NCBI GenBank assembly: GCA_951406725.2 | Contig: OX597817.1 | Span: 118,006,001-118,068,000, forward strand | DNA: 62,000 nt | Direction of reading: 5' to 3' | DNA from: Octopus vulgaris | Lineage: Eukaryota | Shown here: piece by piece, positions 1 through 62,000 of the stretch | How positions within the stretch are numbered: position 1 is the stretch's first letter | Layout: each line of letters begins with the position of its first letter | The notes under the pieces: generated by a model | Told to the model about the DNA's origin: nothing | Seen by the model: the letters and a program-made list of their open reading frames with translations, nothing else | The model's database searches: none | Position numbers and translations under genes: made by a program

Positions 1-272
1 ATGGACGCACAGTAAGAAGCCCGCATGTTTTCGCTGGACTGTTGCTCTTTCGTCAACCTCGAGCGGAGGGAAGATCTGTACGCTGCGACCCTTGCAAGTC
101 GGGTAGAACGGTCGCTAGTAGTTTCAGATGCCTGAGCAGCGGCATAACGGGAAGCTGTTTGCGAGAGGCGCAAGGCGGTTTCCTCGTGGGTCTCGCGTGC
201 CCTTCTAGCCCTATCAGCCGATGCCTTGGCCGTCCGAGGGCTGAGGAGGGTCCTTCTCTTCTTGGGTGGCAT
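1..272 (-). CDS. Partial ORF resembling the N-terminus of a Helitron Rep/helicase
   Basis: ATG at 272, then 90 codons with no stop to the window edge: MPPKKRRTLLSPRTAKASADRARRARETHEETALRLSQTASRYAAAQASETTSDRSTRLARV... The MPPKK start and R..ET.E...RL repeats are typical of RepHel N-termini. No catalytic motif lies inside the window. Confidence 0.6.
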   Translation of the reverse strand, partial: MPPKKRRTLLSPRTAKASADRARRARETHEETALRLSQTASRYAAAQASETTSDRSTRLARVAAYRSSLRSRLTKEQQSSENMRASYCAS

Positions 273-394
273 TTTGGTGGATAGCAATGTGTTTGGCAAA
301 GGTGTAATAAAAAGGAACACGTGGGGTAAGTATTTTGGTGGATAGCAATGTGTTTGGTAAAGGTGTAATAAAAAGGAGCTCGTGGGGTAAGTAT
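271..394. repeat. Two-copy 61-bp tandem repeat
   Basis: attttggtggatagcaatgtgtttgg...gtggggtaagt starts at 271 and at 332, with few mismatches. Confidence 0.95.
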
Positions 395-1416
395 CCGAAA
401 ATGTATAAAAATGTACAAAAACGGCCAAAAAGCTGGCAGCAATGTGAGTGACAACAACGAAAAAGTCAAAAGTGATCAAACTGAACAAACGAAAGGAAAA
501 GTTTTTTGATGCACACGACAAAAGTGGTTTATAATAAACCAAGAGTTTGCAAGTAGCGTCCGAGGACCGTTAGGGTACGTCAAAAATTGAAGGTAAAACG
601 TTTGGGGTGGTAGTTATAAAGAAAGTTTAAACCAAAAAAGTATTCGAATAACTTGCGGCTGCAGCAGCTATTAGCAGAAGTGGCGGTGTTGGGGGTAAAG
701 TCTCGAATGTAATTTCTTCCTGGTAGGAATTGGTTGGATCGAATTATCGATAGCTAAAAAGGTCAAGTTGCGTCCCCTAGACAGTCTGGTTTGTGTTTAA
801 TACACAAATTTGTTTGCTATGTGTGCCACATATGATTAAATTAACCGATTTTTTCCAATAATGTATCCTATTGGAATAAAAAGGGCTATATAGCTCCTTG
901 GAGCAGACATGATGCTCGTTGTGAAAAAAAAAAAAGATTCCTGCCAATTTGTGAAAGATATTGTCGAAAATATGTCATCTTGAATTTGAACGCGATTTCT
1001 CAAAATTGCATGATTTTATCGATTGTTTCTGATGGTAAGGTATTGCATGGAAAACTAACGTCAGAATTGAGTTTCTTAGGGTAACATTAAGCTTCACCAT
1101 GAGTTTGGTGAAAATGATTGCAAGTTGTGAAAACTACCATAGATAATGCGTTGCATAAAAAAAGCTTAGATTCTCGAGTTGCGTCCCCTAGACAATCTGT
1201 GGTTCATGTTTATGATTCTCGACCCCATGTCGAATTTATCAATTTTTTCAGAACTGGGGGAACTTTTCAAAATTTTCGCTGCGTTAGTTTTGAATTATGA
1301 CATTGGGCTATGTGTGTGTCAAGTTTCATCAGAATCGGTTGAAAGCCGTGGTCAGGGTGAGGGTACGAGAAAACAGACACACAGAAGCACGCACAGACAA
1401 CCTGCCGTTTATATAT

Positions 1417-1469
<53 letters not shown>

Positions 1470-1470
<1 letters not shown>

Positions 1471-3215
1471 TAGAATTATGACCCGTCGTTGCCGGGTCAT
1501 AGTGCTACTGCATGTATATATGTGTATATATATGTGTACATATCACATCTACATCTATATATATACATCTACACATGAAATAGAAAATACAAAGTTATAT
1601 CTTGATATCGCTAGTGATAACAATACTCAAAATATATAACAGACCGGAATTGTATGCCCGTCTCTTGCAATTTCGATCAATTGTATATTGTCCTCCCACT
1701 TGTATAGAAGTGTGGCTACAATCCAGCCTACCTCTACTTCTGGGGGGACATTTTAAATTTTTATCCGGGACGTCCTACGTCCCAGATATAAAGGTAAAGA
1801 TAAAATATTTCCACTTTGCAAGATTCGAGTCAAGTACTCCCTTGCACGCTCCTTTGACTCGAACCTTGCTTATATTGTGGCGAATTTACCGTCTCTGGTT
1901 AGATAGGTTTCATAGTCGCACCAAGACACTTTTTGATGGTGCTTTCCTCCAGGTGTTCAAATCTTAGTTTCTCTACATTTTATACGTCATAGACAATAGT
2001 CTTTTCTTTAATTTAATTTTTTTATTTCGTTTGTTAGTGTTATCCGAGATTCACCGTCTTTGTCGGTGATCAATACGAAATAGGTTTGTATTTTTCCATT
2101 TTAAATTTTAATGAATTCGCCCCCGCCGACGGCTGCAGCGAAATTCAGTTTTGGACTTTCTTCTATCAAAGTCATTCTAACAAAAATGCCTCCGTATAAA
2201 CGGTGAAAATATTGTCAATTTCCCCAAACAGGGACACAATTCCATTTTTAAACAATAACCAAAGCTCCTTCTCCCAAAGGGGGGAGGGTTACAGTTTACA
2301 TTTATTTAACAAATGGAACACAACAACGTTTCCTTTACGAAGAACCAACAAACGTGATAACAATAGTTAAATAGTAATAATAATAACAACAAACCTTACG
2401 GTGAATCAAAAAGCAGTACGCAGTTGAAGCGATAGTCCTTTATGTATAAGAAATAAACCAACAGCAGTACTCAGTAGAAGCGGCTGTTCCAGAAAACAGA
2501 CATTACATACAGCCAAACTTCATATAGATACTTAATGCTAGCTAATTAGCAGATAATCTAATGTAAAAGCCGTAGTAAACGGTATGCGCACAGCTCCATC
2601 TGGACTATTCCATTTCTACACGCTAAGTTTATTTTTAATTTATTCCCATTCATGTGAAGCCACTTATTCAAGTTCAAGTTATTGATGCAATTTTATACCA
2701 TTGCTATTTTTACTTTTGATATGTTACGATTATATTATACTTTAGTTTGATTTTAATTATTAATAACTACATATAATTCAATTGTTATTATTATCTCTAA
2801 TTTTTATTGTTAAAGTGAAAGTATCTGACATAAAATAGAGAAATGCTTTTGTTTCACTTTTAACACGTAATACTGAAATAGGGGAGATGATATGATATCG
2901 CCATGGGCTCGCCCTAGGCAAGAAGTTGAACATTCTTTTTGCCCATGAAACTACATGGACCCAAAGTAAGGCATGTGTAAAATTTGAATGAAATTGGTTG
3001 TGTAGTTCTCAAGTTTTAGGGAATCGTAGTGGAGAAGATATGATATTGCTGTGGGCTCGCTCTAGGCAAAAAGTTTAAAATGTTTTTGCCGATGACCCTC
3101 CCCGGACCCTAAGTAAGATATGTGTCAACTTTGAATGAAATTGGTTGTGTAGTTCTCAAGTTTTAGGGAAACACACAAACAGACAGACACACACACATAG
3201 TTTTATATAGATAGA
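1470..3215 (-). mobile_element. Non-autonomous Helitron (second family)
   Basis: Minus-strand 3' end is an 8-bp hairpin atgacccg/cgggtcat (1478-1500) followed by CTAG|T at 1470. The 5' end reads A|TCTATCTATATAAAAC at about 3215. It has an internal tandem duplication and its 3' end abuts (TA)n. Confidence 0.7.
2882..3170. repeat. About 148-bp two-copy diverged tandem repeat inside the Helitron
   Basis: gatatgatat...gggctcgc.ctaggcaa...tttgaatgaaattggttgtgtagttctcaagttttaggga occurs twice (starts near 2889 and 3037). Confidence 0.85.
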
Positions 3216-3218
3216 TAA

Positions 3219-3420
3219 CGACCGGTTTCTCTCAGTTGTCGTCTATCAAATCTACTCACAAGGTAATATAAAGATTCTTTCAATTTCGATGTACCAAGTT
3301 CAGTGACAAAGGCTTTTGGTCGCCCGGGGCTGTAAAAGAAGACACTACCCCGAGTTTCCACGAAATGAGACTGAAACGAGAATTATGTATTTGGGAAACA
3401 AACTACTTGCGACACAGTCA
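3219..3420 (-). mobile_element. Diverged tRNA-derived SINE 5' half with a small internal insertion
   Basis: Reverse complement matches 53142-53283 (gtgtcttct...ccttgtgagtggatttggtagacggaaactgaaagaagc). Confidence 0.65.
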
Positions 3421-3489
3421 TATTGATATATGTTACAAATATGGACGCATCTAAGTGCATTGAAAAGTAATGAAAGACAATTGATTTTC

Positions 3490-3490
<1 letters not shown>

Positions 3491-3525
<35 letters not shown>

Positions 3526-3526
3526 G

Positions 3527-3572
<46 letters not shown>
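3491..3572. repeat. (TCTA)n microsatellite
   Basis: Directly visible. Confidence 0.98.
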
Positions 3573-4259
3573 AAATTTTAGCTTTTATCTTTTAAGGAGA
3601 TAGCATTGGTATCTATAACTACCTACTATCACCCCAAAAATGCGTTTAAAATTTCGTGTGCATTGTAACGTTTTTAGAGACATTGAAAAATTGGTGTGTA
3701 AAATAATGGTATATCTTTCAACCGATATAACATTCTTGCGTTTACTAGTCTGTGTATGAAGGACAGTGTTTATTTCCATTTTTGTAACCAACTAGACAAA
3801 CATTTTCAGATGGATATTGCAAATCTATTGAAGTGGATATTTGTTTATATGGCAACCACTTAAATCGAAAACGACTGGTGTCTTATAAATATAAATAGAC
3901 ATACTTACTCTGAGCATTTCTACCAATTTTAAATTGATAAACTCACATTAGTGACACATCCTCCTGCTGATTCAAGAAATATAAGGTCATTTTTCTAGTG
4001 TCTGGCCTTAAATAATCTGTGAATGAGTAAATCTCCATGTAATATGTTTTAACTATGTCGACCCAAAATTTTTCTTCGTTTGTTTTCGTAACAAATCAGC
4101 AGTAGATTTTTAAAATCATGAGATATAGATAAGTTAAAAGAGAATATCCTATCTCCAAAATATCAATCGATGCAACCGAATGTTTGTTATTATCAATGAC
4201 GCTTTCGCTCTGGCAATTCTTATACCGACACTAATCCAAATGAGCGAGTCATAGCCAAT

Positions 4260-4850
4260 GGGCAAAATACATTTGGGTCATTCTTTTTTCTGTCAACTTT
4301 CCAACACACTCCTTTGAGACCTTGCTGTTCTTAATAAGGCTGTTTTCTACTGCAGTTCCGTTCTGATTGTAATTCATATCATCTCAACCCATGCATTCGA
4401 CCTTTTTTTAACTGCTCACAGTGTGCCAACCACACTCGGTACCATTTCTGCTTTCCTGATTCTCCATATCTTCTCTATTATTGTTGTTGTTGCTGTTCTT
4501 CTTGTTATAGAACCAAAGCTCAAGTTTGGTCTTATTCCTGGTAGGATTTATTTGTAGCGGGATACTACCTATAACATTTTGTATCCACATGTTTTCAGGA
4601 ATCTTTGAAGTACTTAGAACGCTCCTGATAATTCTTGTTGTCCTTAAGATGTAAATCATCTGTTGGAAGTTTACCGGACATTCTGTTTTAATCTCCCTCA
4701 GCCATTCGTCTATATCTTGCCTTACTGTTCTGAACGCACGATCTTTACTGTTCGCTTACTCCAAGCACTTCCTATTTCAAGTGTTATAGGTTTGTATTTT
4801 CTTTGCTTTTCTTCCTCTTTCTTACGATCCTGGGTTTCTTCTTTTTTCTT
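4260..4850 (-). mobile_element. Older R4/Dong-type RLE non-LTR retrotransposon 3' fragments
   Basis: Minus-strand translation with frameshifts gives RIVRK-EEEKQRKY...IDEWLREIKTECPVNFQQMIYILRTTRIIRSVL, matching the clade C-terminus LLGTARILRKVL. A second small piece lies at about 4260-4470. Confidence 0.6.
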
Positions 4851-4884
4851 TTATTATTATTGTTGTTGTTGTTGTTGTTATTAA

Positions 4885-4939
<55 letters not shown>

Positions 4940-4965
4940 GTTGTTATTATTATTATTATTATTAT
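4851..4965. repeat. (TAA)n/(CAA)n microsatellite
   Basis: Directly visible; it produces the spurious poly-Leu and poly-Ile ORFs. Confidence 0.98.
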
Positions 4966-6105
4966 CTTTTTACCACAGGTTATTTTTGAGCTCCTGGAGA
5001 CTTGCATGCGTAGATAGCTTACTACCGGCAGCCTACGGTACCATGTTATTCGTTCTGCTATCTAATACTCTCCTCATCATTCTGGCCCTGCCAAGGAGGC
5101 AAACCTTTTGTAACAGTTCTTCTGGGCACTCTATTTCAATTTCCTTTATATTCCCTTTGATGCCTTCTGATACTGTTCCCAAGAACAATAATTGACATTA
5201 TCTTCACCTTTTTCATTTTCCATAGCCGGGCTATTTCGTTATATTTATCTATATTTTCGCCTTCCTTCTAGACTATTCGTGTATCTAAGAGGTATGCAAC
5301 ATCAACTATACAGTATATATCGTGCACCTTGTCCCCCACCACTTGGTGTGGTCTGTTATGCTCTAGTATCTGATCTGTTTGGATTGGGAAATCCCAGAAG
5401 ATTTTGCTAGTCTTCGACTCTGCCACTCTCTGTGGTTTGGCTCATACCACGTCTTGCCTCTCTCTATCCTCCACTTTTCGCAGTTTCCAATGTAGCACTT
5501 TCGCCACCTGGTTCTATGGCCAGGAGGACCCGTGAGTATTTCACGGAATTAATGGTAAACGTATTGGGTTTTCCTGAAAATATAATCCAAAATACCTGAA
5601 AGGATATTTACACTATTTACATTATTTACATTTGACCGTACATGTTTTTCCATCCATGCTTTTCCTGTTTTTGTGTTCATTTTTTGATTAAATCTTTCTT
5701 TCATAACACAATTTACAGTTTTGATGATGCCGGCCCTCCTCGTATGTTTTAACAATAGCTCCACGGCATTTTTTATACAACCGTATGTTGTTTTCTCCTG
5801 ATTCACTACAGTCCGGGTAACTGATTAAACGTCTCCCACCCACAGACTTTCGTCTGGGCAAGTACATCCTATCGCTGTCACTGTCAGGGTGGAAGGCTCT
5901 TTCTGGACTTGGTGTCCATTTTCATCACTTCTCTCTTTCGCCATTTTATAATTCCCGCTCCATTCCAAACTGATGCTATCGCCCGCGTACCAACTGCTTG
6001 GATTTTATTCCATCCAGTCAATTTTGAGCTCAGCACCACCCTCAGTCTTCGGAAATACTCCATCCTCACTTGGTCTTTCATTTCCCACTGCCTTATCTCA
6101 TTTAG
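4966..6105 (-). mobile_element. R4/Dong-type RLE non-LTR retrotransposon, 5'-truncated and decayed
   Basis: Post-RT region EYFRRLRVVLSSKLTGWNKIQAV...AGIIKW; RLE region WDFPIQTDQILEHNRP...IVDVAY; C-terminus LLQKVCLLGRARMMRRVL. The 3' end abuts (TAA)n. Confidence 0.8.
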
Positions 6106-6125
6106 TAAGTTAGTTAGTTAGTTAA

Positions 6126-6535
6126 TTGTTGGCTCAAAAGCAAATAGCAAGGCCATGTACGGGGACAATGAGTTAAGTACAGGGTGGTGTTCATGTAAAG
6201 AGTTCAGGCCACTTGAGGTCAAGGGAGACTTTTAACAAAGCGGTCGTCGGCATCTTCACCATCTCGTCTGGCAGCTTGTTCCATGGATCCGCAACCCGGA
6301 CGGAGAAAGCTCCTCTCCTTCGATTGAGATGAAATCGTCACAGGTAGAACTTTTCGGAATGACTCCGCAGCCGACGCACTGGAGAAGGAGTGAAGAGCAC
6401 CTCTTTCGAGAGGTTACACTTTCCACTTATGATGTTGTGAGCGAGAATGAGATCACCATGGCGGCGGCGTTTTTCTAGAGAATAAAGGTCGAGCGTCCTA
6501 AGCCTTTCTTCATAAGACAATTTTTTGAGACCATC
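6126..6535 (-). mobile_element. CR1-type LINE 3' end
   Basis: MSYEERLRTLDLYSLEKRRRHGDLI...FSVRVADPWNKLP is a CR1-type ORF2 C-terminus. A short (TTAG)n tail lies at about 6103-6124. Confidence 0.85.
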
Positions 6536-6536
6536 T

Positions 6537-7627
6537 TGTTTATTTTTATGTTTTCCTTATTTATTATTAGTGTTGCTTAATATCTTTTGATAAAAGTACT
6601 GTTTCTTTTCAGATGTCAACAGATAAAGATAATTAAATTTCATTAAAATGACAGATCTATTGGACTTTCAAAGAGGACAAATTGCCAAGAAATGCATGGC
6701 ACGCGCTAGCGTAACGAAAATAGCCGAAATACTTAGTCCATCGCTAGGTACTGTCTCGAAAGTAATGACAAGCTTGCTTTGGGAAAGTGGGAAAAACCTC
6801 CTCGTTGAAACAAAACTCCGGAAGGATACCAAAACTTTCAGAGAGAGACGCTTGGACTCTTATGCGAATTGTCAGAAAGGACTACAAATATACAGCTCCC
6901 AAAATTACTGCAGAGCTTAATGATCACCTCAAGAACTCAGTTTCCACAAAAACTATTCGCCGGGATCTGTACAAAGCCGAATTTCAATCAGAAAACCATT
7001 ACCTTCAAAAAACAAACTTTGCAAAGCGTTTTGAGTGGAGTAAAAACCTACAGAATTGGTCCCTTGATCAGTGGAAGAATGATATATTCTCGGAATAGTC
7101 ATTCTTTACCATATCTCCGACCATCGGCCGAGTATACGTGTGGAGACAGCCAAAAGAAGCATTTCACCCAGACTGCCTTCGTCCAACTGTTAAACATGGA
7201 GGATCTGTGATGATCTGGTGTAGGGGGGATATATCTTGAAAATCTGCTGGCCCAATGGTTTTGCTTCATGAGAGATTTAATAGTCAAGGCTATTTAAGCA
7301 TTTTGTCTTATCAAATTCATCCTGTTTCCGGGCGGAAACAATCTTTCAGGATGATAATGCTCCAATTACACATCACACAGCTAAAGTTGTTATTGAATGG
7401 CACGAGGAACATTCTAGGTAAGTTGAACAGGTTATCTGGCTACCACAGTCCTCAGACTGCTTTAGCTGAAGAATGGACAAAACTTTCTTTGGAAACAACT
7501 CGAACTTTATACGAGTCCATACCTCGTAGAATACAAGCTGTAGTTACTGCCAAATGCATTCCTATCCGAAATTAAAATAATTTTGTTTGAAATTTTAAGC
7601 TGTTTCCATTATTTGTTCCAACCCCTG
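6537..7627 (+). mobile_element. Tc1-family DNA transposon, left TIR missing, frameshifted transposase
   Basis: MTDLLDFQRGQI..., SGRIPKLS and TVKHGG/QDDNAP-like motifs. Right TIR ttccattatttgttccaacccctg is followed by TA. Homologous to 24444-25705, with a deletion near 7450. Confidence 0.9.
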
Positions 7628-7984
7628 TATGTATAGAAATAATCAGTATATGACTTAACTTATTCCATAAAGTTTGATAAATTCATTCAAATTTAGAGAA
7701 TGAAGCAGATTCAATGTCAAAATGGAATTTAGTCTTTGTCTTCATATTCCTCTGCAATTGTTTCTTACAAATAGACCAAGATATTCATAGATAGAACATC
7801 GGAGTGAGCAAACTTGCATTCTTCTGTAGGTAATATTTAAAGGAAAATAACAAGATGTTTAAAATATATATAGATTGTTTTTTCTTAGTTATAGTTTAAG
7901 AGGATTTATATATTCATTATTTCAGTCACGTTTATTTTAATCTAGACTAAAATATAATAGGAATTGGGTGCTAATATATCTATG

Positions 7985-8038
<54 letters not shown>

Positions 8039-9231
8039 TACACACACATATATATATATATGTATGTATGCATGTATGTATTTAAAACTCCTTATAACAC
8101 TTTTTACTGTTCAAGCTGTATTTGTATGTACGTTCGGAATTACCAAATAAGGAACTATATGTTATTTCAAATTCATATTTAATATTTGTTAACTGTCATC
8201 TCTCATAGTTTACGAACACGTATACATGTCTGCATCAGTCTGTAACTAGATAATCTATGTATATACACAATGTTTGAAAGTATAGGAAGTTTAATCAGTA
8301 TTTCAGGAAGAAACAACCATAGCCATCCAATACTGCAGAATTTTAAATTTCTATAAAATTATTTTAGAATTGGATCATTTATTATCGACCTTTTCTGCTC
8401 ATACACCAATGATTTGCACTAACTCTAGTTTATACATAAATGATCGGGAATGATATTGCATTTCTTCGAAATATTTGTTCTCATTACTTTTCGACAATTG
8501 AATGCTAAGGAAATGTCAAGACCTTACTTTTATATGTTTCTACTAGAGTACGTCAGTTTGAGAAACTGCTTGAACGTTTCGTGTTGTCTCAGATTTTCTG
8601 AAGCAGTCATAGGTTATGATTACTACGAAATTCTTTGTGAAGTTAATATCGATTTCTATAATATTGAGAAGAAAAATTATATATGCAATTCCGAAGATTG
8701 GGGCTGATTGCGCGAACAGATGAAACAATAAACTTACACATAAGAAAAGCTAAGAGACTTATATAGATTCTTTGCTTCTAATTGCAACTTTACACCGTAA
8801 TCGCAAATGTCATTATTTTATTGTTTCTTGTCAGTGATTTTGAAGCCCGGATATTTCTAAATGAAGAAGCCTACATAAAATTATATGAAAATCATTTCTT
8901 CTGTAAAATTCTTGTACTATTTGGTCAATACTTCATAGTAAAGAAATGTCAATATTCCTTCCTGTTCTTACCTTGTATTGTTTAGCTTAATTCATTAAAT
9001 TTTAATTTGATGCTGCCTATCAAAAGAATCACGAACGGTATTACATATGCATACGGGTATAAAACAACCACCAACTCAAAATGATACTATTTTTCATATG
9101 AAAAGTTTTAAGCGTTAACTGACATCCATTTGAATTCTGAGAAAAGGATGTATATAAAATGGTCTTATTGATAATAGGAAAGCTAGACAAATCAATAATA
9201 TTATCGACAACCATCAACAGCTCAATAGTGA

Positions 9232-9278
9232 TGAAGACGATGACGACGCCGACGACGCCGCCGACGACGACGATGATA

Positions 9279-9338
<60 letters not shown>

Positions 9339-9382
9339 ACGATGGTAGTGGTGGTGGTGTTGTGGTTGTGTTGTTGTGGTGA
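9232..9382. repeat. Compound trinucleotide array (GAC)n-(GAT)n-(GGT/TGT)n
   Basis: Directly visible. Confidence 0.95.
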
Positions 9383-10970
9383 TAGTGTGGGACATATGAT
9401 GTTGACTATAACGATCATGATGATAACAGGAAGGAGAATATGAAGATGGTCGTATAAATATATAAGGACAACGATAACATTAAGCAAATCTTCAAAACAG
9501 ACAAACGTAAAATTATGAATAACTGTTTCAGTTTTGCACAACACTAACGAAATGAAGAAAATGTATCAACTTCTAAAGATATAATATATTCTGCAGATTG
9601 TTACTTTGAATGTTCTTTTATTGTTGTATAAGCTAATAGTTTGACTAATTGAATATCACTAATAAAACATGTGCAATCATATCAGTTGTTCTATAAGCTG
9701 TCTTCTTTAACGTGTGATAGATATTTAAGTCAACTACAGAAATGCGTTAATATGAAAATGTTTGGAAATATCATAGATTAAGAAATATAGTTATCTAGGT
9801 ACGAAATCAGGTATGATTCGAAATATGTCATCAGATGTAAAACAATACTTGTCTGTGATTTTGCAAAACGTTAATTGTAGGCAATGCATTTCTGGTATGC
9901 CCATAGTCTTTTATTTTTGTTTCCATCCCGCGTGTAAATTATTTAATAAAGTACAGTTCATGACCCTACAAACAGCAATTTATAACACCTTATATGCCTT
10001 TCCTATTTTAGTGGCAGCATTATTCATAACAAAGTTGTTTGGAGTAAACTGAAATATGCTTCTTTCTGTAAGTAAGCATTGATAACAACAAATATCAACA
10101 GTACTTTCTGTAAGAAATATATATCACTGTTAATAGGAAAACTGAGTGGAGGAAACCTGAGCTATTCCTATACGTTCAGTTTGAGTACCGATAGTGTGGA
10201 TTAACCCAAATAGTGTGGATTAACGTTCAAATGTAAAGTTGCCTAAAATGAGGTATTTTATTAAATGGAAATATACAGTAAATTGGAAGAGTAAAGAGTT
10301 TGCTCATTTAAATCAGACGGAGTGAATCTAAAATTTTCGAGGAAATCTGTATGAACAGAATGGCATCAGATTTTAAATTGAATAGCTGAAATAACGTACA
10401 ATGCAACTGGTTTATCAATAATGGAATAGTAATGCCCTTATTTATCAAAATGTATAGCAATCAGGTGAACACGTATTTAAGCAGATTTCCCATTAATAAT
10501 ATCAAGAGCAGGGTTAGTTATAGTTTATTAAATATATAATGGGTTCACTCAATATAAAAGCAATTCTGCTTGTCAGAAATATCTTTATGAATGATAGTCC
10601 TTCTACTCTTAAAAGAAAAATTCTGCAGTGTAACACCAAAGTTCTCACATTGGTAAATTTGTTGAATTCATAGATTTGTGAACCTTAGATGTAATAATCA
10701 TAGCATGATAAATAATATATGAAGTGATCATCGTGGTTAGTAACTAGATACTGCAAATCGAATACATACAAAGTTATACATATGCACATACACTATGCGC
10801 AACTATGAAAATAGGAGAGAATTCAGATACAATACAGTATTTAGCGTGCATTTATGCATGTAATTAAGTGTGTTTAATCATATAGGAAACCGAATAAAAC
10901 TATGCATAAAATCAGTTGATATATACATGCAAACATAATTTTATGCATATTTTTATTGTTAAACAACATA

Positions 10971-11012
<42 letters not shown>

Positions 11013-11538
11013 CTAGCAGTATCGCCCGGCGTTGCTCAGGTTTGTAAGGGAAATAACTATATAAGCATTTTTAGTGAGTTATAGCAAAATAATAGCAAAA
11101 AAATGCATTAAAAATGGAATAAAAAATGATGGTAATTTTGGTGTCTTCAAGCCATGAAGTCGTTGTTCTAAAAGAACGCTGGTCTCCTTGACAATGCTTT
11201 ACGACGTTGATTTCCTTACACTCCCTTCCCCACAGCTTCATGAGGGAGGGAAGAAGGGGGAGAAGCAACACAGGTGCAGGTGTGACCATGGACGCCAACT
11301 CCGCCGCCATCGACAGACGAAAAATTATGCGTTAAAATGGAAAAAAATGATGTTAAATTATTTTTAAGATTGTAGACTCATCGTAGACGCACGCTAATAC
11401 CCAGACGGGCTCGATATGAATCACGACTATAGGGATACCCGAATTTGGTTAAACTGCACCGCAAAATGTGGGAGTAGTTAGGAATCTAAATCGTAGGAGA
11501 CAGACACTCACACAACTACAGTTTTATATATATATAGA
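11013..11538 (-). mobile_element. Non-autonomous Helitron
   Basis: Minus strand 5' A|TCTATATATATATAAAACTG; 3' cctgagcaacgccgggcgatactg-CTAG|T. The terminal ~40 bp are identical to those of the 57781 copy. Both ends lie in or next to (TA)n. Confidence 0.85.
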
Positions 11539-11540
11539 TA

Positions 11541-11958
<418 letters not shown>

Positions 11959-11998
11959 AATATATATATATATCTATATATATATATACATATATGTG

Positions 11999-12031
<33 letters not shown>

Positions 12032-14685
12032 TGTATATAGTTCAGCAAAATTTAGATTCAAATGAATATGGTACTTAAGTTAGATGCACCAGAATTTTGT
12101 ATGGTGTTATCCATATAAATTCTTTCTTTTTTTTGATATTCTCCTATACTAAATAGCATAAATTCTGTGTCCCTAAAGAAACTATTTGGTTCAACTATGG
12201 AAGATGGGAAATGACGCAAATAAACTACTACGCAGAAACTTTGTTGCAGCATAATTTTGAATTTTGTTGCAGCATAATTTTGAATTTAGTGTTGGAATTC
12301 TACCTTACCTTTTCACAGAAACCAATAGCAAGTAGGGTTTCAATATAGTAGAGAGCTTAACTCCTGATGATTGAGATATATTCATCAGCGGAAAGATTGG
12401 AAACTCTAATAGAATTATTTACAAAACTAATATAAGACAGAACGGTTAGATTTATCTGTAATATAGTGGAGGCACTCGTTTCTTTAAGAACGAAGCAGTA
12501 TGAATTTATTTTAAAATAAAGCAATATCTAAAAATGTAGGGACTCTAAATTTATTCTCGAATATAACATTATTTTTATTAATGAAGTATATAGGCTGAGG
12601 TTTTCGATTATATTCCAGACCAGACTTTGACAACCCAGTGGAAACTTCTAAAGTATCGTCCCTATATAGACCATACTCAATTTTAGAAAAAAATTAAGTG
12701 GTACTGATGAAGGAATAATCCAACCATGATGCACGGATTTATATGATTTCATTGTACCATACTGGATCACAAATAAAAAAAATTCCGACTAGTTAAGCCA
12801 GAGTCATCGGCTACAGCCGTTAAAATGTTCAGCCTCCGTTTTCTGAACAAACTCACTTTCAAGATGCTACTCACAAATTATGCATCCATATACATATATA
12901 CGATCGCTAGTACACGACCACTTGCACATATACATTCCTGTATAGATATAGTAAAGTTGAATGAGAACTTGAGTGAGAGATATTGAAAGGGAGTAGAAAG
13001 GGGAGAGAATGTAGTTTAGTGTTAATCAGAGGAGATGTCAGGCTAAGTAAAGTGTTTATGTGTTCATGTCCTGAGCGGTGAATGAATCTACGCTGGTGCA
13101 TACAGGATCTGTACCCTTCTCTCTGGATTTCAAGGTAAAATTTCGTTGGAGTATGCTGTAGCGTCACTGTTAAGCTAACAGAAATTGTTGCATTGGAATT
13201 TAGTAAATCAGCTTCGAGTACCCGTCATAACGTCAGCAGTTTGAAGACTATGAGTACTTTGAGGCCATATGTATCTCAATTAAAGGAATCCAGTGAGACA
13301 ATTACGCCTCTTTGTGTCCTAGTGAGTGACACTGGAGAGGAGACGAATCGTTCTTCATGAAATAGAACAGTATTGCTTTGAGGCTCTTGGATGAACTATT
13401 AATGAAGAGGCTCCGATTCCTGTGCGTGGTGACATTTTGGTAGAAGTAGGACCCGTTTTTCCCCTATGTAGGACCCATCCCCGTTCGAATAGGATTCATT
13501 TTGGTTGGCGTACAACCGAATTTAGCTGGAGTGCGAACGATTGTGGCTAGAGTAGAAACAATTTTGGATGCAGTAGCAACCATTTGGACTAGAGAAGCAC
13601 CCATTTTGAGGGAAAAGAAACTGGAAGATTTGTGGCCTTATAAACTACAGCAAAACCAGCCTAGAAGTCGCCAGCATATTTTAAGCATTTGTGAATTGTT
13701 TGCAAACAAGTAACCATGAACAATACTAAAACTAATGTTTGACATTAGAGTCAGCCTACTAAATTAACAATATCTCACTGAAGTGGCATTTCACATTTAC
13801 AATCATCACTTTTATCATAACAGTAAATATTGTGTGTTAGTTCCGTGGATATCAGAACATGTCTACTTATCCTCCGCAATTGATTTGTGTCACTAGCATA
13901 ATATGATTAATATTAGAATGCACGCGATATCCCGAAATGGATATAATATTATGCAACAACAGCTAACTGCAGAATTGCCATGCAAAGAATTCATAATATG
14001 CAGCGCTAAGTAAGATGTTCAATGCAATAAAATGAGGTTTCTAGCTTGTATCCTGCTATATTCCTTACATGAAGTATTAAAGCGAAATGTAAATCTCTAG
14101 AGCTCATTCCAATATATTTCACATATTTTCACAGCAAACCATGCACAGGAATTATAACAACCATGCCATTGTACTCCCTATATCTATTTATAGCCTTTCC
14201 TTTTAAATTGTCTTCACTTTCTTTGTTAACATAACATTCATTTTAAGATTTGTACTGCTTTTTCTTCGTTTATTAAACAATGCTGCAAACCTTTAACAGA
14301 TTATACAACATACCCATGTAGGAATAACTATCAGTTATTTCCATGTTCCTTGAATAATAATGCACCCAATTGAACATATTTCAGTAGATATATAAATAAT
14401 ACAGGGTGTGAGAATAAAAGCATGATATATTTAAACTATGCTTATCATTCACGTTCGTGCTCGCAAAATTTTGAATAAAGGAGTAAGAATATGAATCTCA
14501 TATAAACTGCATTTCAGTAATAAAAGCTTTTCAAATTGCGAATATGTGGATTTAGTTATGATAATGTTCCATCTTTCCGTGAGTCCTACAACGACGCGCT
14601 GTTTGCATACATGTGTGCTTGGATATATGTACATATATATATATTTACTCATGTATATATATATATGTATACATATATACTCATG

Positions 14686-14774
<89 letters not shown>

Positions 14775-14892
14775 TAATATTTACTTATATATATATATAT
14801 ATAGATAGATTTCATATATAATATTTACTTATATAAATATATATATAGATACATTTATATACATAAGTAAATATATATATGTATGTATATGC

Positions 14893-14927
<35 letters not shown>

Positions 14928-15696
14928 GATAGATAGAGAGAGAGAGAAGTGTTTCTCTCTCCATCTATAGCTGTATCTGTCTATACACGCACATACACAC
15001 ACACATGTATGATATGGAATCATTAGGCAAAACGAATATATTAGCATGTTGTTTTTTATTCTTTTATTCTTCGTTTGATAACGGTGGTAAGACCGGTTTA
15101 CTTCTCACGAGAGACATGTAAACTAGTTTTGGTAAGCAAGAGCTGATAATGTGAATTTTGAAGCCATATTTGGGGGCAACTTAAACTTCTGTAATCGACA
15201 CTAAAAATATTTCCTCTCACCCTCTATCACTAGGTATGACATATACTACTAAGCATCTTGGTTGTTCAAAAATATTTTATAACCATCTGTATCAATATTC
15301 ACGATTTGTATGCTGAAGTAAAATTTTATTTTGTGTTCACGTCGAACTTTTGATTTCGCTACAACCGTGTTTACTATCAAAATGTGTAAGAGATCTTTGA
15401 ATTGTTTCCCCCACTGTGATGCATGTGTACGGTGTTTGAAACCAGGAGAAATAAAACAAACTTCTCTAAATTTGTCTGCTTTTAATGTTACTTTAAAGAC
15501 GATAGTAACCTCAATTTGCTGCGAGGAAATCGTTTACCTCAAAGTTAAAAAAATACCATGTAAATGTATCAAATGTTTCGTATTCAATTGATTTCAGTGA
15601 AGTTATTTTGGCGCTCACGGGATTTCAACTATTTATTTATATGCATCAAAGTATTGAATTATCAACTAATGTACTCCAATGATATCAAAAGAATTT

Positions 15697-15904
15697 AAGG
15701 CGGTGAGCTGGCAGACACGTTAGCGCGCCGGGCGAAATGCTTAGCGGTATTTCGTCTGTCGTTACGTTCTGAGTTCAAATTCCACCTTTCGGAGTCGATA
15801 AATAACGTACCAGTTTCGCACTGGGTTGATGTAATCGACTTAATCCGTTTGTCTGTCCTTGTTTGTCCCCTCTATGATTAGCCCCTTGTGGGCAATAAAG
15901 AAAT
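15697..15904 (+). mobile_element. SINE (ggcggtgagctggcag family) with a 15-bp target-site duplication
   Basis: B-box gagttcaaattcc. TSD atatcaaaagaattt at 15682-15696 and 15907-15921. Homologous to 16794, 46471 and 46701. Confidence 0.9.
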
Positions 15905-16793
15905 ATATATCAAAAGAATTTCATAGTTACAATTAGTAAGGAGCGAGTGCTTGTATATATTGTTTATAGTTCTTATACGGAGCTGCATTATCAGTATAGG
16001 AATTGTTTTAGGCCTTTCATTTACATTGTAGTATATGTATTTCATATGTATTATACTTCTTTGTACAATTTCAAGTAGTTAACAAAATGATAGTCATCCA
16101 CTTTGTTTGCAATATATTTTAGAGCATTTTGTTGCTAAGACGTGAAGCAGATATTGCGTCTGCATGTACTATGAATGTCATTAGATGGTGGATTTATGTA
16201 GATGTGTATAGCCATTTTAAAGATGTAGAATGCACATTGGTGAAGTAGCTTCATAAATCGAGATGACATAGATATGTTGTATTGCATTAGAAACCTCAAC
16301 AAACCACAAGTTTTAATTTATGGAGACTGTTAATGAGTATTTGACTAATACATCTGGCTGTCTTCCAGAAAATAAGTTTCCAATGCAAGCAATACTGTTA
16401 TGAAGTGTAATGATCTCTGTATGGAAATGAATCAGAGCTGTATTATATTTGTGACGCATAGAGGAAAGCAGTATATGCTTCAAACATTTTATAGTTTGAG
16501 CAAGAGAGAGATCAAGAAACATCAATTGCAAAATATCAGAGATTATTATTTCATTTGAAACACTTGTTTGTGATTACCAACGTATCTTCAAACAATAAAC
16601 CCATCCTTTTCCTCCACGGTAAGTCAATTTGGAAAATGCGTGATTCTTGAAATTATCTTCCCTTCTTGAGTGGAACTGTTCTTAACTGATATTAAATATG
16701 ATACATCCGGTAGAGGTGGGTGTAATTTTAATAAACAAAAATTTATGCAGTATAATATTTAATATTCTTGTATTTGCGTATATTGTAAGTTTT

Positions 16794-17004
16794 AAGGCAG
16801 CGAACTAGCAGAATCGTTAGCACGCCGGGCAGAATGCTTAGCGGTATTTAATCCGTTTTTATATTTTCAGTTCAAATTCAGCAGATGCAGATTTTGTCTT
16901 TCATCCTCTCTGGAGTTGATAAATTAAGTACCACCGAGGGTTGGTGTAATCGACTTTCCCCCTTTCCTCGAAATCGCTGGCCTTTTATCAAAATTTTGAA
17001 GCCT
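16794..17004 (+). mobile_element. Older SINE of the same family with a 14-bp target-site duplication
   Basis: TSD tatattgtaagttt at 16779-16792 and 17010-17023. Shared head and body. Confidence 0.85.
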
Positions 17005-18506
17005 ATATATATATTGTAAGTTTGATACTCTTCATTTTGTATTTCCGAAATAATATAAGTATACTTCTGGATACATCACTTTAGATATTGCCAAAGCAAG
17101 AATTTGTGTGATTACTGTTAGATTTTTGTTTTATTGAAATGGTTTTGCAGAGGATGACAGGAAAAACTAACCATTAGGTAGAAGACTTTTACAATACTTA
17201 AATACCGGAAATCACAACGAAATATAAAATGAAGCCTTTGGTGTGGTAAGCGTAGAGAATTAGGAATATTCTATGATCTCATTGTACAGACAAAATAAGA
17301 CGAAATTTCGTTCTCAATTGAGATGATACAACGCATATATTGGACATATATACAGCGATGTATATTGAGAGAATTGACAAAGTGTGTGATTTGAAATATG
17401 ACTGAACGCTTCCCACATTCCGTTTGGATTTGGCCATAATTATGTTGTTACTGTTGAGCCATAGGTCATCACTAACTGACTAAAATGTCTCTGAGTTATA
17501 TTGTACTGCTGTTCAGGCACAATGTATATGGAACTCTAATATACGCTACAATCTTTTAATGACGTGGAATATGACTTGTAAAAGGTCTACAATATGACTG
17601 AAGGAAAATTTAGTTGCTATGCGTGGAAGCATCAAGCCGTCGACAATTGCGAAGATACTGTTCGCTCCCTCATGCGTTATCTCGTGTTTTATGTTACATG
17701 GAAGATTAACCATTTTCGTGGTAAAATATTAGGAATAGCTGTACTGCTGGTCATTGTTAAGGCAATAAAAATGAAAGTAGTGTACTTGTATTTGCCTATT
17801 GTGATATCATTCTTTTGTTGAATACCAAAAGTAAGTTAGCCATTTAGTTTATCAGGATATATATTTATTTGAGAATGGAGCGTATTTTCGTCTGATTCTC
17901 TCTAAGAATTGTTGCCAGAGATAAAGTGATTAACCTACAATATAAATAATCAGCAAATATCAAAGTAACGTATGCTTTAGACTATTGGTATGCTATTTTC
18001 ATATCCAATAAATATGTTTATACTAAGCAAGACAGTTTGTTGATTACTACTGTTTTGCAAATGTGCAAAAGAAACGAAACTCACAAACAGGAATTATTAG
18101 AAGAACGAAGTTAATATTTCATACAAAAGATTTCATGAATGTGATAATTTAAAAGGAATATTTCTTGAGAAACTTATAAGGCTGGTAAGGATTAAAGCCA
18201 GTACATCTGAATTGGGTTTAACGAAAATATTTATTTATTTATTGGATTCATAGGTTTTACACAGTTGACATTTGCCATTTGAAGTATGTTCATGCATTTC
18301 TTTACTTTGCCTAAGATTGTTTTTGAACTTACCTTGCTCACTCCTTAAACCAGAACATAAATATTCGTAATATGTAATATCGAAGATCGAAGGTCACACA
18401 GATGCTGCATACCCAACAAATGATTTGTCCTGTCTCAAGATATACGCCTTTTTTCTTTTTGACTGGTTAATGTAAGAATTCCTACTTCGCATATTCTCTT
18501 CCACTA

Positions 18507-18584
<78 letters not shown>

Positions 18585-18663
18585 TATGCGTGTGTGTGTG
18601 TGTGTGTTTGTGTGTGTGTGTTTATGTATATATACGTATATGTATACATGTAAATATTTATTC

Positions 18664-18694
<31 letters not shown>

Positions 18695-18713
18695 GAGAGA
18701 GAGAGAGAGAGAT

Positions 18714-18723
18714 AAATAGATAG

Positions 18724-18821
<98 letters not shown>
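18714..18821. repeat. (GATA)n microsatellite within a compound (CT)/(TA)/(TG)/(GA) array
   Basis: Directly visible. Confidence 0.97.
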
Positions 18822-18822
<1 letters not shown>

Positions 18823-20889
18823 TGTACGCATACGTATATATACTTATAAATATCAGGATAGATAAATATAGATGTAGATATAAATTCACTTACGTACATA
18901 TGCATATGTGTCTGTGTGTTTGTGTATGTGTGTTGGATATGGATGTGTCCGTACGAGCGAAGGCATTTATATTTGTACATTTGAGAATTTGGAAGACAGA
19001 GAATCCGAAATTCTATTCATTTTTATCTTAGTATATTTTGAAGAACTCTACAGATCTGAGTGCAGAAGGAATAAGTTTATCACGTGTAACAGTTGGACAA
19101 TTCAAAGTTTACGTTTCTTTATCTTCGTGCGATTTCAGAACTATTACACTTCAACCTAATCTTCATCTGTCTGTGATTTTCATGCTGCGCATAATACACT
19201 TTGAGTTCCTCTTATCGTTGATCTTTTAAGAGCAGAGAATAGGATTGCTAAGATGCATTTATGAGGAAAAAATTATAAATGCTATTAAGAGGTAACATTT
19301 GTTATTGAATTTACTAAAATTACGCTAAGAAGTATATAATCTGCAATAATGATCTGGAAGGACGAATGTGCTTTTGATTTTGTATTATTTTTGTTTTATG
19401 CTATGATGGCATAAATAAAACAAAATTCTTAGTTTGTTTATCTATTTAATCTGAAATACGTAATACCATTCATATATCAGGTTCATGTATCGTGATTAAA
19501 GCAAGCATTTTAGTAGGCAAATACGACTTCATAAATGAATAATTTCTAGTCGCTGATTTCAGAGAAGGAAATATCTGAAACTAATAATATTTAGCTTCTT
19601 ATATTTCCTTCGGTGGTTTAGGTAAGAAGAATATATTTTATATTATTTTTATCTGGAAAACGCGTAATATTATACGACATGTAAGTAAGAGTGAAATTAT
19701 ATTTCTGCACATTCTTTCATGCAGAAAATATTGTGAATCTCTGTTTTGGTCTGTAAATTTTCCTGTTTGTGTATTCAATTCTATGGATGAATGCACTACC
19801 ATATATGATGATTTTATTAATGTGGGTGTCTTCGCGTGCTCACATGACTTCTGCAGATCTTATATCAGCACGCAAAGTAACACACATATATACATGCACA
19901 ATATTTCATTTCTTACAAACGGTTCTTTTTATGTATTTCCTAAAAGTTAGTTTGAACAATCGCATACTTAGTCGCAACTAATCTATTCGCGAAGACATTT
20001 CTCATTTCACTGATTCTTTAGAGAAGTCTTACATTTTTCATTATGAAATCAATTTAACGAAACGTAAATATAATCGAATATCTATTCCTGGTCACTGGTG
20101 CTGCTTAAATTCTCAGTGAAGTATTCGTGTTAAATAATCCCTGAAACTGAATGTCTAGGTTGCTTGTGTATTCTGCCTATTGCTTTAAATATGCATTACT
20201 GATTGCTCACTAGAAATATGTAACTGATATGTTCAATGTCACAGTTTGTGAAATCATATTAGTAGCAAGTTATCTAGTGAGTTGAGTACATCCACCTGCA
20301 TTGTTTCTTCACCAGATACAGAAAAGATCGGGTAACTTTTGCATCAGACGGAAAGCTGTTTAGCAATAATAATAATATAGGATAGACTATTCGACTTCAT
20401 ATCGCTTCAATTACTGGTCGCTAGAGCAAAGATTTGGTGTTAAAGTGACTATACACTAATATTCATGAATTGTTTCGACTAAATATGAATGGAAATTCAC
20501 TCGATATTTAGTTAATAGTATATTTTATCCAGAGGCTTGCATATCATTTCAAATATTCTACTGGCGACATTGATATATTTTCTGCCATATAAATATCTGA
20601 TTTATTTGCTGATGTATTGATTTATTGATAAATTTATTAGATTACACTATGTATTAATTCACTAATTATTTTATGGACTAAATAAAGCGAATGCATTTTA
20701 CAAGAGAAAATATATACACATGTACATATGTGCGTGTATATATATATATATCTTTATATACATATATATCTATAACTATCTGTCTATCCATACATACATA
20801 CATACATACATACATACATACATACATGCATACATACATACTTACATATATATATACATATATCCGTTTAAAAACTTTTCACGTTGGAT

Positions 20890-21250
20890 TACATATACAA
20901 GTACATGGCTCGCAAGAATATAAGTCATATACAGGGGATTCAGATAATTTATTCAAACTCGATTCTATTCACACAGAAATTCTTTCCGATAGCCCGACAA
21001 AGGGACAGCGACTAGTCTTCCAAAGCATGTCTGGGAATTGAAAGAGAACGACACTCGTCCTTTCAATTTAACCTGGAAAATCCTAGAAAAAGCATCAGCA
21101 TACAAACGCGGAGCTTATAAAAGACCTATGAAATTTAATCTTTGCTTCTCAGAGACGTTCTTCATCTTGTTCCAAGATAGAAATGCTTTGAACTAGAGAC
21201 GCGAACTCTCTAATTCCTGCCAGCACAGCACAAAATTTAAGATATCAACC
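20890..21250 (+). mobile_element. Penelope-like element GIY-YIG endonuclease C-terminal remnant
   Basis: Frameshifted translation YTGDS.NLFK...TSLPKHVWELKEND...LTWKILEKASAY...NLCFSETFFIL...ALN*RRELSNSCQH..KFKI matches the PLE endonuclease tail pattern (LSK..W.LK, W.IL, LCL.EK..I, LN.R.E....CRH). Confidence 0.75.
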
Positions 21251-21680
21251 GACAAAATAGCATGGGGGTAAAATGTTTTGACTTTCGAAATATATTTTTG
21301 ACTGTCGTATTTGGAGTTGACTTTAGACGGTATAGTTATATTGCATCGCAATGCTAATGTATATTGCGACTTCATTCTTAAGAAAACCTTCGGCAGTTTT
21401 GTAAATTTAATTTCAAGCTTAAACTTCACTGAGGTTTATGTTTATTTTTTTTTAATTTTTACTCAGGTATTTAATTAAGTTACATCAAATTAATGTACAA
21501 TTTCCTTACTTTACATTTTAATATTTTAATATAAACACTGAACAGTATTTTAAAAAATTGTTTGCATATATACGTTATGATGTAGATATGCCTCTATATA
21601 TTTATGTGTATGTATGTATTTTAAGTATGTATATTTATGTATATGAAAGTATGTGTGTGTGCGTACACATAGGCGAGTGC

Positions 21681-21720
<40 letters not shown>

Positions 21721-21741
21721 ATATCTATATCTATATCTCTA

Positions 21742-21797
<56 letters not shown>

Positions 21798-21816
21798 TAT
21801 ATATATACATATATAT

Positions 21817-23725
21817 GCAACAATCCTATGTGAAGGAGAAAGCAGACAAAGAAGCCTGGGTTATAAAAAACATTAAATCAAACCCAAAGGCCTTCTTTCT
21901 TTACGCGAAAGAAACAGCCTCAGTGCACTACAAGATAGGACCCCTCCTCTAAAAGGATGGCTCCCTCACAGACAGTCCACCTATGATCAGTGAGATGCTG
22001 AATGACCAGTTCAAAAGTGTCTTTACCACTCCGTTGGAACACAGACAAGTGAACGAACCAGTGGACTTCTTTGCCGCCTCACCTATAACCAGCGAGGCGG
22101 TTACAACAGAATGTATTGACATTAGCGAAAAAGATGTCCTACTAGCCATAGATGAAGTGGACACAAACTCAGCTGCTGGTCCAGACGGTTTCCCAGCCAT
22201 CCTCCTCAAAGCGTGTAAGCATGCCCTGGCAAAACCCCTCAAGATTCTCTTCCAGAGCTTTCTTGCGAATGGCAGACTGCCAAGCAAGCTGAAGGAGGGA
22301 ATAATATGCCCAATACATAAAGGGGGAAGTAGAGCAGATGCCAAAAACTATAGGCCTATCTCTCTGACTTCACAAATCAGCAAAGTCATGGAAAGGATAG
22401 TCAGAAAGAAACTAATCGCATTCCTTGAGGAAAATAACTTGCTGAGTAATACCCAGCATGGTTTTCGACCAGGGAGGAACTGCCTGACCCAGCTCTTACA
22501 GCATTATGACTAGGTGTTGAGGCAGTTACTCAACAAATCAAATGTGGACGTAATCTACCTTGATTTTGCAAAAGCTTTTGACAAGGTGGATCATGGTATG
22601 ATATGCCACAAACTACGTGACCTCGGCATAGCTGGAAAACTTGGAGTGTGGTTGCATGACTTCCTGAAAGATAGGAGTCAGGCAGTAGTGGTTAATGGAG
22701 CCACCTCTATGAACACACAAATAGTGAGCGGTGTTCGACAGGGCACCGTCTTGGGACCACTGCTTTTTATAGTGGCCCTCTCAGATATGCCCTCAAATGC
22801 CCGGATAGCCACTCTGGCCAGCTATGCAGACGATACGAAAGTCTCGCAGAAAATACAGAACCCCAGCGATGTTGCACACCTGCAACAGGAGTTAGACTCA
22901 ATCTACAGATGACCTGAGAATAATAATATGCAGTTTAATGCTGAAAACTTTCAGGCCCTGCGCTACCAGCATCCAATATTGAATATTAAACTTACAGGAT
23001 ACACCGGTCCACAGGGAATTTCAATCCCAGAGCCTAAGTCTGTGAGGGACCTGAGTATCGACAGAAGTGATGATACCTCTTTCCAAGTGCACATTACCAA
23101 GATGGGGACAAAGTGCAGACGACTGTCTGGGTGGATCCTAAGAACATTCAGAACCAGAGATAAGGAAACCATGATGGTCCTCTGGCGGGCATTCGTCCTC
23201 AGTCGCCTGGATTACTGCTCACAGCTGTGGTCACCCACCGGTGTAAAATTAATAGCGGACCTTGAAGTAATCCAGAGCAGATTCACAAAGAAGATCGTCT
23301 CTTTGCAACTGCTCAGCTACTGGGAAAGGTTGAAACAGCTAAGACTCTACTCCCTGGCGAGAAGACGGGAGAGGTATGCAGTAATATATGTCTGGAAGAT
23401 CCTGGAAGAAATTGTGCCAAATTTTGGCATTGTAAGCTACACCAATGCTAGAACGGGACGACACTGCATAGTGCCAAAGATCCCAGCAAAGCCATCACGC
23501 TTCAGGACCAGCTTCTGCAACAGCATGGGTTTCAAGGGCCCACAGCTTTTTAATATTCTCCCAAAAAGTCTGAGGAACTTGCACAAAGTAGATGTAGCGG
23601 TTTTTAAATCAAAGCTGGACATCTTCCTGTCAAGAGTCCCAGATGAACCTACCTCACGGCAAGAGGTGCAAATGAGAGTAGCTGTATCAAACTCCATCCT
23701 TCACCAAGTGCCACATATTAGATGA
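21817..23725 (+). pseudogene. LINE ORF2 reverse transcriptase, one frame with three in-frame stops
   Basis: Track ORFs 21653, 21983, 22514 and 22928 share one frame; stops at 21950, 22511 and 22910. The endonuclease domain is absent. Confidence 0.9.
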
Positions 23726-23805
23726 AGTTCGTCGCAATAACAGTGTAGCACAAAACGGCGGTGCATCAGCATGGCCGCAGCTCTGAGCTGAAACTAGAAA
23801 AAAAA
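21817..23805 (+). mobile_element. 5'-truncated CR1/L2-group LINE
   Basis: RT motifs NYRPISLTS, YLDFAKAFDKVDH, QGTVLGPLLF and YADDTK; short 3' UTR with stem-loop and A-rich tail; 5' end sits in (TA)n. Confidence 0.95.
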
Positions 23806-24140
23806 CCCATATATATATAAATATATATATATGTGTGTGTGTGTGTATCGCAAAATTACTAGGAAATTCTGGCCATTGAATGACGAGGAAATAAGCTGCG
23901 AATGGTACGTGTATCCTCTATTTGTCCAGTTTCCCGTCTGTTATGTTATCGTCTAGTTTTCAGTATGGATTTCCGGTTGCTGTGTTTTCGCCTTGTTGTG
24001 TTCTTTCTGTTCAACACTTGAGTTTAAATATATATATATAAATTAATAATAATAATATTAGGGAATAAATCCAAACTTACAGGGAAAAATTAGATTTAAG
24101 ATTAAATCCAATTTTATAGTATAAATATATTATATTACTA

Positions 24141-24413
24141 TATTAAATTAGAGATAAAACCACTATTAGGCAAATCAAACAAAATAAAAAAATAAAGTAA
24201 TTAATTAATTAATTAATTAATTAAATAAATAATATATAAATATGAAAATATACATACATATATATATTTGTATATATATATAAAATTTATTAGTTTAAAT
24301 TCTTTAAATAATTTTTTATTCTTAACTTTTATATTTTTAAATTAATTTTATGTATTGGCTTATGTTTTTCACTGTTTGATTTGCCTAATAGTGGTTTTAT
24401 CTCTAATTTAATA
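24141..24413. repeat. Inverted repeat with 41-bp perfect arms and an AT-rich spacer
   Basis: tattaaattagagataaaaccactattaggcaaatcaaaca (24141-24181) is the reverse complement of 24373-24413. A single copy of the motif recurs at 39621-39669. Confidence 0.92.
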
Positions 24414-24443
24414 TGATATATATATATATATATATAGGGGTTA

Positions 24444-25705
24444 TAGGGGTTGGACAAAATAATGGAAAAACCTAGCATCATAGCATCATAATTTTGAAAT
24501 ATCTATAAAAGCGTCAAAAGCGTGTTTATGTTTATGTTATTTTCTATTTATCATTATTGTTGCTTAGTATCATTTGCTAAAATTGCTCTTTCCTTTCAGA
24601 TATAAGAAAAAAGGTAGTTAAAATGAATTAACATGACAGATCTATTGGACTTTCAAAGACGTTACACTCAATAAACAGTCCTGGCACGCGCTAGCGGAAC
24701 AAAAAACAGCTGAAATGTTTGTTGTATCAAGAAGTACTGTCTTGAAAGTAATGACAGCCTTTGAGAAAGAGGGAAAAAAACCTCCTTGTCGAAACAAAAC
24801 TCCGGAAGAAAGCCAAAACTTTCAGATAGGCCCTGTTGGAATCCTCCACGAATTGTTAGAAAGTATCACAAATGTACAGCTCCCAAAATTTCTGCAGAGC
24901 TTAATGACCACCTCGAGAACCCAGTTTCAAATAAAATTGTTCGCCGGGAGCTGAACAAAGCCGGATTTCACAGGAGTGCTGCAATCAGAAAACCACTAGT
25001 TTCAACAAACATTACAAAGCGATTAGAGTGGAGCAAAAAACCTACAGATTTGGTCCTTCGATCAGGGGCAGAATGCTATTTTCTCAGAATATTCATCCTT
25101 TACTTTATTTCCGAAAACTGGCCGAGTATATGTGTGGAGACAGCCAAAATAAACATTTCACCCAGACTGCTTTGTTCCAACTGTTAAACATGGAGGAGGA
25201 TCTGTGATGATTGGGGTGGGGTATACCTTGGAAATCCGCAAGCCTTCGTGACATAATTAATATTCAAGACTATTTAAGTATTTTATCTGATCCAATTCAT
25301 CTAATGGTTGCGGAAATGTTTCCGGAATGAAACGCACTCTTTCAGGATGATACCCTACTAATTTAAACAGCTAAAGTTGTTACTGAATGGCACGAGGAAC
25401 ATTCTAGTGAAGTTGAGCATCTTATCTGGCCACCACAATCCCCAGATCTCAATATTATTGAACATTTATGGTGCATTTTAGAAAAACATGTATGAGGTCG
25501 ATAACATCCTCCATCATCACTACGAAAACTGGAGACTGTTTTAGCTGAAATATGGACACAAATTCCTTTGGAAACAATTCAAACATTCTAGGAGTCCATA
25601 CTGCGTAGAATTCAAGTTGTAATTACTACCAAAGGCGGTCCTACCTCTTACTAAAGTAAATTTGTTTGAAAGTTTAGTGCTTCCATTATTTTGTGTAAAC
25701 CCCTC
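24444..25705 (+). mobile_element. Full-length decayed Tc1-family transposon
   Basis: TIRs (c/t)aggggttggacaaaataatggaa ... ttccattattttgtgtaaacccct with TA flanks. Transposase motifs SGRKPKLS, TVKHGGGS and WPPQSPDLNIIEHLW. Confidence 0.92.
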
Positions 25706-25937
25706 TATATATCCACGCAGAGGAACACATATTGAGCTTTAATTCAAAGCCAAATTAGCTTGCTCACTGTGGGGTGGTTATCTCCCCTGTCAGTAGATAG
25801 ACAATGAGTTTCTTGTGACTATAAGGGTTATTGACTCTTGTTTCTATCAATGTAGATGCTAACATGCACCCCCAGTGACAATAGAATTTTTCCTTATATA
25901 TTTGGTTTTATATTGCGTCTAGGTACCTTCGTTATGT

Positions 25938-26002
<65 letters not shown>

Positions 26003-26131
26003 ATACCTGTACACTTACTGTACACTCATACTTACACATGGTTTTATACGATAACAATTCAGTTGCGCACAATTAGAAAGTAACACACAACACAGGCAAG
26101 TAAATATATATATACAAACCATATATATATG

Positions 26132-26190
<59 letters not shown>

Positions 26191-26192
<2 letters not shown>

Positions 26193-26454
26193 CTTCCTAG
26201 GTGTAATCCCATGGTCAGCCATGACCCTGCCAGCACAAGTCCGGGTAAAGCTGTTTATGGAAGACCAACAGTCACCCATTCATACCGGCCTTCCCTCTCC
26301 ACACCACCAGTGTTATCCAAGGGAAAGGCAAAGGCCGATACAACTTGGCACTTGTGACGTTGCATCTCATTTATACTGCTGAGTGAACTGGAGCAACGTG
26401 AAACAAAGTGTCAATATCGTAAGCTCGATGCTCTAACCACCGAGCCATGCGCCT

Positions 26455-26455
<1 letters not shown>
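26191..26455 (-). mobile_element. tRNA-derived SINE with an internal deletion
   Basis: Minus-strand head aaggcgcatggctcggtggttagagc has an A box; the B-box region is deleted. Body gacactttgtttcacgttgctccagttcactcag is CORE-like. Flanked by (TA)n. Confidence 0.75.
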
Positions 26456-26536
<81 letters not shown>

Positions 26537-26609
26537 TACATTTATATATATATGAGTGTATTTCATATATGCATATATATATACATATTTGTATCTACAT
26601 ATGTATATG

Positions 26610-26656
<47 letters not shown>

Positions 26657-26665
26657 ATATATATG

Positions 26666-26763
<98 letters not shown>

Positions 26764-27669
26764 TATATGTATATACGAGTGTGCGTATTTGCATCCATCT
26801 GCTTCACTAATGTATAGTTGTCGTCACTTAATGGCTGTATTTCTAATTGTTATATCACGTGATGTTGAAACTAAAGTAAGCAAGTTAAAATTACGAATTC
26901 TGAATACAATTGATGTTATCATACTAGCCCGGTGTTAATTTGAAAGTTTGAACTTGAAAGTAATAAAACTAGCGCATCGTTATTTCGTTCTCTCTAATTT
27001 AGCTGTATGGAATCAATGGAAGCCAGTCGTACAGATACAATTATATCTCCCATCACACAGTACGAGAGAAGCCTGTTCTGAGAATTTGTTGATTTCTAAC
27101 GAGTTTATACAGGCAATATTTCTCTCTCATAATGGGAAATACTAAAACGTACACGGAATTTTATAGAGTTTTCATGATTTCCTATTATACATTTACAGGA
27201 AGACTATGAAATTATAAAAACATGATTAGGCTTTATTTTTCCAATACGCATTTAAATGATTGTAATATAGCCGTGGCTTGGTGTTATTATTAGATTTAAC
27301 ATTACAGGGATGTGAGGACTTTATTGAATTAACATCCATCTAACAAGGACTTTTAACTTTGTCTGTTACAAAAAAAAAATAAAACTTCACTTTTGTATAT
27401 TTTCTCTGTAGTCGATCGAAGGCTCAAGACCTATCTATTTGTATAACTTGAAAATCTTTATCTGCTGACCTATGCTTTGTTAAACTAAATAAATGTTCTC
27501 TATATTTTCTCATTCTTATTATTCATATATATATATATAACGATTTAAATTAGTGAGTATGTATTTTATTTCACATGTATATATGAGTGTAGTTATACTT
27601 TTGCGTTGCCGGGTGTATGCTTGTAAGTATTTTTTTTATATATCCATATCTAGTTAGAGTTAAAAGTAA

Positions 27670-27712
<43 letters not shown>

Positions 27713-28084
27713 CACATATGAATGAATACTGAAACCTAGCAATAGTATAAATTTAGAAATGTTAAATTAAATTGAACCAATATATTACTGGCTATTCTTT
27801 GATTTAACTCTGAATGTGAAAAAGTAAATTCTGCTGACTCTGTATTTCCGTTTAGAACTGAAAACTTTAGCGTATATTACAGGTTCTTTAAATTGCATTC
27901 GACTTGCAATTCTCTAATAAAGGAACAATGATGAAGACAATAAACCGCATATGTATACTGAGTTAAGTTCTCGCAGCTACCTTTTCCAAGCATTTACTTC
28001 CATTTCGCTCCACAGGGCTGTCAATTTCACTTGCTCCGGTTTAATTCTGTAAGATCGCAAAGCTCCTTTTTATGATACGTCTCA

Positions 28085-30660
28085 CTGGGTTACTTTCCAC
28101 GATAGTTAACACCCAAGTACCAATCTCAAGATCCTACATGTCCTCATTGAAGCAGTTTTTCATCATACTCTACCACAATTTATCCAGCAAATTTCTCAAA
28201 CCCGGTTGTTAATGCTCCCAGGTAAACTACAACTACTACTGAAATAACAGTTACTCTCTTCATCGACCACAGTCGTGCAATTTCATTTAGAAATTTGCAT
28301 TTTTCAATCTATTCCAATACTTTAGCCCCCACTCCTGCATTCTCATATATGGCAACATCTATGGTCTTATCTCCTACTTGAGTTTAGCACTACAGCAATG
28401 TCTGATGTCTGAGTATCAATCACTGAGTCACAATGAATAGTAAAATCACTTAAAATCATATACTCATTCTTGGTGACACCTTTTGATTCATATTCGTACC
28501 ATTTCTCTGCACATTCAAAAGCATACTTCTCACAGAATCTTCAGTGAAGTCACTTGGTTGCTATATCATGTATCGTTTCGTATCCCCCATGGGCTCACTC
28601 ATAATACGTAAGATTGTTTCGGCTGTGATGTCACACATCCTAAAAGCGGTGAGCCACTGTGATTAACTATATGGAACTTGGTGTAATTACTTCTCAGAGA
28701 CTGTTCCGGGGCGCTGCATATCAATGCCTCAGTGAATCCTTTCATATCCCTTTTCCTCAGCAATTTCCAATTATTCATCTTACTTTTACTTTCCCTTTCT
28801 CAGAGGCGTTGCGCACGCATCGCTTTCACTTTCCAATTGTTTAATGTGTTCTTCATCTTTGTTTCTTAAAATTACTTTCTGTGGGCCACATTTCCATTAG
28901 GTATCGTGTTGTTTCTAACAGTAGCGAACAAATGTTCAATTAACTGTATGATGTACCATCCCAAATGATGTTCTTCGCTGATAACACAAAACGTGCATCC
29001 TATGAAAACTCCTCCTTCTCCTTTGTATCTAGTTACATAAAAGGGGGTACCCAAAAGTAACTGGAAACGTTTATCTGTGAGACAGGCCCTTTGTTGTACA
29101 GGCTTCCACCGCTAAAAGCCTATTGATAAAACCCTCAGGTATCAGTCTGCCAACTAGCGCCGTCAAGTGAATACCTAGTGCAACGTGGTGAGTCTTTGTT
29201 TGCTGTGCTCCTCCCCTGTTCACCAACTTATTTGCGGTTGCTGCAACAAAGTAACAGTTAGCTTCCGTGAAATTCTCTTTTATGCTGGGGAAAACGACGG
29301 CCGAAACAACTGCCATACTTCAAACAGCTTACAAGTGCGCTGCCATGAGCGAAACACAAGTTTACGAGTGGTTTTTACTCTTTAGGAATAAGCACTTGTG
29401 CTTGAAGATCAAACACGGTAAGGGTGACCATCGACCTCTCGAACGAATGAAAACATCATGAAAATTCACGAACTGATCTTAGAAGACCATCGCCAAACAA
29501 TTGACGAACTAGTTGATATTGTGTCCTGGAGATCCTGCCAACGAATTTTCAGGGAGGAATTGTAAATTAAAAAAGTTGCAGCAACATTTGCGCCGCGCTT
29601 GGTCAGGGAAGATCAAAAGTAGTTACAACCGAATGTGCGTCGTGAATTGAAAGAACAGGTGAAAGTTGATCTGATAATTTTTCAGAAAGTCATCACTGGT
29701 AACGAAATTTGGTGATACGGCTTCGACCCGAAAACAAAGCAGCAATCAAGTCAATGGAAGCATTCAATGTCAGCACGCTCCCTCCAAATCGCGTGAGGTG
29801 CTGATTTTATTCATTAATGTGACAGGAATTGTTCACACAGAATTTGTTCCTCCTGGTCAAACTGCTAAACTGGCATTTTACTTGGCAGTTCTGAAGAGTT
29901 CTGAAAACACTCCGACCTGTGGCAAAATAGAAAGTGGTAAATTCATCACGACAATGCTCCTGCGCACAACACTTTGGGACAATTTTTGCCAGAAATGGCA
30001 TGACCTCGCTTACCTACACTCCCTTTTCGCCCGATTATGCTCCCAAAGACTGATTTTTGTTCCCCCGAATTAAAAGGTCCTTAAAGGTAAACGTTTTGCC
30101 GATGTGAAAGATGTGAAGAAAAAAACCGACGGAGGCGTTAAAAGACATCACTTCGCAAAAGTTCCAGGAGTGCTTCGAACAGTGGAAAACGTATCTGAAC
30201 AAACGTTTTGCTTCAAATGGAGAATACTTTGAAGTCGATATAAATGTAAATATATAAAACTAAATGAATAAAATAATATTGCAAAATTCCAGTTTTTCTT
30301 TGGTTCCTCTTCGTACTGTCTATCGATATCACATTCGGGGTGCAGCACCTTGTTCACTGTCATCACTTGCCTGTTTTTTCTCTATACGTTTCCTCAAGTT
30401 CGGTCTTTGTCGGTCTAACAGCGCCTGCAACGTATCGTATTAAGGAGACCGCCCATTTATTCATTGCACTGTTTTTATTATTAACTTTGAGTCTACACGC
30501 TATAATTAATTTGGTTTTCTGAGGTATTCTCGACTTTAGCTTTCCTTCATCGCACTCACCTTGATTTCGTTATGCTCCAAAATACCCGACTGTGTTCATA
30601 CAAAATTGTTGTCACTTAGAATTCACAGACTCAGCTAATATCACAAAACCATTATTTATG
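28085..30660 (-). mobile_element. R4/Dong-type RLE retrotransposon interrupted by a mariner
   Basis: Fragments KWAVSLIRY and VMTVNKVLHPECDIDRQY (30316-30650) continue past the mariner into YVTR... and then decayed zinc-finger/RLE/C-terminal sequence (28085-29039). Confidence 0.7.
29040..30313 (+). mobile_element. Mariner-family transposon, decayed, with TA duplication
   Basis: Degenerate TIRs aaagggggtacccaaaagtaactggaa / aattccagtttttctttggttcctcttcg; TA at 29038-29039 and 30314-30315. Motifs FMLGKTTAET, QVYEWF, VITGNEIW*YGFDPKTKQQSSQWK and HHDNAPAH. Confidence 0.9.
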
Positions 30661-30719
30661 GACACAGTGATATGCTAGCGCTTATACTCTATGAGTACAA
30701 ACTTAATTATTTCACTAAA

Positions 30720-31430
30720 GAGATGCTTAATATTTTCGTCTCCTTTTTCATAGATTCTGCTTTTGACCACTGTGCGTATTTTCACAATCTATGCCAGCAT
30801 CAGAACAATTCTAATGGCTTGTATCACAGTGACTACAATTCGTGTTCTTGATTCAGATTTCTCTCTGTCAGCAGCAATCAGCTTTCTTTACATATTGGAT
30901 TCATTGCATGAATTCTTCATTTTATTCCATATCCTAAATATTTGCCCTACCTTCCATCTAAGTTTGAATTCTACTGTGTGTGGATATGTTTTTCATATTT
31001 CTATCTGTCCATAGTATACTTTCTGCTCTACATAGAACATAGTTCTACAAACATAAAATTGTTAATGGAGTTATCTGTATTTAACAAGCATTTGTATTTT
31101 TCTCTCGAATTCCTCTAGTTCTATCTTAGTCTATTTTTGAAAAGGAGCCGTGGATCTTAATACTGGCGTGGTCCATATATTCATTACGTTGACAATATTC
31201 TCTCTGCTTTTCTCTTTTTTTTCGAAAGTCTTCCTACTGCTTCTTTTGATATCTTTGGAAATATTCTTTCTCGTATCTCCTTTCCATCACCCTATCATCA
31301 TGCAACATCCTAGTTATCTTCCTCGTTCATTATTTCACAGTGATCTATGACATTTTTTAATGCTGTAATTTTACACCATTAGAGTTTATCTTCACGCCTC
31401 TTTTCATACTTAATACAGCGCACTTATTTA
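30720..31430 (-). mobile_element. Additional old R4/Dong-type fragment
   Basis: Minus-strand pieces MKRGVK..SNGVKL, KEYFQR and NIVNVMNIWTTPVLRS resemble the clade's post-RT region; heavily decayed. Confidence 0.5.
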
Positions 31431-34393
31431 CCCACACTGTTTTCCAATATTCTTGTTGAATACTCTTACAGTTTAGATTAGAAAATTGAAATGCTTTTCA
31501 TTTTTTGTGTACATTTTCCGGTGATACATATTGAGACTTTTATTTTCACTGTTTCGACAAAATCTTAGGATGGCTTGGAATTTCACAATATGATTGTGTG
31601 AGCGACTAACATAAACTACAATGAAGTGAAGAATTTTTCATGGAATATAGACTTGCATACTTTCACTTTTCCTAACGATTCATTGCCTTATTTTCAAAAA
31701 ACACAAAAGCGGAAAAAGTTCTTATCTTATCATTGACCCCCAACGGGCGTCCTCAAGGACTGCCCCAACCCAAACTATGGAACATTATCACAAACTTTCT
31801 TCTACTCTATCATACAAAAACTCGTGTTCTCTCTTATTCATACTTTAATATCATGCTATCAATTTATAGCAATTACCAATGACTCAGAGATAATTTTCTA
31901 AATTTTTTCGCCGCCTAGTAAAAACCAGCTTCTCTAGAATCTAGCATGAAGGCAATTTAGTTATTTCCACATTTTATAAACCTATAATTATTGACATCAC
32001 CTCTGTTTTTTATCCTTCGGTATTAGCACTGATTTTCTTTTTGGCATTCCATTTTCTATGCAGTCAACAATCAAAAGGTCAGATATTGCAATGAGAAACT
32101 TTTGAGTCAGAATACCTGTACACCACCAGGTTCGAAGGCTTTCCCTTTTAGTATTTGTTTTAAACTATTTTGCATTTAAATTGACATTTTCCATAGCCCG
32201 TCTAATTCCATTTTATCTACATGTTGGTTCGTAATTAATTCCTGTGGAAACTAGAGCTCTTGAAGCGCATCTATTTCGAGCTAGACTAAAGGTATGTTGT
32301 GTTGATGTATGCAAATGACCTTTCCGTAAGAGCCCTATACACCAAAGAATAGGAGGTACTTAAGGACATTCTAATTAAAGTGGTGGCGATTGCAGAATTA
32401 AATGATATATTAGGACGTGTTGGTAATTGAAACAGAAAACCAAGCTATCGAACAGCTCATTGTTTGCTGAACAGAGAAAGTAGTTAAGGAGATCGGGGGT
32501 CAGTTTAGTTTGATAAGAAGTGATGCGAAGGAACAGAGAAGAAAGAATATCTGTTGGGCAGCATATGTAGCAATTTCAATGTTTATTGAAAATTTTAAAA
32601 TTTGGTATATTGACGTAATTTCCCACGCTGAATCGCATGAAACATTTAACTTTTTCCAGAAAATATTTCAAAACGTTAGAGGCTGAAAGTTTGATCATTT
32701 TTACTTACTACTTATTCAGGATTTGCAAGCTGCCATTTTGTGCGTGACAGTACATGTTGTCAAATGAAATATTGTCGGAATTCTACTGTACTCACGCACT
32801 ATAACCTTTCATAGCATGTTTTATTGTTTGGAATTTTCAGAAATGATTTGCGAATTTGTACTCTACACACACGAATTCATACGATTGTGCAAAATCAAAA
32901 ACAAAAATGGGATTCGTTACTTAGGGCCTATTTATCTGTTATTTTTAGCACGTCTCAGACCACCCTAATGAGTAGAATATATCTGTCGAACCATGTGCTT
33001 TCTCACAGATAAAAAACTTCTCATGCTTAGCTTGTTACTATGTAAATAGCCTTATATTTGGCTAAAATTACCCCAGCATTTGAAAGATTTAAACTCATTA
33101 TTTATTGATTTATGGCAAAAAGTAATTTTGTGCCAATGATCAGCGTACAAAACTATCATTATACCAAATATGAAATCAATTTGAACAAACATTGAAGAAA
33201 TTGAAAAGTGATAACCTAACAGAAAAGATCCCTGGGAACAAATTACGAAGAAGGTGGCCAGCTTCATTCAGAAAACGATTTAGAGAAATGTATTCATCCT
33301 AGGTTGAGAGGATCTACTCAATGATTATGTAACATCTATCATCTACTGCTGGCTAAAAAAACTTGCTTTACTCTTGGTCTGCTCTGAAAGTAATCGAGCG
33401 TTTTCACTGTCATTCCTTGTGTGTTTGTATGCGTGTGTGTGTGTGTGCATGTGTGCGCATGTGTATGTGTGCGTGTGTGTGTGTGAAATTAACACCATCC
33501 ACTGATTAGGCATTCCATCTACCGTAAAATAACCGTGTGTATGACTGAGTACGACATATGTGAAATTCTCTTTATACACAAAGTCTGCAAGTTCTCACGT
33601 TTCGGTGACGGAAAAAACATGTGGTACTCGTTCATGAGGTGTAGTTTCCTACATCAGGTCTCTTTGGCAGATCTGGATTATGTAAAAGTCAATCGTTTAT
33701 ATACTCAAGCATCAGCCTGATTTTATGAAATACGTTTTCCCGTTATGAGAGAGGGATAATGCTTGAATAATCTCAAGGTATGTTTCCACGGGTAAAAGAA
33801 TCTACAGACACTGCTATTTGGCAAATGGAGTGAGTGAAAGGTGCAAAGATCAGCCTGAGAGTAATGATGGAGCCGATATAGCAAGAGGAATTACTTCCTC
33901 TAAGCCCATTTCTGAGTGAGATTGTCCACCCTGATCGTAACCGTCTCACATTTCGCCCTGGAAGAAGACACAGGCATTCAATTCATATAACTAATTTTCA
34001 ATCAGTGCCAAACTGTCCCCTTTATCAAGTGCATCAGAAAAGATATATATGAATTTAGGACATGGTAATTAGACGTGCTATCCGAGATTAACTCATTTTA
34101 TATGATTAATAACTTTTATTGTCACAATAATGAGAGCAATCATATTAATTTAAAATGTCATTTAATACAAATCTATAAATATTTACCAATACTTATCAAA
34201 CTAGCGCAAGACAATATAATTAATAATCAATGTTTCCACAAGATGAAATAAGTATTTAAGAATCAGATTCAACGTGAAGTTTCCCCATAGGATTCTTCAA
34301 GTAATTAAGAAATGATATTACTTTTCAAATAAAGTAAATATAGTTATACAGTTCGTATAATGAATATATGTGTGTGTATTTCATGTAAGTTTG

Positions 34394-34480
34394 TATGTAT
34401 GCATGTATGTATGTATGTATGTATGTATGTATGTATGTATGTATGTATGTATGTATGTATGTATGTATGTATGTATGTAT
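34394..34480. repeat. (TATG)n microsatellite
   Basis: Directly visible. Confidence 0.97.
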
Positions 34481-35618
34481 GAATGGCTGGGTGGGTGAGT
34501 TGATGGATAGAAGGATGTTTATATTTATAAATACTGTATCTTGTCTGTTAAGAGTAAAAATAGATTTCCTGTGGCTTCCTCTTATGTTTAGAGCTCCGCA
34601 AGTATTATATTTCACTCTGCTTCCAGTATCATGGTTAGACAATTACTATACTTTACAGTATTGTTTAGTTAAGATATCGAGAACAAATATAAGAAAAACC
34701 ACGGTAAAAATACGTGTATATTATTTATTCCTACATCTATTTCAATGTGTTGGCTGTTTGGATCCGTGCAGTGGATATTCCAACTGCAACTGGGTTTTTG
34801 ACCACCATGCATCAACAGGGAGCACTTTACATCATTGAATTTCTTACACCTTTTCTCTTTGGGCATTATATAAAGAAAGTATCAAAGTTTGAATTACAGT
34901 CAATTTATTTTATTAACAATGAGTGCAGAAGAAACCTGACATTATTCACAACAAATATAAAGAAATTTATCAATATTGCCATATTGCGTATAAAAGTGTA
35001 TGATAGTGTGAGAATGCATCGGCAATTCAAAAGTTTTACGTTCCATTCCATAATACAAAAACTAACATTATACGATCAATATACTTAACGTATTATGAAT
35101 TCGTCTGAAATAAACTCATGGCTTGTATTTAAGGAAAATTCAAACCATCAAACCAGAAAAAAAGGCGATGAAATATTTTTTAAACTAGAGAGTATTTTCT
35201 TAAAATGCTGCATTCCATCTTACTACGCTAAAGTACATCGCACACTAAGGTTCTTACTCGTCCGCTATGCCCTATATGATTGATAATAAATCCAAACACC
35301 AACAAAGAAACGAAATATTAAAGGAAAAAGACATGTGCAAATTGAAAAGGAATGCCTGTAAAATACTGAATGAGTTCCAATGTACCGCAATACCCAAACA
35401 TCTCAAATTTGTAGGAGAAATCTCAGCAGCGTTTGCAGAAGGAAGATTATGCAAATTGAATTAGTTTATTAAATCATTTCAGGAACTAATATATTGATTG
35501 TCCTCTTCCTCTTATAAAAGTTGTTTTTACTCAAAATATTATTATTAAATACAGTGATGCTTGTGCTATCTTTATAAAAAGCATACATTGTAAAGGCTTC
35601 CCCAGATATATAGATATA

Positions 35619-36962
35619 TTAGGTCGTCAAGTATGAAATTTGTAGAAAACGTAAAAGAGTTTCCTAATGTTTTATAAATACAATGAATTGTTTTATTCAT
35701 CAATGTATACATCCATATTGTCAATATTCTTTTCACATTTCAGCGCTAGCTAGCCCAGCCCGGAACTGTAAAAGCCTGGCAATCTATGGTCAATAAAATT
35801 TTAGAAGGCCTGTTTTACAGCATCGTCGGAATTAATGTTTTCCTATCGAAAAGTTATCCAAATTCTGGAAGAAGAGTAGTCAGTGGAGGTAAGATCAGGT
35901 GAGTTTGGTGGACGATGGAGAACTTCCAACTCCAATTCCTATAGTTTCGTTAATCTCATTTTTGCGATGTTGTCTAGGTTTGTCTTGCAATAAAATAGGA
36001 TTGGATCTGTTGACTAATCTAGGCTGTTTTTTTTCTGTAAGTTTCTGCATCATTTGCTCCAGTTGGCTACAGTATACGTTGGCCGTGATTGATAAGCCAG
36101 GTTTAAGGAAATGATAATGGATCACACCTGCGCCAGACTACCAAACACACCCCATCAGCTTCTTTTGATGAATTTTGCATTTTAGACTGTGTTTCGGTGG
36201 CTCGTCTTTCTCAAACCATTGTGCTGGACGTTTACCGTTGTTGTATTGGATCCATTTCTCATCACATGTTACAATTCGATTAAAAGATTATTCATTATTT
36301 GGCGATCTTTCGTTACAAGAACACACGACTGCTAGTGACAAACCACATGTGCTTATTAACATTTGTGAAGATGATCGTGAATCGGAAGAATTGATGTACG
36401 TGCGTGCGTGTGAGTGTGAATGTGAGTGTATGTGTGTGTTTGATAGGGTGGGTGAGGCAGAAAGTGTGGTGTGTAAGTGAAGTGCTTTTGTTACTATCGT
36501 TAAAAACGATAATTCACGGGCACTTTGAGATGGACTTGATTCGATGGTGGCTTTCAGTTCTTCATTATCCACCTTTGTTTCTGGTCGACCGCGTTTCTCA
36601 TTTGTAAGGTCGACGTTACCGGAACGATACTTTGCAAACCACTTTAATACTGTCTGCTCTGCAATATCATTAGAATGAAATAGTCCATTAATATTCCGAG
36701 CTGTCTGCGATGCTGTATTTCCAAGAAAAATGTCATTTCAAACTGTACAAAATTTCCGACTTACCCATCTGTAAACACAAATAGCCAAAAAAAAACGATT
36801 TATAAATACTTTATAAAGCACAAAATGTGTTGCGAAAAAGAGATCGATGTGTCAGCTTTCTAACAAAAGATAAAGGTTGTCAAAATATAATAATGGTGCA
36901 AAATGAGCAGCCGTTAATGATTACCATATACCTTACTAAAATTTTCATACTTGATGACCTAA
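35619..36962 (-). mobile_element. Mariner (Hsmar1/cecropia-like) transposon, decayed
   Basis: TIRs ttaggtc(g/a)tcaagtatgaaa at both ends with TA flanks. Protein pieces DNEELKATIESSPSQSAREL and IHYHFLKPGLSITANVYCSQL...LVNRSNPILLQD resemble the Hsmar1-type transposase. A (TG)n-like tract is inserted at about 36400-36480. Confidence 0.88.
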
Positions 36963-37812
36963 TATATATATATACATACAGACACACAGACGCCCAAACA
37001 ATCATACAGTGTACACACATACACATTTAGTCATATATATATATATACACATACATAGATGCGTGCATACAGACACACATATATACATACACACACACGT
37101 ACTTATATATGTATATATATATATGTGTGTGTTTCTATACACCAGAGAGAGAGAGAGAATTGAGGTAGTAATGCATTCTGACCTTGCTAAGTATCAAGAC
37201 TAATTCCGTCAGATGTTGTCAATATATGAATATTTAATCAATGATTACCCTGTCATATCAAAAATTATTTCACCTATAGGAATATATATTGAAAACAGAG
37301 AAATATCATTATGAAAAAATAAGCTACTTCGACACTTCAGAAATTGTTTACTGCTGCGTCTCTAATTAAATACACCTGTGCAAAACTTTCAGACTGAGAG
37401 ATTCATCCTTGAGTTTGTTTACTGAAATATTCTATAAGTATATGCAGTACAACATTTCTATATAACTAATTTCTAATTAAAATATGGAATAGCCCAAAGC
37501 CTCGATATTGAATGTATTTATGAATAAAGATAGGATTAAAAAATTTTAATATTTGTGAAATATATTGGCTGGTTTAAGAATAATATATTTTTACAACAAA
37601 CGGTATTCTTAAATCAGTTCATGTTGATTTATATGAATATACTAAAATACGAATACCTAATTTAACCCATCATCTATACTCGTGCCTGTATGCGTGGCTC
37701 GCGTTTATTGGTGGATACGGGCATGCAATTTAGAGAAATTTAAAAAGATGTAGAATTTTATATACAAACATATACATAGATATGTGCGTGTGTGTGTGCC
37801 TGTGTGTGTGCT

Positions 37813-37863
<51 letters not shown>

Positions 37864-37929
37864 TTATATATATATATGACTGCCTAGCCATCTCTTTATA
37901 TATATATATATATGACTGCCTAGCCATCT

Positions 37930-37972
<43 letters not shown>

Positions 37973-37978
37973 AAGGAG

Positions 37979-38069
37979 CTTCTACCGGACTAGAACTATT
38001 TCATTCAAAAGAAATCATCAGGAAGCCTGATGATTTCTTTTGAATGAAACAGTTCTAGTCCGGTAGAAG
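37979..38069. repeat. Near-perfect 44-bp hairpin with a 3-nt loop
   Basis: 37979-38022 is the reverse complement of 38026-38069 with one mismatch; loop aag; lies next to (TA)n. Confidence 0.95.
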
Positions 38070-38196
38070 ATCATTCTATAAAATAAATTAATTTACTCTG
38101 CTATGTATTGAGTACCTTATTTACTATGGTTAACCCCGACTCAACCCGGGACCTACATATATATATATATATAGATAGATTATAGATAGATAGATT

Positions 38197-38248
<52 letters not shown>

Positions 38249-38354
38249 GATAGATAGATGGATAAGCACACATACGTATACATACATCTATATATATATA
38301 CATATGTATGTATATATATATACATTTATATATTCACATGTATATATATTTATA

Positions 38355-39515
38355 CTAGCGGAAGGTGACCCGCTCTACGCGCGGGTAAGAGTGTGGTTGT
38401 TATTTTCTGTTGCTTCCTTTCAGCACGTAAAAAGCACCATCCGAACGTGGCCGATTGCAGCGCCGCCTCGACTGGCTTCTGTGCCGGTGGCACGTAAAAA
38501 GCACCAACCGATCGTTGCCGCTGCCAGCCCCCCTGGCACCTGTGCCGGCGGCACGAAAAAAGCATCCACTACACTCACAGAGTGGTTGGCGTTAGGAAGG
38601 GCATCCACCTGTAAAAAACACTGCCAGATCAGACTGGAGCCTGGTGCAGCCTCCTAGCTTCCCAGACCCCGGTCAAACTGTCCAACCCGTGCTAGCACAG
38701 AAAACGGACGTTAAACGATGATGATGATAATGATTCTCCCTCTTTGTTTCTCTCTCACTTTCCCACTCTCTTACTTTTCTTTTCTCTCGGACTCTCCCTC
38801 GCTTTCTCTTACTCTCTATCTTTATCTATCTGTCTCCCATTTATAAACAACAGAAGATCTTGAGTAAGTTGAGAAATAAAATATTTAGAAAGATCAATCA
38901 TAAATATCAGGCAGTGGCAACGGAAAGGTCTGCTTCAAGGCAGACAGCAAAACACTAACATTTAAAAGGGACAGACGAACTTGCGAGCTGAATAAAAGTA
39001 ATAAAATATTGGAAACCAAAGTTTGAATGGATAGAATCTGAGGATAGTAGAGTCACCACGGCTGGCATTTCTTAACGACGGACAGCAACGTATTGACAGT
39101 TCAACGGCTGGCGTAAAATTTTGAAATTGATGTAAAAGAAAATTCGTAAACACCAAGTTTTAAAGTGATTCTTTCTCACGACAGTAGACTCACCATGGCA
39201 ATCATTCAAAACTTCTTTATTATGGACGGCAACACATTGACGATTAAAAGGCTGGCGCAAATTTTTTAGCTTGATGTAACAGAGAATTCCTAAACACCCG
39301 CTCCTTGAAATTTGAATCCCCTTCTAGCCCCATTTAGACCCCTTTTCACATTTTGGTTAATATAACCCGATTTCATTCGGGTCTACTGAGGAATTTTGTC
39401 CTAGAGGTGACGCCTTTCTTTGAGGAAAAAAATAGTTGTCATGCAAACTTGCCAGCACTTTTAACATAGGTGTGCATATTTTCAGCTGAATCGACCGACT
39501 ACGTAATGCACACAT

Positions 39516-39571
<56 letters not shown>

Positions 39572-40426
39572 CACGCATTATATATACAAATGTATACAAA
39601 TGAGATATATATCTGTATAAATTAAATTAGAGATAAAACCACTAATAGGCAAATCAAACAGTGAAAAACCAAAAACAAAAACATTAAAAAAAAATATAAT
39701 ATAGAAAATATAGAAAATATAAAATTGAAAAATTTAAACTATTTAAATTGAAAATGAAAATTATTAAATTATATTTATAATATGTTTAAAAATATATATA
39801 AACTATGAAAAAGTATGAAAAAGTTTAAGATACATAAATACAGATATATACACTTTGTATATATACATTATATATACATATTTATATATAGAACACACAC
39901 ACACACATACATTATATATACATATTTATATATAGAACACACACACACATACACACATATATATTATATATACATATTTATATATAGAACACACACACAC
40001 ACACACACACATATAAACGAACGCAAGAATATCTGATTCATAATATTTGTTCTCATGCTCGTGTGTTGTTGGGGACAGACATATACTTAAAAGAACGCCG
40101 CCGAAGTGATGGGAAGGTAGGAAACAGAGTCAGTGAAAAAGAGAGGAAATAGCGAGAGTGACAGATACTTTAAATAACGGTAGTGGAGCTCTCAAAGTTA
40201 TAAATAAAGGGGAGTAAGAGAGGGAAAGGAGGAAATAGCGTGAGTGAGGACGATGGCCCCTAGCAACCATACCTTTTAAGATAGGGATTTCTAAGGTAGC
40301 TCATGAGCATCGTCACCTCATTCTACATGTCCCTGTAAATTTTGGAGCGAATCGGACGGGTGGTAGCGGCATTGAAAGCGATCCAAGCGGTAAAAACGCA
40401 TTTCAGTTTTATATATAGAGAAGAGA
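38355..40426 (-). mobile_element. Non-autonomous Helitron (third family) with nested SINE and repeats
   Basis: 3' hairpin acccgc/gcgggt plus CTAG|T at 38355; candidate 5' end TCTCTTCTCTATATATAAAACTG at about 40426; internal diverged tandem repeat at about 39045-39300. Linking the two ends is an inference. Confidence 0.55.
38423..38734 (+). mobile_element. 5'-truncated SINE with a (GAT)n tail
   Basis: Three internal gcacgtaaaaagcacc-like repeats (38423, 38490, 38551), a ggcgttaggaagggcatcc block, and a terminal aaacgatgatgatgat. Confidence 0.75.
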
Positions 40427-40472
40427 TATATATACACGCATATATATACACATATATATATGTATATATATA

Positions 40473-40543
40473 TCTCTATATATAAAATTGAAATGCGTTT
40501 TTACCTCTTGGATCGCATTCAATGCCACTATGTCCCGTCCGAT
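40473..40543 (+). mobile_element. Inverted partial copy of a Helitron 5' end
   Basis: Reverse complement of 40351-40421 with about 7 mismatches in 71 bp, across a (TA)-rich spacer. Confidence 0.8.
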
Positions 40544-40671
40544 ATATGGATACAGCTAATTATGGATATATTTGCATACCCATGTCCGGGGTTAACATTG
40601 GTAATTTATACCGGTAAAAATAACGAATATTCTTAGCCATTAAACGGTTATTGCAAATGCTAACTCTCTTA

Positions 40672-40770
<99 letters not shown>

Positions 40771-42739
40771 GTGTGTGTATGCATATTCTAATAATGATAG
40801 AGTTAGACAGAATTACTTGCAAATAAGTTGATTGACTCCAACATTTAGAAACTTCTGGAAACTAAATTCGCAATATATGGCAGATCTTAACTAGGTTTAC
40901 ATCAGATATTTTCTAATATGCTTATTTTATCTAGTTTTTATAAATTCTTCTTCAAATATATATTATATATTTCTACCGATTATTTACCATTTTTAGGAAG
41001 TAACGCATTGCTCAAGACATCTAATGGCTGCATATACTGAACATTTGACGTATGTAGAAATATTGCATTAGATATATCTCTTTAGCCTGGACTCACAAGA
41101 AATACTTGGTGTGTATTTTTATGTATCTAATTCATTTTAAAGAGTCGGAAGATATTTGGAATTTGATTTGTGGTATTTGCCATATAACTCTCGATCAACC
41201 TCATTGAATAAAATTATATTTAAAAGCCTTCCGCAATTGATTGTCTGCTTTTTCTTCAATGTTTATAACTATAAGTTCTCGATTGGAAACTTCCTCGATA
41301 AATTCAATGAGGGCCATTGTACTATTGCAGGAATATGGTAGTATTTCTAAAACTATTTGATATATATTTTGTAAAATGCCGTCAAATGTAAGACGTGTCA
41401 AGAAATGGAAACTACATCAGGCAGAATTTGTATTTTGAATATCTAGAAACATTGGTTGAGATTGTAAATAAAACTAGTAATCTATTCATTCAAGCAAAGC
41501 GCAATTTTAACTATGACTATAATAAGGATGACTATAATTTTGTAAGTTGGCTATTAAACATATTTGTTTATTAAGTGATTCAAGTTTTAGAATGATATAT
41601 TACAACAGAAATTAGTGTGGAAAAAAAGTATATTTGTAAGGTGCATCCTAGAGCATTTCAAACCTCAGTTTAAAAGCGCAGACAGATAGACTGGTGTAAC
41701 TTAATAGCATGAAGCTAAAACTACCATTCCTCAGTGTGTTGATCGACCGAACATTAAGCATTGCCAGTTTTGTCATGGGTAACAGTTATGGAATATATAT
41801 AACTTGGCAAATAAATGTTATGCTTAAAATGATTTAAACGATTTCATTCGTGTAATACGGAATCTAAAAATGTTATCAATATTTACCAATTTATTTGATT
41901 TGCGTCTCGACTTTTATTTTAAATCTTTCTCTAAATTATCATAGCATGCTAAGAGATAGCTAATAAATTGATTTACATATACATATATCTAGAACAATTT
42001 GTTTCGATCAAAGGTGAATATTTGATCTATGTTTCATTATATCTGTTTATTAAATTCTTTCGCATATCTATATATACATGCTCCATTGTATAATGTATTC
42101 CTCTGGGTCGCGCCTCTTATTAATCATATAATTTATTATACTTTGGTGTTTTGCCTCCCTTGTATGTAGACGTTATCTTCGAAATACATATTATTTACTG
42201 GTTTCCAGTATTTTGATTGATCAGAAGAACATTTGGATAATTAAGAAAGGATTATGTTTATTTATATTATATTGAAATAAGAGACTATCATTGACCAAGT
42301 AATACAAAAATAACTAAGCTGACATTTCAACAACTCGTTTCAAATATTATTTTTTGTGCGAATTATTTTCACTCATGCGATTTTGTAACTGTAATTATCA
42401 TAAGTGTATTGCAATACCTACTCAACGAAAACATTATTGCTATTACAATTTTGAAATAAAGAGCATTTATATTTTCATGTGAGATTATTAATAGTTTCTT
42501 TTGAGAAATGTTATCGTACAGACAAAGCGAAAGAAATACACTGGAAAATCAAACATAATTTTCATGAACTGAAATTTATAATTTTCTTGCTAATGCTGTG
42601 TTATATATAATAACCTGAGCATAGTCTACATATAATTAATATCAAAATAATTCACGACACATATATGTACAATGGCCTGAAATAAAGCAGACAAGAATAA
42701 TATTTTCTAATCTGGCTCATGGTCCGCACTTTTATGTAA

Positions 42740-42900
42740 TGCTTAGTTGATTACGCATTTGACTAGTATTTTATTTTACCAATCCCGAAATCATTAAAGG
42801 CAATATTAACTTTTGTGAGATTTGACCCTAGAAAATAACGTGTATAGAGAACGTCAATTAACAATTTCTGTCCGGGTCTCTAATTATTCTGCCAACTTAC
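42740..42900 (-). mobile_element. Highly diverged SINE
   Basis: Weak reverse-complement similarity to the 46471 family (gattacgcatttgactagt..., gatttgac, attctgcca). Confidence 0.35.
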
Positions 42901-45900
42901 CGTTTTAAAGTTGATACTAATGATATTTTCTACTGTAAGCATGAAGACAGAGATTTTGTGAAAGAGAGATTCTCAAATCCACCACCGTAAAAGTTGACAG
43001 AAAGACACCAATGATAAGTCAACAAAGGAGCTTGTACATTGTCAGTCTGTCTGCTACAAATAGTAGCAAATCTCTCCCTGAAAATCATCTTAAATAAAAG
43101 CACTAAATAATGTAGTCATAAATACACATAGAAAGTCAGGATTGCCATGGGTATGATATCGCTGATAAAACGACTATTTCATTACATTAGTAAACAATTC
43201 CGAAAACCTTTTTATTCCCCTTGCTTTTTACAGTTAATCCTATCTAATTTGTTAGTACTGACTTCAGAAATACCTGCAATGAACGATTTTCTTACACAGC
43301 GATTCGCTTTTTGCAAAAAGCTGTCTATTTTAACCATTACGGAAATAAGAAACTAACACAAATCAAATACTGCTTTTTTTTTTAACAAGTATATTGTAGA
43401 AAATGTTTAATTACATACCTTAGGATAGATGTTTCCGTGAAACTAACGTTTCAACTACACAATGTGTAAAATTACGCTTTGCTGTTTTGCATGGTCTTGT
43501 ACCTCTTTGTAGACACCAGCCAGACACCAGTAGTAGTCAGCCATCATGTTTGTGTTCCTTTTCTACCTAGTCTCCATTGTCTTGATATATTGGAGGAATC
43601 TTTCTCTTTGTGTATCACTCATTGCACTAAGATTTTCAGAGAAGTACCTCAGATGACTATGCAGGTAAGGCACTTTTGAGCTCATGTCGCAGCCTAATGC
43701 TCGGAAACGGGTTCACAAGTTCTTCATAATTTGACGATTTCCTGTTTCTTAGCAAGTCGGACACAACCGCACATGCCAGACTTGGATAAACGATGTAACG
43801 CTTAGTCTTAGAAATGAAGCCAGATATATCAATCATGCAAAAGTGACAGTCATCATATTAATTGGTTTCCTCAACACTATGGAGATTCTAAAGCTTAGGT
43901 AATTTCTCTGGTCCCTTATCTACTGTCCCAGTGTTGTGATCCATGTTTTGCACACTATATGTCGTACCCAGGCTCTGTTGTGGCAAGGTAAGGTAAGATT
44001 TCTTCACAAAATATCTGATTTTGTTTTCCTGACTAAGTCAAATACAACATCCACAAATATAGAAGTCACGAAAGCTGTTTTCGCATTTTCGTCTCTCTTA
44101 CCTGGCGCCATTTTCCTAGCAACAAAACATATATACATGCTAGTTGTTACCTGAGAAAAGCATTTATAGGATTGTCAAGATTACAAAGTAAGTAACTGCT
44201 GGTATGTGATGGTAAAGCTCCATAAAGGGAATACATACTATGAAGGTTTTCCTACCGTTCTTTGACTATGCTTGACAGAAGTGATATTGATTTATGTGAC
44301 CTGACACCTGCAAGAGTGCATTCGAAGTAGCGATTCTCATAAGAAATTGGTAAAGTTTCAACAAAATATATCCCTTCTGGTTTCCAATGATAGCCACACA
44401 ATGTCAAGTACAGCGGGCGCATATCTGCCAACAAATATAGCTAATACCACAAATATGAGACGTACATGATGTCGAGGATTACAAAAACATGCTGGTTGTA
44501 AAATCTTATAGTATAGAAGACATTTCTCTTATCAATCTAAGATTCAAAAGTGGTTAGGCTGAAAATAGTGACAGTGGCTCAGGATTGATGATTTGTTTTT
44601 CTTTTTAATTTACTGAAGATACTTATATAATGACATTTACTTTTACATTTGTAGTTGCATTTACTTTAAATTATGTGGAACAATTGTTAAGTCACAGTTA
44701 TATCAAGCTCCATATAAGGGTCTGCAATTGATTAAGCTAAATCTAGGCTTAGAAAGGTGACAATACCGGAAATGTTGAACAGTAGACATTTGAGCTTGGG
44801 AAAGGTCAGGACGGGATAGAGCAAAGAGGATTTCAATTTTGAAATCATCAATCCAACATTACTAGGAAACATGTCTCTAATATCAGTGAGCAAAAACGGT
44901 TTTGCCCAGTGTTATCGTTTTGGTGGAGCTAGAAAAAAGTAACAGAAACAAATCTAAGAGTACACGCAAGCTTCAGCCACCGATGCCAACATACAATAAT
45001 CACTGGTTTCACGTTTTTTATTTTCTTAATTCCAGGCTGCTCTTTCTAACGTAGTGTGTTGTATACTTGTCATGTAAAGATTGAAATGTTTCATATATTG
45101 GATATGCTCATAAAATTAAGTATTGTAATAACATATAATAGTAGTAAGATATATTCACATTCTCAAGGACTGCATGTAATTATTACACAGGAGTCTAAAA
45201 GTTATAATTAACACTACTATTACTATTACCACAAGCTGTCTTGAGTAATTTATTTTAAAATTTATTTATGAAAGCACACGCACATACATAAAAACATACA
45301 TACATACATACATAAACACATACATACATACATACATACATACATACATACATACACGTTCACAGACAGAGAGACCGTTACAAGGAGAATACACATGAAC
45401 TGCATGGCACCTTAGACATGTAAAATCAATACAGCATTTTTACGAAGAGAAAGAAAATAAAATGTAGGAAAATATGCCCTAGCAGTGTTTCTTATTTGTT
45501 GTATAGTGTTTTCAAAATTTTTGGAATATATTTCATATGCGTAAAGCTTCCAAATGTTTTTAAAGCAACATATAGTTTGACCAAGTATTACTTTTAATTG
45601 ATGGATGATATTAATGAGGAAATTTAATATAGTTGTACAACTCATGAATCAGGAAATTTTATATATTTATCATATCATTAATCAAATTAGGGCAATAATG
45701 TCAGTATAGCCTCAGGGTATTTTACTGCGAAATATAGTTATAAATAATTATCTTGCAATTTATTGCAATATATAAAAAGCCATGATGCAAAAACATTTTC
45801 AATATCCGTTAGGTACTGGATTCCCTTGCAAAATATAGTTGTAAAATATTTAATGTATTATATTTACGTACTATTTCTTGGTAATCAACACTTCTTAAAA

Positions 45901-46470
45901 AAACTATTTTCAATTAGTAGCACTTTCAAGAAAGTGCAAGAAAGAAAATAACATCGCGGTTATTGCGAACGATTCTTAACTAAAGGATGTGATAATTTGA
46001 AAACAATCAAATATTATTTGTCACAAAGATTATTTACTTGGTTACAGGCAATCTGATAATTGTTTACTGGTAAGAATATTAATATGGGTAAGTATCGCTT
46101 TTATTGGGGCTCATCCTTAATGTGTGGAATACTGAAGCATGCATATCGAAAATAGTTGTTACATATCGAAAATAGTTGCCAATCGTTATTGATCAGTGTA
46201 AATTCCATACATAAGCAATAAGGTTTAATAATTGCAGCGAGGACAGTAGTGTGGTAACTGGGAACTGTTTATGATTCTCGCAGAAAAGAGTGCGAATCCT
46301 TAAAGAAATCAGAAATGAATCTAATAACATTTATATACATGCTTAGTGTATCATCCAATTTTAGTTTACTGGTGAGGAGAAAGCTACAGCTATGTTTGAA
46401 TTTTATAGGACTTTGTCAAATGCATAAATCTATACAGAGGCTTTCTGTTATCAATTATTGACAGTTTCAA

Positions 46471-46682
46471 GCCTGCGAGCTGGCAAAAACGTTAGCACCC
46501 CGGGCATAATACTTAGCGACATTTTGACTGTCTTTACGTTCTAATTTCAAATTCCGCCTAGGTCGACCTTGCCTTTCATCCTTTCGGGGTCGATAAATTA
46601 AGTACCGGTTGCGTGCTGGGGTCGTTCTACTCGATTGTACCCCTTCCCCAAACTGTCGGGCATTGTGCCTAGAGTAGAAAAG
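46471..46682 (+). mobile_element. SINE, copy 1 of a tandem pair
   Basis: Head gcgagctggcaaaaacgttagc; body aattcaaattccgcctaggtcgaccttgcctttcatcctttcggggtcgat. Confidence 0.9.
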
Positions 46683-46700
46683 AATTATTAATAGTTTCAA

Positions 46701-46913
46701 GGTAGCGAGCTAGGCAGAAAAGTTTAACACGGCGAGCGAAATACTTAGCGGTATTTCGCTTGTCTTTACATTCTAATTTCAAATTCCGCCCAGGTCGACC
46801 TTGCCTTTCATCCTTTCGGGGTCGATATATTAAGTACCGGTTGGGTGCTGGGGTCGATCTAATCGACTGGACCTTTCCCAGAACTTGTGGGCCTTCTATC
46901 TAGAGTAGAAAAG
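46701..46913 (+). mobile_element. SINE, copy 2 of a tandem pair
   Basis: Same family; bounded by repeats of aattatt(g/a)a(c/t)agt. Confidence 0.9.
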
Positions 46914-48249
46914 AATTATTGACAGTCCCCCTACATATAGAAAAAGGGCTACAAATTATTTTAGCCAGAGTAATTGTACATACATAAATAATCAAATAGA
47001 GTAGAAAATAATTTAAAGTCAGTACTGGCACAATTTTAAATAGATAATTTAAAGGAATGACGTGCAAATGAAAGAAAATAATTCAAATTTCCTTCTTAGT
47101 TTTCAAAATTAAAAAAAATTAACGATGATTTTTAAGTGACGCTCACAAAAGGGGGAGCTAATCTGAAGATATTAAGTATCATTTTTAGAAAATTAATTTG
47201 AATATTCACGATTAAATCTTAAGTTTAGAATAGAATTTCATTTTTCTTTATAAATATCTATAAACATTTCATTTTGCTTTCAAACATTTTCCCAATAGGA
47301 AGTCCGGTGTGAAAGGAATTACTGTAAAGGATTCGTTTGATAGCATTTCGCAGTTTTAGTTTGAGATTGATAGAAAGAATTCGATTCAGGCAAAATCATA
47401 GATTGGTAAAGAAGTAGGATTTCATTTAGGTAGACATTAACTCTGAAACATGAAAACATCCATTTGGAAAAGAATTAAATCAATGCAAGTATAGTAATAT
47501 GTTTTGACTTATTAAAGTTGTATCTTTTCGTTTTGAGATACTTGTGTTATGCAAATGAAAATGCACAATTGGTATATCCTTCATCTTTTATATGGGATAT
47601 ATACAATTGTGTTTAATATACGATCTTGGTAAATGATGCATCTAAAACAACTTTCACATACGCAAATATTTCGATTTGTATGTTGAAATCAACTTGTTAA
47701 TAGTGTAGCATGAATAAGATTCTCACTCGTCCACAATAACGTTAAACCTTTTCCTTCTTTAAGTGTATAAATCAATGCCATGTTAATGTGATTGTAAAAC
47801 AACTTCTTATAATAGTGCCTAAAACATGTATATATAAACTTGTGTGTATGCATATGTCCATATACGTATGTATGAATAATACGATCTTTACTTTAATACC
47901 GTCCGTCGTCTATGTCCTATTTTTGGAAACCTTGCGCTGTTGCAAAAAGTTATTATGATCTCATAGTTGTGATTCAAGTGGACTTTGAACTTAGAAGTTA
48001 GTAGAGGAATTATTTCCTAGCTCAGAAAGAAATGCAATACTTGTGACAGATCTTGTGCTATGTTAGATATGCCAGCCCACCAGATATCTCCAGTGATGTT
48101 GAAACAAAGTATGAATAGAAACCATAGGAGTCCTAGTTGAAGAAAATGATATAATAATTATAGACACATATCAAACTAAGCCTCAAATTAATTCTTCTGA
48201 TATACCTTATCCACCTACACTATTCTCTGTATTGAAGTTTTGAATACAA

Positions 48250-49100
48250 ATTGATATATGCACAATATAGACCTGCTCTTACAATCACTCATCCCTAACA
48301 CTAGAGATAAAACAATCCACTGGCTCTAAAACAAATTCTCCTTAAAGTTGTCCGAAATTGGTAACGTTTTAGGTGCTTTGGGGCCAACTACAACGGCCAA
48401 GAATTATTTGACAGCATAGAGTACATCGATCTTGAATCATATTCTCCCGCAGTTTTGTTCTTTACTAATGCTGGTAAATTCTTTAGATCTCTCTCTCTCT
48501 CTCACTCATCCCATATTGATCCTTCGTTACCACTATAGAACGTGGATCTTTCGAAACCTTTAACGCCTACACTATGTACATTCATTAATTGCATTTATAA
48601 CCAGTACGTAGTCACAGAAAACAGCTTTAGTGTCTTTTTGACCTTCTAGCGCAATATCTATCAAACTATTATGGGTTCATCTGTTGTCAATTCACATCTG
48701 GTCTTACATAAATTCAAAATGCGCACTTATATCCAAGAAAAATCCATAAATCAGACAATTAAGCTTTTTCTGATTCTGGAAGAATGTGAGATAAATAGTC
48801 GGTGCTCCGAAAGTTCTGTGCTACATAACATTTGAAACCCACACCCTTTGTCTACAAATGACCGGAAGAAGTTAGCGTGATAATTAAAACCATGCTGCAA
48901 AAGAAGTGACCCATACTCTATAAACATCAACAATCTGCATACATCGTCCAATGTGGTGCACTCTAAAATTTCAGATATAGAACATCATCTACACGGATCA
49001 AAACAAATGATCTATCTCCATACAATAGAAAATATTTACGCACAACTGCATCCCCTGGAAAAAAAAAAACATTACACGAATCCTGAAGATTCTTTATGAG
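48250..49100 (-). mobile_element. Possible very decayed piggyBac-type transposase
   Basis: Scattered minus-strand pieces NFFRS (cf. DNFFTS), SEHRL (cf. RENRL), KDTKAV (cf. WKDNKPV) and PALVK.NK (cf. P.IV..YN) occur in the expected order; many frameshifts. Confidence 0.35.
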
Positions 49101-49955
49101 CATTAGAGGCAACTTGAGGATACCCACCTCTCAATTTTAGCCGATTATTTCGATCTCTGTCGAAAAGTATCGAAACTATATAGTTTGCCAAAATGTATTA
49201 AAGTTATCAATATCAAACCTGGTACAAGTTGTACAATACTAAATAACTGATTATTGTCGAACTAATTAAAGTCGCATTGAGGGAAATGTATATTCTACGT
49301 GATAGTACATTTGTAGTCCAAATCACAGTGAGAAAACTTTGCCATCCAAAAAAAAAAAAAGAAAATTACTTAATACCGTTTTTTTATTTGCCGTTGCACT
49401 CTTTAGTTATAAAGGCATTATAACATCTGATGCAGGATCTGAATAAAACCAGATACCAATATTTATGTTGTAATGGACGGAAAAATATGTGAGATGTTTA
49501 TAATGGAGTGGATTCTCCCAACAACCATGCATCCTTTCTATCAAAGAGTAGAATTAGTATTTGTTATCCAGTAATCAATTGCTGAATCATTATATTATAT
49601 GATCTAATGGTTCTGCATATACTAATTCTGAAAAACTTGAATTTTACAAATAAGAAATTAAATTAATATAATGAAATGAGATCATGCTCTAAAAACCGTA
49701 ATGATTTATTAGATAATTGTAGATTTAATGGAAAAAAAGAAAATAATAGGCAAAATTTTTCATTGTGTTAGTCCTAACACATTATAAGCCTCACTTGTGC
49801 ATTGCATGTGAAACAACCGATAAAGTTGCTGCAGCAATCTGAACTGATCTCAATATTGAGTGAAATACGGATAGTAGCATCAGTAAGCGTATATTCATAT
49901 ATGTGAATACATATATATAAATATCGTATTAATACTGATATATGAATACAATATG

Positions 49956-50015
<60 letters not shown>

Positions 50016-50094
50016 GAATATATATATATATATATATATACATAAGTTCATACGTATATGTACATACATCTATACGTATATCTATGAATATGTT

Positions 50095-50470
50095 AGCACA
50101 GGACGTCACGAAACGTGTACAGCAAAAAGTACGAAGTACGAGTACATGGAATATGAACTATTCTTTCGAACAACGAAACACACAAATGGAAACCAATATA
50201 AACAACATAAAGTACAACACGACATCAGTTTTTGGCAGTTTTCTAGTTTCGTATTTCCAGGAGTTAACAACAATAAACGCTTTCGATAAAACAGTTGCTC
50301 CCGCAAAGCAAATTAAATACAATTTGGAAATTTTTGCGAAGGGTGAACATTGGTAACCAAAACAGGACAGTGAAAACAAATAAGAAGGGCTCCTATGCCC
50401 CAAAGAGATTGTGGCGGTGAACCCGTAAACGCGTAAATCAAGCTTGCACAGCAGACATACAAGAACACGT
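50095..50470 (+). repeat. Dispersed (TA)n-embedded repeat module
   Basis: 50096-50195 matches 58261-58350; 50280-50380 matches 51880-51985. Confidence 0.8.
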
Positions 50471-50818
50471 CTTCCTGCATGCATACATACATACATTGAG
50501 CGATTGATACAATATATGTAATTCTTTATGTACATATGCATATATTTATATATAAATATATATATGTGGCTACAATCCTGTATGTTTTCTATTGTATTGT
50601 GGTTTTCTTTCAATGGTGGGGTCCTGGGTTCCGACAACGAGAGAGCACTTTGAAATCAGTATTCAATATATACGTAATAAGAAGGAACTGCCGTTGGAGT
50701 ATAGTGTCGATATCACAGCATTTATACCTAAATCAACCTCATTTTCTAATTGGACCTCTTATTCCCTCTTCCTCTTTCTGTACAAATATACACACACATG
50801 AGTAGACACACATATGTA

Positions 50819-50857
<39 letters not shown>

Positions 50858-50920
50858 AAAAAAAGAAGTTCGAAAATGCTGCTATAGTACACAAATTTTT
50901 AATTTTTATATATACATTAT

Positions 50921-50951
50921 AACATGTTTCGGTTCTTGAGAACCTTATCAA
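50921..50951 (-). ncRNA. Degenerate minimal hammerhead-like motif
   Basis: Minus strand UUGAUAA-GGUUC(ucaa)GAACC-GAAAC-AU-GUU: perfect 5-bp stem II and palindromic ACAUGU; two core substitutions and a poor stem I. Confidence 0.4.
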
Positions 50952-51300
50952 AAAAAGTTATATATAAAAAAAGATAGTTAATGCTATCAAATATAAAAAA
51001 TTCATTTATAATATACAATAGAGTCAGACATCAAAAGTTCATATATCGTGAAGTGAGTTCGTTCATGCTATATGTTTAGAGAGTATGATGTAGAGGTTCA
51101 TAGTGGTGATATGCATTCAATATAAAAAAATAGATCAAAATGGTGATATGCAGTCAATATAAAAAATTTAGATTTTACCTTGAGGAACTGTGATGACTTT
51201 TGGTCGGTGTTCGCTGGATCGTTCTGGTGAACCTTGTGAATTGTTTGGGTTTTATATCACCTGTTAGGTGGCCAGTCCAGCGTAACGTGACGTCATCAAC

Positions 51301-51511
51301 GTTTTGACCAATCGTTTCTTTAGGTGGCTTAGTCAAGTAGAACGGGACGTCATTAATATTCCGACCAATCCCGACCTATAGCTGTATTAGATCTGTCCCT
51401 TGTCTGTGTCCTGTTTTGACCAATCGTTTCGTCAGGTGGCTTAGTCAAGCAGAACGGGACGTCATCAATATTCTGACCAATCCCGACCTATAGCTGTATT
51501 AGATCTGCTCC

Positions 51512-51513
<2 letters not shown>
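51301..51513. repeat. Two-copy 112-bp tandem repeat rich in CCAAT and GACGTCA motifs
   Basis: Units start at 51301 and 51413. Confidence 0.92.
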
Positions 51514-51559
<46 letters not shown>

Positions 51560-51950
51560 GTATTTAACAAATTAATAAATAAAACATATGCATATATACA
51601 TACGTATACGTACGTACCTACATCTACATGTATATATATACATGCATATATGTACGTACCTATATCTACATGTATATATACATGCATATATGGGTACAGG
51701 ACACCACAAAAACGTCGAACACAATGAGAAACGAAAACATAAACACAAAACCAAGGAAAGGGACATTTTTCTTAAACAACGAAAAAATAGATTACAGGAC
51801 ATAGAACACAAGGAAAATTCCCCTTCTTCAGTCGCCTCTGTTTCATCTACTCCGCATTTTGAAGGTAAAGGCGAGACACGACTTCGTTGAAACATTCCTT
51901 CCCGCAAAAAGCAAATTAAATAAAATTTGAGATTTTTTTGTGGATGAGTA

Positions 51951-52078
51951 AAAATGGTAACAAAAACAGGACAGTAAAGACAAGCCCTCCTTGTCCGTGT
52001 TACTGTTATTCTCCTTGTCCTGTATTTTACTGTTTATATTTTGTACTGTCTTTACTGTCCTGTTTTTGTTACCATTTT
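51951..52078. repeat. Perfect 32-bp inverted repeat
   Basis: aaaatggtaacaaaaacaggacagtaaagaca (51951-51982) versus 52047-52078. Confidence 0.93.
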
Positions 52079-52080
52079 GA

Positions 52081-52846
52081 TCCTGTGGACCCCATTGGCC
52101 GCAAGAGATCTGGTTTTTTCTGGTGATAGTTGAGAGACGTCCCCCCAAGTGACACTCGTGCCTGCAGCCACGCCACATTAAAAAGAACTGCCCCCAGGAC
52201 CATGGTAAGTTCCTGCAAGAGTCACTGGATGCTACCTCCCCTACCCGGTCAAAGGGAGAGGTGGATGTGTTTGAGGAGGCTTAAGCCTCCTCAAACCAAA
52301 GGGGATTTAAAAGGAAGAAGGCGGGCGACAATGGTTGCCCGCCGAAGGACGCTAAGGCTTCGGGACGTGGGGGTGAGACTCCGGACAAAGCGGAAGAGCT
52401 CCATCCTCCCGAAGTCAGGAAGAAAAGAAAAAAAAGAAAGTAGAAGAACGGGTCATTGTAGGTGGAAGATGATGTACCATCTGCATATCCCGATGGTGTG
52501 CCACCCACGGTGGAAGAAACGAGCACCACACTTAAAGATGATGAATTAATTATATTTTTCTACAAGGACGGGGAGGTGAAAAATAGTAGAACATAAAGAG
52601 GCAGTAGATATGGCCTTCACACGGGATCCCGAATGGCCTCCGCAGATAGCTGTGGAGGTCATAAGGTTTCCCTTGTGGAAAAGGCTTAAATGATTTAGGG
52701 AGGGGTGTTACATATGGCCGGGTGGCCCTTACACTGCAATGACTTACATGTCCTACATGAGTGAGGCATGGAAAATGGCAGGATATAGGGACTCAAGTGG
52801 CATTGGAGATAATGACGGATATATTGATGGATATATCGATGAGTAG
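52081..52846 (+). pseudogene. Decayed gag-like/ORF1 protein with a CCHC zinc knuckle
   Basis: Frame from 52081 gives LVIVERRPPK*HSCLQPRHIKKNCP (C-x2-C-x4-H-x4-C with the first Cys as TGA at 52150), then a K/R/E-rich linker and a C-terminal segment after a frameshift ending TAG at 52846. Confidence 0.6.
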
Positions 52847-53284
52847 GAGATGAAAAAGCCTCGTTAGAGTGTTTGAAACATCATCTTATTGTATTATTTG
52901 CAGTGGTTTATAACCTCAAATGTGTTTAAAAAACATGTTAAGTAAGAGGTTTTAGTGCCTCCTTCTTGTAAGAGGTTTCAAACCTCATATTGATTTTTTA
53001 AATGAAGCAAGTATGTTTTCAAGAAAAATCCAATCGGCGGCTGTTCGGTTTCGTCTCTCATTTATTCATTTTATTTCATTTTCATTCATTGTGTTTGTCC
53101 AGCCCGCAGCTACTCTTTATGGCAAATAAAATGAATGAAATAAAGTAGCTTGCTTACCAACCTCACGGTTCTGGGTTCAGTCCTACTGCGTGGCACCTTC
53201 GGCATGTGTCTTCTACTGTAGCATCGAGCCGACTAAGACCTTGTGAGTGGATTTGGTAGACGGAAACTGAAAGAAGCACTCGTA

Positions 53285-53346
<62 letters not shown>

Positions 53347-53348
<2 letters not shown>

Positions 53349-53506
53349 ATTTTTTTCTCTCCTTGCTTTTTTTGTGTCCCTATCTGGAGCGTAGGCTCGA
53401 AACGTAAAAGACCTTTTCTATTCCTGAGCGTTATAGTTATACATCTGTTTGTTTTGTACACCACCTCTCTTCGTCTTTTCTTTTTTCGTAAACTTTCCGT
53501 ATATAT

Positions 53507-53594
<88 letters not shown>

Positions 53595-53770
53595 GTATGT
53601 ATATATATATATATATACGGAAAGTTTACGAAAAAAGAAAAGACGAAGAGAGGTGGTGTACAAAACAAACAGATGTATAACTATAACGCTCAGGAATAGA
53701 AAAGGTCTTTTACGTTTCGAGCCTACGCTCCAGATAGGGACAAAAAAAAAGCAAGGAGAGAAAAAAATGT
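53347..53770. repeat. Fold-back with 154-bp arms around a palindromic (TA)n spacer
   Basis: 53347-53500 versus 53617-53770; one mismatch seen. Confidence 0.96.
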
Positions 53771-53833
<63 letters not shown>

Positions 53834-53855
53834 AAATTAATATGTCACCATTATT

Positions 53856-54003
53856 CAATAGCCAAGATAAAACTCTGATTTTCGGATGCCGAAGTGGAAA
53901 TCCACAGCAACATCTTTTCGGTTAGATGGCCACATAACCGAAGAGATGGTGTTGTGGATTTCCACTTCGGCATCCAAAACTCAGAGTTTTATCTTGGCTA
54001 TTG
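53856..54003. repeat. Fold-back with about 69-bp arms and a 10-nt loop
   Basis: 53856-53924 versus 53935-54003; several mismatches. Confidence 0.93.
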
Positions 54004-54097
54004 TATAATTGTAACATATTATTTTATAGATAAATTTTTTCTATTTACATAATATTGAGATCTCTTTCTTTCATTTGTTGTCTTACCGTTTTTACCA

Positions 54098-54159
<62 letters not shown>

Positions 54160-54921
54160 ATGTTTGTGTGTCGGTATTTGTCTCCCAACATCGCTTGACA
54201 TTGGATGTTGGTGTGTTTATATACCCGTAACTTAGCGGTTCGGCAAAAGAGACCGATAGAATAAGTACTAGGCTTACAAAGAATAAGTCCAGGGGTCGAT
54301 TTGCTCTTCTAAAGGCGGTGCTCCAGCATGGCCGCAGTCAAATGACTGAAATAAGTAAAAGAGTAAAAGATTAAGATTATTTGTACAAATTTGTTTTCAA
54401 ACGCAGCTTTTTGTTGCTGACCTATGCATCCTTTCCTAAATTCATACGAATAACCTCAAAGGCCTGACGCACCCGTACTCACATATAGACATATATTGAT
54501 ATAATGTACCTATATATATATATATATATATAAAATTACAAATTGAGATAGGGGCTGTGAGTGCAACCCACTATGGGATAACATGTATCCAATATACTGC
54601 TAGTAAAGCACCCAACAAAGTTAATACATAAATGTTAAGAATTGCGATGCAATTAGTTCATTCACTGTATTATATGGGCAAAGGTAAAATGTTTTACCAC
54701 AAATTAATAATACAAAATAAGAAAATGGAGAAATGCATCTTAATCAATAATCAACTACCAGATAATACCCAATCATATAATTTATTAAACCACTACATAT
54801 GAACATTAATGTCAAACATAATAATATAGAAGAAAACAAGGTACATCAATGAGTAATAAGATACCATAAGTACAGTATGTATAAGTGAATATAAATAAAT
54901 ACAAATATAAATATAAACTAC

Positions 54922-55048
54922 ATTTTACAGCTGTTTCAGCCATGCAGATATGGGTGCCTCATTATGCTCATATTAGCCATGCGTGGTAGGTTCATATGTA
55001 GTTATAAATGAGACACTTACAAAAATATCCCAAGGCCTCTTCAGAGAT
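54922..55048 (-). ncRNA. Hammerhead ribozyme candidate in the left arm; stem I weakened
   Basis: Inverted copy of 55256-55382 with the core intact; the 3' strand of stem I reads AAAU instead of AGAU. Confidence 0.5.
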
Positions 55049-55102
55049 TATGAAGAACAAACTAAATAGAACATATGTATGTATATTGTTGTATATTATT
55101 AT

Positions 55103-55137
<35 letters not shown>

Positions 55138-55255
55138 AGGAGTATGGGTATATGCACTCATATGTATGTGTATATTATATATTATGGGTATGTACCCACT
55201 CTTGTATGGGTGTACCTCCTCTGATTTTCCTATTTAATTTAGTTTGTTCTTCATA

Positions 55256-55382
55256 ATCTCTGAAGAGGCCTTGGGATATTTTTGTAAGTGTCTCATTTAT
55301 AACTACATATTAACCTATCACACATGGCTAATATGAGCATAATGAGGCACCCTTATCTGCATGGCTGAAACAGCTGTAAGAT
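55256..55382 (+). ncRNA. Type I minimal hammerhead ribozyme candidate with a long helix II insertion
   Basis: AUCU-CUGAAGA(55260-55266)-GGCC[92 nt]GGCU-GAAA(55367-55370)-C-AGCU-GUA(55376-55378)-AGAU. All core positions are present, with a 4-bp stem I, a 4-bp stem II (one G-U) and palindromic ACAGCUGU as stem III. Confidence 0.65.
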
Positions 55383-55591
55383 GTAGTTTATATTTATATT
55401 TGTATTTATTTATATTCACTTATCCATGTTGTAATTATTGTATCTTATTACTCATTGATGTACATTGTTTTGTTCTATATTATTATGTTTGACCTTAATG
55501 TTCATATGTAGTGGGTTAATAAATTATGTGATTGCGTATTATCTAGTAGTTGATTATTGATTAAGATGTATTTCTCCATTTTCTTATTTTG

Positions 55592-55623
<32 letters not shown>

Positions 55624-56960
55624 CCAACACATTCATATGTGTGTGTGTGTGTGTGCTTTTAAAGAGACACTATGCAACTACACGCTCCCATCTTTAGCAA
55701 AACAATTATATATGCAAGGAAAAATTGATGACCGCATTGCACCACATACTGTATAGAGTCAGGTTTAATATGAAGTTAGACAACAACAACATATCCGTGA
55801 CTAATTACAAATACCGTTGTCTAATTAGCGAAGCACATAATTTAGACATTTAGAGTATAATATTCTATTTAGTTTATATGATTAACACCAAGAAACTTCA
55901 TAATTCATTGCATTGCTTCAAGAGCGTCTGGTATTTCTTTGACTGTATCCTACTTCTAGACACACAATAAGTTCGATCTTGTTCATCATATTTTGCTATA
56001 TCATTTGTTCAGTCTGTGAAGAATATAGGGTACGTTAATTAACATTCCTAATCCAAGAGAGAAAACTTGAAGCAGTATGTATATAATCGAAATGCTCAAT
56101 AAAAATAGAAAATAACGTTAACATTACCTTACATTTCAGAGAAATAAATATCCATTCCTAACCAGCGAATCTCAAATCAAAATTCTAACAAGCAGTAATT
56201 TGTCGGTTGTTTCGACTTACAAGAAGGCTTGGAATTATTTTCCGTCAAATCCCAACTTTCGAAATGGTGTTATTAGAGCATATAGCTTGTATTATAGTGC
56301 GCAGATGTGTGTGTGTGTGTATACATGCGTGTGTGTGTTTGTTAGTGCGTGTATGCATGTACGTATGCATACACAAGAGGCAGTATGCATGTACGTGTGC
56401 ATAGATAGTATTAAGTTCATTATTTGTGAGTGTACTCCTTGGATATATAACAGTGATAATTATATTCATGAAAAACGATAGAGCTTTCTCTGTGAAATTA
56501 CCCAGGCACCAGCTCACAGAGAAACATGAATTCACATATTCAAATCTTCAACCATACGCGCACAGATACATACAAGCATGCATTCATATGTCAGTGTGAT
56601 TGTAATTTATGTGACAGTGTGAGTCTTCGTGATCCTGCAAAATATATTTTTTTGTTAGGGGCATTCTAACAAACATGCAATGGCATATGGTGTGATAGTT
56701 TCCGGGGATAAAATCAAATGATCATTCACAAATTTTGTTCTGCACAGAATCTACCTATGTAGATATTTTTCCTTAGGTAAGTTGAAGTAATGTTGAAAAA
56801 TAAAAGAGAGAAGATATAATAAATAGTTTATGTATTTGTTTTGTAAGGGTTTGATGTGAAACCGTATGTTGCAACAGATATTGTTATACATGGGGATGAT
56901 CAAATTGAATAAGCAGAACAAGATTGGTCCAGGCCATGTCTAACATATATATATATATAT

Positions 56961-57162
56961 GTACAATATGCTAAATGTAGACCAAATATCGTGTCTACAT
57001 TTAGCTTATTGGATGTCCACTTAATGGTCATCCTTCTTACATGAATGTAATATAATTTTTCAAAATCTTCAGATTTTTCACTATACTAGGCTACTGGTTT
57101 AAATATTAACGAAATTAATATCAATTTATTACTCTTATTACTTAAACATACATATATATATT

Positions 57163-57197
<35 letters not shown>

Positions 57198-57484
57198 ATA
57201 TACTATAATACATTTATGTATGTTTGTATATATGTGTGGGTGTGCGTGTGTATGTATGTATATATATAGATTGATAGATAAAACTTACTTGGAAGAGGAT
57301 GCGTGGCGTTCAATCATATGACACTATATATATATATGTAAATATATATATATAGTGTCATATGATTGAACGCCACGCATCCTCTTCCAAGTAAGTTTTA
57401 TCTATCAATCTATATATATACATACATACACACGCACACCCACACATATATGTACAAACATACATAAATGTATTATAGCTATAT

Positions 57485-57519
<35 letters not shown>

Positions 57520-57716
57520 AATATATATATGTATGTTTAAGTAATAAGAGTAATAAATTGATATTAATTTCGTTAATATTTAAACCAGTAGCCTAGTATA
57601 GTGAAAAATCTGAAGATTTTGAAAAATTATATTACATTCATGTAAGAAGGATGACCATTAAGTGGACATCCAATAAGCTAAATGTAGACACGATATTTGG
57701 TCTACATTTAGCATAT

Positions 57717-57721
<5 letters not shown>
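56961..57721. repeat. Fold-back with about 365-bp near-identical arms centred on (TA)n
   Basis: 56961-57325 versus 57354-57721; differences limited to small indels in the microsatellite part. Each arm contains a 13-bp internal hairpin gctaaatgtagac/gtctacatttagc. Confidence 0.96.
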
Positions 57722-57765
<44 letters not shown>

Positions 57766-57780
57766 ATATATATATATATA

Positions 57781-58153
57781 CTAGCAGTATCGCCCGGCGT
57801 TGCTCAGGTTTGTAAGGGAAATAACTATAAAGCATCTTTAGAGAGTTATAGCCAAAAAATAGCAAAAAATGGAAAAAAAAATGATGGTAAATTTTTTTGA
57901 GAGTAAAAAGGTTGAGTTGCGTCCCCTAGACAGTCTGTGGTTTGTTTTTTTTATTCTCGACCCCATGTCGAATTTATCGATTTTTTTCAGAACTGGGGGA
58001 ACTTTTCAAAATTTTCGCTGCGTTAGTTTTGAATTATGACATTGGGCTATGCGTGTGTCAAGTTTCATCAGAATCGGTTGAAAGCCGTGGTCAGGGTGAG
58101 GGTACGAGAAAACAGACACACAGAAACATACAGACAAACTCCGTTTATATATA

Positions 58154-58155
<2 letters not shown>
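57781..58155 (-). mobile_element. Small non-autonomous Helitron (375 bp)
   Basis: The hairpin-CTAG 3' end matches the 11013 copy; the 5' 240 bp match 1176-1419; inserted in (TA)n. Confidence 0.88.
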
Positions 58156-58184
<29 letters not shown>

Positions 58185-58260
58185 CGTATATACATAATTA
58201 TATGTACATGCTTATATCGATACGTATATATATATATATATATATAAATATGCATATGTG

Positions 58261-58350
58261 AGCACAGCACGTCATAAAGTGTGTACAACACAAAAATACG
58301 AAGTACGAGTACATGGAATATAAACTATTTTTTCGACCAACAAAAGACAC
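58261..58350 (+). repeat. Second copy of the 50096 module
   Basis: tacgaagtacgagtacatggaata...cacaaatggaa is shared. Confidence 0.8.
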
Positions 58351-61300
58351 AAATGGAACACTTTCGTTATCCTTTCTCTCTCTTATTCTTTTACGTCCAT
58401 GTCCCGCTATTGTATCCTATTACTCTGATATAAGAAAATTAATAAAATATCCACTTATATTGCCTTTAGTCGCTTAGATTATTAAAAATTTATTATATGC
58501 TATTAAATTAGTATATCATTAAAGTTGCCATCTATGTATCATACTTAATACATGCACACTATCGATTGGCCTGTCAACGTAGTATTTGTCCTGAGATAAC
58601 GTCTTTTATGGATTGTCATGTTAAAGACACAGAAGATATTAGAGACGAAACACCGTCCCAGCTGCTGCCAGCCTAAATGTCAAATGAATTGATTACAATA
58701 CATAACTATTATTAATACGTACCTACACCAATTGGCCATGCCGAATTTTAATTAACCAAGGCATTTTTGGAATGTTCTGATCAGTTTCTCTTCTCCTGGC
58801 GAATTCTCGCTTGTGCATGTGGCTGTTTGCAAATATGTATCATTAAAAAGCCCCAGTTAAGCCGAAATGCATCTAGCACCGTCATTAGCGATTGGTGATA
58901 TGAATGTTCGTCTCTCATTTTCTGTTATATCTATTGTATTTTTTTACAGAGCAGGTAGAGCTCTCCGGAAAAATACTGCAGTAACTGATATATCACCAGT
59001 TTGTATGCGTTAGGCACGTTGTGTGTGTGTGTATATGTGTGTGCGTGCGTTCTGTGTGTGTGCTTGTGTATGTACATATTTTTTAAATATAATTATAGAT
59101 GCACATACAATCGTATTTAATAATTGACTAAATCATATATAGTGCCAAAGGCATGTCCATATTTAGTTATTATTAACATTCTTAAAAGTTGTTCAAGTTT
59201 AAGTTGGTGTTAAATTATAACAATGTGTCTGGAAATGTTGCTAAACATCGTAATTTTTGTTCAAAACAATTATTTCAGGAATCGTATAATTTCCTAAAGG
59301 TAATTTAAAATAGATTATTTCTTGGATATGCTTTTAAATTTGCGACATGTCTGTATGTATGTATGTATGTGTTCGTTAGTAGATACCGTACTGGCTGATG
59401 GGCGTAAGCTATTCTCAGCTGATGGAGATGTATTTATTAGTTTTGTAAGGAAGCACAGTTGGTGGTAGCTAACTGTTTCTTCCAAAGAAAAGTAAGAGAA
59501 CATCAAGGAATTAAGAATTTACATGCTTACAGGGATGACTGTTCGTTATCTGCAGATAAACTGATCACTTACGACATGTTTACGTATTATTGTTTATCTA
59601 TTAGCTGAGCCTAATCAAACTTACTTTGGCCAGTGCAAAATTTATCGTGTTTTTTACATAGATACATTACGTTTTAAAGTATCTTGGCCTTTAGCAATTT
59701 GCATAATAAAAACTGGCAAATCATATAGCACATTTTAGCTAATGACATGCATTTAAATTTAAAGAAATAGCGGTGTACTAATGACATACAGAGAACTTCT
59801 CATTTAAAATTTAGTTCTTATTTGAAGAAAATATATAGAATACTAGTGGTACTAATTGTCACAAAGGGCGACCATTTTAGGCATAGGTTAATTAGTACAT
59901 GAAAGCATAACTCAAGTTCAAATTCATGCCATTGGTCCAAATGAGCTATTTCTATAGCTTGTTTTATTTTGTTATTAGAGAAAAGGAACAGCACTTTAGA
60001 GAAATGTACTGATGTAAATTATATTTTGCGATACAATGGATATTGTTTATATATATATATAAATGAAAATTCAGAATTTACGTTATAAAATATAGATGAG
60101 TTATCAAGAACGATATTATCTTAGCAAAATACTAAACTTACAGGCAACGTTTTGTGAGAGGAGTAAGTGAACATCAAATTTACCTGGATCAAAACTCGTT
60201 TAAAGAGGTTGGAATGCTAGTATAATATAACACAAAATATTTACAGGAAATGGAATACAGTCAAGAAAATTAGAGTTCATGATAGAGTTCATAATATATT
60301 AAGTATCTTGAGATCAGTTCAAATATGTTTGGGATAACTTATATGTTATATATGTTTGGTTAAATAGCATTTTCTCTACAGTTTGCTTTAGAGAAAATTC
60401 TTGCGTTAACGATAACTGTTAAAAGCACCACAGTCAGTCCATAGCATTTGCTATAGTAGATGCATTTCTTGCCTGTTACCGATCTTCAGTCCCGCTGTAC
60501 CGAACGAGACGTCAATAGCACTAGACCTTTCTCTGGTATACAAAGACTGATTTGAAGGTAAGCTTGCTCATATTACTGACGACACTGCAAAGAAGGTATT
60601 CCATTTCATATCATCATATTGTTAGGACTATGATTTACTTCGATTTTTCTACTTGAACATTTTCAAACAATGTTCACGTATTGTTATTGTTTTATTGTTG
60701 TTGTTTGTTTTTGTTGTTGTTGGGTTTGACCTGTTTCTGTTCTTGCTCTTGCTGTTATATATATTAATTCTACTGACACCTTACTTGCTGCAGATAAGAA
60801 TATATGTCTTACGCTGGAATATTAAGCTATGTTCGTGTACACTTGTGGTAACATATTAAGATACGGTTAATATTAGTCGAGAGTAGAATATTTAACGAAT
60901 ATAAGATTCCGACATTACAAAATAGGATTCTTGTCATGCTCATTTATTATTTACTAAAGTATGAGTTACTATTTTATGTTCAGGCTCTACAAGACAGACA
61001 ATATTGATTTTTCGCCGATCATTTATATCGACATTGGTACCATTTAGACAATGCATCGTTAGAGACGTACATACAGAGAACAAACCGATAAATGCTAAGT
61101 CCGGTTAGGATTCGAGAAAACGATGTCCTCTGTTAAACACCATTATCAAGTAATTCAATACTAGAAATCCTCGCTTATATTTCAGAATTATAAAGCATAT
61201 TTTTCCGTTGTTCAGATACACATGAAATATATATAATTTCGTGCAATCTTCATTTACTTTACATTGACGCTTTCTGTTCTATTCAAAGTAGAAATGGTAC

Positions 61301-61639
61301 CACTATAATTATAATTATAGCTAAATTCAACCGCTATATACATGTCAGTCCGATGCATTCATAAATGCCAGAATCTGCAAAGCTTCAGCCCATTAAAGAG
61401 GGGGAAATTTGAAAGAGAGCTTGCTGGTAGCAATAGTAATGCACAGAGTAAGACACACTGGCACACACATGTGTGTATTTGTGTGTATCTGTCTGCATTG
61501 CGTTCTCACAGTTTATAGTTGTATTTACAATATGTTCAGAAAATTCGTAGGCTTTGCAACATTAAACAGAGTTTTGACAGTGTCATAATACAGATGTGAT
61601 CTCCGAGTCCTTAGAATTCATATTACGAAATAGCATCCC

Positions 61640-61810
61640 CAGGAAGGACGTTATTTTACTTGTATTGACATGGGGGAGAAATCTTTTTTCTACCCCACTC
61701 TCCTTGATTGCATACCATTTGCTGATGCATTTTCTATGCCTCCAGACACACCTGGAATACCACTTTTTGCGACTTGCATATCCAGGTATTTATTTACAAT
61801 GATGTCATTA
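61640..61810 (-). mobile_element. Possible decayed RT fragment of an RLE-type non-LTR element
   Basis: YLDMQVAKSGIPGVSGGIENAS resembles the Q-K-x-GIPGFSGCLEH RT segment of NeSL/Hero-like elements; short and frameshifted. Confidence 0.3.
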
Positions 61811-62000
61811 GTTAACCATGCTACCATAACAAAAATATTTTGCTCTTAACAATCGGAAGATATATTGGTCTGATATAGTTAATATACTTTTAGAATATAC
61901 TATCTAACAACTATCCTGCATTTATTGTCGGTCTTCAGTTTGACACACTCAAGAAAATTGTTATATTTTCGATACAGCAGTAGGGGATTCCTAGAGTCAT

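What the first reader, a model, noticed from the sequence alone, without database searches (positions are those of the whole stretch)
49940..58350. Candidate system: (TA)n arrays collecting ribozyme-bearing modules that become fold-backs
Seen: within about 8 kb there are five inverted duplications (51951, 53347, 53856, 54710, 56961), the four from 53347 onward bounded by or centred on (TA)n and with mutually unrelated arms; I saw no TSDs or transposon-type TIR family. Three carry hammerhead-like motifs, and two more degenerate motifs lie in solo modules. Known: minimal dimer-type hammerheads with palindromic stem III mark Penelope-like elements and non-autonomous retrozymes; PLE copies often show inverted pLTR structures. 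Inference: a diverse set of non-coding PLE-dependent retroelements targets (TA)n and is inverted during integration or by later template switching, creating long dsRNA sources in a lineage known for heavy A-to-I editing. I cannot verify novelty without a search.
Basis: partly seen in the sequence, partly recalled or inferred. Interest (0 to 1): 0.8.

Follow-up and report, generated by a model that had tools for sequence, protein, structure and literature searches.

The report
Palindromic duplications hinged on (TA)n repeats
A repeat-rich, non-coding stretch of what looks like an octopod genome holds a real cluster of DNA palindromes whose hinges and edges lie in TA-dinucleotide repeats. It contains no hammerhead ribozymes and no Penelope-type element, so the palindromes most likely arose by ordinary fold-back copying at self-complementary TA repeats.

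Summary
The five inverted duplications exist at the stated places. Four large ones lie within 4.5 kb: IR-A (155-nt arms, one substitution), IR-B (97 nt, 89%), IR-C (358 nt, 95%, substitutions only) and IR-D (about 365 nt, no substitutions). IR-A and IR-D have a (TA)n array at the centre and at both outer edges. IR-C has one in its spacer and one at its right edge. IR-B has one near its left edge only. Across ten palindromes in the window, 8 of 20 outer edges lie within 15 nt of a TA array, against 1.2 expected (P about 1e-4).

The ribozyme claim fails. Rfam finds no hammerhead even at E<=10, and a descriptor search finds no core with a helix II. The only reverse transcriptase in the window is LINE-type, and no GIY-YIG domain was found.

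TA arrays here also flank ordinary mobile elements: a mariner, a 5'-truncated LINE and retroposons ending in TA runs.

Best reading (confidence 0.45): (TA)n is its own reverse complement, so strand annealing there is orientation-blind. A fold-back or template switch then duplicates the sequence between two arrays in inverted orientation.

Copy number of the arms, empty sites and read support could not be tested. IR-A and IR-D could still be assembly artefacts. Modest interest.

The parts
49951..50044 (.). (TA)n array adjoining module 1
   Evidence: TRF, period 2, 47.5 copies
50045..50379 (-). Module 1. Dispersed repeat whose conserved end adjoins the TA array. Read as a minus-strand retroposon with a TA-rich 3' tail (strand is inferred).
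   Evidence: Homology to 51513-51983 (65%) and to 58146-58358 (81%). The copies share the TA-proximal end and differ in how far they extend.
51230..51513 (.). 112-bp direct tandem repeat, about 2.5 copies. The only direct tandem in the region; it carries no hammerhead.
   Evidence: TRF. No Rfam hit. The motif-like positions differ between the copies when read directly.
51515..51558 (.). (TA)22 array adjoining module 2
51560..51983 (-). Module 2, same family as module 1
51951..52078 (.). Small fold-back: 32-nt perfect arms (51951-51982 and 52047-52078) with a 64-nt spacer. No TA array involved. Module 1 has the segment once.
53120..53345 (+). SINE-like repeat ending in (TA)31 at 53283-53345. 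That array is the left outer boundary of IR-A.
   Evidence: Older copy at 3227-3408 on the minus strand, ending in a TA-rich tail. TRF.
53346..53500 (+). IR-A left arm
   Evidence: 154/155 nt match the right arm; one G/T difference
53501..53616 (.). IR-A centre: (TA)n with CATA/TATG interruptions placed symmetrically near both arms
53617..53770 (-). IR-A right arm
53771..53833 (.). (TA)25(TG)6: right outer boundary of IR-A and left neighbour of IR-B
53829..54030 (.). IR-B: spacerless hairpin-type palindrome, 97-nt arms at 89%, centre not TA
   Evidence: The RNA fold is -126 kcal/mol, z = -21.
54706..55073 (+). IR-C left arm. Its outer edge lies in complex, non-TA sequence.
55074..55228 (.). 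IR-C asymmetric spacer containing (TA)14 at 55107-55133
55229..55598 (-). IR-C right arm. Its outer edge abuts (TA)16 at 55596-55623.
56945..56960 (.). (TA)8: left outer boundary of IR-D
56961..57324 (+). IR-D left arm. Composite sequence with its own 48-nt hairpin (56964-57011) and an internal (TA)(TG)11 run.
57325..57354 (.). IR-D centre: (TA)7 GTAAA (TA)8. With the adjoining arm ends it folds as a perfect DNA hairpin with a 4-nt loop.
57355..57721 (-). IR-D right arm
   Evidence: 364 matches, no substitutions, 3 indel columns
57722..57780 (.). (TA)29: right outer boundary of IR-D, directly preceding the next repeat
57781..58145 (+). Dispersed retroposon-like repeat ('el57781'). It starts right after a TA array and ends in one.
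   Evidence: Copies at 1176-1468 (5'-truncated, same TA tail, 93%) and 11013-11116 (5' part, again preceded by (TA)n)
58146..58358 (-). TA array shared tail-to-tail by el57781 (+) and module 3 (-), followed by module 3

Best explanation
The large palindromes IR-A, IR-C and IR-D are DNA-level inverted duplications of whatever sequence lay between two neighbouring (TA)n arrays.

(TA)n is its own reverse complement. It readily forms hairpins and cruciforms, and a 3' end that stalls or breaks inside it can anneal to either strand.

Proposed steps, all inferred:
1. Stalling or breakage occurs in array b of a stretch (TA)a-X-(TA)b.
2. The nascent 3' end folds back on (TA)b and copies X backwards.
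3. On reaching the copy of (TA)a, or a short TA/TAT microhomology as in IR-C, the end re-anneals to the remaining (TA)b and synthesis continues.

The product is (TA)-X-(TA)-X'-(TA). It has no target-site duplication, and arms from different events are unrelated. Arms then diverge by point mutation, which gives the observed identity series of 100%, 99%, 95%, 89% and 88%.

The TA arrays themselves are plentiful because they serve as tails and landing sites of local LINE/SINE-type retroposons and as TA targets of Tc1/mariner elements.

The small spacerless hairpins (IR-B, and 37967-38081 elsewhere in the window) may have a different origin, for example as MITE-like elements.
For: Shown:
- All three junctions of IR-A and IR-D lie in TA arrays. 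IR-C has an array in its spacer and one at its right edge.
- The TA association is far above random placement.
- The symmetry axis of IR-A lies in pure (TA)n, with the CATA interruptions mirrored on both sides.
- The centre of IR-D is a perfect hairpin with a 4-nt loop, as expected of a fold-back primer.
- The arms are mutually unrelated and single-copy within the window, whereas true dispersed repeats have 2-3 copies in the same 62 kb.
- The IR-D arm is composite: it carries its own hairpin and an internal (TA)(TG)11 run. It therefore looks like a stretch of local DNA, not one compact element.
- The left edge of IR-C ends in complex sequence and its right edge in (TA)16. That asymmetry suits a return switch by microhomology better than insertion into a TA target.
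- IR-C differs only by 18 substitutions in a mixed spectrum (8 transitions, 10 transversions), so it is an aged, real structure.

From the literature:
- AT/TA repeats form hairpins and cruciforms, and cause breaks and replication problems (PMC9890227, PMC12972899; abstracts seen).
- Fold-back inverted duplication and short-range template switching are established mutation mechanisms (PMC3907307, PMC7954356).
Against: - No unduplicated ('solo') allele or orthologous locus could be examined.
- Genome-wide copy number of the arms is unknown. A control search showed that the protein database cannot see this species' repeats, and the DNA scans were empty.
- In IR-C the TA array is off-axis and the spacer is asymmetric, so the fold-back did not occur exactly in that array, or the spacer changed later.
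- IR-B, 37967-38081, 40351-40543 and the 51951 fold-back lack a (TA)>=6 centre, so one mechanism does not cover everything.
- Family E exists both solo (39618-39749) and as an inverted pair (24140-24414). This shows that a dispersed repeat can occupy such a structure, which fits insertion-coupled models equally well.
- The differences between the arms of IR-A and IR-D lie only in low-complexity contexts, as expected of a very young event but also of an assembly error.
Confidence: 0.45

Rival explanations
1. Insertion-coupled pairing of TA-tailed retroposons. An RNA with a (UA)n tail can anneal to either nicked strand of a (TA)n target. LINE-type target-primed reverse transcription started on both strands, or snap-back of the cDNA, would then lay down two copies in opposite orientation in one event.
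For: - TA arrays flank retroposon-type repeats. el57781 begins after (TA)n in two copies and ends in (TA)n in two copies, one of them 5'-truncated.
- A 5'-truncated LINE at 21817-23808 has (TA)67 at its 5' junction and (AT)12 at its 3' end.
- el57781 (+) and module 3 (-) share one TA array tail-to-tail.
- Family E occurs solo and as an inverted pair around a TA-rich centre.
Against: - No arm of IR-A to IR-D has another copy in the window, whereas the known repeats do.
- The two arms of each pair have identical outer ends, which is unlikely for independent 5'-truncated insertions.
- Double priming predicts 5' ends at the centre, not a TA array.
- The left edge of IR-C is not in a TA array.
- The IR-D arm looks composite.
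Confidence: 0.2
2. IR-A and IR-D are assembly artefacts. All (TA)n arrays collapse to one self-complementary node, so an assembler or gap-closer can walk X-(TA)-X'-(TA)-Y where the genome has X-(TA)-Y. Small arm differences would then be allelic or consensus errors.
For: - Only these two have TA arrays at all three junctions together with 99-100% identical arms.
- Their few differences are indels or a substitution in homopolymer or microsatellite context.
- Internal microsatellites have the same length in both IR-D arms.
Against: - The arrays at the left edge and centre of IR-D are only 14-16 nt, too short to confuse a graph built with usual k-mer sizes.
- The centre of IR-D holds a unique 5-nt GTAAA loop that must exist in reads.
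- Older palindromes of the same design cannot be artefacts: IR-C at 95% by substitutions only, and 40351-40543 at 88%.
- Gene conversion between arms can also keep identity high.
Confidence: 0.15
3. The palindromes are fold-back or MITE-type DNA transposons moved by Tc1/mariner-like transposases. Their TA target duplication is invisible inside TA arrays.
For: - Tc1-like and mariner-like remnants are frequent in the window.
- A mariner with TTAGGTC terminal repeats sits inside a TA-rich run.
- 24140-24414 has perfect 42-nt terminal repeats and a related copy elsewhere.
- IR-B and 37967-38081 have the size and spacerless form of hairpin MITEs.
Against: - No palindrome terminus matches the mariner or Tc1 terminal repeats, or another palindrome's terminus.
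- Four unrelated families, each single-copy in 62 kb, would have had to land within 4.5 kb.
- Arms of 155-365 nt are far longer than usual terminal repeats.
- The flanks of IR-C give no convincing duplication.
Confidence: 0.12
4. One reading: non-autonomous, hammerhead-bearing retrozymes mobilised by Penelope-like elements target (TA)n and are inverted on integration.
For: Naiad-clade Penelope-like elements do prefer (TA)n targets and often carry an adjacent inverted, 5'-truncated copy (PMC8557442). The hexamer CGAAAC is enriched in the region.
Against: - No hammerhead was found by Rfam at E<=10 or by descriptor.
- The candidate motifs lack helix II or essential core bases. They differ between the two copies of the 112-bp tandem repeat (sequence read directly).
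- No GIY-YIG or Penelope-type protein was found. The window's reverse transcriptase is LINE-type.
- Naiads lack canonical hammerheads and are only old remnants in cephalopods (PMC8557442).
- Retrozymes are direct tandem repeats, not palindromes (PMC7229834).
Confidence: 0.03

Closest known systems
Fold-back inverted duplications and short-range template-switch mutations (PMC3907307; PMC7954356)
   Same: Two arms in inverted orientation with a short or absent spacer. The junctions lie at short inverted repeats or microhomology. There is no target-site duplication, and arm sequences are arbitrary.
   Different: The described human cases are either very large (kb to Mb, with spacers of kilobases) or very small (tens of nt). 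These are 150-400 nt and are hinged specifically on a dinucleotide microsatellite. The mechanism was not observed here, only inferred from anatomy.
Cruciform-forming AT/TA repeats and palindromic AT-rich repeats as fragile sites (PMC9890227, PMC12972899, PMC7999016)
   Same: A self-complementary TA run is the structure-forming element at the breakpoints.
   Different: Those studies report breaks, deletions and translocations. They do not report local palindromic duplication of the neighbouring unique sequence.
Naiad-type Penelope-like element insertions (PMC8557442)
   Same: Preference for (TA)n sites, inverted-repeat insertion structures, and target duplications that cannot be discerned.
   Different: No Penelope-type coding remnant, pseudo-LTR or 5'-truncated partner is present. 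The arms are of equal length, and the families are unrelated to each other.
Non-LTR retrozymes with type I hammerheads (PMC7229834)
   Same: Low-GC, non-coding repeats of a few hundred nucleotides that would give highly self-paired RNA.
   Different: Retrozymes are direct tandem repeats, each carrying a hammerhead. These are inverted pairs with no hammerhead.
MITEs and fold-back transposons with a TA target (Tc1/mariner-dependent); the palindromic Harbinger repeat of frog (PMC5625713)
   Same: Hairpin-shaped elements flanked by TA that could act as sources of double-stranded RNA.
   Different: No shared terminal repeats, no demonstrable duplication and no second copy of any arm in the window.

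Membership tests
Hammerhead ribozyme (type I, including minimal Penelope-type) | Conserved core CUGANGA ... GAAA ... UH | tested here: not met
   The relaxed core with a 7-17 nt spacer occurs 0 times in the region. Four hits with a 4-60 nt spacer all fail on helix II, and two of them are the same 15-mer present in both IR-D arms.
Hammerhead ribozyme (type I, including minimal Penelope-type) | Helices I, II and III around the core; a match to the Rfam covariance models | tested here: not met
   No match at gathering score in the window. No hammerhead family among 148 matches at E<=10 in 49000-59500. No core with a helix II of 3 bp or more.
Non-LTR retrozyme | Direct tandem repeats of about 150-450 bp, each carrying a type I hammerhead (PMC7229834) | tested here: not met
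   The structures are inverted pairs. The only direct tandem (112 bp x 2.5 at 51230-51513) has no hammerhead.
Penelope-like element or derivative | Telomerase-like reverse transcriptase with a GIY-YIG endonuclease somewhere in or near the element family | tested here: not met
   Pfam on eight chosen ORFs of 110 aa or more from across the window and on ten ORFs of 55 aa or more in the region gave RVT_1 (LINE-type) and Tc1/mariner domains only. The reverse transcriptase matches R2 and LINE-1 ORF2p. Only ORFs were tested, not all frames.
Penelope-like element or derivative | Pseudo-LTR with an adjacent inverted, 5'-truncated copy; (TA)n target for Naiads (PMC8557442) | tested here: inconclusive
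   TA flanks are present. However, the arms are of equal length, not full-length plus truncated, and no direct pseudo-LTR is present.
Fold-back / template-switch inverted duplication | Inverted arms joined at a short self-complementary sequence, with no target-site duplication | tested here: met
   (TA)n lies at the centre of IR-A and IR-D and in the spacer of IR-C. The IR-D centre is a hairpin with a 4-nt loop. No duplications were seen.
Fold-back / template-switch inverted duplication | One arm is the original local sequence; an unduplicated allele or orthologue exists | not testable with these tools
   No genome of this or a close species could be reached.
MITE / fold-back DNA transposon | Many copies sharing terminal inverted repeats, each flanked by a target duplication | tested here: inconclusive
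   No second copy and no shared termini within 62 kb. A TA duplication cannot be seen inside TA arrays. Genome-wide copy number is unknown.
Assembly artefact | The structure is not supported by reads spanning it | not testable with these tools
   No reads were available. IR-B and IR-C are excluded by their substitution divergence.

The most novel reading that the evidence does not exclude
TA arrays act as orientation-blind landing pads. The target and the (UA)n tail of local retroposon RNAs are both self-complementary, so LINE-type reverse transcription can be primed on both strands at once. This would routinely deposit hairpin-forming inverted pairs. Such a dedicated generator of long double-stranded RNA loci could explain why octopus has an exceptionally high fraction of loci forming near-perfect dsRNA, and its heavy hyper-editing (PMC5625713).
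Probability: 0.12. Interest if true: 0.65.

Novelty: new member of a known kind. Interest (0 to 1): 0.3.

Why it matters
Porath et al. (PMC5625713) found that octopus has an exceptionally high fraction of loci able to form long, nearly perfect dsRNA. They did not identify the source, whereas in frog the source is a palindromic Harbinger repeat.

If small palindromes hinged on abundant (TA)n arrays are common genome-wide, they would be a simple mutational source of those substrates. They would also be a source of local fragility and assembly trouble.

For annotation, the practical points are these:
- The structures are not ribozyme-bearing retroelements.
- The near-perfect ones need read-level confirmation.
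- Rfam microRNA-like hits on them are generic hairpin matches below the gathering score.

Tried and rejected
1. Hammerheads. Two Rfam runs, my own descriptor with 0 or 1 core mismatch and motif counts against 200 dinucleotide shuffles gave no ribozyme. Only the hexamer CGAAAC is enriched.

2. RNA-editing or RNA-intermediate signature in arm mismatches. There is no A/G excess, though the numbers are small.

3. Copy number of the arms through protein databases.
- Twenty exact look-ups of window ORFs found nothing. The first call may have failed on stop and start-codon formatting.
- A control search with an ORF of a repeat known to be multi-copy also found nothing. The database therefore cannot answer the question, and I ran no further search on an arm.

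4. DNA scans of metagenome contigs with a 28-mer from the IR-A arm and a 23-mer from el57781 both returned nothing.

5. Related genome. The LINE ORF's best named relative is from Argonauta hians, at 59% identity. Its 21-kb locus has only 3 TA arrays, and its LINE tail is not TA. It is too distant to help.

6. Search for a host exon in the window, to fetch an orthologous locus. Only transposon-derived ORFs were found.

7. Shared termini with the window's mariner or Tc1 elements: none.

8. (TG)n and (AG)n arrays as non-self-complementary controls. Palindrome centres on them are 0, but with only 17 and 6 arrays the test has no power.

9. Alignment of module 1 with module 2, to show an unduplicated state of the 51951 fold-back. 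Homology ends at the fold-back, so this is suggestive only.

Full report
SETTING. The window is AT-rich (about 34% G+C), carries no tRNA gene and has no Rfam match at gathering score. It is crowded with microsatellites: 58 arrays of (TA)>=6 in 62 kb, covering 3.2% of the bases.

Its only recognisable coding remnants are transposon-derived:
- a LINE-type reverse transcriptase at 21983-23725 (RVT_1), whose palm region matches R2 and LINE-1 ORF2p structures;
- Tc1-like remnants at 6.5-7.6 kb and 24.5-25.7 kb;
- mariner-like remnants at 35.9-36.7 kb and, more weakly, at 29.3 kb.

The best named relative of the LINE ORF is a protein of the octopod Argonauta hians, at 59% identity. The source is therefore probably an octopod, but it is not identified. 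The finding region 49940-58350 has no ORF with a Pfam domain.

THE OBSERVATION. All five inverted duplications are real.
- IR-A: arms 53346-53500 and 53617-53770, with one G/T difference and one indel. A 116-nt (TA)n centre separates them, and its CATA interruptions are mirrored next to each arm. The structure is bounded by (TA)31 and (TA)25. The (TA)31 is the tail of a SINE-like repeat.
- IR-B: 53829-54030, a spacerless hairpin with 97-nt arms at 89%. Its centre is not TA. A (TA)25(TG)6 run ends a few bases to its left.
- IR-C: 54706-55073 and 55229-55598, with a 358-nt core at 95%. The 18 differences are all substitutions (8 transitions, 10 transversions). The asymmetric spacer of about 155 nt contains (TA)14. 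The right edge abuts (TA)16. The left edge lies in ordinary sequence.
- IR-D: arms 56961-57324 and 57355-57721, with no substitutions and three indel columns in low-complexity context. The centre is (TA)7-GTAAA-(TA)8, which with the adjoining arm ends folds as a perfect hairpin with a 4-nt loop. The outer boundaries are (TA)8 and (TA)29.
- The fifth (51951-51982 / 52047-52078) is a 32-nt perfect inverted repeat with a 64-nt spacer, inside a dispersed repeat. It has no TA array.

The window holds further palindromes outside the region:
- 24140-24414: perfect 42-nt termini and a TA-rich middle;
- 37967-38081: 94%, with a TA array at its left edge;
- 40351-40543: 88%, with a TA-rich imperfect centre;
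- 10893-10957.

Random placement of the ten palindromes gives 1.16 outer edges within 15 nt of a TA array, against 8 observed (P about 5e-5). It gives 0.99 centres touching an array, against 4 observed (P about 0.013). The link to TA arrays is therefore more than chance. Two caveats apply: the region was chosen because of the cluster, and in a duplication model the flanking arrays are partly products of the event itself.

THE RIBOZYME CLAIM. Rfam's covariance models find nothing at gathering score in the whole window. At E<=10 over 49000-59500 the 148 listed matches are generic hairpin and low-complexity hits, mostly to microRNA families and all below gathering score. None is a hammerhead family.

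My own descriptor finds no exact CUGANGA...GAAA core with a helix II of 3 bp or more anywhere in the window. With one core mismatch it finds nothing in any arm or module.

The relaxed core used by Craig et al. (7-17 nt spacer) occurs 0 times in the region. With a 4-60 nt spacer there are four hits:
- two are the same 15-mer CTGAAGATTTTGAAA in both IR-D arms, where a 4-nt spacer leaves no room for helix II;
- one is CTGATGAAAC... in el57781;
- one is in module 2.

The most hammerhead-like string is on the minus strand of the 112-bp tandem repeat at 51230-51513. Read directly, it has U where the essential C3 should be and lacks G12. Its two copies also differ at exactly these positions (TGATGA against TAATGA; CTGACGAAAC against CTAAAGAAAC).

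What is true is that the hexamer CGAAAC is enriched: 9 occurrences against 1.5 in shuffles. This reflects the A-rich 'ACGAAA' style of the local repeat family, and the palindromes double some counts. Hammerhead motifs are absent, not merely unenriched.

WHAT THE TA ARRAYS ARE. In this window they are junctions of ordinary mobile elements.
- The repeat at 57781-58145 begins immediately after a TA array here and at 11013. It ends in '...CCGTTTATATATAGA(TA)n' here and in the 5'-truncated copy at 1176-1468. A conserved 3' end with a TA tail plus 5' truncation is the pattern of LINE-mediated retroposition.
- The three 'modules' (50045-50379, 51560-51983, 58252-58358) share the end that adjoins a TA-rich run and differ in length at the other end.
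- Module 3 and the 57781 repeat share one TA array tail-to-tail.
- The 5'-truncated LINE has (TA)67 exactly at its 5' junction and (AT)12 after its 3' end.
- The mariner-like element has TTAGGTC... terminal repeats embedded in TA-rich runs on both sides.

'TA arrays collecting modules' is thus a fair description. The collectors, however, are LINE/SINE-type retroposition and TA-targeting Tc1/mariner transposition, both well known.

MECHANISM. The feature that unites IR-A, IR-C and IR-D is that their joins lie in a sequence that is its own reverse complement. I therefore favour a DNA-level fold-back or template switch (confidence 0.45). A 3' end stalled or broken in array b of (TA)a-X-(TA)b pairs back on the array and copies X in reverse. 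It then returns to the original template through the copied (TA)a or through a TA/TAT microhomology.

This model accounts for:
- TA at all three junctions of IR-A and IR-D;
- the mirrored CATA interruptions in the IR-A centre;
- the 4-nt loop at the centre of IR-D;
- the absence of target-site duplications;
- the mutually unrelated arms;
- the composite nature of the IR-D arm;
- the one-sided TA boundary of IR-C;
- the range of arm identities, which implies a continuing process.

Hairpin and cruciform formation, breakage at AT/TA repeats, fold-back inverted duplication and short-range template switching are all documented elsewhere (PMC9890227, PMC12972899, PMC3907307, PMC7954356). Every step here is inferred from anatomy, and none was observed.

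RIVALS.
(a) Retroposition-coupled pairing at an orientation-blind TA target (0.2). It is attractive because the neighbourhood is full of TA-tailed retroposons, and because family E exists both solo (39618-39749) and as an inverted pair (24140-24414). Against it: no arm of IR-A to IR-D has another copy in the window, the paired arms have identical outer ends, and the model predicts 5' ends at the centre, not a TA array.

(b) Assembly artefact for IR-A and IR-D (0.15). TA arrays are self-complementary graph nodes, and these two are nearly perfect. Against it: the edge and centre arrays of IR-D are only 14-16 nt, its centre carries a unique loop, and older palindromes of the same design cannot be artefacts.

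(c) Fold-back or MITE-type DNA transposons with an invisible TA duplication (0.12). This is plausible for the small spacerless hairpins. For the large palindromes there are no shared termini.

Craig et al. do report (TA)n targeting and inverted copies for Naiad elements. They also report that Naiads lack canonical hammerheads and survive only as old remnants in cephalopods (PMC8557442). Retrozymes are direct tandem repeats (PMC7229834).

LIMITS. I could not reach the genome of this species or of a close relative. Exact protein look-ups, a control homology search, two DNA scans and a distant octopod locus were all uninformative. Three things remain open: the copy number of the arms, the existence of unduplicated alleles, and read support. 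These are exactly what would separate the hypotheses.

VERDICT. The structural observation is real and non-random. The ribozyme and Penelope interpretation is not supported. What remains is a cluster of small palindromic duplications hinged on TA microsatellites in a transposon-rich octopod-like region. It is a new instance of a known kind of mutation. Its possible relevance is to the unusually high dsRNA potential reported for octopus (PMC5625713). Interest 0.3.

Noticed in passing
window 21817-23808: Dead, 5'-truncated LINE. The reverse-transcriptase ORFs are broken into three pieces. (TA)67 sits exactly at the 5' junction and (AT)12(TG)n follows the 3' end. The 3' end (23754-23780) shares 24 of 27 nt with the SINE-like repeat at 54311-54337, which suggests a LINE-SINE partnership.
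   Followed up: partly
window 35620-36960: Mariner-like element (HTH_48 and Transposase_1 remnants) with roughly 30-nt TTAGGTC... terminal repeats, inserted inside TA-rich runs. This is a direct example of a TA-targeting transposon sitting in a TA array. A weaker mariner HTH remnant lies at 29255-29458.
   Followed up: partly
window 6537-7634 and 24523-25712: Two Tc1-like copies, about 77% identical, with a broken transposase (HTH_Tnp_Tc3_2). The second begins immediately after the (TA)10 that closes the 24140-24414 palindrome.
   Followed up: partly
window 24140-24414 and 39618-39749: Repeat family 'E'. One locus is an inverted pair with perfect 42-nt termini and a TA-rich middle. The other is a solo copy next to (TA)17(TG)11. 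It is the only case in the window where the same repeat is seen both solo and folded back.
   Followed up: partly
window 52269-52296: A perfect 28-nt palindrome (...GAGGAGGCTTAAGCCTCCTC...) in a G+C-richer unique stretch (52080-53050). That stretch has no Pfam match and no repeat partner in the window.
   Followed up: no
window 53771-53833, 54098-54171, 55596-55655, 39516-39571, 23809-23848, 57148-57197: TA arrays are repeatedly followed directly by (TG)n, forming composite (TA)n(TG)n runs at element junctions. The cause is unknown; it could be a tail type of some retroposon or a mutational drift of TA arrays.
   Followed up: no
window 49954-50379, 51513-51983, 58146-58358: Three copies of the 'module' repeat lie in the same orientation within 8.4 kb and bracket the whole finding region. 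This could be chance for an abundant family or a trace of an older local duplication.
   Followed up: no
window 2879-3170, 271-394, 39893-40015, 46453-46926, 38423-38564: Several short direct tandem duplications: 147 bp x2, 61 bp x2, 52 bp x2.4, about 230 bp x2, and 67 bp x2 in a G+C-rich patch. Long microsatellites are also present: (TTA)38 at 4851-4965, (GAT)21 at 9272-9335 and (ATAG)40 at 18664-18822.
   Followed up: no
locus L001 (Argonauta hians, GCA_054771915.1): The related LINE copy in this distant octopod ends in an (ACATTAAA)-like tail, not in TA. Its 21-kb neighbourhood has only 3 TA arrays, against roughly 20 per 21 kb in the window. TA-array density is therefore not uniform among octopods, or among loci.
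   Followed up: partly

What the first reader, a model, noticed from the sequence alone, without database searches (positions are those of the whole stretch)
54710..55594. Intact hammerhead core with a 92-nt structured helix II insertion, present in both orientations
Seen: all catalytic positions, with predicted cleavage after 55378. The helix II insert contains further pairings (gugucucauu/aaugaggcac, 10 bp with one G-U; cauauua/uaauaug, 7 bp), so it extends as an irregular rod. Stem III is the palindrome ACAGCUGU. Known: such minimal type I hammerheads in PLEs are proposed to act as dimers. Inference: a possibly still active ribozyme of unusual architecture. A read-through transcript would instead form about 358 bp of dsRNA, masking it, so the fold-back may act as an off switch or a small-RNA source.
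Basis: partly seen in the sequence, partly recalled or inferred. Interest (0 to 1): 0.8.

Follow-up and report, generated by a model that had tools for sequence, protein, structure and literature searches.

The report
Retrotransposon hammerhead with long helix II
The fold-back is two truncated copies of the tail of a Penelope-like retrotransposon (an octopus-type genome) that landed head to head in a TA microsatellite. Each copy carries the family's conserved hammerhead ribozyme motif, whose second helix is stretched into a ~100-nt rod that standard ribozyme models miss.

Summary
The window has a 358-nt inverted repeat, 95% complementary. The + strand carries a complete type I hammerhead (HHR) motif at 55256-55382, with predicted cleavage after 55378. 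Its helix II is 100 nt long and stem III is the palindrome ACAGCUGU.

Two details were overlooked. The 10.1/11.1 pair is a G.U wobble, not the usual G-C. The left-arm copy has an A.C mismatch in stem I.

The motif is not chance: a descriptor found 1 hit in the window and 0 in 200 shuffles. It belongs to the long 3' untranslated region of a Penelope-like element (PLE) whose ORF ends in a GIY-YIG-like domain. That region has at least ~1,900 candidate copies in a 2.8-Gb genome.

Diverged sublineages, including one Octopus sinensis locus, keep the 24 core nucleotides exactly while the rest is 51-61% identical. The helix II rod shows 7 compensated base pairs.

The fold-back is the known PLE signature, an inverted 5'-truncated copy abutting another copy. 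About 29% of the copies examined have such a partner, always head to head. Nothing supports a locus-specific "off switch".

This is a new architectural variant of the known PLE minimal hammerhead. No Rfam HHR model detects it. Catalytic activity is untested.

The parts
54511..54531 (.). (TA)n microsatellite flanking the left copy's 3' end; presumed target sequence
   Evidence: Read. Family copies end in (TA)n at their 3' ends, and in some truncated copies also at the 5' side.
54532..55067 (-). Left copy of the PLE 3' UTR on the minus strand. It covers family positions 1 to about 566, including the ~208-nt 3' extension that the right copy lacks. It is 5'-truncated exactly at the junction (55067).
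   Evidence: The flank 54541-54709 matches the 3' extension seen in L003, L008, L015, L027 and others. It differs from the sample consensus at 11 positions.
54710..55067 (-). Left arm of the inverted repeat
   Evidence: I1
54922..55048 (-). Left-arm hammerhead copy: CUGAAGA 55044-55038, helix II 55037-54938, GAAA 54937-54934, stem III 54934-54927, H17 at 54926. The core is intact; stem I has an A.C mismatch at 1.2/2.2.
   Evidence: Exact pattern hit G000:C4:118060927-118061044(-), which is window 54927-55044. Sequence.
55068..55594 (+). Right copy of the PLE 3' UTR, family positions about -169 to 358. It is 5'-truncated at 55068 and ends at the alternative 3' end followed by (TA)n.
   Evidence: Homology to other copies extends 171 nt upstream of 55237 (alignment). 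It differs from the sample consensus at 9 positions.
55237..55594 (+). Right arm of the inverted repeat
   Evidence: I1
55256..55382 (+). Hammerhead motif, type I, open stem I. Stem I 55256-59 with 55379-82; CUGAAGA 55260-66; G12 A13 A14 55367-69; stem III palindrome ACAGCUGU 55370-77; H17 is A55378, with cleavage predicted after it.
55267..55366 (+). Helix II, a 100-nt irregular rod. Closure GGCC/GGCU with G10.1.U11.1, then a lower helix, an internal loop, the 10-bp helix 55288-97 with 55341-50, and an apical 7-bp helix.
   Evidence: Folds. RNAalifold. Pair counts.
55597..55623 (.). (TA)n microsatellite flanking the right copy's 3' end

Best explanation
The 885-bp fold-back is a dead-on-arrival composite. 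[quoted passage not shown] Both 3' ends abut a (TA)n microsatellite.

Inferred mechanism of formation: target-primed reverse transcription from both strands of an AT-rich target. This matches the in vitro behaviour of a lizard PLE enzyme, which cleaves and extends both strands.

Each copy carries the family's hammerhead motif. In full elements the motif lies about 2.1 kb downstream of the ORF stop and 0.2-0.4 kb from the element's 3' end. It is a PLE-type minimal type I ribozyme:
- a short open stem I
- no loop-loop contacts
- an 8-nt palindromic stem III that can only form a stable helix between two copies
- helix II extended into an 85-100-nt rod

Shown: the anatomy, family membership of the locus, exact conservation of the core, and compensatory change in the rod among sublineages.

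Inferred: that the motif cleaves, as a dimer, in multi-copy transcripts of full-length or tandem elements, and that the rod has a role of its own.

At this locus the motifs are relics. The right copy has G.U at 10.1/11.1 and a GUA cleavage triplet; the left copy also has a stem I mismatch. Any read-through RNA would fold into a ~358-bp duplex.
For: Family and context:
- At least 1,923 candidate copies, with the 40 scored copies 94-100% identical to the window's right arm.
- Variable 5' truncation, and two alternative 3' ends, each followed by (TA)n.
- The region is contiguous with an ORF ending in a cysteine-rich linker and a GIY...YIG motif. Pfam GIY-YIG is marginal, E = 0.017. A relative carries the RT core motif YRDD (P0002).
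- The hammerhead lies downstream of the ORF, in the same orientation, at four independent loci, including O. sinensis L075.

Inverted partners:
- 11 of about 38 loci have a 5'-truncated partner that retains the 3' end.
- Every close pair of intact motifs is (-,+), that is head to head.
- The literature describes exactly this arrangement, plus a microsatellite/AT-rich target bias (PMC8557442) and two-strand cleavage and extension (PMC11167929).

Ribozyme motif:
- 1 descriptor hit against 0 in 200 shuffles.
- The 24 core nucleotides are 24/24 identical in the L013 sublineage and in L075, while the rest is 51-61% identical (Fisher p about 2-4e-6). The L013 sublineage has at least 2,060 candidates and is itself young, 95-98% identical.
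- Rod, alignment A5: 94.3% of cells paired, 7 pairs compensated on both sides, covariation score 0.129 against 0.108 +/- 0.005 in shuffles (0 of 500 reached it) and 0.012-0.070 in slid controls.
- RNAalifold recovers the closure, the lower helix and the 10-bp helix independently.
- The rods of the sublineages fold with z = -5.5 and -6.6.

Same genome:
- It holds canonical 42-nt PLE minimal hammerheads with the same CUGAAGAG...GAAAC core and a stem III that is a near- to perfect palindrome.
- A second family has a ~64-nt helix II insert and passes Rfam's cut-off.
- A third, unrelated helix II sits on the same core at C10:27045641.
Against: - No cleavage or expression data exist for this element.
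- No Rfam hammerhead model reports the motif at E <= 10, even for the variant with G-C and GUC. A model built from this genome's canonical minimal hammerheads also misses it.
- G10.1.U11.1 departs from the highly conserved G-C. That sublineage still proliferated, which fits either tolerance of the wobble or a ribozyme that is dispensable for transposition. Hammerhead cleavage was not needed for transposition in vitro in PMC11167929, and Naiad PLEs thrive without one (PMC8557442).
- The hammerhead-compatible monomer fold (-28.0 kcal/mol) loses to a fold that sequesters GAAA (-34.9).
- The covariation rests on few independent events among related copies. The rows were partly selected by a pattern that required an intact core.
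- Pfam support for the GIY-YIG domain is only marginal.
Confidence: 0.8

Rival explanations
1. The locus is a regulated unit in which the fold-back acts as an off switch for an active ribozyme, or serves as a hairpin source of small RNAs (or as an ADAR substrate).
For: A 358-bp, 95% complementary hairpin is physically certain in any read-through transcript. Both arms keep the catalytic boxes.
Against: The arrangement is generic for the family and for PLEs, with variable partner lengths from 43 to 358 nt (PMC8557442). The arms have drifted independently by about 2.5-3% each and share only 1 variant, so there is no sign of selection on the pair. There is no promoter, ORF or expression evidence. 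Four other unrelated inverted repeats lie within 4 kb.
Confidence: 0.06
2. The conserved boxes and rod are not a ribozyme. They are a protein-binding or reverse-transcription-initiation structure of the 3' UTR, and the hammerhead-like core is retained for another reason or is a non-catalytic relic.
For: The motif sits near the 3' end, where retroelement RTs recognise their template. The lizard PLE starts reverse transcription inside a stem-loop and does not need hammerhead cleavage (PMC11167929). The U11.1/GUA sublineage still amplified. A competing fold is more stable.
Against: What is invariant is exactly the hammerhead signature: CUGANGA, GAAA, A15.1-U16.1, H17 and a palindromic stem III. 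The rod sequence varies and can even be replaced by unrelated inserts. The same core occurs in the canonical minimal hammerheads of this genome.
Confidence: 0.1
3. The inverted repeat arose after insertion of a single copy, through local inverted duplication at a palindrome-prone TA microsatellite, or it is an assembly artefact. It is not a product of PLE integration.
For: The neighbourhood holds other inverted repeats centred on TA runs. One has 110-nt arms that are 100% complementary with a 4-nt spacer.
Against: The two arms differ in both their 5' and 3' end points (pos 1 to ~566 against pos -169 to 358) and by 5% in sequence, which is not expected for an artefact or a recent duplication. 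The same head-to-head geometry with 5'-truncated partners recurs at many loci.
Confidence: 0.04

Closest known systems
Minimal hammerheads of Penelope-like elements (Cervera & de la Pena 2014, PMC4209133; dimer cleavage: Lunse et al., cited in PMC6765202)
   Same: Type I topology, location in the PLE non-coding repeat region, a short ill-defined stem I, no loop-loop tertiary contacts, and a palindromic stem III that requires a dimer. Massive copy number with sequence families and compensatory changes.
   Different: Helix II is 85-100 nt with internal loops, against 6-8 bp. There is no bulged nucleotide between A9 and 10.1. The window's sublineage has G.U instead of G10.1-C11.1. The motif sits about 2.1 kb downstream of the ORF in a very long 3' UTR.
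Canonical 42-nt PLE hammerheads and the ~108-nt variant of the same genome (Rfam RF00163 hits; L031-L060)
   Same: Same CUGAAGAG...GAAAC core and a stem III that is a near- to perfect palindrome (ACAUGUGU, ACACGUGU, ACGAUCGU). The L032/L033 family also carries a large (~64 nt) insertion in loop 2 and occurs as a head-to-head pair.
   Different: Different stem I (GUAC/GUAC against AUCU/AGAU), a different helix II base (GACCC/GGGUC against GGCC/GGCY) and an unrelated insert. Those families are found by Rfam or by my model R1; the window's family is not.
Inverted 5'-truncated copies in PLE insertions (Evgen'ev & Arkhipova 2005; Craig et al. 2021, PMC8557442). L1 'twin priming' inversions are an analogue, recalled from my own knowledge.
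   Same: A 5'-truncated inverted copy abutting the 5' end of another copy. Insertion into microsatellite or AT-rich DNA. Target-site duplications cannot be discerned.
   Different: Here both partners are short 3'-UTR fragments with no ORF. In the canonical picture the inverted copy precedes a full or tandem unit.
Animal non-LTR retrozymes (PMC7229834; bioRxiv 10.64898/2026.07.22.740005)
   Same: Hammerhead-bearing non-coding sequences related to PLE pLTRs and probably mobilised by PLE machinery.
   Different: Retrozymes are short (~170-400 nt) tandem units giving circular RNAs. This family consists of dispersed 5'-truncated copies of a multi-kb element, and no short tandem array was seen.
Naiad 'HHR_half_core' cases (PMC8557442)
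   Same: Core halves CUGANGA and GAAA separated by much more than standard descriptors allow (35-50 nt there).
   Different: Those were unvalidated split cores in N-terminal-EN PLEs. Here the EN is C-terminal, the spacer is 85-100 nt, and conservation and covariation were shown.

Membership tests
Hammerhead ribozyme, type I | Conserved core: C3 U4 G5 A6 N7 G8 A9, G12 A13 A14, A15.1-U16.1, H17 | tested here: met
   CUGAAGA 55260-66; GAA 55367-69; A55370-U55377; A55378. The core is identical in the sublineages and in O. sinensis.
Hammerhead ribozyme, type I | Three helices around the core, with stem I open (the 5' and 3' ends) | tested here: met
   Stem I has 4 bp, helix II is closed by 4 bp, and stem III is 2 bp plus an AGCU loop, or 8 bp as a dimer.
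Hammerhead ribozyme, type I | G10.1-C11.1 closing pair | tested here: not met
   Both window copies have G.U (U55366). C11.1 is present in 51 exact genomic hits, in L074 and in L075. C11.1-G12 forms a CpG, so decay to T is plausible (inference).
Hammerhead ribozyme, type I | Match to the curated covariance models (Rfam RF00163 and other hammerhead families) | tested here: not met
   No hammerhead family is reported at the gathering score or at E <= 10. The likely cause is the 78-92-nt insertion and the short stem I.
Hammerhead ribozyme, type I | Site-specific self-cleavage | not testable with these tools
   Needs in vitro transcription or RNA-end mapping.
PLE minimal hammerhead (min-HHR) | Located in the non-coding repeat region of a Penelope-like element | tested here: met
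   Contiguous with the RT/GIY-YIG-like ORF at four loci.
PLE minimal hammerhead (min-HHR) | Very short or palindromic stem III, implying a dimeric active form | tested here: met
   ACAGCUGU is invariant in all 29 aligned rows. The dimer itself was not tested.
PLE minimal hammerhead (min-HHR) | Helix II of about 6-8 bp, with an unpaired nucleotide between A9 and 10.1 | tested here: not met
   Helix II is 85-100 nt and there is no bulge.
Penelope-like element, canonical EN+ | [quoted passage not shown] | tested here: inconclusive
   The ORF ends with a Cys-rich linker and VVY..(x)..VYIG..R..H. Pfam GIY-YIG is marginal at E = 0.017 and gave no hit on the C-terminal piece alone. The RT motif YRDD is present in the relative P0002, and homologues carry RVT_1/HTH_animal.
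Penelope-like element, canonical EN+ | 5' truncation, inverted 5'-truncated partner copies, microsatellite or AT-rich targets | tested here: met
Non-LTR retrozyme | Short tandem repeats, each with a hammerhead, giving circular RNAs | tested here: not met
   Copies are dispersed. No short tandem array was found at the 30 loci. Circular RNA is not testable here.

The most novel reading that the evidence does not exclude
The 85-100-nt helix II rod is a functional module grafted into the ribozyme. It could be the binding or priming platform for the element's reverse transcriptase, or a stabiliser that replaces the missing loop-loop contacts. If so, octopus PLEs carry a distinct, active 'long-helix-II' class of hammerhead. 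Current covariance models and descriptors miss this class systematically, so it may be common in other invertebrate genomes.
Probability: 0.2. Interest if true: 0.6.

Novelty: new variant of a known kind. Interest (0 to 1): 0.4.

Why it matters
Hammerheads in Penelope-like elements are known, but their role is unresolved. They are dispensable in vitro and absent from the very successful Naiad clade.

This family keeps the catalytic boxes invariant while carrying and co-evolving a ~100-nt helix II. At least two other unrelated helix II inserts exist in the same genome. Together these show that searches with fixed-length descriptors or Rfam models under-count these ribozymes.

The family also offers natural variants for testing what the ribozyme does for the element: C11.1 against U11.1, GUC against GUA, and different rods.

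The locus itself is an ordinary dead insertion. Its fold-back illustrates the two-strand priming model of PLE integration rather than a regulatory device.

Tried and rejected
- **Rfam:** the gathering search on the whole window and the E <= 10 searches on 54600-55700 and on L075 gave no hammerhead. They returned only sub-threshold miRNA-like hits in TA/TG-rich sequence, which I regard as low-complexity noise.
- **Own covariance model:** model R1, built from 15 canonical 42-nt hammerheads of this genome, finds the L032/L033 long-insert family. It does not find the window motif, even with filters off. The model is very sequence-specific, so this is a weak negative.
- **Metagenome scan:** an exact-pattern scan for the motif gave 0 hits.
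- **Protein route to other species:** the N-rich low-complexity linker swamped the first search. The EN-only search found nothing. The RT-fragment search found only relatives at 47% identity or less outside O. sinensis. Only one extra locus (L075) was obtained.
- **Fetching more genome sequence:** I worked around it by running each pattern together with its reverse complement, since each search prints 80 nt of every match.
- **Wasted search:** one pattern had the wrong gap length.
- **Retrozyme reading:** considered and rejected because there are no short tandem units.
- **Naiad (N-terminal EN) reading:** rejected because the ORF ends right after the GIY-YIG-like domain.
- **'Spacer' as a separate feature:** rejected because it is simply more of the right-hand copy.

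Full report
**1. What is in the sequence**

The repeat finder reports arms 54710-55067 and 55237-55594. Each is 358 nt, they are 95% complementary, and 169 nt lie between them.

Read directly, the + strand of the right arm contains:
- stem I: AUCU 55256-59 pairing with AGAU 55379-82
- CUGAAGA: 55260-66
- a 100-nt helix II: 55267-55366, closed by GGCC/GGCU
- G12 A13 A14: 55367-69
- the palindrome ACAGCUGU: 55370-77 (A15.1...U16.1)
- H17: A55378

Helix II folded alone gives exactly those helices (-27.9 kcal/mol, z = -2.6).

A descriptor of my own required the core boxes, at least 4 bp closing helix II, a self-complementary stem III, H17 and at least 3 bp of stem I. It finds this one site in the window and none in 200 dinucleotide shuffles.

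Three corrections apply:
- The pair 10.1/11.1 is a G.U wobble. G-C is highly conserved in hammerheads (HHRs) generally and in those of Penelope-like elements (PLEs) (PMC4209133).
- The left-arm copy (minus strand, 55044-54927) has an intact core but an A.C mismatch in stem I.
- No Rfam HHR family reports the motif, even at E <= 10.

**2. What the surrounding element is**

The window lies in a 2.8-Gb assembly with chromosome-scale contigs. The right arm has at least 1,923 candidate copies. The 40 that were scored are 94-100% identical to it.

Aligning 30 loci shows the following:
- Homology continues upstream of arm position 1 for variable distances, which is 5' truncation.
- It continues downstream in one of two ways. 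Copies end either at position 358 or about 208 nt further on.
- In both cases the end is followed by a (TA)n run.

Two copies share about 3.7 kb upstream. That stretch contains an ORF ending in a cysteine-rich linker and a GIY...YIG motif. Pfam GIY-YIG is only marginal, E = 0.017, and the isolated C-terminus gave no hit.

This ORF has at least 7,309 candidate relatives in the genome, many of them in head-to-head pairs. Its nearest database relative is an Octopus sinensis protein that contains the RT motif YRDD and is annotated as a 'GATA zinc finger' protein. More distant relatives carry RVT_1/HTH_animal domains.

The ORF stops right after the endonuclease-like domain. I therefore read the element as a canonical C-terminal-EN Penelope-like element, not a Naiad.

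The HHR lies about 2.1 kb downstream of the stop codon, in the same orientation, at four independent loci. These are two on contigs C5 and C1, one on C27 (about 3.1 kb there), and one in O. sinensis (L075: ORF end 11917, HHR at 14029).

**3. What the fold-back is**

The '169-nt spacer' is homologous to the family sequence immediately upstream of position 1. The true structure is therefore:
- a left copy on the minus strand, covering family positions 1 to about 566 (window ~54532-55067)
- a right copy on the plus strand, covering positions about -169 to 358 (window 55068-55594)
- the two joined directly, 5' end to 5' end
- both 3' ends abutting (TA)n (54511-31 and 55597-623)

Among about 38 unique loci, 11 have such an inverted partner. 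The partner always retains the 3' end and is truncated at the 5' side to between 43 and 358 nt.

Among the intact-core hits listed genome-wide, every close pair is (-,+), that is head to head, and none is tail to tail.

[quoted passage not shown] A purified lizard PLE protein cleaves and extends both strands of an AT-rich target (PMC11167929). That offers a mechanism, namely reverse transcription primed from both strands, with the two cDNAs meeting head to head. This last step is inference.

The two arms differ from the sample consensus at 9 and 11 positions and share one variant. That is ordinary independent decay with no sign of constraint on the pair.

**4. Is the hammerhead a real, selected feature?**

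Yes, at the level of the family.

- **A second sublineage.** It was found by chance in locus L013. It has at least 2,060 candidates that are 95-98% identical to one another, so that copy is close to its own master sequence.
- **Core conservation.** Compared with the window, the L013 copy and the O. sinensis copy keep CUCUGAAGAGGCC and GAAACAGCUGU 24/24 identical. Helix II interior and the flanks are only 51-61% identical (Fisher p about 2-4e-6). Both have GUC at the cleavage site. A third, older copy (L074) has a mutated box, CCAAAGA.
- **Exact pattern searches.** They give 109 genomic motifs with U11.1 and 51 with C11.1, against 0 for the reversed controls.
- **Covariation.** Pairing each search with its reverse complement recovered whole 118-nt motifs from several sublineages. 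Seven pairs are compensated on both sides (21 cells). The covariation score is 0.129, against 0.108 +/- 0.005 in shuffles (0 of 500 reached it) and 0.012-0.070 with slid partners.
- **The 10-bp helix.** It carries three compensated pairs, including a G-C to G.U to A-U series.
- **Independent prediction.** RNAalifold predicts the closure, the lower helix, the 10-bp helix and the tip on its own.
- **Rod stability.** The rods of the two diverged lineages fold with z = -5.5 and -6.6.

Caveats apply. The independent events are few, the copies are related, and the pattern-derived rows were selected for an intact core. They therefore inform only on the rod.

**5. How it compares with other hammerheads in the same genome**

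Rfam's Hammerhead_1 model finds typical 42-nt PLE minimal HHRs, such as GUAC-CUGAAGA-GACCC...GGGUC-GAAAC-AUGUGU-U-GUAC. It also finds a ~108-nt family in which about 64 nt are inserted in loop 2 (35.6 bits against a cut-off of 34).

A model built from the 42-nt set recovers that second family through a local insertion. It also shows two copies head to head in L032. It does not recover the window's motif.

A further copy at C10:27045641 has the window's core and GGCC/GGCU closure but an unrelated, branched ~105-nt helix II.

Long helix II inserts are therefore recurrent in this genome's PLE HHRs. The window's family is the longest and the only one of these that Rfam misses.

In the papers I could search I found helix II of 6-8 bp described for PLE HHRs (PMC4209133). 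I also found unvalidated 'half-core' cases with 35-50-nt spacing in Naiads (PMC8557442). I found no description of 85-100-nt rods. Lunse et al. could not be read.

**6. Likely mechanism and activity**

By analogy with PLE minimal HHRs, two sense copies would pair through ACAGCUGU/ACAGCUGU to form an 8-bp stem III and cleave after H17. Such ribozymes cleave slowly in vitro even as dimers (PMC4209133; PMC6765202).

For the window's right-arm sequence, the HHR-compatible monomer fold is -28.0 kcal/mol. The minimum-energy fold is -34.9 kcal/mol, and in it AUGGCUG pairs with CAGCUGU and sequesters GAAA.

A transcript through the locus contains only one sense HHR on either strand, together with its perfect complement. 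It would form the long duplex, and no dimer could form in cis.

The window's sublineage has U11.1 and a GUA triplet. L075 has C11.1 and GUC, and the L013 sublineage has GUC (with U11.1); C11.1 also occurs in other copies of this genome. Since C11.1-G12 is a CpG, U11.1 may reflect deamination in a master copy (inference).

Its continued amplification has two possible readings. The wobble may be tolerated, or cleavage may not be required for transposition, as reported in vitro for the lizard element (PMC11167929).

**7. Verdict**

The identification as a PLE minimal HHR is right. The helix II extension is a real, conserved architectural variant.

The off-switch or small-RNA interpretation of the fold-back has no support beyond physical plausibility, because the fold-back is the standard scar of PLE integration. 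This particular locus is a non-autonomous relic.

The finding is a new variant of a known kind and is of moderate interest. No full-length element sequence or consensus was built; only the 118-nt motif was compared.

Noticed in passing
family positions 358 and ~566; window 55594 and ~54541; loci L003, L008, L015, L016, L027 against L005, L006, L023, L029: Copies end at one of two alternative 3' termini about 208 nt apart. Each terminus is followed by (TA)n. This could reflect internal initiation of reverse transcription at two UA-rich sites, as reported for a lizard PLE.
   Followed up: partly
window 53296-53821: A second inverted repeat (263-nt arms, 96% complementary, no spacer). It is made of an unrelated ~155-nt repeat on either side of a central (TA)n run, with more (TA)n outside.
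   Followed up: partly
window 57228-57451: A perfect palindrome: 110-nt arms, 100% complementary, 4-nt spacer, centred on a TA run. It is either a very recent event or a possible assembly artefact.
   Followed up: no
window 53833-54026: A 97-nt-arm inverted repeat (89% complementary, no spacer) that looks like a MITE or a hairpin element.
   Followed up: no
window 21983-23725 and 24786-25187: ORFs that, by inspection of their translations only (no family search was run), look like non-LTR retrotransposon RT pieces in three consecutive frames, plus a Tc1/mariner-like transposase fragment. The region is repeat-rich with abundant TA, GT and other microsatellites.
   Followed up: no
L032:1501-1608(-) and L032:1694-1797(+): The other long-helix-II hammerhead family also occurs as a head-to-head inverted pair about 85 nt apart.
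   Followed up: partly
G000:C10:27045641-27045763(+): Same hammerhead core and GGCC/GGCU closure as the window, but with an unrelated, branched ~105-nt helix II. This is a third kind of helix II insert.
   Followed up: partly
L038, L039, L048, L058, L059 (match at 1501-1542/1546): Several canonical 42-nt PLE hammerheads read CCGAAGA instead of CUGAAGA, changing the core U4 to C. They are probably an inactive sublineage; a CpG/TpG relationship is possible.
   Followed up: no
G000:C20:8786111, 8799884, 8813031, 8825436 (all +): Four intact-core copies spaced about 12.4-13.8 kb apart in the same orientation. This suggests a tandem segmental duplication that contains the element.
   Followed up: no
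P0002 / L075:10001-11514 (O. sinensis GCA_006345805.1): The protein annotated 'GATA zinc finger domain-containing protein 14-like' is a PLE RT fragment followed by an Asn-rich linker. It is probably a mis-annotated transposon gene model.
   Followed up: partly
window 55134-55206 and 55589-55657: Sub-threshold Rfam hits to mir-297/mir-466 (38 bits against a cut-off of 90) in TA/TG-rich sequence. I regard these as low-complexity noise.
   Followed up: yes
window 55361-55377: AUGGCUG can pair with CAGCUGU across the GAAA box. This gives an alternative hairpin that is incompatible with the hammerhead fold and is part of the minimum-energy structure.
   Followed up: partly
L061:6177-6941(-): A mariner/Mos1-type transposase fragment (Pfam Transposase_1, E = 3e-25) lies next to the 5' truncation point of the C5 PLE copy.
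   Followed up: yes
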